Shown here piece after piece: positions 1 to 64,000 of a DNA stretch of 64,000 bases (positions are counted from its first letter, which is position 1; each line of letters starts with the position of its first letter). Made by a program: the position numbers and the translations under genes. Origin of the DNA: an uncultured Pseudobdellovibrionaceae bacterium (lineage in GTDB: Bacteria; Bdellovibrionota; FAC87; UBA2466); NCBI GenBank assembly GCA_964492125.1, contig CAZBJE010000003.1, positions 27,788 through 91,787 of the forward strand, in the 5' to 3' direction. The notes under the pieces were generated by a model that was not told the origin of the DNA, did not search any database, and saw only the letters and a program-made list of their open reading frames with translations.

Positions 1-887
1 ACGGCCACACCGCCGAGCCGGTGCTTGATACCGCGGTAGCGGCAGCACTCTGTGGCTATGGCGACAACGTTGGGCTGGCGAAACTCGTAAAGGATGTTTT
101 GCGGGTGCACTTGCACAAGGGCCGCTCGCGAGTGAAGTGGCTGGCCCGTCCGCTGTCGAACGAACTTTTGCACTACGCCCAGCAGGACGTGGAATATTTG
201 GTGGAGCTGGCCGGCAAGATGGAGGAGTGGTTGCGCTCCAAGGGCCGTTGGAATTGGGCGGTAGAAGAGAGCTTTGTGAACCCGCGCGATTTCGATACTC
301 CGCCGGAAGAAATTGCGCATCGCTTGGCTAAAAGCGGCCAGTTAGACGAGACCACCTATCTCTGTCTGCAGGAACTGGTGCGCTGGCGTGAAGACCGCGC
401 CCGCAAAGGCAATATGCCCCGCTCCTGGGTGGCCGATAATGAAGTGCTGGTGGCTCTAGCCCGTTCGCGGCCAAAGTCGGTTGGAGAACTGCGCTCGTTT
501 CGCGGTATCGGCCCTAAAGAGATTGATCGCAGTGGCGAAACCATTTTGCGCGCGATCGAAACCGGTTCCAAAATCCCCAAGTCCGAGGCCGATATTCCGG
601 TGCGTAACAATGCGGCCGCCGAAGTCGACAGCCATGCGCTGGATTTGATGAAGGCGTATTTAGCGGTTCTCTCCGCCCGCTATGAAATCGCGCCGAGGTT
701 CTTGCTCCGCACGGGTCGGCTCGCGGATCTGATTGTTTTTGCGAACGCCGAATTCAAAATTTGGGTGGAAAAAGGGATTATTTCTCAGAGCGCGTCGGAA
801 GTGATCGGTGGGGATTTGAAAGACTTTCTTTCGGGCAAGCTGCTCATTGGCCTAAAAGCGGGGCGAGTGGAACTGGTTCCTCGTTAG
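1..887 (+). CDS. rnd: Ribonuclease D, C-terminal portion including the HRDC region; 5' end lies outside the window. The frame stays open to position 3, and the listed start at 21 is a GTG, not a true start.
   Basis: WLARPLSNELLHYAQQDVEYL matches the RNase D exonuclease motif (E. coli WLARPLTERQCEYAAADVWYL). No stop upstream in frame. Confidence 0.75.
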   Translation, partial: GHTAEPVLDTAVAAALCGYGDNVGLAKLVKDVLRVHLHKGRSRVKWLARPLSNELLHYAQQDVEYLVELAGKMEEWLRSKGRWNWAVEESFVNPRDFDTPPEEIAHRLAKSGQLDETTYLCLQELVRWREDRARKGNMPRSWVADNEVLVALARSRPKSVGELRSFRGIGPKEIDRSGETILRAIETGSKIPKSEADIPVRNNAAAEVDSHALDLMKAYLAVLSARYEIAPRFLLRTGRLADLIVFANAEFKIWVEKGIISQSASEVIGGDLKDFLSGKLLIGLKAGRVELVPR

Positions 888-897
888 TTTTTTCGGC

Positions 898-925
898 AAA
901 AAAAAGCCCCCGGAAGGGGGCTTAA
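898..925. terminator. Rho-independent terminator hairpin (GCCCCCGGAAGGGGGC) flanked by an A-run on the plus strand and a T-run on the minus strand. It is strongest for the minus-strand gene 934..1137 and probably bidirectional.
   Basis: Perfect 6-bp GC stem with GGAA loop. The minus strand reads GCCCCCTTCCGGGGGCTTTTTTTT. Confidence 0.65.
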
Positions 926-933
926 TCAACCGG

Positions 934-1137
934 TCAGGTGACCGTGTTGCAATCCATCTGGCACTCATCCGGATCGGCGCCGTCCTCGGCGCATTCCGCC
1001 CGGCAGCTATCGCCTTCTTCGGGTGCATTCACCCGCAGAGCCGATTCATCGCTCGGGTAAGTGATTTCTTCATTGGCGTAGAGAGCGGGACCAAGGAGCG
1101 CCATGCTGATGGCCACGGCCCAATAGAGCTTACGCAT
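934..1137 (-). CDS. Small Cys-rich secreted protein, 67 aa (MRKLYWAVAISMALLGPALYA signal peptide, 6 Cys in mature part).
   Basis: GGAGG sits 5 nt upstream of the second ATG, at 1137. The first ATG at 1164 lacks an RBS. Signal peptide followed by an acidic Cys-rich tail. Confidence 0.45.
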   Translation of the reverse strand: MRKLYWAVAISMALLGPALYANEEITYPSDESALRVNAPEEGDSCRAECAEDGADPDECQMDCNTVT

Positions 1138-1342
1138 ACAAACCTCCACACATACATTCCGCAACGGTTTGATTCAGGATACCGCCCAATTGTGCAGGAA
1201 TTGTGTGGGGCAGTCTAAGTACTTGAAATTGCTTGACCAGCTTGGGTGCTATATGGCTGAGGCCGTATAAATTATTCCGGGTTGCGTCTTGCGGCCTAGT
1301 AGAACCAGTGTTATTCCCGATTCTGATTTTAAGGGAAGAACC

Positions 1343-1480
1343 ATGAAGCAGTTGTTATTTGTTCTCCTGATCGCCCTGGTTTTCTCGCTCTTCGTGGCGA
1401 GCCATTCGTTCTCTGTGCAAATGCATGAAGATTCGGCTCCTCGCCCTGAACGCAGCCAGACGGCGTCTCGGGTTAGTTAA
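1343..1480 (+). CDS. Small secreted or membrane peptide, 45 aa (MKQLLFVLLIALVFSLFVASHS...).
   Basis: GGGAAG RBS 6 nt upstream of the ATG at 1343. Strongly hydrophobic N-terminus. Short, so coding status is uncertain. Confidence 0.35.
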   Translation: MKQLLFVLLIALVFSLFVASHSFSVQMHEDSAPRPERSQTASRVS

Positions 1481-1557
1481 TCCCCCGTTTGCCGCACTTG
1501 TCTCGCAAGGCTACCCGGGCCTCGCGTGGGGGCGGCTAACGCGCTAAACTCACCGGC

Positions 1558-1872
1558 ATGGAAGCATGCATCGGTTACCTGACCACCCAAAATAAAGAAC
1601 AGGCCCGCACTCTCGCAAACGCGTTAATCGAAAAGCGCTTAATTGCGTGCGCCAATATTTTCGATGGCGCGGAATCGATCTACCGCTGGGAAGGCAAAAC
1701 GGAAGTGGCCCAAGAGGCCGTTCTGGTGGTGAAGACGACCGCGAACCTGCGGGACAAAATTGTGACCATCGTTAAAGCGCTCCATTCTTATTCGGTCCCT
1801 TGCGTCGTTTTCTATGCGATAGACGGCGGCAATGCCGACTACTTGAAGTGGATTGCCGACGAAACCCGCTAG
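1558..1872 (+). CDS. cutA: Divalent-cation tolerance protein CutA.
   Basis: SIYRWEGK and ...HSYSVPCVV...ADYLKWI align with CutA1 (E. coli SLYYWEGK / HPYQTPELLVLP...DYLSWL). Confidence 0.8.
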   Translation: MEACIGYLTTQNKEQARTLANALIEKRLIACANIFDGAESIYRWEGKTEVAQEAVLVVKTTANLRDKIVTIVKALHSYSVPCVVFYAIDGGNADYLKWIADETR

Positions 1873-2651
1873 CGTTTTTTGAGATCAAACCCGGCGATAA
1901 CCGGTGCGTGATCGGAGGGTAGGGCTCCCTTGCGCTCGTCGCGGTCGATGCGGGTGCCTATGCAAATCTCCAGCATGGCGGGGCTAGCGAAGAGAAAATC
2001 GATCCGCAGTCCGTTGTTCTTCTGAAAACCCAGCATACGGTAATCCCACCAAGAGTAGTGTCCGCCCTCGGAGTGGTGTTTGCGGAAGGTGTCGTGCAGC
2101 CCCAGGCGTTCCAAGAGCCGGGCCAAGGCGGTCTTTTCGGGTTCGGAGAAAAGGATCTGGCCTTCCCAGGCTACTGGGTCGTGCACGTCGCGGTCCTCGG
2201 GGGCTACGTTGAAGTCGCCGCCCAGCACAAAGGGGCCCGGTTGCGGCAGATTTGCGGTTAGGTAGGTGCCCAGCCGATCCAAAAACTTCAGCTTGTAGTG
2301 GTACTTTTCGGCGCCGACGGCTTGTCCGTTGGGAATGTAGGCGCTGGCTACTCGCACTCCGTTTACCACTCCCGTAATGAAGCGGGCTTCCTCCAGCTCG
2401 CCGTCCGCAAAGCCGCGGTGCACTTCGGTGATGGGGGTTTTGGCTAAGATCGCCACGCCGTTGTAGGTTTTCTGGCCATACATCGCCGATTGGTAGCCGG
2501 CCGCCTGAAGGGCTGCCAGCGGGTACTTCGGCTCTTCGCATTTGAGCTCCTGAAGAAGGACCACATCCGGGGATTCCCGGGCCAAGAAGGCCAGCAAGCG
2601 TTCCAGACGGGCATTTACCGAGTTGACGTTCCAGCTGACTACTTTCCACAT
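1869..2651 (-). CDS. xthA: Exodeoxyribonuclease III (AP endonuclease).
   Basis: [17 protein letters not shown]-terminus, QELK, and the C-terminal SDHAPV motif. Start placed at the Met matching ExoIII MKFVSFNING; the listed 2669 is a GTG. Confidence 0.85.
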
Positions 2652-2701
2652 CGTGGCCCGAGTATACACCGAGGCTGGAAACTGCTATAGAGCGATATCC
2701 A

Positions 2702-3205
2702 ATGAAGAGCCGCAAAGACGACAAACCCCTGGTCTCCGTCATTATGGGTAGCCAGAGCGACTGGGAAACGATGAAACATGCCGCCGATATCCTGGCGCAG
2801 TTCAAGGTGCCCCATGAGTGCGAAATTGTTTCCGCGCACCGTACCCCGAGAAAGCTCAGCCAATTTGCCGACGCCGCAGAGGGCCGGGGCATTGAAGTGA
2901 TCATTGCGGGTGCCGGTGGCGCCGCGCACCTACCCGGAATGGTGGCTGCCCAAACCAGCGTGCCCGTTTTGGGAGTGCCCGTGGAAAGCAAAACCCTCAA
3001 AGGGCTCGACTCGCTTTTATCCATCGCCCAAATGCCTCAGGGCATTCCGGTCGGTACACTCGCTATTGGTAAAGCCGGAGCGGCCAATGCCGCCCTGCTA
3101 GCCGTAGCGATTCTCTCCAACCAACGTCCGGAGCTGCGGCGCTTGCTCAATGCGTTCCGCGCCGAGCAGACCGGAAAAGTTTTAAAAACGAAACTGCCGG
3201 TATGA
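2702..3205 (+). CDS. purE: N5-carboxyaminoimidazole ribonucleotide mutase.
   Basis: [26 protein letters not shown], and PVLGVPV motifs. Confidence 0.9.
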
Positions 3206-4326
3206 ACGCGTTACTACCCGGCGCTACGATTGGCATTCTTGGAAGCGGCCAGTTGGGTCGCATGCTCGCCATCGCAGCTCGGCGCATGGGTTACCGGACC
3301 CACGTCTACTCACCCGATTCGAACTCGCCCGCCCAAGCCGTGGCTGATGCCACTACGATTGCTGCGTATACGGATCTGGCGATGCTGGAAACTTTCGCGC
3401 GCGCGGTCGACGTCGTCACTTTCGAGTTTGAAAATATTCCTTTTGAATCGGCTAGCCGGCTGACGGATTGGGTGGCTGTGCGCCCAGACCCCAGTGTGTT
3501 GCATACGGCGCAGCACCGGGCGCGGGAAAAAACGTTTTTGCGCGATTCCGGTTTTCCGGTGGTGCCGTTTGCGCTGATCCGTAGCGTCGCCGAAGTGGAT
3601 GCGGCGGTGCGGGCGATTGGTGTGCCTTCGGTTTTGAAAACCGCAGGGTTCGGGTACGACGGTAAGGGCCAGCACAAAATCACTTCCGCTGAACAAGTCG
3701 CCGCGATTGTTTCCGCTTCCGATCAGGAATGGGTGCTCGAGCAATGGCAGGATTTTGAGAAAGAAATTTCTGTCGGAATTGCCCGCGGGGTCGATCGCAA
3801 GATGGCCGACTGGGGGGCCGTCGAGAACCGCCACGCCCACCATATTCTGGATGTTTCTGTAGTCCCGGCAGCGATTGCCGAAGAAACCGAACGCGAAGCC
3901 GTGCGACTTGCTCGCGCGATCGCGGAGAAGCTGGGGTTGGTCGGGCTTTTGTGGATCGAGTTCTTCGTGGCTAAAGATGGTTCTGTGCGGATCAACGAAA
4001 TGGCCCCGCGCCCCCATAATAGCGGGCACTGGACGATAGAAGGCGCGGTCACCAATCAATTCGAACAACAGCTGCGTGCCGTCTGCGGCCTGCCGCTAGG
4101 ATCCCCGTTTATCGTCGCTCCTACCGCCATGGCCAATGTGTTGGGAGATGTTTGGGCAAAAGGCGAACCCAATTGGTCTGCCGTTTTAGGTGATGCTTTT
4201 GTAAAATGGCATAGCTACGGCAAATCGGATCCACGCCCCGGTCGAAAAATGGGCCACCTCACGAGCTTGGGCAGCACAGCCGAAGAGGCCGTGAGCCGCG
4301 TGCTGCACGCCCGCCAATCTCTCTAG
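3202..4326 (+). CDS. purK: N5-carboxyaminoimidazole ribonucleotide synthase (ATP-grasp).
   Basis: [12 protein letters not shown]-terminus and ATP-grasp core. ATGA start/stop overlap with purE. Confidence 0.9.
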
Positions 4327-5241
4327 TTATCGGCTCCAGATGAGCTTTTGCAAGATCCGGCGGTGGCAGGCCCCGCCCTGATCAGAGATCAAACGCCCAT
4401 AGAACGCGCGCTCGAGCTCCCATTCGCCTTTTGCCATTTCGACTGCGTATTCCATCGCCTCTACACCTCTGCGTCGGAGTCTGCTGCTTCCAGCGAGCTC
4501 GCGAATGGCGCGAACCAAAGCGGGCAAATAGTAGGGGCCAAAAAAAGTGACCCTACCCATTGTGGGGTAGGAGTCTAAAAACTCGGTGCCGGAGCGGGTG
4601 AACACTAGCAAGGAGGTGGAGGCTAGTCCCAAGGCAACGCCCACTGCCAACGTACGATTTTCGGGTAAAATCCTCCGGAAGGAAAACCGGCCTCGATCTA
4701 GTAGGGCGATACCTTTACTAAACAGCAAAAAACTTAGGTCCGAGCGGAAGCCACGAAATTCGACTCTTTCCAAAATCTCTTTGTGCTCTTTGGCGTAGTC
4801 GATCAACACGCCGGCGTCCGCGCGATCTATCAATGCGCCCCGGACCACGCGGTTCAGCGAATTCAAGGCGAAGGGTTCGGTTAGGAGCAAAGAGTCATTG
4901 AATAGAATGTCGCCAGATGCCGGCGGGAACGCTGTTTGTACCCACTGGCTAGTCGCAACATCGAATTCCTTTGCGAGTTTTTTTAGGCGGTCGCCTTGAG
5001 TTAGAGGTTGCTCGTCCGCAAGGATTTCATTGGCCTGTTCGCCCAGCTGAATGCTCGCTGCAGCCAGTACTGGCCAAATGGGTTGTTCGACCAGCGAACG
5101 AGAGTTGTGCATGGGGTCAGGCGCCGGCGCAGTATAGGGATTAGGGGGCGCTGCCCACCCAGAAGCCACCAGCCCACTGGCCGAATGCAAGAGGATCAAT
5201 AGGTAAAATGTAGGGCTCGAGCGCAAGAAAACCCTCTGCAA
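4327..5241 (-). CDS. Hypothetical secreted protein (N-terminal hydrophobic segment, no recognisable domain).
   Basis: Long ORF with signal-like N-terminus, convergent on the purK stop. No family recognised. Confidence 0.4.
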   Translation of the reverse strand: MQRVFLRSSPTFYLLILLHSASGLVASGWAAPPNPYTAPAPDPMHNSRSLVEQPIWPVLAAASIQLGEQANEILADEQPLTQGDRLKKLAKEFDVATSQWVQTAFPPASGDILFNDSLLLTEPFALNSLNRVVRGALIDRADAGVLIDYAKEHKEILERVEFRGFRSDLSFLLFSKGIALLDRGRFSFRRILPENRTLAVGVALGLASTSLLVFTRSGTEFLDSYPTMGRVTFFGPYYLPALVRAIRELAGSSRLRRRGVEAMEYAVEMAKGEWELERAFYGRLISDQGGACHRRILQKLIWSR

Positions 5242-5310
5242 TTGGGGAACGCTGGCAATGGCGAGCTGAGCCCCCCTCCTTGATCAGGAGGGGGCAAAAG
5301 AGTGAGACGT

Positions 5311-5973
5311 CTAGTAGAGAACTACCGACGGCACTGCTACGTGCACGCAGACGTGTTTTTCAACTACCCGGAGTCCACAGCGGTTTAAGCTACGCTCACT
5401 CGCGCGGCGTACGCGGCGCGATTGCGAAGCGAGATCGAAGATCAACGCTTTTACGTACTCACTGTTTTCACAAACGTGGCAGTCGCCCCGATCGCAACGG
5501 ATTTGAGAAACTCTCGTAGCAGCGGCGCAGTCCTCGCACGTTTTCGGAGTGGCGAATACTTCGGCAAGCTTGGATTCAACCGCACAAGCGTGCTTGCGAT
5601 TGGCACGACCTCGCGCTCCGGAGTTGGGCAGCGTTTCGCCGCAATTGTCGATCAATTGGGTGACTGTGAAGTGATCGGCGGCCGTTGCTACCCGACAAGC
5701 GACTCGCGGGGCAGGCAAAAGGACCGGGCTTGGCGTTGCAACCGGAATGGATGCTGGTGCAGCAATGGGTGCTGGTGCGTCAATGGGAGCTGGAATGGGA
5801 GCAGGCGCGGCGATCGGCGGGATAGGGGGGACGGGAGTACGGGAACTCTCTTTAAATTTGGGATCGGGAATCGGTGCAATCGGTGGTTCGTCGGCGCCGT
5901 AACTGGGTTGCCCAGCAATCGAGAGAAATACAAGAACCGCGAACGCAGTGCCGCGAGATAAGAAGGAATGCAT
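5311..5973 (-). CDS. Secreted protein with a Pro-rich (P-I-A-P type) repeat linker and a Cys-rich C-terminal domain.
   Basis: Signal peptide MHSFLSRGTAFAVLVFLSIA, then PIAPIPDP...APAPIPAPIDAPAPIAAP, then about 10 Cys in 90 aa. Confidence 0.45.
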   Translation of the reverse strand: MHSFLSRGTAFAVLVFLSIAGQPSYGADEPPIAPIPDPKFKESSRTPVPPIPPIAAPAPIPAPIDAPAPIAAPASIPVATPSPVLLPAPRVACRVATAADHFTVTQLIDNCGETLPNSGARGRANRKHACAVESKLAEVFATPKTCEDCAAATRVSQIRCDRGDCHVCENSEYVKALIFDLASQSRRVRRASERSLNRCGLRVVEKHVCVHVAVPSVVLY

Positions 5974-6039
5974 GATGAAAGTCTCCTTAGGTTGAAGTTA
6001 GTGCCATTGCATAGCAAGAGTAACGCACTGCTTCAAGTG

Positions 6040-7113
6040 TCACTTGCGAGCGGGCACGGTGGCTCGAGAAGGAGAAGAAGAAGGAAGGAGCCCACGCAAT
6101 AGCTCGAAAACGCTTTCGGAGTTTTTCGCCCGTTTTGGGTACTCGGGGCGTTCGGGGTGAGAGCGAGCTACGATAGTGAGCGATACCTTTCCGTCCTCGT
6201 CGCGCATCAAAAGTCTGTCGATGCTAAGGCGTGTCCAGTGCTGATTGTAGATGAACCGGTTAATTGGCAGGTACTCGTTATTGCCAACCGAAAAGATCGG
6301 GGAAAGCGTTTCGTCGGCATCGTTCAAATTCTTGGGTTCTAAGTTTTCGTGTTGCAATAATTTGGGTGGGACCAAAACCGTATCTGCCCAATAGCTCCAA
6401 CTAGCTCCCGACTCAGAAACTATCTCTAAGTCTCTGCGCGCGCGAAAACCCCGTGTGAAGTCTGTATTGGAGAGAAGACCCGTGTACCAATCGATTTTGA
6501 GTAGACTGAAGACAGTGGTATTCAAGCTAGTGTCTTGGAAAATCGGGAACCTCAAGGGTGCTCCCGCTAGAATGGCTAATACCCACGCCGTGTCTAACCC
6601 CATAGTGGCCCAGCCCATTCGAAAAAGTATTTTGTCTGGGGAGAGGCCTCGGTAGTGGGTGATTTCTTCCCGGTTTATCCGCACAGCCTCTTCGAAAGCC
6701 CGAATCGAATCGATCCCTTTTAGGACTACCCCTGCAATGGTCGGAGAGTTTTTGTCCTGCCCCACCCGCCGGTTGTCGGCCTCAAGACCCAATAGCCGGG
6801 CCTCGGCGGCCCGCATTCCAATGCCTAGGGGCGTGGCCTCGCTCACATTCACCGAGGTGAGCGATCCCTGCGGAACCGTTCCCGATTGAATCGTAGTCAA
6901 AAACTGACGCATAGAAGAGATTGCTTCCACGGTAGCCGGTGACGTTTCACTCATGGCGTACAGGAGAGAGAGACAAGACGTGCTTCGCGCTACGGGCCAG
7001 AATCCGGGCTGGATTGTCTCAAGGGGTTCGGCTCCGCGTGCGATAACTCCGGAGAAGAGAAATGCCGTGGTTAAGATCCGTAAAAGAATGTTCAATTGGG
7101 GTCCTCCAGGCAC
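6040..7113 (-). CDS. Hypothetical secreted protein.
   Basis: 357-aa ORF with hydrophobic N-terminus. No family recognised. Confidence 0.4.
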   Translation of the reverse strand: MPGGPQLNILLRILTTAFLFSGVIARGAEPLETIQPGFWPVARSTSCLSLLYAMSETSPATVEAISSMRQFLTTIQSGTVPQGSLTSVNVSEATPLGIGMRAAEARLLGLEADNRRVGQDKNSPTIAGVVLKGIDSIRAFEEAVRINREEITHYRGLSPDKILFRMGWATMGLDTAWVLAILAGAPLRFPIFQDTSLNTTVFSLLKIDWYTGLLSNTDFTRGFRARRDLEIVSESGASWSYWADTVLVPPKLLQHENLEPKNLNDADETLSPIFSVGNNEYLPINRFIYNQHWTRLSIDRLLMRDEDGKVSLTIVARSHPERPEYPKRAKNSESVFELLRGLLPSSSPSRATVPARK

Positions 7114-7233
7114 CAGTCTCGCTATCTAGCGAACTGTTCCTATATCAAACGGTGCCTTTCCCCTAGCGGATTCCGGTTGGCAAGCAGCTTCAACTAAGGT
7201 CAGACTTGCCGAACACAGCGACGAAAGGCGGGG

Positions 7234-7797
7234 ATGTTTCGGGTTCTAGGTTGGGTGGTTGGGTGCGCATTGGCGGGTTCGGCGTTGGCTGTGGTCGACG
7301 ATGACCGTTCCACTTGCTCCGAGAGAGTACATGGCAAGGTACAGGCCCTCGCTTCGGCTGGGATAAATCTGCAGGCTCAGTCTTTGCCGGTACTAACGGA
7401 AGAAGAGATTGAGGCGCTTTTTAGTCGTCTTTCACCGACCGCTACCCACTACAGCAAGTTTCTCAAAGCGATGGAAGCGGCCAGGCGCCGACTCTGTGCG
7501 AACTTGTTCGTTAAATTTCGCGAGCGAATTGTGCAGGCACTTCAACAGCTGGAAGCGAATGTGCCGCCGAAAGAAGTTCGCGGCTTTTATCCGGCCGAAC
7601 GCGGGGTTTGGGAGCAGCGTCCGCTGGGCACTTCAACCACCGACCGGTTTTTCGTGGGCCAGGTTGGAAGCCGCTTTTTTATCCTCGCGCTTTCTTACAA
7701 CGTCAAAAGCGGAATCGAGAAAGAGCATAAGCTAATTAGTGGTCTGGTTCATGAAGTGCGCGCCTTTGAGCGAATCTGGAATGCTGCGCAGGATTAG
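7234..7797 (+). CDS. Hypothetical secreted protein.
   Basis: Signal peptide MFRVLGWVVGCALAGSALA. No family recognised. Confidence 0.4.
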   Translation: MFRVLGWVVGCALAGSALAVVDDDRSTCSERVHGKVQALASAGINLQAQSLPVLTEEEIEALFSRLSPTATHYSKFLKAMEAARRRLCANLFVKFRERIVQALQQLEANVPPKEVRGFYPAERGVWEQRPLGTSTTDRFFVGQVGSRFFILALSYNVKSGIEKEHKLISGLVHEVRAFERIWNAAQD

Positions 7798-8750
7798 CCG
7801 TGGCCGGCGCGGTTCAATCGATCGTTGATCGCGGCGCCCAGACCGATGTTGGGGACCGAGCGAGCTACGATCAAATCCAAGTTGAGGGATTCTAGATCTT
7901 TGAGTTTTGCAAATAGACGGTGGGCCGCTTCGCGCAAGTCACCGGTTTCGGAGAGATAAGAAACCGTCGAAAAACCGGCTTCTTCCAATCCCGGTTTGAG
8001 CGTCAACAGACCAACCCGTCGCTGGTTCTCAAACTCCACCGGTTTATCCGAAAACAGAAGCGGGGTTTTGGGCGAGTAGTGCTTGGCTGTATTGCCGGGT
8101 GCCAAGGGGAGGGCGGTTACTGGAATGGGATCCAGTGGTCCGATCAGGGCTTCAATCTCTTCCACCGGCAAACCCCCTCGGCGTAAGAGAGTCGCGCGGC
8201 CGTCGATCCAACCCACGATGGTGGATTCGACTCCCACCGTGCAAGGGCCTCCGTCGAGGTACAGGTCTACTTCCGTACCCAATTGTTCTTGGGCGTGGGA
8301 AACCAAAGTCGGAGAAAGGCGGGTAAAACGGTTGGCGCTGGGCGCTGCGATCGGTACCCGAGCGGCACGCAAGAGCGACTGGGCCACCGGGTGGTTGGGC
8401 ATGCGCAAACCGATTGTGGGTAGACCAGCCGTCACTATGTCGGGCATCCCTGGGTTCTTGGGCAAAACCAAGGTGAGTGGGCCGGGCCAAAAAGCTTCTG
8501 CCAGTTGCATGGCTTGCGCCGGCACGTCCACGGCGACTTCTTCGATGAGGTGGATGCTGGGCAGGTGGACAATGAGCGGGTTGAACCTCGGCCGGCGTTT
8601 AATCTCAAAAATCCGCGCGACAGCGTCGGGGTCAAACGCATTGGCACCGATCCCGTAAACGGTTTCGGTTGGGAAGACGACCGTGCCGCCTTCGCGGATG
8701 ATCTGCGCAGCCAGGGGAATCAAGTTATCCATTCGCGGAGCTTCTACCAT
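7794..8750 (-). CDS. tsaC: L-threonylcarbamoyladenylate synthase (Sua5/YrdC family, long Sua5-type form).
   Basis: GGTVVFPTETVYGIGANA YrdC motif plus a C-terminal Sua5 domain. The start may be the internal MDNLIP Met. Confidence 0.85.
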   Translation of the reverse strand: MVEAPRMDNLIPLAAQIIREGGTVVFPTETVYGIGANAFDPDAVARIFEIKRRPRFNPLIVHLPSIHLIEEVAVDVPAQAMQLAEAFWPGPLTLVLPKNPGMPDIVTAGLPTIGLRMPNHPVAQSLLRAARVPIAAPSANRFTRLSPTLVSHAQEQLGTEVDLYLDGGPCTVGVESTIVGWIDGRATLLRRGGLPVEEIEALIGPLDPIPVTALPLAPGNTAKHYSPKTPLLFSDKPVEFENQRRVGLLTLKPGLEEAGFSTVSYLSETGDLREAAHRLFAKLKDLESLNLDLIVARSVPNIGLGAAINDRLNRAGHG

Positions 8751-8804
8751 ACCCGCTTAGAAAAAGAGGCGGATTTTCCAGCGTGCTTGGGCTAGATTTC
8801 GCCC

Positions 8805-9242
8805 ATGTTCTTGCTCTTTCGCTGGTTAATGACCAGCCTTGCTATTTTAACGGTGCCTTACATTATCTCCGGCGTAACGGTCGCCGACTTCCGCGCAGCG
8901 CTCGTGGCGGCCGCTATCCTGGCGGTACTCAATGTCTTTGTGAAGCCGCTCTTGGTCTTACTGACTCTGCCGCTGACTTTCCTAACGCTCGGCCTGTTTT
9001 TGCTGGTGATCAACGCTCTGCTTTTTGAATTCGCCGGTTCCCTAGTAACGGGCATCACCATTTCTTCTTTCTGGTCTGCGCTCGGAGCGTCCCTTTTTGT
9101 CAGCACCGTCTCTTGGCTGGCTAACGGAATGGGGGAGAAGCGGTTGAAGTTCCAATTCCAAGGCCCGCGCGGAGGGCAACGGGCGTCTCGGCGGGAGCGC
9201 ACACTCGACCTGCACCGGACCGACGACGGGAAATGGGAATAG
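8805..9242 (+). CDS. DUF360 / phage-holin-4-2 family small membrane protein.
   Basis: Four predicted TM helices. LNVFVKPLLVLLTLPLTFLTLGLFLLVINALLFEFAG is typical of DUF360. Confidence 0.55.
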   Translation: MFLLFRWLMTSLAILTVPYIISGVTVADFRAALVAAAILAVLNVFVKPLLVLLTLPLTFLTLGLFLLVINALLFEFAGSLVTGITISSFWSALGASLFVSTVSWLANGMGEKRLKFQFQGPRGGQRASRRERTLDLHRTDDGKWE

Positions 9243-9429
9243 CTTCGAGCTCCCCTCCAGAAGGGCTGTCGCCCCGAAACTAGCCACCAGTAAGCCTTTT
9301 GGGCCATGCGTGCCACTGTGCAGGGTGGCCGATCTCCACAATTGCACCACCAATCCCCCACCGTTGGAGCCCATCCTAATGAAACGGGCGTGTGCGCGGC
9401 TACACCGCGCTTCTCATGGAGGAGAAGAC

Positions 9430-9867
9430 ATGAAACGTAGGTGGTTCGTATTCTTTTGTTTGTTTTTAACGACCTGTGGAAAGGATACCGCAGAGCCGCA
9501 GCGCGCCCAGACTCCTGCTGACGCCGCCGTACTGGCGATTACGCCTGGGCTGATTTTTACTTTCCCCAATCAAAGCGTGGGCAGCACAGTCGATCGGACG
9601 TTCACTGTAGCCAATACCGGGCAGAAAACCGCCACCGAACTGGAGAGCGATTTCGGCCTGTCGATCACTTTCCAATACCCTGGTGGGTACCCTGGGACAG
9701 GTGGAACGTGTGCGAGTACTTTGGAAGCAGGGGCTAGCTGCACTTTGACGGTGGAGTTTTCTCCCCAGTACGTGGGGAGCTTCACGCAGACGTTGCGCAT
9801 GAGTTACCACAACGCCTATTCGGTCGTGTTTACGGAGTACCCAGTTCTAAAAGGCGATGGAACTTAG
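9430..9867 (+). CDS. Putative lipoprotein or secreted protein with a choice-of-anchor-D / ASH-like (PapD-like) domain.
   Basis: GGAGAAG RBS, then MKRRWFVFFCLFLTTCG. The pattern VGSTVDRTFTVANTG...C..L.AGASCTLTVEFSP matches the choice-of-anchor D motif. Confidence 0.5.
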   Translation: MKRRWFVFFCLFLTTCGKDTAEPQRAQTPADAAVLAITPGLIFTFPNQSVGSTVDRTFTVANTGQKTATELESDFGLSITFQYPGGYPGTGGTCASTLEAGASCTLTVEFSPQYVGSFTQTLRMSYHNAYSVVFTEYPVLKGDGT

Positions 9868-10451
9868 GTGTCCATCCAACGGTAGCCGAGTTCCTGGAGC
9901 ATTCCACCCAACCAAAGCAAGGGTAAGCCTTGGATGGCGGTGGGGTCTTGGGTTTCGACCCGTTCGAAAAGGCCCATTCCGTGGGACTCGAACTTATAGG
10001 AACCGCAGCAATCCAGCGGTTTGTCTTTCAAGACATAGCGCAGAATCATTTGATCATCGAGCTCGCGCGCCGTAAGGCGGCTGATATCGGTGTATTTGAA
10101 TTCCTTGTCCCGCGTCCAGACTGCGACGGACGTAATCAACGAGTGGGTTTTACCCGACAGCGCGCGCAGCTGAAGCTGGGCGTTCTCGGTAGAGCCGGGT
10201 TTGTACATGACCTTCCCGTCGATCTTTAAAACCTGATCCGCTCCAATCACCACGGCGCTTTGAACGCGCTGCCCGATGCTACGCGCTTTTTCCAGCGCGA
10301 GCGATTCAGTCAGCATGGTGGCCGGAAGGCCCTTCTGCTTCCAGGCATTTTCATCGACCTGGGGAGCGGAGACCTCAAAGGGAAAACCCAGACGCTCCAG
10401 AGTTTGTTTGCGGGATACCGAAGTACTTGCGAGAATGAGTGGACGTGCCAT
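9864..10451 (-). CDS. maf: Maf-family nucleoside triphosphate pyrophosphatase.
   Basis: LILASTSVSRKQTLERLGFPFEV N-terminus typical of Maf. Confidence 0.85.
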   Translation of the reverse strand: MARPLILASTSVSRKQTLERLGFPFEVSAPQVDENAWKQKGLPATMLTESLALEKARSIGQRVQSAVVIGADQVLKIDGKVMYKPGSTENAQLQLRALSGKTHSLITSVAVWTRDKEFKYTDISRLTARELDDQMILRYVLKDKPLDCCGSYKFESHGMGLFERVETQDPTAIQGLPLLWLGGMLQELGYRWMDT

Positions 10452-10506
10452 CGCGCTACCCTAGGTTTGCGGGGTCATGCGTGTCAATCGCGGTGTAGGG
10501 AATCTG

Positions 10507-11946
10507 ATGACCTTTAAGAGCCTTGTCCAATGCGTGTCTTGCGTGGTCCTTCTTGTTTTTCCAGGGGGATGTGCAAGCAGTGGACCGCAACGTTCCCGAA
10601 GTTTTTTCCAGGCCCTGGAAATGGCCCGTGCGGGCCAGGTGGACCAGGCTAGGGAAGCCTTCCGCTCCGCGTGCTCCCAAAACAGCACGGCCGCCTGTTT
10701 TCGCACTGGACGGGAAGTCCGGATCGACGCTCCCTTGGGCATTCTTCAAGGGGCCACGAGCGACACGGCCACCGAGGTCATCGTCCTCACCGAAGGCAAG
10801 ACGGTCACTCCCCAGGTTTTTCTTTTTGATCAGAATCAGGACCTTTTCATAGACTCGCTCACCCAAACAGTGGTGGAGCTGCCTGGAGGCTGGGGCAAGC
10901 TTACCCAGGTGCGCTACGAAGGCTTGGTGGCAGGAGTGAAGTACCAGCTCCTGGTGGTGGGTGCGGCGGGAGAGCTCTTAGATGGACGCGAGCTGCAGAC
11001 GTTAGACATCACGAAGAAACGGGTGAATTTTGCCGTGGCCTCATGCATGGACAACCGCCACCCACAGCAAAAGCAAATGTGGACCGAACTGGTGGGCCAT
11101 GAACCCGAGATGATTTTTTTGATCGGCGATAACGTTTACGCCGACACCGAAGTGGCCAAATCCACGCCCGCGCCGCCCGATACTGTTTGGAAACGGTACT
11201 TTGAGACCCGACGCGATTTGCAGCTCTTCAAGGCACGCCGTTTGATTCCAGTGTTCGCTGTTTGGGATGATCACGATTTCGGCCAGAATGATGGAGACCG
11301 TACCTACCCCTATCGGGCGGAGAGCCGCAAAATCTTTCATGCTTTTTTTGGCAGCGCGGAATACCCAGGGGTTTTTGACCGCGGGCCCGGTGTGGCCAGT
11401 CGTTTGAACGCCTTTGGTCAGCGTTTTTTCTTTTTGGACGACCGCACTTTTCGCTCTCCCGCAGGGGATCGCGGGGGGCAAACCCACTTTGGCGTGGACC
11501 AGGAGTCGTGGCTCTTTACGGATCTTTTTACCGCAACCCCTGTCTGGTTAATCAGTGGCGATCAGTTTTTTGGCGCGTACCATAAATATGAGTCCTATGA
11601 AGGGCGCCACCCAGATAGTTTCGCGCGCTTTGTTCGCCGCCTTAAGTCGCAATCGTCACCCGTCGTGTTTCTCTCAGGGGATCGGCACTTAAGCGAGGTA
11701 ATGGAAATACCGGCGGATGTTTTGGGGTACCGCAGCTTTGAGATCACCTCGAGCGCGATCCATGCTGAGGTCTACCCTAACCCTTGGACTCAAACGCCCA
11801 ACCCGCGCCAAATTGAAGGGGTGGCTAGTATCAACAACTACGCTTTCATCGAGGCAGAAGCGGCGGGTGCCTTGCAGCTTTCCGTGAAAGCGTTCGGGCC
11901 CGATAATCGCCGGCTCTTTTCCCGCAATGTGGAGATCCGCAAGTGA
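10507..11946 (+). CDS. PhoD-like metallophosphatase (alkaline phosphatase D family), secreted.
   Basis: VFAVWDDHDFGQNDGD motif. Hydrophobic N-terminus. AGGGAA RBS before the ATG at 10507. Confidence 0.7.
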   Translation: MTFKSLVQCVSCVVLLVFPGGCASSGPQRSRSFFQALEMARAGQVDQAREAFRSACSQNSTAACFRTGREVRIDAPLGILQGATSDTATEVIVLTEGKTVTPQVFLFDQNQDLFIDSLTQTVVELPGGWGKLTQVRYEGLVAGVKYQLLVVGAAGELLDGRELQTLDITKKRVNFAVASCMDNRHPQQKQMWTELVGHEPEMIFLIGDNVYADTEVAKSTPAPPDTVWKRYFETRRDLQLFKARRLIPVFAVWDDHDFGQNDGDRTYPYRAESRKIFHAFFGSAEYPGVFDRGPGVASRLNAFGQRFFFLDDRTFRSPAGDRGGQTHFGVDQESWLFTDLFTATPVWLISGDQFFGAYHKYESYEGRHPDSFARFVRRLKSQSSPVVFLSGDRHLSEVMEIPADVLGYRSFEITSSAIHAEVYPNPWTQTPNPRQIEGVASINNYAFIEAEAAGALQLSVKAFGPDNRRLFSRNVEIRK

Positions 11947-13223
11947 GGCCCGCGCCACGGCGGGCGTTGGTGGGTTGGTGTCTGTTTGACGTCGCCAATT
12001 CTGCGTACACCACCATTATCATCACCGTCGCTTTCAATGTGATCTTCACTAAACTCATCGTGGGATCGCAAACTGAAGGCGGGCTGTCCCACGGCAATGC
12101 GCTCTGGGCCTGGACTTTGGCTGCCTCTTGGTTGGTAGTGGCTTTCGCCGGTCCGCTCCTGGGTTCGATCTCCGATTCCAGGGGGTGGCGCAAACCGTTG
12201 TTGGCCACGAGCGTTTTGCTTTGTTGTCTAGCTTCCAGTGGCCTCTATTTTGTTTCTCCCGGGGAGGTTGGGCTCGCGGTGGTCCTTATTCTGTTTTCCA
12301 ATATGGGGTACTCCCTATCGGAAAATTTTATTTCTGCTTTTTTACCGTCGGTAGCAAAGCCCGAAGATATGGGGCGGGTGAGTGGGTTGGCTTGGGGCTT
12401 AGGGTATTTTGGCGGGCTAGGGTCTATTTTAATTTGCCAGGTCGTGACGGGGTTAGACTATGCGCCCGACAATTTTGATCGTTTACGCTGGGTAGGGCCG
12501 CTCACTGCCGGGTTTTTCCTGATGGGTTCCTTGCCCGCTTTGCTTTGGTTGCGAGAACCCGCGCGCGTCCCCCATCCCGCTCAATCTCTAGGCAAGATCC
12601 GCGACACTCTGGATCGGTTGCGGGCGCTGCCGGATTTAGCTCGGCTTCTTGTTTCGTCTTTCTTTTTTCAAGGTGGCCTTGCGATCGTAATCAGCTTTGC
12701 TGCTATTTACGGCGAGCAAGAAGTAGGACTAACCGGAGGGTGGCAAGCGGCGCTTTTTATTTCGCTCCAGCTCACCGCAGCGGGTGGAGCGTTTTTCTTT
12801 GGTTGGCTGCAAAGCCGCTGGTCAGGGTTAAAGACTCTGGATGTGACGCTCTACATCTGGCTGCTGACCATCTTGCTCATCTATGAGATCCGTCCGCTGG
12901 CGGATCTTCTAGGGCTAGCGGACTTGCGGCTTCTTTTTCTGGTCGTAGGAAATCTTGCTGGTCTTTGCTTAGGTGCCACTCAATCCGTGGCACGTGCATT
13001 GGTGGGGCAGATGGCGCCGCCCGAGCGCTCGGGCGAAGTCTTTGGCTTGTGGGGCTTTTCGGGAAAGCTCGCGATGGTTTTTTCGTTGTTCGTCTTTGGT
13101 GGCTTGCAGAAATGGGTTGGGCTGCGCCACTCGCTGCTTTTCTGTGCGGTGCTTTTTGTCGTCAGTCTGTGGTTACACCGGGCGATTCGGGAGCGGGCAC
13201 GCCCTCTGGCTGCACGGGGCTGA
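11943..13223 (+). CDS. MFS transporter (UMF1 / Atg22-like subfamily).
   Basis: CLFDVANSAYTTIIITVAFNVIF signature. 12 predicted TM segments. Confidence 0.7.
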   Translation: MRPAPRRALVGWCLFDVANSAYTTIIITVAFNVIFTKLIVGSQTEGGLSHGNALWAWTLAASWLVVAFAGPLLGSISDSRGWRKPLLATSVLLCCLASSGLYFVSPGEVGLAVVLILFSNMGYSLSENFISAFLPSVAKPEDMGRVSGLAWGLGYFGGLGSILICQVVTGLDYAPDNFDRLRWVGPLTAGFFLMGSLPALLWLREPARVPHPAQSLGKIRDTLDRLRALPDLARLLVSSFFFQGGLAIVISFAAIYGEQEVGLTGGWQAALFISLQLTAAGGAFFFGWLQSRWSGLKTLDVTLYIWLLTILLIYEIRPLADLLGLADLRLLFLVVGNLAGLCLGATQSVARALVGQMAPPERSGEVFGLWGFSGKLAMVFSLFVFGGLQKWVGLRHSLLFCAVLFVVSLWLHRAIRERARPLAARG

Positions 13224-14919
13224 TATTTTCGTCTGTCCAGGTTTCGCTCGTCTTGACTGCTTCATCCGCAGTGGAAGATTTGATCGAGCGTACGCCGCGC
13301 GGTTCTTCTACTTTTGCCAACTGTCCGCTGGTTAGTGAAGCAAGCGTGGCGCCAGCGTTTTCGCCGTACAGGCGGCGATACCAGAAATAGTTCGATAGGA
13401 CGAACCCCACATAGTCGCGTGTCTCCCGGTAGGGAATTAAATCGATAAAAAGAAGCAAGTCGGTCGTCGGGTAGCGTTGGGTCCACGTGGCGACCGTGGC
13501 CTCTCCAGCGTTGTAGCTGGCGATCATCAGCGGTAGCTGCCCCTTCATGGTTTCGCGCAGCTCCGCCATATAACGGGCCGCGAGTTCGGCATTGGTGCGG
13601 GGGTCGAAGAGATCGATGTTAGCGGCGGAACTCAGCCGCTTAGCGGTATCGGGGTTGAGCTGCAGCAGGCCTTGGGCGTTGGCGGGGGACACAGCCTTGG
13701 GGTTCATCGTGCTTTCCTTGCGAGCAATGGAAAGCAGCAAGAACGGATCTACCTGGCTACTAAATTCTTTAAAAAGCTCCACGTAACTTTGCGGGTAAGC
13801 GAGCCGCAAGAAAGTGGCATTGCGCATGGCTGGCTTGGTCACTAGTAAAGTTTGTAAGGTGCGGATCTGTGTGGGGGCGTCGCCGAGAGTGGAAATATAC
13901 GCCCGCACCAGCGGCTCCCGTGGGGTGTAGGCGGTGAGCGCCCAGTTTGCCATTTTGGACGCCGAAGCCGAAAACGCCATTTCGCGCAGACGCTCTGCTT
14001 GTTCGATAATCGGGTTCACGCTGGGGTTGAGCGTAGAGCGTGCAGGCAGCGTCGTGTTGTCGTTGGCTACCGTCATTGGGTCGGTTTTCTCCTCCGCTTG
14101 AATCATCAGAGCGTGGAAGGAAAGGGGGAGTTGGCTTTTGAGACGAGCCAACGTCTTTTTAGCAGCAGCGGCTTTGCCTAGCTGCAGGCGCGTTCGGTAG
14201 AGCCAGTAGAGTGAGCGACCGGAAAAGGCGTCGACCGGATCGACTCGCAGCAAGAGTTTTTCTGCCGCAGCATATTTTTTCTCTAGGTACAGGAAGAGCG
14301 CGGCACGAGTCAGAAAGTGTTCGTGGTTGGGAGTGCGGCGTCGCGTGCACCGGGCCCCCTTTTCGTATAGCTCGGCGATGCGGACCGACAGGTTTTCAAA
14401 CGGGAGGTGCATCTCCAGCAGGGCTGCAGTGGATACGGCGATATTATTCGGGCACTCCTTGCGTTTGACGGCGAATGCACCTGTTGTTTTCAGCTCGTCC
14501 AGCGAGAACGAGCGCATCCCGGATAACAATGATTTCAAATTGGCCTTTTGCATTTTGGGCCAATCTTTGACTTTTTTGCCGACGAGTACGGGAGTGATGG
14601 CTTCCGGCTTTTGGCGCAAATGAGTTTGGGAGGCTTTTTCATCGCGTTCCAGAAAGCCACGTAGCTTCTTCTCTCTATTGAGGCTGAAGCAAAAAATATC
14701 GTCTTGGGACTGTCGGCATTCTCGCTGGTACGCTTGCCTCTCTTCCGGGGACAGCGTGTTTTGTAAGTAGGCATCGAAGCGTTTGGCTTGTAGGTACCGC
14801 GGGGTATCTTTTACCGCTTCTGACACACCGAGTAGGTCTTGGTCCCCGGTGCGCGGGTTCAAGCAAGCAGTCAGACCGAAACACAGTGCTATCGCCGTAA
14901 TCGTGAAGCGGATTGTCAT
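13162..14919 (-). CDS. Soluble lytic murein transglycosylase (Slt family) lipoprotein.
   Basis: Lipobox CFGLTAC. Superhelical N-terminal region. C-terminal SLT motif ESTMNPKAVSPANAQGLLQL. Confidence 0.75.
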   Translation of the reverse strand: MTIRFTITAIALCFGLTACLNPRTGDQDLLGVSEAVKDTPRYLQAKRFDAYLQNTLSPEERQAYQRECRQSQDDIFCFSLNREKKLRGFLERDEKASQTHLRQKPEAITPVLVGKKVKDWPKMQKANLKSLLSGMRSFSLDELKTTGAFAVKRKECPNNIAVSTAALLEMHLPFENLSVRIAELYEKGARCTRRRTPNHEHFLTRAALFLYLEKKYAAAEKLLLRVDPVDAFSGRSLYWLYRTRLQLGKAAAAKKTLARLKSQLPLSFHALMIQAEEKTDPMTVANDNTTLPARSTLNPSVNPIIEQAERLREMAFSASASKMANWALTAYTPREPLVRAYISTLGDAPTQIRTLQTLLVTKPAMRNATFLRLAYPQSYVELFKEFSSQVDPFLLLSIARKESTMNPKAVSPANAQGLLQLNPDTAKRLSSAANIDLFDPRTNAELAARYMAELRETMKGQLPLMIASYNAGEATVATWTQRYPTTDLLLFIDLIPYRETRDYVGFVLSNYFWYRRLYGENAGATLASLTSGQLAKVEEPRGVRSIKSSTADEAVKTSETWTDENISPVQPEGVPAPESPGVTTD

Positions 14920-14997
14920 GTTTTGATTGCCCGGGAGTGACCAAGAGTGTTTTTACAAGTATAGGTTACAACAAAGCTGTTTGCGAGGAGCGGGTTA

Positions 14998-15645
14998 ATG
15001 GTTTTCGACTTGGACCCTTTGGGGATTTCGGCGGGTACGGTTTTTTGTGTGGGGCGCAATTACGCCGCTCACGCCAAGGAGCTGGGCAATAGCGTACCGA
15101 CCGAGCCTGTGGTCTTTCTCAAACCCGCTAGTGCGTTGATGCATTCAGGTGGCACGATTATCAAACCCAGCGCGAGTAACCGAGTTGATCACGAAGTCGA
15201 AGTCGTGGTGGCTCTGGCCCGCGGAGGCCGCAATATTTCGGTGGAGCAAGCTCTCGATTGTGTGGCGGGGTATGCCGTGGGGATCGACGTTACTGCCCGC
15301 GATTTGCAAGAAGTCGCCAAAAAGAAGGCGCTGCCTTGGGCGGTTTCTAAGGGGTTCGACACATTTGCGCCAGTAAGCGATTTTGTTTCTCGGGCGCAGC
15401 TGGGCGATGGCCCCCTCGAAATCTCTTTAACGGTGAATGGGGCATTGCGCCAAAAGGGGAGTACGACCCAAATGCTTTTTCCTATCCCACAGCTGATTGC
15501 CTATCTATCGACGGTATTTACCCTGCATCGGGGCGACTTGATTTTTACCGGTACGCCAGAAGGAGTGGCTCCTCTGCAGGCGGGAGATGTGTGCGTGGCC
15601 ACCCTTCAAGCCGATCGGGCGCGGTTGGAAGTAACGGTTCAGTAG
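14998..15645 (+). CDS. Fumarylacetoacetate hydrolase (FAH) family protein (YcgM-like).
   Basis: FCVGRNYAAHAKELG and the FAH fold motifs. Confidence 0.8.
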   Translation: MVFDLDPLGISAGTVFCVGRNYAAHAKELGNSVPTEPVVFLKPASALMHSGGTIIKPSASNRVDHEVEVVVALARGGRNISVEQALDCVAGYAVGIDVTARDLQEVAKKKALPWAVSKGFDTFAPVSDFVSRAQLGDGPLEISLTVNGALRQKGSTTQMLFPIPQLIAYLSTVFTLHRGDLIFTGTPEGVAPLQAGDVCVATLQADRARLEVTVQ

Positions 15646-16850
15646 TGGCCGGCACCTCGCTCAGTCGGCGCGCGGAATGGAGTTTGTTGCTCTGTTTGGC
15701 GGCCATCCAATTCACCCACATCACCGACTTTGTCATCCTGATGCCGTTGGGCCCGCAGTTTCTTCGGGCTTTTCAGATCACGCCCGGTCAATTCAGTTTG
15801 TTGGTCTCGGCTTATACCGTGAGTGCGGCGGTCTTTAGTTTAGGAGCCACTTTTTTCCTAGATCGCTGGGACCGCAAGACGGCTTTGTTGGGGATATACG
15901 CGGGCTTCGTTTTAGCCACATGTCTTTGTGGTTTATCCCAAACCTACCTGCAGCTCCTCGTCGCCCGCACCGCAGCCGGGGCCTTTGGGGGGACCGTCAA
16001 CGCCCTTTCCTTTGCGATTGTCGGCGATTTAATACCGCAGGAGCGACGCGGCCGGGCCATTGGCGTTTTGATGGCAGCGTTTTCTGCGGCAACCGTCGCT
16101 GGTGTGCCCTTGGGGATTGTGGTGGCCGCCCATTTCGGCTGGCATTGGGTTTTTCTCGGTATCGGGCTGGCGGGCATGGGGTTGCTTGCCCTGGGCGCGT
16201 GGCGGATTCCGTCGATAAGAGGCCATCTTGGGGTAGCCCGACTTCAATCCCGCTGGGGCGAGTGGCAAAGTATTTTTTCTTCCGGTTTGCGGGTTCGTGG
16301 CCTGCTTCTTATTTCGTGCGTGATGGGGGCTGGATTTTTAATTATTCCCTTTCTTAGTCCATCGCTTGTGGCGAACGTGGGCGTGCGCGAGACGGACCTG
16401 AGTTTGTTCTATTTCGTGGGCGGGGTTTGCACTCTGTTCACTTCGCAATGGATTGGCTGGGCGACGGATCGCTGGGGGGCTCACACCGTGTTTCAAGGGT
16501 TGGCCACGTTCAGTGTCGTGCCTATCCTTTTAATGACCCACTTACCCCCGCTGGCTTTGTGGCAGGTGCTTCCGATTAGTTCGTTGTTTATGATTTCGGT
16601 TTCCGGACGTATGGTTCCCACAATGGCCATTTTGACCTCGTTGGTCCCCAGTTCTGAACGCGGCGGCTATATGGGCCTGGTTACTTTCTTTCAACAACTC
16701 TCGATGGGTGTTGCGAGCTTTACAGCCGGTAACTTGGTAACGATGGGCCCCGGCGGGCATTTAGAGGGCTACGCCCGTTGCGGGTTCTTTGCGGTGGGGC
16801 TGACCGCCATTGCTCTAACCCTAAAATTTCCCAAACCGAAGTCGCGCTAG
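15645..16850 (+). CDS. MFS transporter.
   Basis: 12-TM profile and the GxLxDRxGRK-like loop (LDRWDRKT). Probable GTG start overlapping the FAH stop by 1 nt; the upstream in-frame extension overlaps FAH. Confidence 0.65.
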   Translation: MAGTSLSRRAEWSLLLCLAAIQFTHITDFVILMPLGPQFLRAFQITPGQFSLLVSAYTVSAAVFSLGATFFLDRWDRKTALLGIYAGFVLATCLCGLSQTYLQLLVARTAAGAFGGTVNALSFAIVGDLIPQERRGRAIGVLMAAFSAATVAGVPLGIVVAAHFGWHWVFLGIGLAGMGLLALGAWRIPSIRGHLGVARLQSRWGEWQSIFSSGLRVRGLLLISCVMGAGFLIIPFLSPSLVANVGVRETDLSLFYFVGGVCTLFTSQWIGWATDRWGAHTVFQGLATFSVVPILLMTHLPPLALWQVLPISSLFMISVSGRMVPTMAILTSLVPSSERGGYMGLVTFFQQLSMGVASFTAGNLVTMGPGGHLEGYARCGFFAVGLTAIALTLKFPKPKSR

Positions 16851-16851
16851 T

Positions 16852-18435
16852 TTAGAAGCGGTAGTCGAGCCCGACCCCGCCCACCAACCGCACATACCGA
16901 TAGATTTCCGTGATGTTGGAATTATTGCTGATGTAGTTGAGTTCCGAAATCAGGTGGAGATCTTTGCTGATCAGGTAGTCGAACTGGCCGCCAAGCGATA
17001 GTGGTGTGTCGTAGCGGGCGCCGGAGGGGCGATCACGGTATTCCTGGTAGCCGGCAGATGCGCGCACAGTCAAAACCGCCGCCTTGGAAAAAACAAACGC
17101 GTTGTTTAGTCCAATCACCAAGCCTTCGTTGCGGTATTCCGTGCCATTGGTTCGCAGTACCAATAAGTCCAAATCTATCGACGGATTTAAAAAGCTCGAT
17201 TGCGAAAGATAAGACAACTGATTTCGCAAATGCCATTCGAAACCGGTCTTAGCCAGTGAGGGATCCAGTCCCACATCTGTGAAGAACTGCTGGGGGGTAA
17301 GACTCAGTTCCGCCGTCCAGCGCCAGCTGGTCCAGTTGCGACGCACAAAGGGCGCGATTGGAATACCAAGGCTCTGGGGTTTTAATGCGCCGTCGGTACT
17401 TTGGCTGGTGTCATTGCGAAAGATGTACGTAGCGCCGGTGCGTAAGCCATAGGAAAAAGAGCTCTTCGCTTGGAAGGTGTACGCCACCGTCGCATCGTTG
17501 ATAAAAAATTGGCCGGCATGGGCGGCGGGATTGAAATTGTAATTGATGGAACCCCGCAGAGCGGCAGTCAAGCTATCGCCGCCCAGGGGCAAATCGTAGC
17601 CGATGCCATAGCGGACCGTTTCCATCAAGGTCGGGTTGCCCGACGCGCCAATATTCACAATCGCGTTGAGCAAAACGTTGCTGTCATACGAGGAGATGGC
17701 CGCGATATTGGCAAAGAAATTGGATTGGGGGGAAGCCTCCTCCGAGTCTTTCCCAGCGCCATCTATACGCGCAATGAGTGCGCGTGCGGTGCTGGCGGAG
17801 GCGGCGGAAACGTCGGGCGAAGCCAGTATCGACTGGGCTACCTTGCGGGCTTCCTGCCAATAAATGCCGGCTTCCTTGTCGGAGTCGCTGCGTTTGGCGA
17901 TGACCCCTAGGTAGTAATAGGCGGATGCACGCAGCATCGGCGAATTCCCCCGAGCTACCGCGCGAAAATAATTCTCAGCCTCTGTAGCGTTGTCTTCGCC
18001 CAGTGCGATCACGCCCAAAAAGTACCGCGCCGGAGTGGTATTAAAATCGGCCTTGATGGAATTGGTTAGTAACGGTTTAGCCAGTTCCGGGCGTTTGAGG
18101 TCGACTAGCAGTACGCCGGCTTGGAAATCATAGGTCGCAGACTGGGTGGCCGGTAATTTATTTTTGGCGGCAATAGCTCTGAGCAAAGAGAAGACAGCGA
18201 GCGAATCTTCGCTACGGCCTTGGTCTTTGAAGACCAGGCCTTTTAGTTCCAGCGCTTTCAAGTCCTCGGGGGCTTCTTTGATGACCGCCTCCAAAAGCCG
18301 TAGAGCCTCGGGAAGTTGGTTTTTTTGGTAGGCAACCACGGCTTCGGTGTAATTGAGTTCGAGTTGCGAACCTGCATACGCCGGGGCTAAGGCTGACGTC
18401 AGAAGCCAAGCAATCCAAATTTTTGTCATCGCCAA
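16852..18435 (-). CDS. Outer-membrane protein with an N-terminal TPR domain and a C-terminal beta-barrel-like domain ending in Phe.
   Basis: Signal peptide, TPR-like helical repeats, then alternating-hydrophobic strands. Terminal ...GLDYRF. Confidence 0.5.
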   Translation of the reverse strand: MAMTKIWIAWLLTSALAPAYAGSQLELNYTEAVVAYQKNQLPEALRLLEAVIKEAPEDLKALELKGLVFKDQGRSEDSLAVFSLLRAIAAKNKLPATQSATYDFQAGVLLVDLKRPELAKPLLTNSIKADFNTTPARYFLGVIALGEDNATEAENYFRAVARGNSPMLRASAYYYLGVIAKRSDSDKEAGIYWQEARKVAQSILASPDVSAASASTARALIARIDGAGKDSEEASPQSNFFANIAAISSYDSNVLLNAIVNIGASGNPTLMETVRYGIGYDLPLGGDSLTAALRGSINYNFNPAAHAGQFFINDATVAYTFQAKSSFSYGLRTGATYIFRNDTSQSTDGALKPQSLGIPIAPFVRRNWTSWRWTAELSLTPQQFFTDVGLDPSLAKTGFEWHLRNQLSYLSQSSFLNPSIDLDLLVLRTNGTEYRNEGLVIGLNNAFVFSKAAVLTVRASAGYQEYRDRPSGARYDTPLSLGGQFDYLISKDLHLISELNYISNNSNITEIYRYVRLVGGVGLDYRF

Positions 18436-18542
18436 TTATTCTATTTCACTGCAAGCAATTGACAACCTAGATCGTTGGTCACAACACACCACGTCACAAT
18501 GATGGGCTGGTCATCTTCCTCGGCAATCGATATCGTATTGGA

Positions 18543-19433
18543 ATGCGAACTCTCATTTTGGCTTCGATTTTGTTTAGCAACAATGTCGTACACGGTGCTT
18601 CCCCCGCTGCCCGCGCGGTGAGTGTCACTGGTGAGGTGAAGGTGGGTAATCGAGACGTAAGGGTAGGGGACGAGATACCGGCAGGGCAGATGATTCGCAC
18701 GGGCCCCACCGGCGCCGCAAAATTATTACTGGCGGACAAAAGCATAGTGGATCTGGCCAAAGACACCGCGTTCACCATTGAATCTTCCGTACAAGACGTT
18801 GGATCGTCGACAAAACTGGACTTTGGCATGGTCCGCAGCTCCATCCAGAAAAAGATGGAGAAAAAAATTAAGTTTCAAATGCGAACCAAAACCGCGGTTT
18901 TGGCTGTTCGAGGAACGGAATTCATCGTCCGCTCGGGCGGGTCGGGCCAGAAGGTGGCGGATCAAATTACAGTGCGCGACGGGCAAGTGGCCGTGGGACA
19001 AGGCGGTGGTATTGCTGCGCGCATGCTCAATCCGGGCGATCAACTTTCTACTGTGGGTCGTTTCGTAAACAATCAAGTGCAGATCGACACCCGCCAGACC
19101 ACCGTGACGCAAATCAAACCCGAAGCGATGGCGGCGATCACCAATCAGGCGACAGTCCCAGACACCACCTTCATTCAACGCATCGAAGTTCCCGCTAACG
19201 GCAACGGCAACGGGATGAAAGGTGCCGGAGATGGCACGCTGGCCATCGCCGCCGCCAAAGTCGTACAAGATGTGGGCAATGGCCGCAACCCGGCTAGCCA
19301 AACCGAGGGGGGTAAGCCGCATCCGCCGCCGCCCCCACCCAATCCGATTGGATCGTTAAATAATATCGACGGCAGCGCCGCGCAGAATAAAATTGTTTCA
19401 GGCATAGCTCTGCGCGTTAATTTTCAGCCCTAG
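18543..19433 (+). CDS. FecR-domain protein (periplasmic, sigma/sensor-regulator-like).
   Basis: Signal peptide, then GEVKVGNRDVRVGDEIPAGQMIRTGPTGAAKLLLADKSIVDLAKDTAFTI, a FecR-domain pattern. Confidence 0.6.
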   Translation: MRTLILASILFSNNVVHGASPAARAVSVTGEVKVGNRDVRVGDEIPAGQMIRTGPTGAAKLLLADKSIVDLAKDTAFTIESSVQDVGSSTKLDFGMVRSSIQKKMEKKIKFQMRTKTAVLAVRGTEFIVRSGGSGQKVADQITVRDGQVAVGQGGGIAARMLNPGDQLSTVGRFVNNQVQIDTRQTTVTQIKPEAMAAITNQATVPDTTFIQRIEVPANGNGNGMKGAGDGTLAIAAAKVVQDVGNGRNPASQTEGGKPHPPPPPPNPIGSLNNIDGSAAQNKIVSGIALRVNFQP

Positions 19434-19473
19434 CTGCTTTCATATTTCGCTGCGAAATTGCCGATAAGCGTTT

Positions 19474-21783
19474 GTGCGCAAACGACTTTGGGCCATTCAC
19501 GCAATCTGGATAACGCTCTGCGTTTCTGGTTTTTTACTTTCTCAATACTCTCAACGTTGGCCGCTGCCCGGTTCGATCGGATCGGCTCTGACCCCCAGCT
19601 TCCAGAGATTCACTGGATTTTTTCGCGATATTAAATTGCGTTACCGCGGCTACCGCGCGCCCACTGCACCGGTTGTAATCGTCGATATCGACAGTGCGTC
19701 TCTTGAACAATTCGGTCGTTGGCCCTGGCGACGCGATTATATTGCCAACCTAATCGACCAAGTTTTTCAAGAAGGCGCCTCAGTGGTCGGGTTGGATATG
19801 GTGTTCTCCGAGCCCCAAGAGAGTGTGCCGGACGAATTAAAAGAGATTCTCAAGCAGCAAAAGCTCGGGGATTTGTTAGGGGTGTTTGATTTCGATCGGA
19901 CACTTGCGGGGATATTTGCCAAATACCGCGGGCGGCTGGTTTCTTCCTGGCTTTCTGAGAGCGTTTGTCGTCCCGCTCTTTCCACTCCCGAGCAGTGCCC
20001 CGTGTTTCACCCCGAGGCGTTGGCTGCCATTCCCGCCGGTTTCGAAAAGTTCTCGCTTCCGGCCGTAAAAATGCTGCCGGGTTTCGCATTAGACACCACG
20101 CCTTTGCCGACTGCTATCACCAGCATCTCAAACTTGCCGGCGCTCAGTAGCTCCATTAATCGCTCGGGCTTTGTGAATCGAGTCTTGGATGTCGACGGTA
20201 TTTTGCGTCGGGCTAGCCCCGTAATGCTAATGGGTGGCAAAGCCTACGGCTCCTTGCCGTTGGAGATGGCCCAAGTAATCCGCGGCGAGAAAGTGTCGCT
20301 TACTTTAAATGGAGATGGAACTGTCGGTGAAATGCATTGGGAAAAAACGGGCAAAATCATTCCCACTAGCCCGCAGGGCTCTTTGGATATCAATTTTCTG
20401 GGGCCGGAGCGCCATTTGCGTTATGTGTCGGCGCTCCAAGTCCTTCAGCATGCAGCCGGAGATCGCAGTTTGGCGAGTTTGCGCGACACCTTTCAAGGCG
20501 CGCATGTTTTGATCGGCGTGTCTGCACTGGCCGTCGGCGACTTGGTAGCTACTCCGTTTGAGGCCGTGAACCCTGGCGTGGAAGTTCAAGCGACTGTTCT
20601 GGAAAACCTGCTGACCGATTCGCTCATCGACACCGGTCAGGCGGCGCGGGTGTTCTGGGCCATTTTGGCGTGGATGATGGTGTTTGGGGCGCTATCGGTT
20701 TACGTGGGCCAGAAATGGGAAGCGGTTCCCGCCATGGCCATGGCTTCCGCTCTAGGTGTGGTCAGTGCTTTTGTGGACTTTCAGATGCTCTTTTCCGCAA
20801 AGCTCGATTACGCCACGGGCTTTTGGTACGCCCAGCTGCTTGGTACTTCGGCGATCACTCTGGCGGGCCGCTATATCATTGAGCAGAACGATAAGAAATT
20901 TGTCCGCAGCGCTTTTTCTAAGTACGTGGCGCCAACCGTTGTCGACAATATTTTAAAAGATCCCAAGCAGCTCATTTTAGGAGGGCGGCGCGAAACCCTC
21001 ACTATTCTTTTTAGTGATGTCCGCGGATTCACTACTTTGTCGGAAAAGCTCGACGCCCGCACCATCAGCGAATTTCTAAACGACTTTTTGGGACTGCAAA
21101 CCGAGATCGTATTTCAATACGGCGGCACGCTAGATAAATACATTGGTGATGCGGTCATGGCCTTTTGGGGTGCGCCCTTACCATTAGCCGATCATGCGCG
21201 CCGCGCCTGCGACGCCGCTATTGCCATCACCAACGCTCTGGAGCAGAACCGGCCTCGCTATCTGGAAAAGTACGGCATCCATGTGCACATGGGAATCGGC
21301 GTTCACACGGGTGAAGTCAGTGTGGGCAATATGGGTTCCGTTCGCAGCTTCAGCTACACCGTTATCGGCGACAGCGTGAATTTGGCTTCTCGTTTGGAAG
21401 GGGCTACAAAAACCTTTGGCGTCGAAATTCTAACGACCCGCGCCACTTTGGATTCAATGGCCGAGAGTGGCGCGTCCCTGCCGGCGCACCGTCGCCTGGC
21501 GCAGACCAAAGTGAAGGGCAAGAAAAACGCAGTGGAGATTGTGGAGTTGCTACGCGCGCCCCGATCCCCTGAAGGCCTGGATAGCTTCGCTCGCGGGGTT
21601 GCCCAATACGAATCCCGTCAATGGGCTGCGGCCCTGGCTAGTTTTGAAAAAGCGCAGTCGCTGCTAGGGACTTCGTCTGATCCGGATCGCTGCACCGCCG
21701 AATACATCGACCTGTGTAAACAATGCCTTGCGACGGAGCCGCCCACCGATTGGGACGGCTCCTGGTCGCTTACTTCGAAATAG
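19474..21783 (+). CDS. CHASE2-sensor adenylate/guanylate cyclase (class III).
   Basis: CHASE2 hallmark VVIVDIDSASLEQFGRWPWRRDY, TM block, and cyclase motifs LTILFSDVRGFTTLSE...YIGDAVMAFWGAP. The listed start is a GTG. Confidence 0.8.
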   Translation: MRKRLWAIHAIWITLCVSGFLLSQYSQRWPLPGSIGSALTPSFQRFTGFFRDIKLRYRGYRAPTAPVVIVDIDSASLEQFGRWPWRRDYIANLIDQVFQEGASVVGLDMVFSEPQESVPDELKEILKQQKLGDLLGVFDFDRTLAGIFAKYRGRLVSSWLSESVCRPALSTPEQCPVFHPEALAAIPAGFEKFSLPAVKMLPGFALDTTPLPTAITSISNLPALSSSINRSGFVNRVLDVDGILRRASPVMLMGGKAYGSLPLEMAQVIRGEKVSLTLNGDGTVGEMHWEKTGKIIPTSPQGSLDINFLGPERHLRYVSALQVLQHAAGDRSLASLRDTFQGAHVLIGVSALAVGDLVATPFEAVNPGVEVQATVLENLLTDSLIDTGQAARVFWAILAWMMVFGALSVYVGQKWEAVPAMAMASALGVVSAFVDFQMLFSAKLDYATGFWYAQLLGTSAITLAGRYIIEQNDKKFVRSAFSKYVAPTVVDNILKDPKQLILGGRRETLTILFSDVRGFTTLSEKLDARTISEFLNDFLGLQTEIVFQYGGTLDKYIGDAVMAFWGAPLPLADHARRACDAAIAITNALEQNRPRYLEKYGIHVHMGIGVHTGEVSVGNMGSVRSFSYTVIGDSVNLASRLEGATKTFGVEILTTRATLDSMAESGASLPAHRRLAQTKVKGKKNAVEIVELLRAPRSPEGLDSFARGVAQYESRQWAAALASFEKAQSLLGTSSDPDRCTAEYIDLCKQCLATEPPTDWDGSWSLTSK

Positions 21784-23332
21784 GCTTCACCAATCCTTCG
21801 GTGTAGGCCGTTGTTTCCAATTCAATCTTCAAAAAGACTGGCAATTTGGGATCCGACAAAAGCTCGGTGTAGTACGGTTCCAATTCGGCTGCATTCAGAA
21901 ACGGGTTCCGCTTGTCGGAAAGGGTAATGATCGTGTTGACGATCTCGCTGAAGTACTGTGGGTAGTAGGCCTGCTTTTTATAGTCGGTAAGCAGGGCCAA
22001 GTAGTCTTTTTCCCCGTATACCATGTCTTGCTTGGATTGGGCGGTCGCGGCGAGGTACTGAGCCGCATCGAATTCAGGGATATTGTGCGACTCCAAAATT
22101 TCGACCAATCGTTCCCGACCCGCCTTTTTGGCTTCCTCACGGCTCGCTACAAAATCCGTTACCGTGGCCAATCGCCAGCTGACGAACGTGTCTTGGCTTT
22201 TGATTTCTAGGAAATCGGCTACGTCCTCATAGAGCTTCTGCCATTTTTTTCGTTTTTTGCCTTCGGGGCAGCGGGCCGCTTCGTCTCCCTCAAAATTCTT
22301 CGTACAGTCGATGAGTTCGTGCCCAAGGGTGCAAAGTGGGTAGAATTCGTCCGGGTCGTCGGAGGTGAAGGGGTCTTCGAGCTCCATCTGGCAACCGGCT
22401 TGGAGCGTGTCAATCAGGTCAATCTCGACATCTTCTTCTCCTTCGGCGCCCACGGAGAATTTCCAGAGCTTACGGGAAGCCAAAGCGACAATGGTGTCGG
22501 TGCTGATTTCGAAGTCTTCTTCATCGTCGATGGAGAGTTGTTTTTTGCCGCTCAACGGAATGCTGATGAAGCGTTTTATGGCGGAAGAATTCGCGGCGGT
22601 TTCACGGTTGCCCAGCATTTTTTCAAAAGTGCTCGAAAGGGTGAATTTGGATTGGTGCTGCACCAATGAGAAATCGGTGAGTTCATTGCCAAAATCATTC
22701 GCGCGGTGAACGAGGCCCACGATTTCTCCTTTGAGATTCAGTACGGGCGACCCGCTGTTGCCGCTCGGTGTGCAGTGACTGGTGCCGCACCATTCCCCCG
22801 TGCGACGGTAAATCGGGGCTGCGGACCAGCGCTTGAGGCCCCCGTAAGGGTGGCCCACGATGTACACTTGTTTGTCGACGGCGGTGTCGCCCTCGGCGTC
22901 CGAAAATTCGAGCCCGGCGGGGATGGGAAAGGGTTTAGCCAGTGGGTTACCCTTTTCCGGCAGGTAAACTTTCATGACGGTTACGTCGTCGATTTGAGAG
23001 CTGAGCACCGGAACGACAAAAACCTCTTTGGTTTCGTATTTTCCTTCGCGCTCAAGTTCGAGATCGAGATCCAGGTAACAACCTTCGCGGGTGCAATTTT
23101 CGTGGCCGACGACGTGGGCATTGGTGACCAGCTCTTGGCTTTGTTTCAAGAAAAAGCCAGTGCCGACGCTACCCTCGACCGTGCGAATCCGAACCACGGC
23201 TCGGGAGGCCTCCACTATTTCCTTTGGCGCGGAGTCCATGGAGTGAAGAGGTTCTACTCCCGCGGGCTGCGGGAATGCCGCGAAAGCGAAACCACTGACA
23301 AGAAAAAACAAACCGAATAGACCCCGACCCAT
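21770..23332 (-). CDS. Secreted trypsin-like (S1) serine protease with a long C-terminal extension domain.
   Basis: Signal peptide. GTGFFL...TNAHVV (His) and GNSGSPVL (Ser) motifs. Confidence 0.65.
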   Translation of the reverse strand: MGRGLFGLFFLVSGFAFAAFPQPAGVEPLHSMDSAPKEIVEASRAVVRIRTVEGSVGTGFFLKQSQELVTNAHVVGHENCTREGCYLDLDLELEREGKYETKEVFVVPVLSSQIDDVTVMKVYLPEKGNPLAKPFPIPAGLEFSDAEGDTAVDKQVYIVGHPYGGLKRWSAAPIYRRTGEWCGTSHCTPSGNSGSPVLNLKGEIVGLVHRANDFGNELTDFSLVQHQSKFTLSSTFEKMLGNRETAANSSAIKRFISIPLSGKKQLSIDDEEDFEISTDTIVALASRKLWKFSVGAEGEEDVEIDLIDTLQAGCQMELEDPFTSDDPDEFYPLCTLGHELIDCTKNFEGDEAARCPEGKKRKKWQKLYEDVADFLEIKSQDTFVSWRLATVTDFVASREEAKKAGRERLVEILESHNIPEFDAAQYLAATAQSKQDMVYGEKDYLALLTDYKKQAYYPQYFSEIVNTIITLSDKRNPFLNAAELEPYYTELLSDPKLPVFLKIELETTAYTEGLVKPISK

Positions 23333-23457
23333 GCTGCCTCCAAGCTGCGTTCCTAAAGATTGAGACTCTGAAGCAGAATAACTGGGCGTGTCAATTGGAA
23401 GAGTGCGTTAAAAAAACAAACTGGGGAAATGCCCGCTTGGGGGGAGTCGCGCCCCCG

Positions 23458-23667
23458 CTAGTCGCGGTTGCGGCTCGGAGGGCGGCAGAATCCGTCGCTA
23501 CCCCGGTTCATTCCATTGGGGCAGCCGTGCCCCCGATCCGCATCGAACCGTTTGCCGCTGTCTTTGACGCCCACTCCAGTGGCATTCGGTGGACGGCTAG
23601 ACATGGGCCGGGTGGCGCAACCCAACAGCAAAAGCGCGGCTATCGTCGATAGAAACGAAACTTTCAT
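23458..23667 (-). CDS. Small lipoprotein (69 aa).
   Basis: Lipobox LLLGCA. Short ORF, so uncertain. Confidence 0.3.
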   Translation of the reverse strand: MKVSFLSTIAALLLLGCATRPMSSRPPNATGVGVKDSGKRFDADRGHGCPNGMNRGSDGFCRPPSRNRD

Positions 23668-23676
23668 GGATTACCC

Positions 23677-24213
23677 TTATTTGGCTAAGAGTGCGGCGAC
23701 GGCTTTGTCTAATTCGGGAGCCGAGGGCGAGACGCTCGATTTATAGCGCGCCACGATTTCGCCTTTTTGGTTGATGAGGAATTTTTCAAAGTTCCAAGAG
23801 ACCTCACCCTTTGGGGTGGCCGCCTCGGTCAGAAATTTATACACCGGTTGCTTCTCTGCGCCAGTAACCGCATTTTTGGAAAACAACGGAAAAGAAACTT
23901 TGAATTTTTTCTCGCAGAACTTCTTGATCTCGGCGTTGCTTCCCGGTTCTTGCGAGCCGAAGTCGTTGCTTGGGAAACCCAAAACGACCAAGCCTTTGGA
24001 TTGGTATTTTTTGTAAAGCGCTTCGAGATCTTTGTACTGGGGAGTGAAGCCGCATTCGGAGGCGGTATTGACCACCATCACCACTTTGCCTTTGTATTGG
24101 GAGAGGGCTTCTTTTTTGCCGTCTATCGTCTCGGCCGATAGATCGTAAAAACCCGAATTTGCGGAAGCGAGGGCCGCATTAAAAACCATGAGCGACCACA
24201 GGATGCATTTCAT
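23677..24213 (-). CDS. Glutathione peroxidase family (BtuE-like), with signal peptide.
   Basis: VVNTASECGFTPQY and LGFPSNDFGSQEP motifs. Confidence 0.85.
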   Translation of the reverse strand: MKCILWSLMVFNAALASANSGFYDLSAETIDGKKEALSQYKGKVVMVVNTASECGFTPQYKDLEALYKKYQSKGLVVLGFPSNDFGSQEPGSNAEIKKFCEKKFKVSFPLFSKNAVTGAEKQPVYKFLTEAATPKGEVSWNFEKFLINQKGEIVARYKSSVSPSAPELDKAVAALLAK

Positions 24214-25604
24214 TCAGTCTCCTTGTTCAAGCCAGTATTTAGCGTAGCGCCCAGCGCCTGCTTTCGCAAGTGGGTGCCGAAAGCCCGCATGACCACTAGA
24301 TGGGCGAGTGCTTGCGTAAACTTATAGACGTACCAGGGGAGACGGGGGCGGTATTCATGCAGGGCGGCGAAAAAAGTTTTACCGTCGAGACTCAAGCGGA
24401 ACTCCAATCGCCCTCGGCCTACTTTTTTAGTCAACCATCCTTCGCGGATATAAAACAACGCCCGATCGGGCGTGCTGCGCTCTTTAGAGAGCTCCAATAC
24501 TAGGAGCGCGCGATTACCAATAGAGAAGCGGCAAAAGCCATCTTTTTCGACTTTCACATTGAGTAGCCAAGGAATGAATGTAGGGAGCCAGCGCATGTAT
24601 TCCTCCCCTAACCAGAACGCATCGCGGCCCGCAGGGCGCGGTAAGCGTTGCACGCTGCGGACGTCCGGATCGGCCGTGGCCGGGCGGTAAGCCCGGGGTC
24701 GCAGGCCTTGTTCTTGCGCAAGACTGTCTTCGAGGCTTTTGCGAAAACTGGTTCCGACGACACCGGCGGCCAGTTGCCAGGTGCGGTTGCCGGCCACCAT
24801 ATCGTGTCGCAAACTTTGAACAAGTGGTTGAACAAGGGCTTTAGGGGCGCCCGTAATCAGAGATACCCAGAGCCGAGAAAGACCTGGCGTGAAAAGTGGA
24901 AACCGCGCTAGCCACCGGTGCTTGTCCAGTACTTCTGAAGTCATCGCGATCATCTCTCGGTAGCTCAGTACATCCGGCCCACCGATGTCATGAACGCCGC
25001 GCGATCGTTCTGGGTGTTCCACGCAATAGGCGAGCAACTCCACGACGTCGTCTAATGCGATGGGTTGGGTGAGCGACTCCGTCCAGCGCGGGCAAATCAT
25101 CACTGGTAATCGTTGTACGAGGCGCACCAGCATTTGAAACGAAGAACCTTCTGGTCCGACGATCAAGCTCGCCCGCAACGTAGTCACGGGAATACCGGCC
25201 GAAGCCAAGGTGCGTTCGACTTCCAATCTGCTAGCCAAATGCCGGGAAAGAGGGCGGTGATTGGGAAGCAGTCCACCCAAGTAAATGATTTGCTTTACTC
25301 CAGCTTTACGGGCGGCCCGGGCAAAATTATCGGCAGCGATCAAATCGAAGTCTTCAAAGCTGCCTTGAGTGAGTCGTGCGGAGGGCAGCATCGAATGCAC
25401 TAGGTAGTATGCGGTTTCCACGCCTTCTAAAGCTCTTTCGGCGTCGAGTAGCGAAAACAGATCGCACGCGCGCCATTCCGATGCGTGGAGACCTTTGGGA
25501 GGGGTTGCAGAGCGAGAAAGGCCGATAACGTGGTGATGGGCATTGAGTTTCTCAGTCAGGGCTTTACCGACGAAACCCGCAGCACCGGCGATGGCTATTT
25601 TCAT
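24210..25604 (-). CDS. NAD(P)-binding epimerase/dehydratase (SDR) family protein with a large C-terminal extension.
   Basis: MKIAIAGAAGFVGKAL Rossmann N-terminus. Start placed at this Met; the upstream extension to 25640 overlaps the neighbouring gene's start. Confidence 0.65.
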   Translation of the reverse strand: MKIAIAGAAGFVGKALTEKLNAHHHVIGLSRSATPPKGLHASEWRACDLFSLLDAERALEGVETAYYLVHSMLPSARLTQGSFEDFDLIAADNFARAARKAGVKQIIYLGGLLPNHRPLSRHLASRLEVERTLASAGIPVTTLRASLIVGPEGSSFQMLVRLVQRLPVMICPRWTESLTQPIALDDVVELLAYCVEHPERSRGVHDIGGPDVLSYREMIAMTSEVLDKHRWLARFPLFTPGLSRLWVSLITGAPKALVQPLVQSLRHDMVAGNRTWQLAAGVVGTSFRKSLEDSLAQEQGLRPRAYRPATADPDVRSVQRLPRPAGRDAFWLGEEYMRWLPTFIPWLLNVKVEKDGFCRFSIGNRALLVLELSKERSTPDRALFYIREGWLTKKVGRGRLEFRLSLDGKTFFAALHEYRPRLPWYVYKFTQALAHLVVMRAFGTHLRKQALGATLNTGLNKETE

Positions 25605-25646
25605 TACTTTGGAGCTCCTACAGTGGGGGCTTTGTATCATATACTA

Positions 25647-26324
25647 ATGCCCATGCCGACTCGCCTTGCCGATCACGGCCCCATTTATATTGAGACTCGG
25701 CTCGATCGCCTCATAGCCGAGCCGTTCAACGCCGCGACCGCTGCCTTGTTCTTGCTTCTCGCACTCGTTTGGCTGTGGCGCTTGCGCGGCCAGTACCGTC
25801 AAAACTATTTTTTTGTTTATTGCGTAGGCATGCTGGCAGTAGGCGGAGTGGGTGGCACGCTGTACCACGGCACTCGCGCCTCACGCTGGTTTTTGGTTTT
25901 AGACTTTCTTCCCATTGCACTGATCTGTCTCAGTGTGGCCGCGTATATCTGGGGCCGTATTTTAAAGCGCGGCCCCGCGGTTGGATTTTTGGTGGTGCTG
26001 GGTTTTTATTTTCCCCTCGCTCTGGGCCGGCATTTCATTCCGATGCCCTGGGCGATTAGTTTTTCGTATTTGGTGATTGGCCTCGCGGTCGTGACTCCAC
26101 TCGTTGTTATTTTGGCGAGGTCCGGCTGGCGGGACTGGCGCCAGGTCGCGGGTTCCTTCGCGCTTTTCTTGGTGGCGCTGGGCTTTCGCGTGGCGGACTC
26201 GGTGGAAGCTACGGCGCGGTTTTTACCGATGGGCAGCCATTGGCTCTGGCATGTTTTTTCGTGGATGGCGGTGGGAATTATTTTGGAATACTTCTACCGC
26301 TACACTAAGGCAGCGGCTGGGTGA
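25647..26324 (+). CDS. Polytopic (about 7 TM) membrane protein, family not resolved.
   Basis: Start re-placed at MPMPTRL because the listed upstream part overlaps the epimerase gene. Multiple hydrophobic helices. Confidence 0.45.
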   Translation: MPMPTRLADHGPIYIETRLDRLIAEPFNAATAALFLLLALVWLWRLRGQYRQNYFFVYCVGMLAVGGVGGTLYHGTRASRWFLVLDFLPIALICLSVAAYIWGRILKRGPAVGFLVVLGFYFPLALGRHFIPMPWAISFSYLVIGLAVVTPLVVILARSGWRDWRQVAGSFALFLVALGFRVADSVEATARFLPMGSHWLWHVFSWMAVGIILEYFYRYTKAAAG

Positions 26325-27156
26325 AGAGAGGCGCCATTTCCCGCCCAAAATCCAACGCATCCCGATTGGCCTCGACCTGAGGGTCGATTTTTTCTTCCTG
26401 CATCTGGTGCACTTCTTGCGAGGGTGTAGGTGCGCGGAAGCTTTCGTTGCCGAAATAACCCGAATACATTGTGGCGCCGCCCACAAGCGTGGCGCAGGTC
26501 ACCGCGCCGCCGAGGACCGCTACTTTCATCATGGGCAGATGGCCCCAGAAGTCGGCGAAAAAACCGGGCTTGGGTTTGGCCTTGGAGCTTATCTCGCGCT
26601 CTAGCTGGAATTGCAGTCCGGTGATGCCCTTCTTGGTCAGGTAAATATTAAAGGCGCGGCTGAGTTCCTCAAACGTGCTTGCGTGCAACTCTGGCGGGTT
26701 GGCGCGCTGCAGAGTAAAGAATTCGTGGAAATAAGCGTAATGCACCAGTCCTGCGCCTTTGCCTTCGGCTACCGGGTTGGCGGCCTTGGACGCATGCTCC
26801 ACAAAGAGCGGATCGATGTTGGGAATAGTGAGATCCGGTGCTGCCTTCAGGTAGCGGTTGTCCAGAGCGTCCGAGAACGTGCGGTAGAGGCGACTATAGA
26901 GTTCGTCGGTAAGCAACTGCCGTGCGCCGTGGATAACGGCTAGGCGCGCGCGTGCTTGTTCGTCGTCTAGGTTCTGATCGGCGTGCGTGCGGGCGACGAG
27001 CGCGTCGAAGTCGGTGGAAATAGATTCCATCGTTTGCGGCAAGCTGATTCGAAACAGCCGGTACATATTTGCGCCGTCGGGGTTCCATTCGGGTGGAACA
27101 GGCGAAGCGGATACCCAGGTCGAGAGCAGCAGGAAGAACATTCCCCAGTATTTCAT
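26305..27156 (-). CDS. Signal-peptide protein with a C-terminal TM anchor; third gene of the OMP-lipoprotein operon.
   Basis: MKYWGMFFLLLSTWVSASP start. Its ATG overlaps the upstream stop as ATGA. TM MMKVAVLGGAVTCATLVGG near the C-terminus. Confidence 0.45.
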   Translation of the reverse strand: MKYWGMFFLLLSTWVSASPVPPEWNPDGANMYRLFRISLPQTMESISTDFDALVARTHADQNLDDEQARARLAVIHGARQLLTDELYSRLYRTFSDALDNRYLKAAPDLTIPNIDPLFVEHASKAANPVAEGKGAGLVHYAYFHEFFTLQRANPPELHASTFEELSRAFNIYLTKKGITGLQFQLEREISSKAKPKPGFFADFWGHLPMMKVAVLGGAVTCATLVGGATMYSGYFGNESFRAPTPSQEVHQMQEEKIDPQVEANRDALDFGREMAPLFTQPLP

Positions 27157-29993
27157 TTGCGCGATCCTTCGGCTTGGGCGAATTGCATGCAGCGTTCTTG
27201 GGTGCCGTCGGTTTTGAGTTCTGCGCGTTTTTGAGCCGCATTTTTGGTGAAGTCGAGATAGTCCCATCTGCGGGCGGCGGTTTCGTAAAGGCAAAACGCA
27301 AACCGGGCCGCTTTATCGAGCGCGGCGTCGTTGCCCCCAATTTGGGATTCTACGCCGGTGACGTATTGGCCAACGTAATTTTTGATTTGTCCCTCGGTCC
27401 ATTGCACGGGAGTCGATTCGGTCATGTTTAAGACTCCAGGGAAAATGCCTCCATCGCGCGACAAGCGAGCCTCTTGTGCGGGGTCGAAGGCAGGGGAGAT
27501 GAAGTTGTCGACGCCATCGATAAACGCATCCACTTTTTCAAAGTAGTAGTTGCGGGTCTTGTCGCGAATGATCCGCTCGAAGGCGGTAAAGCCCTTTTTG
27601 CCGCGGATCATTTTGGTCCAGCCGCGTTCACGGGTGTCTTTGGGATCGGTCAGAGCGGAGTGTACCGAATTCCAGCGATCGCGGACGCTAAACCACGATT
27701 CTTTTTGAGCGCGCCGTTCTTGGGGCGCCGAACAGACCAAAGTGCTCTTGATGGCAGCGCCGGCCTTTTGGGAAATTTCTAGAATAAAGCGCTGAGGAAT
27801 AACCAACACACAGTTACGCACCATCAGGTGCAGTTGCGCCGTGATCTCTTCCTTGCTCAGTGTGATCGTATCAACGGAACTGACCCGGGATCTTTGGCCG
27901 TCGCCGGCTGACATCTCCTTGATACGGTACCATTCGGCTTCCTTGTTGAAGGCCGTATTAACAGAGGCCTCATTACCCATCACGCCGTAGCCCAATGTTG
28001 AGGCGACCCCCGCTACGAAATGTTCGGAGTTCTTGTCGGCGGCAATAGTGCGGTCGGTTTGTTGGTGCTCGTTGAAAAAACTCACCGCCAGGGCACCAAA
28101 GTAGTTATTGGTACTGCTTACTTGGGGTGCGGTGTTCAAGACTTTTTCTGTGATGGTGAAGTGGTTGAGATGGAAAAACTCCGTCGGTTTGCGCTGGCAC
28201 TGAGCGGACTGCTCGGCATTTAGGCCCAGTTTGGTATTGCAAAAGGGTGCCAGTAGCGCAGGCGCTTTTTCCGCCAGGCCTTCTCCTTCGGATTGTACGA
28301 AACCAGACAGCGCATCCCAGCGAGAGTCGCCGGCCGTCCAGGTTTTCCAATTGCCCCAGCTCTTGGGTGCATCGGCTAATGCTAAAGCCGTGAGGGGGCC
28401 ATAGCCCTGCCAGTATTTTTCAAAAAGCGCGAGTGGGGAATCTCCCCATTCTACCTTAAGTGCGTAGGCGGTCCCGCCCTGGGAAGCGATCTTGCGCACG
28501 CGATCAAACGGAATGGAAACCCAGTGTCCAGGGCGGCTTCTATCGGAATCAATCGATTCGCCCGCAGAATTGTCGTTGCCGTTAGGGTTGGAGACAAACG
28601 GGGCGGAGAACTCGAGCGGTTCCACAATTCCTTTCTCTTCAGAGAGAGGAGTGAGCGTAATTTGCAGACGGGCGCGTGCGTCCAAGCGGGGTTGTTGGGT
28701 GAAATCGATGGCGAACGTGACAGGGGTATTAATCTGGTTTTGCTCGTCGACTTGAACTTCCGATTCATACGCGCCCAAAAAAGCTTGTGCGGCGCGGTGG
28801 GTATCCGGTTCCACCATCGGATCCACCAGTACCAACGACATTTTGAAACGAGTGCCCGGCTGCAGCACCTGCGGATCGGGTTTGCCGCTGGGGTTAGGGC
28901 GAGTGACGGTTGGTCGGAGGGTGAGATTCCATTCCCGCAACGTAGTGAGCTGCAGGTGTTCGTTGAGTTCAAAGCCTCGGCGTAAAAAGAAGGCACTGTA
29001 GTTTTGCAAATTCAACTTAGCGGTCCCGCCGGGCAGGTAAGAAGGAGCGCCTTGTCGACGTAAATCGCGGTAAAAAAGATCGCCCCGCTGCCAGGGATTT
29101 ACAGCAATTTCCACCGCTCGGGTCTCGCCTTCGGATTGGCGAGAGCGCAGTAAAATGAAGCGGCGTTGGTAGTGCTCGGGCGCTTTGGCCAGCTCCAGAT
29201 AACTCAACTTGCCCTGCACCGGCAGATCGCCGCTCGAGTTGGAGGTGGCCTGCGTGCCTACGGCGCCGGCGGGCCACTCGGTAGAGTTGGCAATCAGGTA
29301 TTCAAAGGACTCCCCAGCCAGCGGTTTACCGCGATCGGCAGGGTCCACGACTCGCACTTCGGCCGAAAAGCCCACGGTGGTTTGGGTTGATTTGGGGTCG
29401 TAGCTCACCACCCCGTTGAATGAGCCGCGCGATCCGTCGGTTTGAAAAGAATGCGACGGACCTTGCTGTTCGCCTTCACCGGTCAACGAACGCTCGGCTT
29501 GATCTTCCGACACGGGTGGAATGGCCAGCCGCACGGTGCGCAGATCAGCCAATCCGTTGCTGCCCTCTATCCACGGGTTAATCGCAATGGGGATTTCCAC
29601 TTTCACTCCGCCGCTTTCAAGGGTGCGAGTGAAGCGGATGAAAACTTGGTTTTTCACTCGAGCGGCAAAGCGCACTTCTTCGGTCCAGTATAGGCAGCCA
29701 AAGGCGTCGGAGGGGGAGAGCGGGCTGCTCGCTTCGTTGCGCAGAAGGTTGAAGGCTTGGTTGGCGACTGCCTGCCGGCTGGCGCGGTCGATGGCGCAAA
29801 CCTTAACGTGGTAGGCCTTGTAGTTGGGTAGCCCGGAAGTGGGATCCACTTCGAGCGTTTCCGTGTGCACCGGCGACACGGCCGATAAAATAAAAGGCGC
29901 ACTATCGCCCGTTGCGGCTACGGGGGGCGTGACCGACTTAAAAGAACAGCCCACGAGTAAGCAGGCCGCTATGAGGTATTTAGAAAACCGCAT
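27153..29993 (-). CDS. Large (946 aa) lipoprotein, no recognisable domain.
   Basis: Lipobox CLLVGCS. Single long ORF. Start overlaps the upstream OMP gene by 14 nt. Confidence 0.55.
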   Translation of the reverse strand: MRFSKYLIAACLLVGCSFKSVTPPVAATGDSAPFILSAVSPVHTETLEVDPTSGLPNYKAYHVKVCAIDRASRQAVANQAFNLLRNEASSPLSPSDAFGCLYWTEEVRFAARVKNQVFIRFTRTLESGGVKVEIPIAINPWIEGSNGLADLRTVRLAIPPVSEDQAERSLTGEGEQQGPSHSFQTDGSRGSFNGVVSYDPKSTQTTVGFSAEVRVVDPADRGKPLAGESFEYLIANSTEWPAGAVGTQATSNSSGDLPVQGKLSYLELAKAPEHYQRRFILLRSRQSEGETRAVEIAVNPWQRGDLFYRDLRRQGAPSYLPGGTAKLNLQNYSAFFLRRGFELNEHLQLTTLREWNLTLRPTVTRPNPSGKPDPQVLQPGTRFKMSLVLVDPMVEPDTHRAAQAFLGAYESEVQVDEQNQINTPVTFAIDFTQQPRLDARARLQITLTPLSEEKGIVEPLEFSAPFVSNPNGNDNSAGESIDSDRSRPGHWVSIPFDRVRKIASQGGTAYALKVEWGDSPLALFEKYWQGYGPLTALALADAPKSWGNWKTWTAGDSRWDALSGFVQSEGEGLAEKAPALLAPFCNTKLGLNAEQSAQCQRKPTEFFHLNHFTITEKVLNTAPQVSSTNNYFGALAVSFFNEHQQTDRTIAADKNSEHFVAGVASTLGYGVMGNEASVNTAFNKEAEWYRIKEMSAGDGQRSRVSSVDTITLSKEEITAQLHLMVRNCVLVIPQRFILEISQKAGAAIKSTLVCSAPQERRAQKESWFSVRDRWNSVHSALTDPKDTRERGWTKMIRGKKGFTAFERIIRDKTRNYYFEKVDAFIDGVDNFISPAFDPAQEARLSRDGGIFPGVLNMTESTPVQWTEGQIKNYVGQYVTGVESQIGGNDAALDKAARFAFCLYETAARRWDYLDFTKNAAQKRAELKTDGTQERCMQFAQAEGSRK

Positions 29994-31077
29994 ACTGAGT
30001 ACTCAACTGCACCTGCACCCAATCCAATCCGGACTGGTAGGGGTTACTAGCCAAAACACTCGAGTGAACCCAGCGCACCGATGCGCCGATGCCCGACCGC
30101 CAGTCGGCGGCAAGCGCGGCACCAAATCCAGCGCGGTTCGCATGACCGAAAGCCCGGTCATTGTAAAACGCAGGGGCCGTGTCGGAATCCACTCGAAACC
30201 ATTCAAATTGGGGTGTTAGACGAAGCGTTGCCGACGCATCCCATCCCACTGCTCCAGAAAAGCGCCATCCGACCGATTTGTCGCGGGGCGCTGCGGCATT
30301 TTGGATGAGCGAGGCGTGCAGTTTGGGGTGAAGGTTCCCCACGCGCCCTTGCGCGCCCGCGCTCCACTCAAAGCCAGAAAAGCCATATACGTAGGTGGTT
30401 CCGGCGTCTTGGCCTTGAACCGTGTTGCCCAGAAACTGCGCTTGGTAGGCGGTGGGGCCGGCTAGGTTTTCGAAAAGAAAATGGGAAACGTTGAGCGTCA
30501 CACCCCATTGCTCGGAAGGGCTGTACCCCAGCGCCACACGTTCCATGTAAAAGCCCGGCATTCCCTGCGGCCAATTTCCCCAAGGTTGTAAAGAGGAGGT
30601 ATCCGCCGGCACGGCCTGTTGCGCCTGGATCGATAGAGAAAACGCGCCCCATTTCTGATCGAAGCTTTGCAAGATTGCGGGAAAAGATTGCCGCTGCAAA
30701 AGCAGGGGGGATTCCCAGCGCGCCTGATCGATTGCGCCGCCGACGAGACGCAATGGCGCTATCGGGTTCCAGGTTACTTGGGCTTCGCGAAGGCGCTGGA
30801 TTTGGCGCGCCTGGAAGTCATTTTGGAAACGGGCGCGCGAGGCGCCTGTTTCGAGCTGTACGCTACCGGCTACACGCACCTCCACATTAGGAGCGAGTGG
30901 CTGGGTGAGTGCTGCTTCAATCTCAGTACCGGCGATCCGGCTTTGGTTGTGCTCGCTTTGGGCACCAAAGCCATACAGAGCCAAGCCCAAGCGCAGACTT
31001 TGGGTGGCTGGGATCTCAGCGCCCCAAAGGCAGGCCGGCGCCAGGAACCAGGCAAAAAGGAAGAATTTGGGCTGCAT
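29980..31077 (-). CDS. Outer-membrane beta-barrel protein (C-terminal ...YAVF).
   Basis: Signal peptide MQPKFFLFAWFLAPACLWGA. Alternating amphipathic strands. Terminal aromatic-X-Phe. Confidence 0.5.
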   Translation of the reverse strand: MQPKFFLFAWFLAPACLWGAEIPATQSLRLGLALYGFGAQSEHNQSRIAGTEIEAALTQPLAPNVEVRVAGSVQLETGASRARFQNDFQARQIQRLREAQVTWNPIAPLRLVGGAIDQARWESPLLLQRQSFPAILQSFDQKWGAFSLSIQAQQAVPADTSSLQPWGNWPQGMPGFYMERVALGYSPSEQWGVTLNVSHFLFENLAGPTAYQAQFLGNTVQGQDAGTTYVYGFSGFEWSAGAQGRVGNLHPKLHASLIQNAAAPRDKSVGWRFSGAVGWDASATLRLTPQFEWFRVDSDTAPAFYNDRAFGHANRAGFGAALAADWRSGIGASVRWVHSSVLASNPYQSGLDWVQVQLSTQYAVF

Positions 31078-31165
31078 CGGGGCCGACTATAGTGCAGCGC
31101 GGCCTTTAGCAGTTTCATGGTTAAATTAGGAAATGGTCAGGGCCCGGACCCTTTCGGAAATCCTT

Positions 31166-33706
31166 TTAAACCACAATATTAACCAGGCGATCGGGGACGA
31201 TAATCACCTTTTTTGGTGGTTTGCCTTCCATCGCGGCTCTGACTTTCTCCGAAGCGAGGGCCTGGGCTTCTAACGCTTCTTTGGCAATCCCGCGTTCCAC
31301 TTCGAGTTTGTCGCGTAGCTTGCCGTTTACTTGGACCACGATGGTGAGGGTGGAATCTTGGCAGAGGCTTTCCACATGGGTCGGCCAGTCGGCGCGCGCG
31401 ACGATTTGTTTTTCCCCGAGCCGTTCGCACAGTTCCTCAGCCAAATGCGGAGCATAGGGGGCCAGCGCTTTTAGAAACATCAAAAGCGTTTCGGTCGGCA
31501 GGGTTTTGCTGCCGGTGGCTTCGTTGACGAAAATCATCATCTGGGAAATCGCGGTATTAAACGCGAGTTTTTCGGTGTCTTCCCCCACTTTTTTGATTGT
31601 GCGGTGGAGTGTTTTCCACAGAGCGGGTTCGGAAGCGCCCGGCTCTTTGGTAATTTTGGTCGAGAATTCTCCCGTTTTATCGTCGACTACCAGGCGCCAC
31701 ACCCGCGCCAGAAAGCGCGAAACGCCTTCCACCCCTTCCATGCTCCAGGGTTTGGTTTGCTCTAAAGGCCCCATGAAAAGTTCGTACAGGCGCATGGCGT
31801 CCGCGCCATATTGGTCTACGACGTCATCGGGGCTGACGACGTTGTTCTTGGACTTCGACATTTTTTCGATTTGCGAATGCACGCTGTTGCCGGTGGCTTT
31901 GACCACGGGTTTGCCTTGGCGCTGTTCGATTTCGCTGGGGTGGTAGTACTTGCCGGCGTCATCCCGGAAGCTGGTGCCCAGAATCATCCCTTGGTTGAAA
32001 AGTTTTTGGAACGGCTCCTTGGTGTGCACCAAGCCGCAGTCAAAGAGCACCTTGTGCCAGAAGCGGGAGTACAAGAGATGCAGCACGGCGTGCTCCACCC
32101 CACCGATGTAGAGGTCCACCGGAAGCCAATAATTTTCCGCTTCTTTGGACCAAGCAGCATTGGCGTTCTTGGGATCGGTAAAGCGCAGGTAGTACCAGCA
32201 CGAGCCCGCCCATTGCGGCATCGTATTGGTCTCCCTCAGGCCGGTCCGGCCGTCGGGCAATTTCACTTCACGCCAATCCTTGGGCGCGCGCGCGAGCGGC
32301 GGTTGCCCGTCGGCAGTGGGACGGTATTCGTCGATAATCGGCAATTCCACCGGGAGCGAATCTAAAGGCACGGCAGCCACTCCGCCGTCGGCGGTGTGGA
32401 TCAGCGGAAAAGGCTCGCCCCAATAGCGCTGGCGCGAAAAGAGCCAGTCGCGCAGGCGGTAGGTCACGCGCGGTGTACCGGCACGCTTGGCTTCGAGCCA
32501 CTCGATCATTTTGGTTTGGGCGTCCGCGATTCCCAGGCCATCGAGGAACCCGGAATTTACCAAGGTGCCGGTGCCTGTGTGGGCCGCTTCGGCAACGGGT
32601 TTATCACCGCCGGAAATGACTTCCTTGATTGGCAATTTATGCTGGAGAGCAAACGCGTGATCGCGCTCGTCGTGGCCAGGCACGGCCATCACGGCGCCGG
32701 TGCCGTAGGTCATCAAAACGTAGTCCGCCACCCAGATAGGCAAGCGCTCGCCGGTTACGTGGTGGGCGGCGTATGCGCCGGTAAAAACGCCGCTCTTATC
32801 TTTGGCGAGATCGGTCCGCTGCAGATCGGTTTTGTTGCGAACCTCGGCGAGGTATTTTTCGACTTCGGCTTTGCGTTCGGGCTTCGTGATTACTTTGACC
32901 AGCGGGTGCTCGGGTGCCAGAACGGCGTACGTAACCCCCATAAAAGTGTCTGGGCGGGTAGTGAATACTGCAAAACTTTGAGTCGTGCCTTCAATGGAAA
33001 ATCGGATTTCGGCGCCTAAGGATTTTCCAATCCACTCGCGCTGCATTTCCTTCACACCTTCGGGCCAGTCGAGGGTATCCAGATCCGCGAGCAAACGCTC
33101 AGCGTACACGGGAATCTTGAGCATCCACTGCTTCATTGAGCGGCGCTCCACGGGGTCGCCGGTCTCAACATATTTTCCGTCTTTAACTTCTTCGTTGGCG
33201 AGTACCGTTCCGAGGGCAGGGCACCAGTTTACCGGCACTTCGGCGAGGTACGCCAAGCCCTTCTCATAGAGCTTGAGGAAGATCCACTGTGTCCATCGGT
33301 AGTAGTCCGGATCTGTCGTGCTAAATTCACGACTCCAGTCGTAACTGAAACCGAGCCGTTTGATTTGGCGTCGAAAGTTGTCGACGTTGGTTTTGGTAAT
33401 CTTGGCAGGGTGAATGCCATCGCGCATGGCGGCGCGCTCCGCCGGTAAACCGAACGCGTCCCAGCCCATGGGGTGCAAAACGTTAAAGCCTTTCATTCGC
33501 TTGAAGCGCGCAACCACGTCAGTGGCTGTGTAGCCTTCAGGATGGCCCACATGTAGGCCCGCGCCGGAGGGGTAGGGAAACATGTCTAAAACGTAGAACT
33601 TCGGTTTGCGCGGAAGTTCGGCTGGGTTCAGGGGTAACTCAAAACACTTTTCAGTGTCCCAACGTTTTTGCCATTTCGGTTCAATAGAAGCTGGATCGTA
33701 TTGCAT
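31166..33706 (-). CDS. leuS: Leucyl-tRNA synthetase.
   Basis: [17 protein letters not shown]-terminus plus HVGHPEGY (HIGH-type) and KMSKS motifs. Start at the Met matching the canonical LeuS N-terminus. Confidence 0.9.
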
Positions 33707-33793
33707 GGTGCGGTAGTAAAACACGGAAGGCCGCGGGCCGTCTAGCCGAGACGCGATTCCGGACCCTCTCTACGGCGTTCCGCTTGGGAACAC

Positions 33794-35005
33794 TTGTCGC
33801 GTTTCTTGCAGGGCTGCTCCCTCCGGAGGTGTCCTTTGCGCATACTGAAATTATTTTGGATCTTGGCCCTGGTTGGTTGTGGAGAAAAAACAGAGTCCGG
33901 CCCGTCGAACCCATCCGCCGCTCCGCCACCTAGTGTAGCCACCTCGCAAGGCGTCCCACCCTCTGCGGGTCCCATTCCGCCGTTGCGTTCTGCTTCGATG
34001 GTCAAAGCCCAGCTGATCCCTTTGGCCGCGGCCGGAAAATACGAAATAGCCTTGGAGTGGGAAGCCGAGGGTGTTTTCGCCGAAGAATGGTGGGTGCAAA
34101 GAGTGAAGCCGGCCGAAGGCGCGCGCGTGATGGTTCGGCTACCTGCCCAGGCGCGCCGGTTTACGGTGGTCGACGTCGCATTGGGAGTCGATCATGAATA
34201 CCGAGTATTTGCGCATAACGACGGAACCAACGCCGAAATCGGCGCGGTCGCTCTGCACCCTCATCCTGACCGCGTATTTACCAAGGGTGAATATGTCTGG
34301 AAAGGTGGCCAGTATGGCCGGCTGTTTTTTGAATTCGGTTCCATAGTTTGGATCGGGGACGAATTTCCCATGGACTTGGATTTGTTGGAACTGCATTCCG
34401 ATGGCGGGATTATTCGCAACTATTATAACCCCGCAGCTCCGGGCCACGCGGGTTTGTCCAGCGCACCCCTACGCTTGAAGGTTGGGCTAGCTCGCGGGGA
34501 TCTTCAATTGATCACCGATGGCCAAGGCGGGGGCCAAGGGTTGGAAGGGGCGCCCGGCGCGCCCGGTGCCGCGGGAAAAGATGCTTTTGCGGGTCGTTGG
34601 GAGGGGTGGTCGCGGCTGGTGGAAGGGACTTCAGGATTTTACCAGCGCGAGTCTCCGCGCCCGGCCGAACGAGGTTCTGTGGGCGGTGATGGCGAGAAAG
34701 GGGGAATGGGGTGTAGAGGGGGCGATGGGGGCGCCATCACGCTTATCGTCGATAAAAATGCCGGATTCTGGCCGCGCCTCTCTAGTGAGGGAGGACCGGG
34801 TGGCCCCGGGGGCGCGGGCGGAAAGCCAGGACCGGGCGGTCTCGGCGGCAAGGGAGCCGCGGCGGTTCCTGGGGGCGGTCGGGAGTGGCCCGCCGCCGCT
34901 GAAGGCCCGAGCGGAAACCCCGGAACACCCGGAAAGCGGGGCGCCGACGGTAAGACCGGGCGCCAGATCGTGAAGCTGGGCGAGGTGGAATTCCGTCGTC
35001 CCTAG
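33794..35005 (+). CDS. Lipoprotein with a Gly/Pro-rich collagen-like C-terminal region.
   Basis: Lipobox ALVGCG. Start is TTG at 33794 or TTG at 33836 (MRILKLFWILALVGC). C-terminal GAPGAPGAAGKD...GGPGGPGGAGGKPGPGG low-complexity region. Confidence 0.45.
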   Translation: MSRFLQGCSLRRCPLRILKLFWILALVGCGEKTESGPSNPSAAPPPSVATSQGVPPSAGPIPPLRSASMVKAQLIPLAAAGKYEIALEWEAEGVFAEEWWVQRVKPAEGARVMVRLPAQARRFTVVDVALGVDHEYRVFAHNDGTNAEIGAVALHPHPDRVFTKGEYVWKGGQYGRLFFEFGSIVWIGDEFPMDLDLLELHSDGGIIRNYYNPAAPGHAGLSSAPLRLKVGLARGDLQLITDGQGGGQGLEGAPGAPGAAGKDAFAGRWEGWSRLVEGTSGFYQRESPRPAERGSVGGDGEKGGMGCRGGDGGAITLIVDKNAGFWPRLSSEGGPGGPGGAGGKPGPGGLGGKGAAAVPGGGREWPAAAEGPSGNPGTPGKRGADGKTGRQIVKLGEVEFRRP

Positions 35006-38000
35006 CCGCCTACTTTGCCGTGCCCCGCGAAGTCCACCACGTCGCCCCGGGGACTAATGACTTGGAACGTAAAATCGTAGTCTTCCTTTTTGGGTGGCAC
35101 ACCACTGAGTTCTCCCGCCGGTGCGAGCAGAAGCCATTTGGGGCCTGTCAGCATTTTGTAACCGTAGGGCCAATTGCCGAAAACCTTTTTCAGGTTAAAG
35201 GCAAAGAGCTCCCCAGTGTAAGCAGTAGGGATACGAACTGGGTTTTCCTTGGTGGATGGCCGTGGCACGCTACCAGCGATATTCACTTTGACCACCGCCT
35301 CGGCGGGCTCGCGCTGGGCGTCCAATACACGGACAACGATTTGCTGCTCGCCCGCATCCCGGACGGAAGGTTTGCCAAAAATCTGCCCATTGGGTGCCAC
35401 AATCGCCCAGGCGGGTCCGCGCACCTTCTCAAAAGTCAGAGTGGCATTCGGATCGCTGTCGGAGGCAAGGCTGCGCACGCTAGTGCTAAACATTTCGTCC
35501 GCGCGGGTCGTGCCCAGTTCCACGTTTTGGCGCGCCCATTTCGGTGCGTGGTTTTTGTACAGAATTTCGAGCTTAAATGTGGCCGGCGCCGACTTGAGAT
35601 CGTTTGCCACCTCCACCGTCAAAGTGTGTTTGCCGACGTGATCGTCGGTGGGGCTACCGCTAATCGCTCCGGCGGCCGAAATGTTCACCCAATCCGGACC
35701 AGCGGTTTTGGCGAATTTAATCGGCAAACCATCGAGGTCCCGAGCTTCCGCTGCAAGGCTAAGCTTCATCGGTTCCCGTGCTTTTGTTTGGAGTACGATT
35801 TTTTTCTCGTTCCAAACCGGCGGGCGCGGATCGCGATCTACCTGCACTTGCAGCACAGTATCGATGCTCGATTCGGCGTCGGCGATTTTCAAATGGAACG
35901 TGTGCTTACCAATTTGGGCAAAGGCAGGGTTGATCTGAAAACTGCCATTGGGCTCTAGCAGCACCCAGGGCGCGTTCTCTTTGAGGGTGAACGAGAGGCG
36001 GTCGCGATCAATATCAACAACAAAGCCTGGTTCGGCCAAATTCCAACGGCAGGCACCGCGCTCTTTACAAGTAAATACCCGTTCGCCCGCTGCTAAGGTG
36101 GGCGGGTGGTTTTTGGTCTTCACCACAAGAGTAACGGTTTTCGGCGAGGCCACATCGCGGTTGTCGGCGGCGATCACAAAACTAACGGTCCCTGCGTCGG
36201 TATCTTGCGGCTCGGCGGTCAACTCTCCGCTTTGCGAGAGTTTGAGCCAAGGTGGGCTGGATACCAATGCAAAATTAAACGGCTTGCCGTCTAGGTCTTT
36301 CACTTTTCCCGCGAATGAGGTTTTGAAAGGTTCGCGGGTTTGTAGGTTGTACACCAGTTTATCTTCGTTCCATTGCGGGCCGCGCGGGTTGCGCAACACC
36401 GTCAGAACCACCGGCAACTCCACACCGCCTTCTTTGTCTTTTACGCTGACCGTCCAACGGTGCAGACCGATCTGCGCAAATTGGGGCTGCACCGTTAGCG
36501 TGCCGTCCGGCGTGAGTGTGACCCAGTCCGGGGGCGATTTGAGAAAGGTGTAAGTGAGCGCTTCGGCGTCGGGGTCTACTACCGACTCGGATTTGGAAAG
36601 CGAGAGCGTGGCGACTTCCCGCTCCTTAACCGAGGCGTCGAATGGTTTAGCCAGCTGGGGGAGGTAGTTCTTCTTTATGATTTCAAATTGAAACGTGATT
36701 GGCGCGGAGGCTTTGTCGTTAGCAGCCGTGATGACGGCTGCCATTTTGCCGGCGTCAAGGTCCTTGGGTGTTCCGGAAAGTTCGCCTTTGTCCGACACTG
36801 TCAACCAATCAGGGCCACTTACTTTTGTGTAGTGCACCGCAAGACCGTCGAGATCTTTCGCTTGGCCCGCTACCGAGGTTTTAAAAAGTTCGCGGGTCTT
36901 TAAAGCAAAAGGTGCCGGGGCGGCCGAAGTCCAAACGGGAGGCCTCGGGTTGCGGGCCACTGTGACCACCACGGGCAAATCGACGCTGGCCTCGGCGTCC
37001 TTGGCCGAGACGGTAAAACGGTGTTGTCCGATCTGGGCGAACGCTGCTTGAGTGGTGATTTCGCCGTTGGGTGCGAGCGTTACCCAATTGGGTAGTTTAG
37101 CCGCGGAGAAAACGAGCGCTTCGCCGTCGGGATCCACGATGGCGCCGGATTTCGCTAGAGAAACCAAGCCGGTATCGCGTTCCTTTACTGTGGCCTCGAA
37201 TTCCTTCGCGGCGAGTTTGGGAGGGTAATTCTTTTTAGTAATTTGGAACGCAATGCGGGTGCTGGCGGTGGCGCCATCGTTCGTCGCGTTCACGCTGAGA
37301 GTGGCGCTGCCTGCGTCGGTATCAGCTGGGGTGCCGGAGAGTTCCCCTTTTTCGCTGACGGTAACCCAGTCCGGGCCTGTAGCTTTGCTAAATTTGATCG
37401 GCACACCATCTAGATCTTTGGCTTTGCCGGCAAGGCTCGCCTTAAAAGCTTCCCGAGTTTTGAGCGTGAAGGGCGCGAGTTCCGTCCACACCGGCGCGCG
37501 TGGGTTGCGGGTAACGGTAAGTACCACTGGAATATCGACCGACTGCTCTTTGTCTTTGGCGGCCACTGTGAATTTGTGTTGGCCGATTTGGGCGTACAAG
37601 GGAGAAACCGTAAGGCCACCGGCCGGGGTTAGCTGCACCCAGGCCGGTAGTTTGCTGGCGCTAAATTCCAACGTTTCTCCGTCTGGATCGACTACGCTGC
37701 CAGAAGTCGCCACCGACAAAGGGGTGACATCCCGCTCTTTCACGGTCGCGGCAAATTCTTTCACTAATTTAGGAGGGTAATTTTTCTTCACCACTTCCAT
37801 GCGCAGCTTAACGGGCGCTGACTGCAGATCGTTTGCGGCTGCGATTTCGATTTGGGTGGTGCCGGCATCGGTGTCGATCGGGGTCCCACTGAGTTCTCCT
37901 TTTTCGGAGACATTCAACCAAAGCGGACCCGCGACCTTGGAAAAGCGCACGGCGAGACCATCGGCGTCCTTGGCCAGCCCGGCGACAGAGAATTTATAGG

Positions 38001-40638
38001 GCTCGCGTGTTTTTAAAGTCAGTTCAGGGGTGGACTGCCAAACGGGCGGGCGTGGGTTGCGGGCTACTGTGATGGTGACGGGCAATTCCACCGAAGCTTC
38101 CCGGTCGCGTACCGTGACGGTCATTTTATGTTGGCCGATTTGGGCGAATAAGGGTTTCAAAACCAACTCGCCGGCCGAGCTAAGAGTGACCCACGGAGGC
38201 AGTTTTGCGGCGCTAAAAGTAAGGGGCTCGCCGTCGGGGTCCAGGATATTGCCGCTTGTCGCTAGATTAATCGAAGGAGTTTCTCGCTCTTTCACTGCCA
38301 CTTCCAGTGGTTTTGCCAGAGTGGGCGGGTAATTCTTTTTAACGATCTCAAACGTGAGCGTCACGGGCGCGGAGGCTCCGTCGTTAGTGGCACTGATTTC
38401 AACCGTCGGACGGCCCGCATCCAAGTCCGCTGGAGTGCCGGATAGCTCTCCTTTTTCGCTAATATCGATCCACGCAGGCCCGCGCAGCTTCTTAAATGTA
38501 ATAGCGACTCCATCGAGATCGCGCGCGTACTTGGCAATATTGCTCTTAAACGCTTCCCGGGTTTTTAAAGTAACTGCCGGTGGCGGAATCCAGATAGGCG
38601 CTTGCGGATTGCGTAGCACCGTCAGCACAATCGGTACTTCCACTCCCGCTTCCCGATCCCGTGCGGTCACCGAAAACCGATGCACCCCTACTTGGGCAAA
38701 AAGCGGTTTAACCGTAAGCACACCGTCCCCGCTTAGGGTGATCCAACTAGGAAGCTTGGTGGCGCTGAAAACCAGCGTTTCGCCGTCGGGGTCCACTACG
38801 CTGCCGCTAGCCGCAACGGCCAAGGTGGAGACCTCACGTTCTTTGGCCGAGGCCTCGTATGCTTTCGCCAAAGTGGGAACGTAATTCTTTTTGGTAATGT
38901 CGAGCACGACGGTAGTTGGTGCAGAAGCCAAATCGTTCGAGGCGACCAATTCAACCGTCCGTTGTCCGGCGTCGGAATCGGACGGAGTGCCGGAAAGTTC
39001 GCCTTTGTCGGAAACCAAAAGCCATTCCGGTCCCCGCACTTTTCTAATCGTCACGGGTAAGCCATCGGCGTCTTTGACTGCGTTGCCAACCGATGCCTTG
39101 AAGACAACCCGAGTTTGCAGAGCGAAAGCGGGCGTGGTTGACCACATCGGCGGTCGCGGGTTGCGCGTTACGGTGACCACCACGGGCAATTCCACCGCCC
39201 CCTCTCGATCGCGGGCGGTTACGGAAAAACGGTGGACCCCGATTTGTGCAAAGAGCGGCTTGGCAGTCAGTTCGCCGGCCGCGCTGAGTGTTATCCAGGC
39301 GGGAAGTTTGGTCGCGGCATAAGTGAGGGTTTCTTGATCGGTATCGCTGACGACACCCATCTGCGGGATCTGAACCGGAGTGGTTTCTCGCTCTTTTAGA
39401 GAGATCTCCAGCGGCTTTGTTACTACCGGCAAATAGTTCTTTTTCTCGATGGCAAAACGCACCGGCAGTTCGGCGGACAGCAGATCGTTGCGGACTACCA
39501 GAGTGGCCTCGCCTTCTCCCGCATCGCGATCGGTAGGGGTACCGGAGAGTTCCCCTGTGGGGGCGACTGCGAGCCATCCGGGTCCGCGGCCTTTGCTAAA
39601 AGTAAGCGCGATCCCGTCGGGGTCTTTGGCCAGTTTGGCGACAGAGGCGGTGAAAGCCTCGCGGGATTTCATTTTATAGTTTGGCCCCTCTGCCACCCAG
39701 GTGGGCGGGCGGGGATTGCGTTCTACCGTTAAGGTGAAGCTACCGGCCGTGGTGAGCGCGCCGTCGCTCACAGTAAATCCCACGGATTGTACGCCGATAT
39801 CAGCGAAACTGGGTTTGGCGGATACTTCGCCTGCCGCGGTGATGGTGAGCCAGGGCAATGGCTTGGGATTTTTCAACGTGAACGTGAGTTTATCGGTTTC
39901 GTTGCGATCGCTAGCGTAGCGGGAAAGATTGGCGGTGAAGGGTTCTCGTTCGCGCGCCTTGAAGCCGATTTCCGGTTTGAGGGCGGGGGAATAATTTTTC
40001 TGGGCAATCTTGCCTTGGATTTGGAGTGTCGCTTTTTTCTCGCCGTCGCTCACTTCGATGCGAGCCGAGAGATCGCCGTGGCTACCTTCGGGAGGAATCC
40101 CCGCAATTTTGCCCGTCGCAGAAACAGTGAGCCATTCAGGGCCGCGGCTTTTGGAAAAGGTAAGCGCGTCGCGATCGGGGTCGGTTGCCTGGTGCACTAA
40201 ATCGTAAGCCACCGCTTTTTCTTCCAGCATATCGGGGAGGGTGAATTCGCTGGTCGTCCAGGTGGGGGCGCGGTTACCGATGAAGGCTGATACAGGTACG
40301 GCACTAGCCCCTTTGCCATCGCGCGCTTCCAGGCTCCAGGTTTGTGCGCCGCGATCGTTGGGTCCGGGCGTACCGCTGAAGCTGCCGTCGGGAGAAACTT
40401 TGAGCCAAGCGGGCCCGCTGCCGGCAACCATGCGGTAGGTGATCGGATCGTTCTCGGCGTCTTCGGTTTCGTTGGCTGGAACCTTTGCTTCAAAAGCCGC
40501 AGCGCGAAACGCTTCGCCCAGATCAATATTCGAAATTTTCCACCGTGGCGGAGTGTTGACCGGGGTGGGAGCGGGGGGCTGAACGGGAGCCGCCCAAATA
40601 GTTGTCGTCACCAAAATCCAACCCAGTAGATTTCGCAT
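35002..40638 (-). CDS. Giant (1878 aa) secreted surface protein built of tandem Ig-like domains resembling putative Ig (He_PIG) / dystroglycan-type cadherin-like domains.
   Basis: Signal peptide, then about 9 units of a ~190-aa two-domain repeat (RNPRPPVW...KGELSGTP.D.DAG...KKNYPP.LAKP...DPDGE.L.FSA.KLP.W.TL...FAQIGQH.F.V.A.D.E). Confidence 0.7.
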   Translation of the reverse strand: MRNLLGWILVTTTIWAAPVQPPAPTPVNTPPRWKISNIDLGEAFRAAAFEAKVPANETEDAENDPITYRMVAGSGPAWLKVSPDGSFSGTPGPNDRGAQTWSLEARDGKGASAVPVSAFIGNRAPTWTTSEFTLPDMLEEKAVAYDLVHQATDPDRDALTFSKSRGPEWLTVSATGKIAGIPPEGSHGDLSARIEVSDGEKKATLQIQGKIAQKNYSPALKPEIGFKAREREPFTANLSRYASDRNETDKLTFTLKNPKPLPWLTITAAGEVSAKPSFADIGVQSVGFTVSDGALTTAGSFTLTVERNPRPPTWVAEGPNYKMKSREAFTASVAKLAKDPDGIALTFSKGRGPGWLAVAPTGELSGTPTDRDAGEGEATLVVRNDLLSAELPVRFAIEKKNYLPVVTKPLEISLKERETTPVQIPQMGVVSDTDQETLTYAATKLPAWITLSAAGELTAKPLFAQIGVHRFSVTARDREGAVELPVVVTVTRNPRPPMWSTTPAFALQTRVVFKASVGNAVKDADGLPVTIRKVRGPEWLLVSDKGELSGTPSDSDAGQRTVELVASNDLASAPTTVVLDITKKNYVPTLAKAYEASAKEREVSTLAVAASGSVVDPDGETLVFSATKLPSWITLSGDGVLTVKPLFAQVGVHRFSVTARDREAGVEVPIVLTVLRNPQAPIWIPPPAVTLKTREAFKSNIAKYARDLDGVAITFKKLRGPAWIDISEKGELSGTPADLDAGRPTVEISATNDGASAPVTLTFEIVKKNYPPTLAKPLEVAVKERETPSINLATSGNILDPDGEPLTFSAAKLPPWVTLSSAGELVLKPLFAQIGQHKMTVTVRDREASVELPVTITVARNPRPPVWQSTPELTLKTREPYKFSVAGLAKDADGLAVRFSKVAGPLWLNVSEKGELSGTPIDTDAGTTQIEIAAANDLQSAPVKLRMEVVKKNYPPKLVKEFAATVKERDVTPLSVATSGSVVDPDGETLEFSASKLPAWVQLTPAGGLTVSPLYAQIGQHKFTVAAKDKEQSVDIPVVLTVTRNPRAPVWTELAPFTLKTREAFKASLAGKAKDLDGVPIKFSKATGPDWVTVSEKGELSGTPADTDAGSATLSVNATNDGATASTRIAFQITKKNYPPKLAAKEFEATVKERDTGLVSLAKSGAIVDPDGEALVFSAAKLPNWVTLAPNGEITTQAAFAQIGQHRFTVSAKDAEASVDLPVVVTVARNPRPPVWTSAAPAPFALKTRELFKTSVAGQAKDLDGLAVHYTKVSGPDWLTVSDKGELSGTPKDLDAGKMAAVITAANDKASAPITFQFEIIKKNYLPQLAKPFDASVKEREVATLSLSKSESVVDPDAEALTYTFLKSPPDWVTLTPDGTLTVQPQFAQIGLHRWTVSVKDKEGGVELPVVLTVLRNPRGPQWNEDKLVYNLQTREPFKTSFAGKVKDLDGKPFNFALVSSPPWLKLSQSGELTAEPQDTDAGTVSFVIAADNRDVASPKTVTLVVKTKNHPPTLAAGERVFTCKERGACRWNLAEPGFVVDIDRDRLSFTLKENAPWVLLEPNGSFQINPAFAQIGKHTFHLKIADAESSIDTVLQVQVDRDPRPPVWNEKKIVLQTKAREPMKLSLAAEARDLDGLPIKFAKTAGPDWVNISAAGAISGSPTDDHVGKHTLTVEVANDLKSAPATFKLEILYKNHAPKWARQNVELGTTRADEMFSTSVRSLASDSDPNATLTFEKVRGPAWAIVAPNGQIFGKPSVRDAGEQQIVVRVLDAQREPAEAVVKVNIAGSVPRPSTKENPVRIPTAYTGELFAFNLKKVFGNWPYGYKMLTGPKWLLLAPAGELSGVPPKKEDYDFTFQVISPRGDVVDFAGHGKVGG
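35950..39750 (-). repeat. Intragenic tandem DNA repeats (~570-nt unit, about 7-9 copies, diverged) encoding the Ig-like repeat units.
   Basis: Periodic recurrence of RNPRPPVW / KKNYPP / DPDGE motifs in the translation. Approximate boundaries. Confidence 0.55.
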
Positions 40639-40757
40639 CCAGATCCCCCGTTATCCCATTGAAGTTCGATTGCATTATAGCACTAGCGCGGAGCGTCATG
40701 CCTTTGATTTAGCCGGCTGTTATGAAAGCGGTGGGGAAAAATGGAGGCACTTGCATC

Positions 40758-42337
<1,580 letters not shown>

Positions 42338-42341
<4 letters not shown>

Positions 42342-43126
42342 CGTTTCGGTGGGAGGGGCAGGAACGCCGAGGTGTTACGCAAGTACGCCGCGTATTCCTC
42401 GCCCCGTCTCGCTTTCATGGCATTTTCCGTCGCGGGAATCCCCGTAAATTTGAGCAAGAAGCCCAGCATCATCGCTGCCGAAACCCACGCGGTCGCGCCC
42501 CAAGGTGAGGCGGTGGCGAAGGTGGCGAATCCACACCAAGTAAGCCACTCAAAGAAGTAATTTGGGTGGCGAGAGTAACGCCACAGTCCCGTGTTCAGGA
42601 CGCGGCCCGAGCCCCCGGTCTTCCGGAAGCGGGCAAGCTGGTAATCGGCCGTCGCTTCTCCGGCGACTCCCGCGGCTACAATGGCGAGACCTACCCATTC
42701 CAGTGCGGTTAAGGAATCGGTGGGGTTACAGAGTACCGCCAACCAGGGAAGGCTCATCACTGTGGAGACCACGCCTTGGAAGAGGAAAAAGACGAGAAGT
42801 TTGAGTTCCGCGCTCCGGCCCCACTCTTTACGGAGGGTGGCATAGCGTCGGTCTTCGGTAGGAAATTCCCGCCACCACCGTGCAAAGAGATGAAAGCTCA
42901 GCCGGCCGCTCCATAGCAAGAGTGCGGCTCCCAGCGCCCAGACTCGAGGGCCATCTGCTCCCGAGAGCGCCACAAACAGGGCGTACAGGGGCAGGTAGCT
43001 AAACGCCCAAACGGGATCGACAAGCCCTGCATTTTTCAGCCGATAGGCCACCGCCCAGGTGGCGGTGAAAAGATAGAAAGCTAAAGCCAGAGCATAGAGG
43101 GCGAGCGACGTAAGCACAGTGATCAT
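42338..43126 (-). CDS. DUF1295 / steroid-5-alpha-reductase-like (ICMT/PEMT-fold) membrane protein.
   Basis: [21 protein letters not shown] and the ...[11 protein letters not shown]-terminal motif. Multi-TM. Confidence 0.5.
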
Positions 43127-43200
43127 GGCTTTATTGTGCCGATGGTTCGCGTAAAGCGAAACCGATTTGACAGGCCTTGCGTGCTTGATTGAAGTGACGC

Positions 43201-44592
43201 ATGCCCAAATGGATCGCCGTTTGTCTTTTGCTCGCCGCTACCCGGCTTTTGTTTCCGGGTGATATCGCCTTCATCCATGATGAAGCGGAATTGGTGGCCC
43301 GAGCCCGGGCCCAAAATGCCAGCGGTGAATGGGCCACCCATGGATTGCGTGGATCGCGCGGCGTGGAGTACGGCCCCGCGCCCACCCTTTTTTACCGCGC
43401 TCTTTTGAGCGTGACGGATTCGCCGTTGGTTTTGGTGTTCTTGAAAACAGCGATTCTCTCCGCGCTCATGCTTTGGAGTGTGGTGGGTTTCTTGCGGCTT
43501 TTCCCGACGGTACCGCGCTGGTGTGGGTGGGTTCCGTTTCTTAGCTTGTACCTTTGGTTTTACTCCCGCGATCTTTGGGACAACTCTTTGCTGACTGGTG
43601 TCACCTCGGTACTGGTCTTCGCGTATTTTACTTTTTTGCAAAATGCTCGGCGCCGCTGGCTGGTCTTGGTCGGCGCTTGTTCGGTTGTGGCCATCTTGAT
43701 CCATCTCATGGCTTTGCCGGTCGTCGCCGCGGTAGCTCTGCATTTTTTGGGGGCGCGTTTGGGTTGGATTAAAAAGCACCCTGTTTTTACCGGGGTGTTG
43801 CTGGCCGGGTGCGCAGCCGCGCTCTGGCCCTATATTGCCCACCTTTTGGCGGCGCCGCACGAGCCGGCCGGCCCCTGGAGTTTTCGCCCGGCTTCCTTTT
43901 TCTTTGGTCTGTACGGCGCGCGCAGTTTCACGGCTGCCGCGTTGGAGTATTTTTTTGGTTGGGGCTGGTTTTTGCTCGGGCCTTGGCCACTGCAGGCTCT
44001 TTGTGCGGCGGCAGTGGGGGCGACGCTGTACGCTTTCGTACCCACCTTTTACGGGGTGTGGGTTTGTGCTCGCCGGGTTTGGGGCGGTCCACCCGATTTG
44101 GCTCGCTCGGCCGCTTTGGTTTCGCTTCTGGCCTGGGGTCTGCACGTAGGGTTGATGACGGGCAATGGTTTGGTGAGCCACCCCCACTATTACAACGCCA
44201 TCTGGTTCGTGTTTTTCGTCTTCTTCTGTTTTGGCCAAGCGGCCCTGCCCCGGCGCTCGGGGTGGAAGAGGGCGGGCCAGATTTACTTGGGCGGCATGGC
44301 GGTCAGTTACTTTGCCGGAGTGGGGATGATCCACTATTACTCGGGCAACCGCGAGATGCGTTACGGCACTACGTTGGGCAATCAGCTGGCTTTAGTGGCT
44401 GAAATGAACTGCTACCCGTTCGGCACCCCCTTGGCGGATGAGCGAACCCATTCGATGCTGGTTTCGTTGCAGACCTTGCGTTCGTTCGTCCCTTGCCAGG
44501 GCCAATCTCGGCGGACGGAGCGACTGCACTTGCGTTACGCCGCTCCGGAGGCTATTCGAGATGGACGCGTGGTTTTAGCGCCCTCGAATTAG
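43201..44592 (+). CDS. Polytopic membrane protein, possibly an ArnT/PMT-like (GT-C) glycosyltransferase.
   Basis: N-terminal TM, then DEAE in the first loop, then about 10 TM helices. Confidence 0.4.
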
Positions 44593-44647
44593 AGGGTCGA
44601 CTCGCCTGCCAAACTATGGCAGAGTCTTGACGTTTTTGGAGAAAGTT

Positions 44648-44977
44648 ATGAAGCCGACAGATAATAAAATGGAAAAACGCAGCGGTGGCCGTGGTGGAGA
44701 CGATCGCGGACGTGGCGGCGGCGGTGATGACCGTGGTGGAGATGCCGGCGGACGCCGTCGTTTCCCGGGCATGGATCGCGCCAAGCTCCCGCCTGGGTTC
44801 TTGTTCGATTATAAAAACCCCCTGATTTTGCGTAACTACGTTACCGAAGTCGGTAAGGTGATGCCGGGCCGGGTTACCCGTCTCTCGGCCAAGCAACAGC
44901 GTCAGCTGACGGTCTCGATCAAGCGGGCTCGTCATTTGGCCTTGCTCCCGTACAACGACAAATACAAAAAGTACTAA
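44648..44977 (+). CDS. rpsR: 30S ribosomal protein S18 with a Gly/Arg-rich N-terminal extension.
   Basis: C-terminal [40 protein letters not shown] matches S18. GGAGAAAG RBS before the ATG at 44648. Confidence 0.8.
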
Positions 44978-45052
44978 GATACCGAGTCGTTAAATTCTCG
45001 GATCCAGACCCACGGATTTATGCTAAGAAGACTCCCAAATTGAGGGAGTTGT

Positions 45053-46156
45053 ATGCGTCCGTGGGTTTTTTCGTGCCTGCTTTTCACTCTTTCCTCGCCC
45101 GCTTGGGCGGCGGCCAAAATCGGTTACGGGTCCTCCACCGCGGTGGTTTCCCCGAGTTACCAAGAAAACGTTCTGCGGGGTTTTGAACTCGGAGTGGCGC
45201 GTTTGCTGGGGCCAGAAACCGGCGATAGCCCGTTTCTCGTCAAGCAGGTCAACGATAAATCCATCCAAGGCGCGACGGTCGCGGCTAACTCCTTGATTGA
45301 TTCGGGCGTGGTAGCGCTGGTGGGTTTCCCGGTCAGCCACGATGCGCTGCTCGCCGCCGATGTCGCTCGTAAGGCGGGGGTTTTGGCGATTTTCGGTTCC
45401 CCCTCCCATACCGCCATGGCGGAGAAGGGCCCGTTGGTTTATTCCACCGGGGCTTCCATTTCGACCCTGCAAGACGACCTGTTGCAGTTTCTGATTGAAA
45501 AGTTCCCCGGCAAAAAGGGGTTGGCGGTGGTGAATCCGTCGTCGGTGTTTTCGATCAATCAAGAGACCCTGCTCAAAGCGAAAATGGAAAAGCTGCCAGG
45601 CCTCAAAATCGAAATAGCCCGGCTCGCGGACGGCTTGGTGATGCCGGAAGCGGTGTTTTCGCGAATGAAAAAGGGTGAGTTTGATTACGTTTATCTCAGC
45701 CTCTACCCGGATGACCTGGTGGCCCTTTTTAACCAGATGCAGGCGGGTAAAGTGGACTTGCCCATGGTGGCGTTTGGCGGCCCGGATCCCGAAATTCTGC
45801 GCCGTTTTGTCGCAGTAAAAAAAGCCCCTTACTTTATCGGTACCACCTGGGTGCCCAGTGATCCCCAGATGAAGGAATTGGATAAAGAGGTTTTTAAGAA
45901 GTACGGCAAGAACGCCACCTTTGAAACCGTGATTGGGTACAACTTAGGCATGGTGGTAGGGCAGGTCATCAAGAGTGTCGAGGGCCCGCTGACCAAGTCT
46001 TCAGTGATCACGGCGTTTCGCAAAAAGTCCTGTTACGCAGTTTTAGGCAATCGCCAGCTTTGCTTTGGGCCCAATGGCGGGCACGCGACTAGCAACGGTT
46101 TGCGTTTCGCTCGGTTTAGTCAGGTGGGCATGGAGGCCCCGAAGGCCACTCCATGA
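45053..46156 (+). CDS. Periplasmic ligand-binding protein (type-1 PBP, LivK / Peripla_BP_6-like).
   Basis: Signal peptide plus PBP fold pattern. ATGA overlap with the downstream kinase. Confidence 0.6.
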   Translation: MRPWVFSCLLFTLSSPAWAAAKIGYGSSTAVVSPSYQENVLRGFELGVARLLGPETGDSPFLVKQVNDKSIQGATVAANSLIDSGVVALVGFPVSHDALLAADVARKAGVLAIFGSPSHTAMAEKGPLVYSTGASISTLQDDLLQFLIEKFPGKKGLAVVNPSSVFSINQETLLKAKMEKLPGLKIEIARLADGLVMPEAVFSRMKKGEFDYVYLSLYPDDLVALFNQMQAGKVDLPMVAFGGPDPEILRRFVAVKKAPYFIGTTWVPSDPQMKELDKEVFKKYGKNATFETVIGYNLGMVVGQVIKSVEGPLTKSSVITAFRKKSCYAVLGNRQLCFGPNGGHATSNGLRFARFSQVGMEAPKATP

Positions 46157-48234
46157 GTCAGCGTAAGTACAGATTACTGCGTAGCCTCACGCTCACTCAG
46201 TTAGCGGCGGTCTCGCTGGGAATTGCGCTGCTCTCCGCTGGGTATTTCTGGATTACGCGCGATACCTACCGGGTAGCGCTGGGTAACGAGCGCGCCAAGG
46301 TAAGCTTAAGCTTAGACGAGCAGCAGGCTAAGTGGCGCACCTGGAAGCAATTGGGTCTAGACGAAGCGCTCAAGCACGAACTCGTTTCGCATTCCAAAGT
46401 ATTCGCGCTTTCCGTTTTGGAAGTGCGCTCTGTCGATTCCATTCGAAAACCCTTGTCGCGCGAAGAAATTGCGATTCCCGACCTGGCCAAGGGCTCTGAC
46501 GACGGATTGGTGGTTTATGCTCGGCTCAATCCCGAACATATCGAAGCCGTGTATGTGCCGTACCGCTCGAATCTGTATTTGCTCGCTCTTTGTGGGTTTT
46601 TGTTCAGTATTATAATCCTCATTTCCCATCGCTACATACGCCGCAATATTTACGTGCCTTTTTTGGAGCTGCGCCGTGTTTTTGAAGATTGCAACGCGGG
46701 CAAAGAAGTCAGTGCGGAAAATATCGTCGCAAAAGGCGAGATTCGCGAGTTCATTCTCTCGCTCGTGGAGCTTTATAAAAAGCTGAAGGAAAATGAAAAA
46801 AATGCCGCCATGGTGGCAGTGGCTAAGCAGGTGGCCCACGATATCCGCTCGCCTCTATCGGCGTTGGATATGATTTTGGATACGCTGCCACAATTGCCGG
46901 AACAAAAACGATTGATTGTGCGCGGCGCGCTCAGTCGAATCCGAGATATTGCCAACAACATTTTAGAGCGCAGTCGCCGTTCGCTCCATTTGGCTGTGGA
47001 ATCGGCCAATATGGATGCTCAGGCCGACCTCGAGCCGGTGTCGGTTCAGTCGGTTGCGAGCCTTATCGAGGAGATCGTCGGTGAAAAGAAAGTGCTCCTG
47101 CGTGCGCGTCCAGGCGTGGTGGTGAAGGCAGCTTTGGATGAATCGGTTTATGGTCTGTTTGCCCGAGTGCAGCCGCAGACTTTCAAGACCTTGTTGTCCA
47201 ACCTTATCAATAATTCTTTGGAAGCCGTTGCCGACCAAGGTGTGATTTCGGTTGGAGTGGAAGCGGTCGAAGACCGTTTGCGGGTCACCGTGAGTGACGA
47301 CGGCATCGGCATGTCGTCTGAAACGCTGCAAGCGCTGCGGCAAACCGGCGGCACGTTCGGCAAGGCAGAGGGGCTGGGGCTGGGCCTCTCGCACGCCCGC
47401 GCGGCCATCGCACGCTGGGGCGGCCAGACAGAAATTGAATCCGAACAGGGCGTGGGAACGCGGATTGCGCTTTTCTTGCCGCTCGTATCGCCGCCCAGTT
47501 GGTTCGTGCCGGCGATTGAAGTGGTGGATGGCGGCACGGTGCTCATCTTGGATGACGATCCGAACATCCATTTGGTTTGGCAGCAGCGCTTCCAAGAAGC
47601 TATGGCCGAGAGTGGCACCCGTCTGTATCTCGAACATTTTTCAGATACCGTTTCGTTGCGGCGCTGGTGCACCGAGAACCAACGACTCATGCCCAAGATT
47701 CTTTTTCTCTGCGACTACGAAATAATGGGCGCAGCCGAAAATGGCATCGAGCTGATTCGGTCCTTGTATCTAACTCGCAGAGCTATCTTGGTCACCGGCC
47801 GTTTTGACGAAGAGGCGGTACGGGAGGCCTGTGAGCGCGACGGAATTCGGCTGTTGCCCAAAGGGCTAGGTGGGTGTGTGCCCGTGCGGATAGCTCGAGC
47901 GCAAATGTCGGTGGACGCGATTTTGGTCGATGATGATCCGTTGGTCCATATGACCTGGGAGTTGGCGGCCAAAACGTCCCAGCACACTTTCCGCGGGTTT
48001 TATTCGGTGGATGAATTTCTGCGATCGGCCGATGGAATGGACCGCAATACGCCTGTCTATGTCGATCGGTACCTTGGGCCGGGAGAGCAGGGTGATGTTG
48101 CCGCCCGCCACTTAAATGAGGCCGGTTTTGGCGAAATTTACGTGGCTACTGGCGACCGCCCCGAACCTTCGATCTTTCCGTGGATCAAAGGCGTGCGAGG
48201 CAAGAATCCACCATGGGAAATGCCGTCTACTTAG
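46153..48234 (+). CDS. Hybrid sensor histidine kinase (TM/sensor, HisKA, HATPase, then two receiver domains).
   Basis: H-box VAKQVAHDIRSPLSAL. G-boxes DDGIGM...GLGLGLS. REC-like LILDDDPNIHLVWQQ and ILVDDDPLVHMTWEL. Confidence 0.8.
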   Translation: MSQRKYRLLRSLTLTQLAAVSLGIALLSAGYFWITRDTYRVALGNERAKVSLSLDEQQAKWRTWKQLGLDEALKHELVSHSKVFALSVLEVRSVDSIRKPLSREEIAIPDLAKGSDDGLVVYARLNPEHIEAVYVPYRSNLYLLALCGFLFSIIILISHRYIRRNIYVPFLELRRVFEDCNAGKEVSAENIVAKGEIREFILSLVELYKKLKENEKNAAMVAVAKQVAHDIRSPLSALDMILDTLPQLPEQKRLIVRGALSRIRDIANNILERSRRSLHLAVESANMDAQADLEPVSVQSVASLIEEIVGEKKVLLRARPGVVVKAALDESVYGLFARVQPQTFKTLLSNLINNSLEAVADQGVISVGVEAVEDRLRVTVSDDGIGMSSETLQALRQTGGTFGKAEGLGLGLSHARAAIARWGGQTEIESEQGVGTRIALFLPLVSPPSWFVPAIEVVDGGTVLILDDDPNIHLVWQQRFQEAMAESGTRLYLEHFSDTVSLRRWCTENQRLMPKILFLCDYEIMGAAENGIELIRSLYLTRRAILVTGRFDEEAVREACERDGIRLLPKGLGGCVPVRIARAQMSVDAILVDDDPLVHMTWELAAKTSQHTFRGFYSVDEFLRSADGMDRNTPVYVDRYLGPGEQGDVAARHLNEAGFGEIYVATGDRPEPSIFPWIKGVRGKNPPWEMPST

Positions 48235-49049
48235 CGGTCTAGGTCGGGCAAAACGTCATCGTGGATTAAGTAGCCTTCGAAGCTCACATTGTAATTCACG
48301 CCGTCGGGAAAAATGGACTTGAGCACCGGGCTTTTGGCGTACATTCGATCCATTTGCGGGCCGCCGTTCCACGCGTTGGCATTCTCGGGATCGTTGTTTT
48401 TCCAGCCTGGTTGGTTCAGTGCATGGGGGCCGTGATTGGTTTGGCTAACCAGAGTAAAGTCGTCAAACTTCCAAACCCCGCCGCCGGAGTTTCCATTGAT
48501 AATGCCCACGTTGTAGTTGAGGTAATCGCCTTCGCGGCTCTTGGCGTAGCCGGTTGCAATCATGGCCTTGGATTTATCTGCCGGAAAACCCACGGTGAAA
48601 AGTTTGGTGGCGCTGCCGTCGCGCCCTAGGGTGATCTCGGCGGCAGTGGTTTGCACCCGGGGCGCGTAGCGTTGAGCCCAGCGAGAATCCACTCGACTCC
48701 ACACTACTTCGGCGATGTCCCCATCGAAGCCGGCGTACTTTTCCGTCACGTTGACCACTTTCAGGTCGCCTTTGCAGCCGAGATACAGGCAGCCGCCCGA
48801 CGTGTAGGTGGCCCCTTTGCTCATGGTGCAGTGGTGGGCGGAAAGAATGTAACGCGGTGAGAGCATCGAGCCTGTACACCCGCCCATGTTTACCGTCCAA
48901 CGCAGGTCGTTGCCGGTCGCCTCCTGGCGGGTCTGTGTATCATTGTTAAAGATATCTAAAGGCAGGATACGAAAACCCTGCCCGAAGCTCACCGAACACA
49001 CCATGTACAACACACCGCTAAGCGCGAAACGCTGCATGCTTGTCTCCAT
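48231..49049 (-). CDS. Secreted trypsin-like (S1) serine protease.
   Basis: Signal peptide. SAHHC (His) and GNSGGGV (Ser) motifs. Confidence 0.7.
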   Translation of the reverse strand: METSMQRFALSGVLYMVCSVSFGQGFRILPLDIFNNDTQTRQEATGNDLRWTVNMGGCTGSMLSPRYILSAHHCTMSKGATYTSGGCLYLGCKGDLKVVNVTEKYAGFDGDIAEVVWSRVDSRWAQRYAPRVQTTAAEITLGRDGSATKLFTVGFPADKSKAMIATGYAKSREGDYLNYNVGIINGNSGGGVWKFDDFTLVSQTNHGPHALNQPGWKNNDPENANAWNGGPQMDRMYAKSPVLKSIFPDGVNYNVSFEGYLIHDDVLPDLDR

Positions 49050-49096
49050 TTAGGCTGGTTTTGGGGGATTTCGTCGACGGTACTTCTATTATGCCA

Positions 49097-50482
49097 TCAA
49101 GGTGCGACGGCTTCTATGGCGTAAAAATCGGGCCGCTTTTCGAGCTCGCGAATAGTTTGGTAATCGCGTTCCACGACGGCAGGGTCTTCGTGAACCAGTT
49201 CGAATTGACCCGGGTAGTTAAAAAAGTTGGTAGTGGGCACAATCCGTTTATCGATGCGTACATTGAGCTTTTTGCGAAAAAACGAAGGCAGGGCTTCGAT
49301 CGTTTTTAGGTACGGCAGGTCGCGCAAAATACCCGTTTTGGAATTCAACATGTAGACGATTTTCCCCGGCAACATTTTGCGCGGACGTTGTAGGCGCGCG
49401 TAGAAGGCGTCGGGATCGAGGTAGGCGTCCAGCACCGCATCCACCGGGTTCTCGCCCGTTGCTCTTTCCACCATCACCGGGAATTCACCGCCTGCCATCC
49501 GGGCGCCCACTTCCACGAGCCGAGGGCCCTTGGAGGTCATCTTGATTTCCATATGGACGGCGCCGTTGCGAATGCCCACCGCCGCGATGACTCGTAGGGC
49601 GTAATCGATAAGGCCCAAACGTTGGGCCTTTTCGAGAGTCAGCATGTCTTCGCTCTCGTAGACGACCGGTGCACCGTTAAACGGAATTTTATGGTAGAGC
49701 GTCACATCGGTGATGTAAGCATTGCCGTTATGCACGGCCATATCGACGACATATTCGTCTTTGCCGTCGAGATACTCTTGCAAAAGTACCTTACTAATGG
49801 GCTCCCCAGTTAATGGGTTTTCTGAAGACGTGATGGAATAAAAAGCGTGCGCTATCGATACAGGGTCGCGTTCGATCGCTACTTGGAATCCGGCAGCGGC
49901 GTCACGCGGTTTGAGTACAAGGGGTAAGCCCAAGGCGGGGGCTTCACGGTAAAGATCGTAGAGCGTAGAGACGAGGGCTTGCTGCGCAACGGGGATTCCG
50001 GCATCCGCACATGCTTTGATTTGTAAAAATTTATCGCGGCGTTGGTGGGTTAGGGCAGTGCCGTTGCCTACCAGCCCCAATCGCTCAGCCAATTCATCAG
50101 CGAGATTCACCCCGGTTTCACCGCCGGGTAAAACTGCAGCCAAATTCAAATGCCGCGTCTCGCGCACAAGGCGCTCCAGGTTCTCGTGGTAGACGAAGCG
50201 CTTATCTACATCGAAATCGTCCATGTGGATGGATTCGACAATTTCTCGATCCATTTTTGGGGTGGAAAGCACATGGACGGGATTGTAGCCGCGGCGGCGT
50301 AAGGCCTCGGCCAGGAGTGCACCGGAAGACACCGCATCAGCAATGAGGACGTGGCCTTTGTGAGGGGTGCCTGCGTTCTGGCGAATTCGGCCAGCACAAG
50401 TCGCACCGCTGAGGCTGCTACTGAACGAATAAGCAATGATGACGACAAGTGCTTGGAAACTAAGGTGCAAACTACTACCCAC
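49097..50482 (-). CDS. ATP-grasp domain ligase (carboxylate-amine ligase-like). N-terminus is uncertain.
   Basis: ATP-grasp core (LKPRDAAAG..., EYLDGKDEYVVD..., VEVGARMAGG). In-frame upstream extension to 50689 with no clean ATG. Candidate GTG at 50482 with GAGGGGAAGGG upstream; alternatives MNPL at 50554 or 50689. Confidence 0.6.
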   Translation of the reverse strand: MGSSLHLSFQALVVIIAYSFSSSLSGATCAGRIRQNAGTPHKGHVLIADAVSSGALLAEALRRRGYNPVHVLSTPKMDREIVESIHMDDFDVDKRFVYHENLERLVRETRHLNLAAVLPGGETGVNLADELAERLGLVGNGTALTHQRRDKFLQIKACADAGIPVAQQALVSTLYDLYREAPALGLPLVLKPRDAAAGFQVAIERDPVSIAHAFYSITSSENPLTGEPISKVLLQEYLDGKDEYVVDMAVHNGNAYITDVTLYHKIPFNGAPVVYESEDMLTLEKAQRLGLIDYALRVIAAVGIRNGAVHMEIKMTSKGPRLVEVGARMAGGEFPVMVERATGENPVDAVLDAYLDPDAFYARLQRPRKMLPGKIVYMLNSKTGILRDLPYLKTIEALPSFFRKKLNVRIDKRIVPTTNFFNYPGQFELVHEDPAVVERDYQTIRELEKRPDFYAIEAVAP

Positions 50483-50611
50483 AGGGCGAGTTACGCCCTT
50501 CCCCTCAGACGATTTATTTAATGCTCCGCAACAAGGAAAATCAAGCGGGTTCATAGGTGGAGAGCGAGATTTATGGAGGCCCAGGCACGCCTGATTTGGG
50601 CTTGAGCACCC

Positions 50612-50690
50612 TGCCGATAACATAATTATACTTATGCGACAGTCCAAAGGGCTGCTCTGGGTGAGGCTTTTAAAGGAAAAACACGCCATT
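50612..50690. promoter_or_regulatory. Conserved intergenic element, copy A: imperfect palindrome CATAAT-TATA-CTTATG followed by GCGACAG...TCTGGGTGAGG...AAAGGAAAAACAC.
   Basis: About 75% identical over ~65 nt to copy B at 59375-59440, in the same orientation. Contains -10-like TATACT. About 127 nt upstream of the kinase-like gene and upstream of the divergent ATP-grasp gene. Confidence 0.45.
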
Positions 50691-50747
50691 AAATGGTACT
50701 ATTTCGGCCTTGATCCGAGCTAGCGAACCTGGCTATTAGGTCTGACC

Positions 50748-51725
50748 TTGAGCTCGAAACTCCATATATTGCCCCTTCTCGCGGTGTTCGCTGTAAGTAG
50801 TTACGGGGCAATTCTCCAGCCCCGCAACTGTCTGCACAGGCTATTGGCCAGCGCAACCAACTTTCGTTCCCTCCTGCTTCGACTCGATATTCAATTGGAA
50901 GAGAAACCAGCGTGGAAAAACGGCTACAATCTCATTTGGATTGGAAGTCAGAAGCAAGGCGGGTTCTATCGTCGCGTTGTAGTAAAGCAAATCCGTCGCA
51001 CGGATCCGGATACTCCTCAGGACCCCGACAGTGAATACTCCGCGTTGCAAAAGCAAAACATTCCATCCGATTTCCTCAAAATGGGGCGCCATAGGGCGAT
51101 TGTCAGCCAATTCCATTCTGCAGTGGACGATGGCCCCGAGCCAGCTCCTCATCTTGACGCATTTTTAACGGATGCTGTTCTGAGTGCAGAGTGGGCCGGA
51201 GAATTGACGGAGAGTCTTTTTCAGGAAGTCGAAAAACTCCATCTCCATTCCCTGGCGCACAATGACCTTCACAGTGGGAACATTTTAGTGGCGATTCGAG
51301 GTGGGCATCCCGTTGCCCGGCTAGTTGATTTTGGACGCGCAGAGGCCCTCAACCCGAACTTGGAAGCCGGGGACGTGGACCTTTTGCGGCAAGCTATTGA
51401 GTCTGTCTACTCAAAACACGATATTTCACCAGAAATGAGGATGGTTTTGAAGGTTCCGAACCATTTCGCGTCGGTTCGGGACCTCAGGCAGGCTCTCGAG
51501 GAATCCAAGAACATTTCCACGTTTCCGCAAGTCTTCTCATCGCGAATAGCCACTTCGCTGCAAAAGGGTAAAAGTAGAAGTTTTGATATTGCCCTGGATA
51601 TATTTGGGCCCGCAATCGACTCTTCAATCCGCGAAGCGGTTTTTAGTCACCTTTCAGTGGAAGTGGTAGCTGGACTGAAAAAAGAATATCAAGAGTATAA
51701 GAACTACGCCCAGCCCTTATTCTAG
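50748..51725 (+). CDS. Protein-kinase-like (PKL / APH / Kdo-kinase-like) phosphotransferase with a hydrophobic N-terminal signal or anchor.
   Basis: Catalytic-loop-like HNDLHSGNILV and DFG-like LVDFGRAE. The listed start is TTG; true start uncertain. Confidence 0.5.
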   Translation: MSSKLHILPLLAVFAVSSYGAILQPRNCLHRLLASATNFRSLLLRLDIQLEEKPAWKNGYNLIWIGSQKQGGFYRRVVVKQIRRTDPDTPQDPDSEYSALQKQNIPSDFLKMGRHRAIVSQFHSAVDDGPEPAPHLDAFLTDAVLSAEWAGELTESLFQEVEKLHLHSLAHNDLHSGNILVAIRGGHPVARLVDFGRAEALNPNLEAGDVDLLRQAIESVYSKHDISPEMRMVLKVPNHFASVRDLRQALEESKNISTFPQVFSSRIATSLQKGKSRSFDIALDIFGPAIDSSIREAVFSHLSVEVVAGLKKEYQEYKNYAQPLF

Positions 51726-51761
51726 CGAATTACTTTCCAGTCCTTTCGGCTGCTTGGTACC

Positions 51762-64000: not shown

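Follow-up and report, generated by a model that had tools for sequence, protein, structure and literature searches.

The locus described here carries a gene for an outer-membrane β-barrel protein and a gene for a large lipoprotein that together make up an evolutionarily conserved unit, a family that is undescribed and restricted to Bdellovibrionota, to which a third gene is joined as a clade-specific accessory. Our favoured interpretation, held with moderate confidence, is that the locus encodes a new, Bdellovibrionota-restricted outer-membrane module in which barrel and lipoprotein are combined stoichiometrically, and that this module is adhesin-like and presented at the cell surface. In the window, as we call the whole 64-kb stretch of DNA that was analysed, the genes for the barrel (29980..31077; 365 aa), the lipoprotein (27153..29993; 946 aa) and the third protein (26305..27156; 283 aa counted from ATG, MKYWGMFFLLLSTWVSASP...) follow one another on the minus strand, the barrel gene lying 88 nt downstream of leuS (leucyl-tRNA synthetase; 31166..33724, same strand). 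Each gene overlaps the next, barrel and lipoprotein by 14 nt (29980..29993) and lipoprotein stop and third-gene start by an ATGA (27153..27156). Both overlaps had been claimed in the original prediction, and the ORF listing and a direct reading of the junctions agree on them. The mechanical ORF list begins the third gene at a TTG further upstream; the ATG was adopted instead because the signal peptide and the homologues support it, and a GAAGGA Shine-Dalgarno-like motif is found 9 nt upstream of this start. A scan for promoters and terminators found nothing informative in the interval from leuS to the barrel gene or beyond the third gene.

The barrel gene ends CAG TAT GCG GTT TTC TAA, and the ATG of the lipoprotein is set within the Tyr codon (TAT-G), four codons ahead of the barrel stop, making an unusually clean dual-coding junction at which the C-terminal signal of the barrel and the signal-peptide n-region of the lipoprotein are written on the same bases. 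The same 14 nt overlap in all 13 adjacent pairs examined, very divergent ones included, which shows that the arrangement is not due to chance, and it is unchanged despite divergence of the lipoprotein to ~20% identity and of the barrel to ~24–29%. The gene caller had missed it in two of these 13 pairs, and of the 115 complete superfamily members 80 begin with an N-terminus that would allow it. The overlap also provides a ready means to correct mis-called start codons and to recognise members of the family. This constancy lends support to the translational coupling that had been proposed from the overlaps. Through such coupling, barrel and lipoprotein would be made in a fixed ratio and would act as one complex, for which we infer a physical association of 1:1 stoichiometry, although the conserved overlap could be partly 'frozen' by dual coding and not selected for stoichiometry. 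The downstream junction is kept as a 4-nt or 1-nt overlap in L001, L003, L004, L005, L008, L010 and L017.

Homologues place the pair, and not the triad, at the centre of the family. The order leuS, barrel, lipoprotein, third gene recurs in 8 further loci of distinct sequence (L001, L003, L004, L005, L007, L008, L010 and L014; L002, L006 and L009 are duplicates of three of these), all from uncultured Pseudobdellovibrionaceae-type metagenome-assembled genomes (MAGs). Four further and far more distant lineages (L011, L017, L019 and L020) keep the barrel-lipoprotein pair, their upstream barrels being homologous by hhalign (98.4-100%), and in one distant member, L018, the lipoprotein has no adjacent barrel gene. 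The third gene is present in the window clade and in L017. Conservation of all three genes, proposed as a check on the original prediction, holds in every close relative, but not in L011, L019 and L020, which retain the pair only. Outside the window clade leuS does not adjoin the module in any of the four distant lineages, and since this adjacency is confined to one clade it reflects synteny rather than function. Genomic neighbourhoods vary from lineage to lineage, and from this we conclude that the pair carries a function of its own; no metabolic theme runs through the genes around the module in the contexts examined. Nor is the lipoprotein an orphan: beyond 6 close homologues, an exhaustive profile search recovered a Bdellovibrionota-wide superfamily of 238 cluster representatives, whose named members are all uncharacterised MAG proteins of Bdellovibrionota, Bdellovibrionales or Oligoflexia. 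Metagenome scans with A2 and A1 added no new loci, and a literature search found no description of this barrel-lipoprotein family. None of the three proteins has a significant sequence match in Pfam, NCBIfam or PDB, in keeping with the earlier statement that none could be assigned to a described family; the genes are co-conserved and the lipoprotein matches no known enzyme family. Their assignment to the envelope likewise stood, with barrel model, lipobox, and signal peptide plus hydrophobic helix in agreement.

The barrel protein has the hallmarks of an outer-membrane β-barrel: a signal peptide (aa 1-~19), 16 β-strands joined by short periplasmic turns (2-6 aa) in an AF2 model of pLDDT 82.6, and a C-terminal aromatic residue. 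Its C-terminus, ...QYAVF*, bears out the YAVF signature given in the original prediction. The barrel has 16 homologues, and nearly all homologues end in Y-x-x-F/L/I. Nothing but the signal peptide precedes strand 1 in the model, and Foldseek retrieves porins only, of 16-18 strands, at TM 0.45-0.59 and ~10% identity. Conservation is highest in the loops (0.65, against 0.58 in strands and 0.43 in turns), above all in L7 (0.79) and L3 (0.72). In standard topology such long loops are extracellular or folded into the lumen, and because they are also the best conserved part of the barrel we infer that they may be the site at which the lipoprotein docks or passes. A porin-like fold, a conserved L3-like loop that could form a constriction and a lipoprotein partner are also what might be expected of an uptake channel with a lipoprotein lid, working by specific diffusion and substrate hand-over with SusCD/BtuBG-like logic but independently of TonB. 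We consider this very unlikely: the barrel has neither a plug domain nor a TonB box and is not of the 22-strand type, the lipoprotein shows no recognisable binding-protein-like fold, a lid would have no need of a variable Ig-like rod, and the neighbouring genes lack a metabolic theme.

The lipoprotein begins MRFSKYLIAACLLVGC followed by SFK and satisfies the signal peptidase II lipobox pattern (an N-terminal signal peptide ending [LVI][ASTVI][GAS]C), the predicted lipobox being confirmed as L13-V14-G15-C16 and followed by a conserved S17-F18 (29946..29957, minus strand; from the ORF and the homologue alignment). The close clade shows no variation at C16, S17 and F18; in the superfamily, nearly all members carry a lipobox (115 complete members have one), and 'SF' is the commonest pair of residues after its Cys. 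Ser at +2 would, under the E. coli Lol rule, direct the protein to the outer membrane. Behind the anchor lies a variable rod (28599..29894, minus strand), in which secondary structure and model blocks of pLDDT 60-80 predict three β-sandwich domains, at aa ~34-140, 184-300 and 325-465. Domains 1 and 2 form an internal repeat that ends ...NPW, and domain 1 is missing from homologues of 790-801 aa; across the family, the rod varies in length (~690 to 1450 aa). Foldseek matches the rod to RTX-adhesin repeats, to MG domains of C5, TEP1 and α2-macroglobulin and to intimin D00-D0, with probabilities of 0.9-1.0 but TM of only 0.06-0.15, from a model built on 6 sequences with a mean pLDDT of 47.9. A Pfam scan found no Big or invasin domains in the lipoprotein, and among 52 family members it returned scattered single matches (VWD, CEL_III_C, OMP_b-brl, bMG3) with nothing consistent. 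The original verdict of 'no recognisable domain' thus holds for sequence libraries, but not for the N-terminal half, which is predicted to consist of tandem Ig/MG-like β-sandwiches.

Invariant columns and column analysis define the part of the lipoprotein that the superfamily shares, a core at aa ~575-857 (27423..28271, minus strand) with the motifs ESW[FY], ERGWTK-IRG and RDGGIFPGV, four amphipathic β-strands and the disulfide-candidate pairs C585/C599 and C728/C754; its AF2 model (pLDDT 20-35) is uninformative. Profile coverage sets off a helical C-terminal extension (aa 858-946; 27156..27422, minus strand) containing the pair C901/C935, which occurs only in those branches of the superfamily in which the third gene is found too. 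The protein has four Cys pairs, three of them invariant and one present only in variable domain 1. The predicted layout is a lipid anchor, then Ig/MG-like β-sandwiches in varying number, then a disulfide-bonded core. Were the barrel simply a dedicated translocon, flipping its lipoprotein to the cell surface in Slam-like fashion, with no stable partnership between them, then the strict adjacency of the two genes, the conserved barrel loops and the conserved CSF at the lipid Cys, which could be an export tag, would be accounted for. A catalytic translocon has no need of fixed 1:1 synthesis, however, the barrel lacks a periplasmic TPR-like domain and a DUF560 match and has 16 strands, and a lumen of that size is small for folded, disulfide-bonded domains, so that export alone strikes us as an unlikely explanation.

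Within the core, alignments identify a short amphipathic β-hairpin at aa 656-689 (...SEHFVAGVASTLGYGVM-GNE-ASVNTAFNKEAEWY; 27927..28028, minus strand), which aligns as the homologue of a longer structure in distant members of the family: two strands of ~40 residues in which every other residue is Ser, with a tip that is hydrophobic. The alternation of Ser/Thr scores z>=3 in 33 of 146 family members, and 52 of 97 have it in the expected region, compared with ~19 by chance. When three family profiles were searched against PDB, the top matches, which fall at this hairpin, were almost exclusively the insertion hairpins of β-pore-forming toxins, all sub-significant (E 0.015-5), the hairpin matches of distant members being at E 0.015-0.09. 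They include ε-toxin residues 114-170, monalysin, Cry23, the 2β2-2β3 loop of anthrax PA, CdtB, Ib and Vip1. The hairpin domain of ε-toxin comprises residues 95-173, of which 119-148 form the membrane part (PMC6572795), and the match falls within that domain. The head of the lipoprotein might accordingly be imagined to act as such toxins do, its hairpin refolding and inserting, as part of an oligomeric β-barrel, into the envelope of the prey or into the outer membrane of the cell itself, and the toxin hairpins retrieved by the profiles, the long Ser-alternating strands with their hydrophobic tip and the regional enrichment all speak for this. Yet the sub-significant matches may reflect composition alone, neither the window protein nor 52 family members match the Aerolysin or ETX_MTX2 Pfam families at E<=1, and the Ser/Thr signature is missing throughout the window clade, the window protein included (z from -0.5 to -1.2), where the hairpin is an ordinary amphipathic one of 2 x 14 that could occur in any β-sheet protein. 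We regard a toxin-like action as improbable for these reasons, and hold out equally slender prospects for its extension to the superfamily, as a Bdellovibrionota-specific, lipid-anchored and barrel-partnered device for pore formation or membrane insertion. In such a device the rod would hold out the head, the long Ser/Thr-lined hairpin would turn into an oligomeric β-barrel in a target membrane such as the outer membrane of the prey at the site of contact, and the barrel would export or position the device, the window clade having shortened the hairpin and added a third subunit. The Kyte-Doolittle period-2 moment, tried as a test for transmembrane hairpins, proved non-discriminating, with ordinary β-sandwich strands scoring highest.

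The third protein consists of a signal peptide (aa 1-~17), a helical/soluble domain of ~185 aa, one hydrophobic helix (aa ~207-231) that contains an invariant Cys, and a tail rich in Pro, Gln and acidic residues; it is poorly conserved, at 21-32% identity. The signal peptide and C-terminal helix had been correctly foreseen, but the 'cytoplasmic' placement of the tail is doubtful, as positive charges cluster before and not after the helix and, if anything, point the other way. Among PDB entries its family profile ranks J-domains highest, at no better than E 0.045. Identity as a J-domain protein was rejected: the Pfam DnaJ score of 18.8 bits (E 0.0018) is below the cut-off of 27.8, and HPD is absent, the window protein having 'HAD' at a position that is unconserved in 7 homologues. 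At most it has a J-like helical fold, from which no function is inferred.

This protein has a part in a periplasmic alternative, in which the lipoprotein is held by the barrel on the inner face of the outer membrane and tethers the two membranes together, the rod spanning the periplasm and the head and C-terminal extension engaging the third protein in the inner membrane, in a structural or signalling role. A cleavable-type signal peptide, soluble domain and single hydrophobic helix suit such a partner, the third gene co-occurs with the C-terminal extension and is ATGA-coupled to the lipoprotein gene, and a rod of at least three Ig-like domains is of the right order of length for the periplasm. 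Even so, the pair persists while most of the superfamily is without a third gene, the short and least conserved periplasmic turns of the barrel present no obvious docking surface, and the charges ahead of the helix argue against a simple type-I inner-membrane anchor. A trans-envelope tether is possible but, on this balance, doubtful. Surface orientation is preferred over the periplasmic one only mildly, from loop conservation and the adhesin-like layout; the periplasm is the default location of proteobacterial-type lipoproteins, and the apparently periplasmic domain of the third protein would fit a periplasmic rod better.

Under the preferred reading of a surface-presented module, the lipoprotein would have the build of a tethered adhesin, with its N-terminal lipid anchor, Ig/MG-like rod and disulfide-stabilised head, and rod and head would be displayed at the cell surface. 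In the window clade this module is joined, through the ATGA coupling, by a fast-evolving third membrane protein, which co-occurs with the helical C-terminal extension of the lipoprotein and probably binds it. The module may also have a role in prey contact. Complexes of barrel and lipoprotein (LptDE, SusCD, BtuBG, and Slam with its surface lipoproteins) have a central part in building the Gram-negative envelope and in its interaction with the outside, and the pair would be a further system of this kind, bearing no sequence relationship to any of these four. It has gone unannotated despite its many representatives in public data, and is confined to a phylum of predatory bacteria; if the toxin-like hairpin of the distant members is functional, the family becomes a candidate for the unknown machinery with which predators breach the prey envelope.

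Set against known systems, the module offers at most an analogy to the surface-lipoprotein export or trans-envelope machines to which it was first likened; it has none of the features that define Slam, LptDE and SusCD. With the aerolysin/ETX-MTX2 and PA-type toxins, it shares the alignment of the distant members' long Ser/Thr-lined hairpin with toxin insertion hairpins; the similarity is sub-significant and limited to the hairpin, the family consists of barrel-paired lipoproteins, and the signature is absent from the window protein. LptD is a 26-strand barrel with an OstA-like/β-jellyroll N-domain, its partner LptE is a lipoprotein of ~190 aa, and lptE directly follows leuS in Proteobacteria, E. 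coli included. Here too a barrel and its cognate lipoprotein, presumed to be one unit, come after leuS, but the barrel, with its 16 strands, lacks an N-domain and the lipoprotein has 946 aa. Identity with LptD and LptE was rejected on strand number, on the absence of any LptD, OstA or LptE profile match at E<=1 in Pfam and NCBIfam, and on the missing leuS linkage in the four distant lineages. SusC/SusD-type systems combine a 22-strand barrel, with plug and TonB box, and a SusD-like TPR lipoprotein, whereas the window barrel has 365 aa and 16 strands, and neither Pfam nor NCBIfam gave a Plug, TonB_dep_Rec or SusD match. Slam (type XI secretion), which exports TbpB and fHbp, combines a 14-strand DUF560 barrel and, at its N-terminus, a periplasmic TPR domain; the neighbouring barrel and lipoprotein genes are similar, and by analogy the window barrel may bring its lipoprotein to the surface, but its strands number 16, it lacks a periplasmic domain, and Pfam gives no DUF560 match. 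Intimin/invasin and RTX adhesins resemble the predicted lipoprotein in having a membrane anchor, an Ig-like β-sandwich rod and a distinct C-terminal head, a likeness drawn from a weak model at low TM, and differ in that a lipid serves as the anchor here while the barrel is a polypeptide of its own. In fold and strand number the barrel is closest to OmpF/OmpC, OprB and OmpM1 (Foldseek probability 1.0, TM 0.55-0.59), from which it is set apart by ~10% identity, the lack of a porin Pfam match and obligatory pairing with a lipoprotein gene, and by external loops that are its most conserved part, where in general porins they are the most variable.

The barrel gene (29980..31077, minus strand; 365 aa) opens with the signal peptide MQPKFFLFAWFLAPACLWGA... 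and closes on ...LSTQYAVF and a stop, and within its last codons, CAG TAT GCG GTT TTC TAA, lies the ATG of the lipoprotein gene (27153..29993, minus strand; 946 aa), giving a 14-nt overlap. The lipoprotein N-terminus, MRFSKYLIAACLLVGC followed by SFK, carries a canonical lipobox with Ser as its +2 residue, and its gene meets the third (minus strand; 283 aa, N-terminus MKYWGMFFLLLSTWVSASP...) in an ATGA junction. The start of the third gene is best read as the ATG at 27156, not as the TTG further upstream from which the mechanical list of ORFs begins it. leuS, on the same strand, ends 88 nt upstream of the barrel gene. The original prediction of three overlapping minus-strand genes, among them an outer-membrane protein ending in ...YAVF and a 946-aa lipoprotein with a lipobox, is borne out by the ORF list and by direct reading of the sequence. 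On the plus strand, a gene for a ceramidase-like multi-pass membrane protein (25485-26324; Pfam E 8.6e-7, under the cut-off) is convergent with the third gene (26305-27156, minus strand), with a 3' overlap of 20 nt, or 17 nt in locus L004.

The genes had been matched to no described family, and for barrel and lipoprotein this held: neither matched Pfam or NCBIfam at E<=1 save for a sub-threshold DUF6514, PDB sequence searches returned nothing meaningful, and a description of the barrel-lipoprotein family was not found in the literature. Besides the query, a word-indexed search of 5.8 billion proteins gave six close homologues of the lipoprotein, 16 of the barrel and one of the third protein, and a scan covering 185,579 species, each by a single genome, gave five loci, three labelled uncultured Pseudobdellovibrionaceae and two bearing the uninformative MAG labels 'Pseudomonadota bacterium' and 'bacterium'. 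Used in an exhaustive HMMER search, the lipoprotein profile recovered 238 representatives at E<=1e-3 (103 of them at <=1e-10), against seven relatives by word-indexed search; nearly all carry a lipobox, and those with a source name are all hypothetical proteins from Bdellovibrionota, Bdellovibrionales or Oligoflexia MAGs. Orphan status would have misled had the word-indexed search alone been trusted.

Eight more loci, each distinct in sequence (L001, L003, L004, L005, L007, L008, L010 and L014; L002, L006 and L009 duplicate three of these), repeat the order leuS, barrel, large protein, third protein, with barrels of 361-370 aa, large proteins of 741-1102 aa and third proteins of 273-286 aa; in these loci the genes are conserved as a block. 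Four distant lineages keep the pair away from leuS, with a homologous barrel upstream of the lipoprotein in L011 (lipoprotein P0007; hhalign 98.4%), L017 (P0049; 100%), L019 (P0122; 99.9%) and L020 (P0167; 98.8%), but a third gene, of similar architecture, is present only in L017. Since the pair is kept in distant lineages and the third gene is missing in most of them, the barrel-lipoprotein pair, rather than the predicted triad, is the conserved unit and the third gene an accessory.

Neighbouring genes vary by lineage and offered no functional clue. In L020 (3150-13420) the pair lies amid envelope-biogenesis genes: lpxC is found two genes ahead of it, and a BamD/YfiO-like gene and lptF/G follow it, a context peculiar to this lineage among those seen. 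The window also encodes a 403-aa putative lipoprotein (33794-35005, plus strand; lipobox LALVGC) with a Gly/Pro-rich, collagen-like C-terminal half (GGPGGPGGAGGKPGPGGLGGKG...) and no Pfam match; in most related loci (L001-L006 and L008-L010, but not L007) its place, divergent from leuS, is taken by a gene of 362-390 aa. A giant 1878-aa protein (35002-40638, minus strand) has counterparts that keep its position upstream of leuS in L001, L003, L004, L005 and L007 and match He_PIG, cadherin-like and Big_9 domains. Elsewhere, two or more AAA ATPase modules, along with AAA_lid_6 domains, occur in a protein of 1421 aa (55112-59377, minus strand), and 10 nt downstream of it comes a protein of 276 aa without a Pfam match (54272-55102, minus strand).

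The 14-nt overlap is itself conserved. In 13 of 13 adjacent pairs the lipoprotein ATG falls within an xAT-G codon four codons ahead of the barrel stop, so that the Y-x-x-[FLI]-stop that ends the barrel and the M-x-x-x-[KRNS] n-region of the lipoprotein are read from the same bases. Public calls in L007 (8073-8103) and L010 (7318-7432) take a downstream ATG that leaves the signal peptide truncated or absent; the ATG overlapping the barrel end restores MTYSKILSF...LTGCSFK and MTFYRFTLAALLLAAGCSFE respectively, each with a full signal peptide and lipobox. An overlap-compatible N-terminus occurs in 80 of the 115 complete members of the 238-strong superfamily. That this geometry is kept although the lipoprotein has diverged to ~20% identity (the barrel to ~24–29%) speaks for coupled translation being under selection, and the overlap may in part be 'frozen' by dual coding. 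The sole exception among the 14 contexts seen is a distant member, P0082 (836 aa; L018 7001-9511), which has no barrel gene directly upstream and an N-terminus at odds with the overlap rule.

The AF2 model of the barrel, from a 16-sequence alignment, has 16 strands (pLDDT 82.6, pTM 0.77), in keeping with the predicted outer-membrane protein, and connections that alternate between short (2-6 residues) and long. Foldseek returned porins only (OmpC/F, OccD/K, OprB, OmpM1, AlgE; TM 0.45-0.59, ~10% identity), and the barrel is of the porin fold class while belonging to no porin sequence family; that it is an uptake channel with the lipoprotein as its lid is very improbable. The N-terminus of such barrels is usually periplasmic, and with that topology the long connections would be extracellular or lumen-folded loops. 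These are the best-conserved regions (mean column conservation 0.65 for loops overall, 0.72 for L3 and 0.79 for L7, against 0.58 for strands and 0.43 for periplasmic turns), the opposite of the pattern in general porins, which points to a specific partner, or else a constriction built into the barrel, on the outer side. The conserved loops would be the docking or passage site for the lipoprotein; a Slam-like relation, in which the barrel does nothing but export it, seems unlikely.

The lipoprotein was said to have no recognisable domain, which stands for Pfam and NCBIfam but not for structure prediction: the AF2 model (six sequences), poor overall (pLDDT 47.9), contains three β-sandwich domains of moderate confidence (aa 34-140, 184-300 and 325-465; pLDDT 60-80), the first two forming an internal repeat that ends in ...NPW. 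Foldseek pairs it at low TM with tandem β-sandwich proteins (RTX adhesin repeats, MG domains of complement C5/TEP1/α2-macroglobulin, intimin D00-D0), and domain number varies, domain 1 being missing in homologues of 790-801 aa and others reaching 1100-1450 aa. A conserved core (aa ~575-857), for which the model is uninformative (pLDDT 20-35), holds the motifs ESW[FY], ERGWTK-IRG and RDGGIFPGV and the invariant Cys pairs 585/599 and 728/754. The C-terminal extension adds a third invariant pair (901/935), while a fourth pair, 66/100, is not invariant and occurs only in the variable domain 1; the four pairs of the mature protein fit an oxidising compartment.

PDB searches with three lipoprotein-family profiles (A4, 73 full-length; A6, 33 trimmed cores; A7, 30 sequences from a distant subfamily) retrieved almost nothing but the hairpins with which β-pore-forming toxins insert into membranes: residues 114-170 of ε-toxin (6rb9; E 0.07), monalysin (E 0.015, A7), Cry23, Cry51, the 2β2-2β3 region of anthrax protective antigen, CdtB, Ib and Vip1. 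Residues 95-173 make up the β-hairpin domain of the ε-toxin pore, and residues 119-148 its membrane part (PMC6572795); the pre-stem loops of aerolysin-type toxins become amphipathic transmembrane hairpins on refolding (PMC7914777). As the matches are all below significance and cover the hairpin alone, this is resemblance, not homology. In distant members such as P0055, Ser recurs at alternate positions along two strands of ~40 residues, and the tip is hydrophobic. Of 146 members, 33 show Ser/Thr/Gly/Asn/Gln alternation at z>=3, and in 52 of 97 the alternation falls within the expected region, against ~19 by chance. The Ser/Thr signature is missing (z -0.5 to -1.2) from the window protein and from all of its clade, which retain just an amphipathic hairpin of 2 x 14 residues (aa 656-689, GNE turn) that could occur in any β-sheet domain, and Pfam aerolysin and ETX_MTX2 matched none of 52 members; a pore-forming device is an improbable reading. 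Were the distant-member hairpin to function in predation, interest in the family would be high.

The third protein has the predicted signal peptide, of cleavable type, and hydrophobic helix, but its topology is uncertain, the positive charges being ahead of the helix rather than behind it; its L017 counterpart has a signal peptide and a helical domain, together with a hydrophobic helix that contains Cys and a tail rich in Pro and Gln. J-domain identity was rejected: the DnaJ match is sub-threshold (18.8 bits against a Pfam cut-off of 27.8), 'HAD' replaces HPD at a position unconserved in seven homologues, and J-domains top the PDB search with the family profile at only E 0.045, which allows a J-like helical fold at most and no functional inference. 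The helical C-terminal extension of the lipoprotein (aa 858-946; window 27156-27422) co-occurs with the third gene in a small sample of contexts, the window clade and L017 having both and L011, L019 and L020 neither; the third protein is probably a clade-specific accessory that binds this extension. A tether spanning the periplasm from lipoprotein to third protein is conceivable, if rather doubtful.

The best-supported reading is that a specialised barrel and a tethered rod-and-head lipoprotein would form a stoichiometric outer-membrane complex, surface display of the lipoprotein being mildly favoured over a periplasmic orientation. Identity with LptDE, Slam, SusCD or BtuBG was considered and set aside, their defining strand number, accessory domains and profile matches being absent here; what the module shares with LptDE, Slam and its surface lipoproteins, SusCD and BtuBG is the general logic alone, that of a barrel paired with a lipoprotein.
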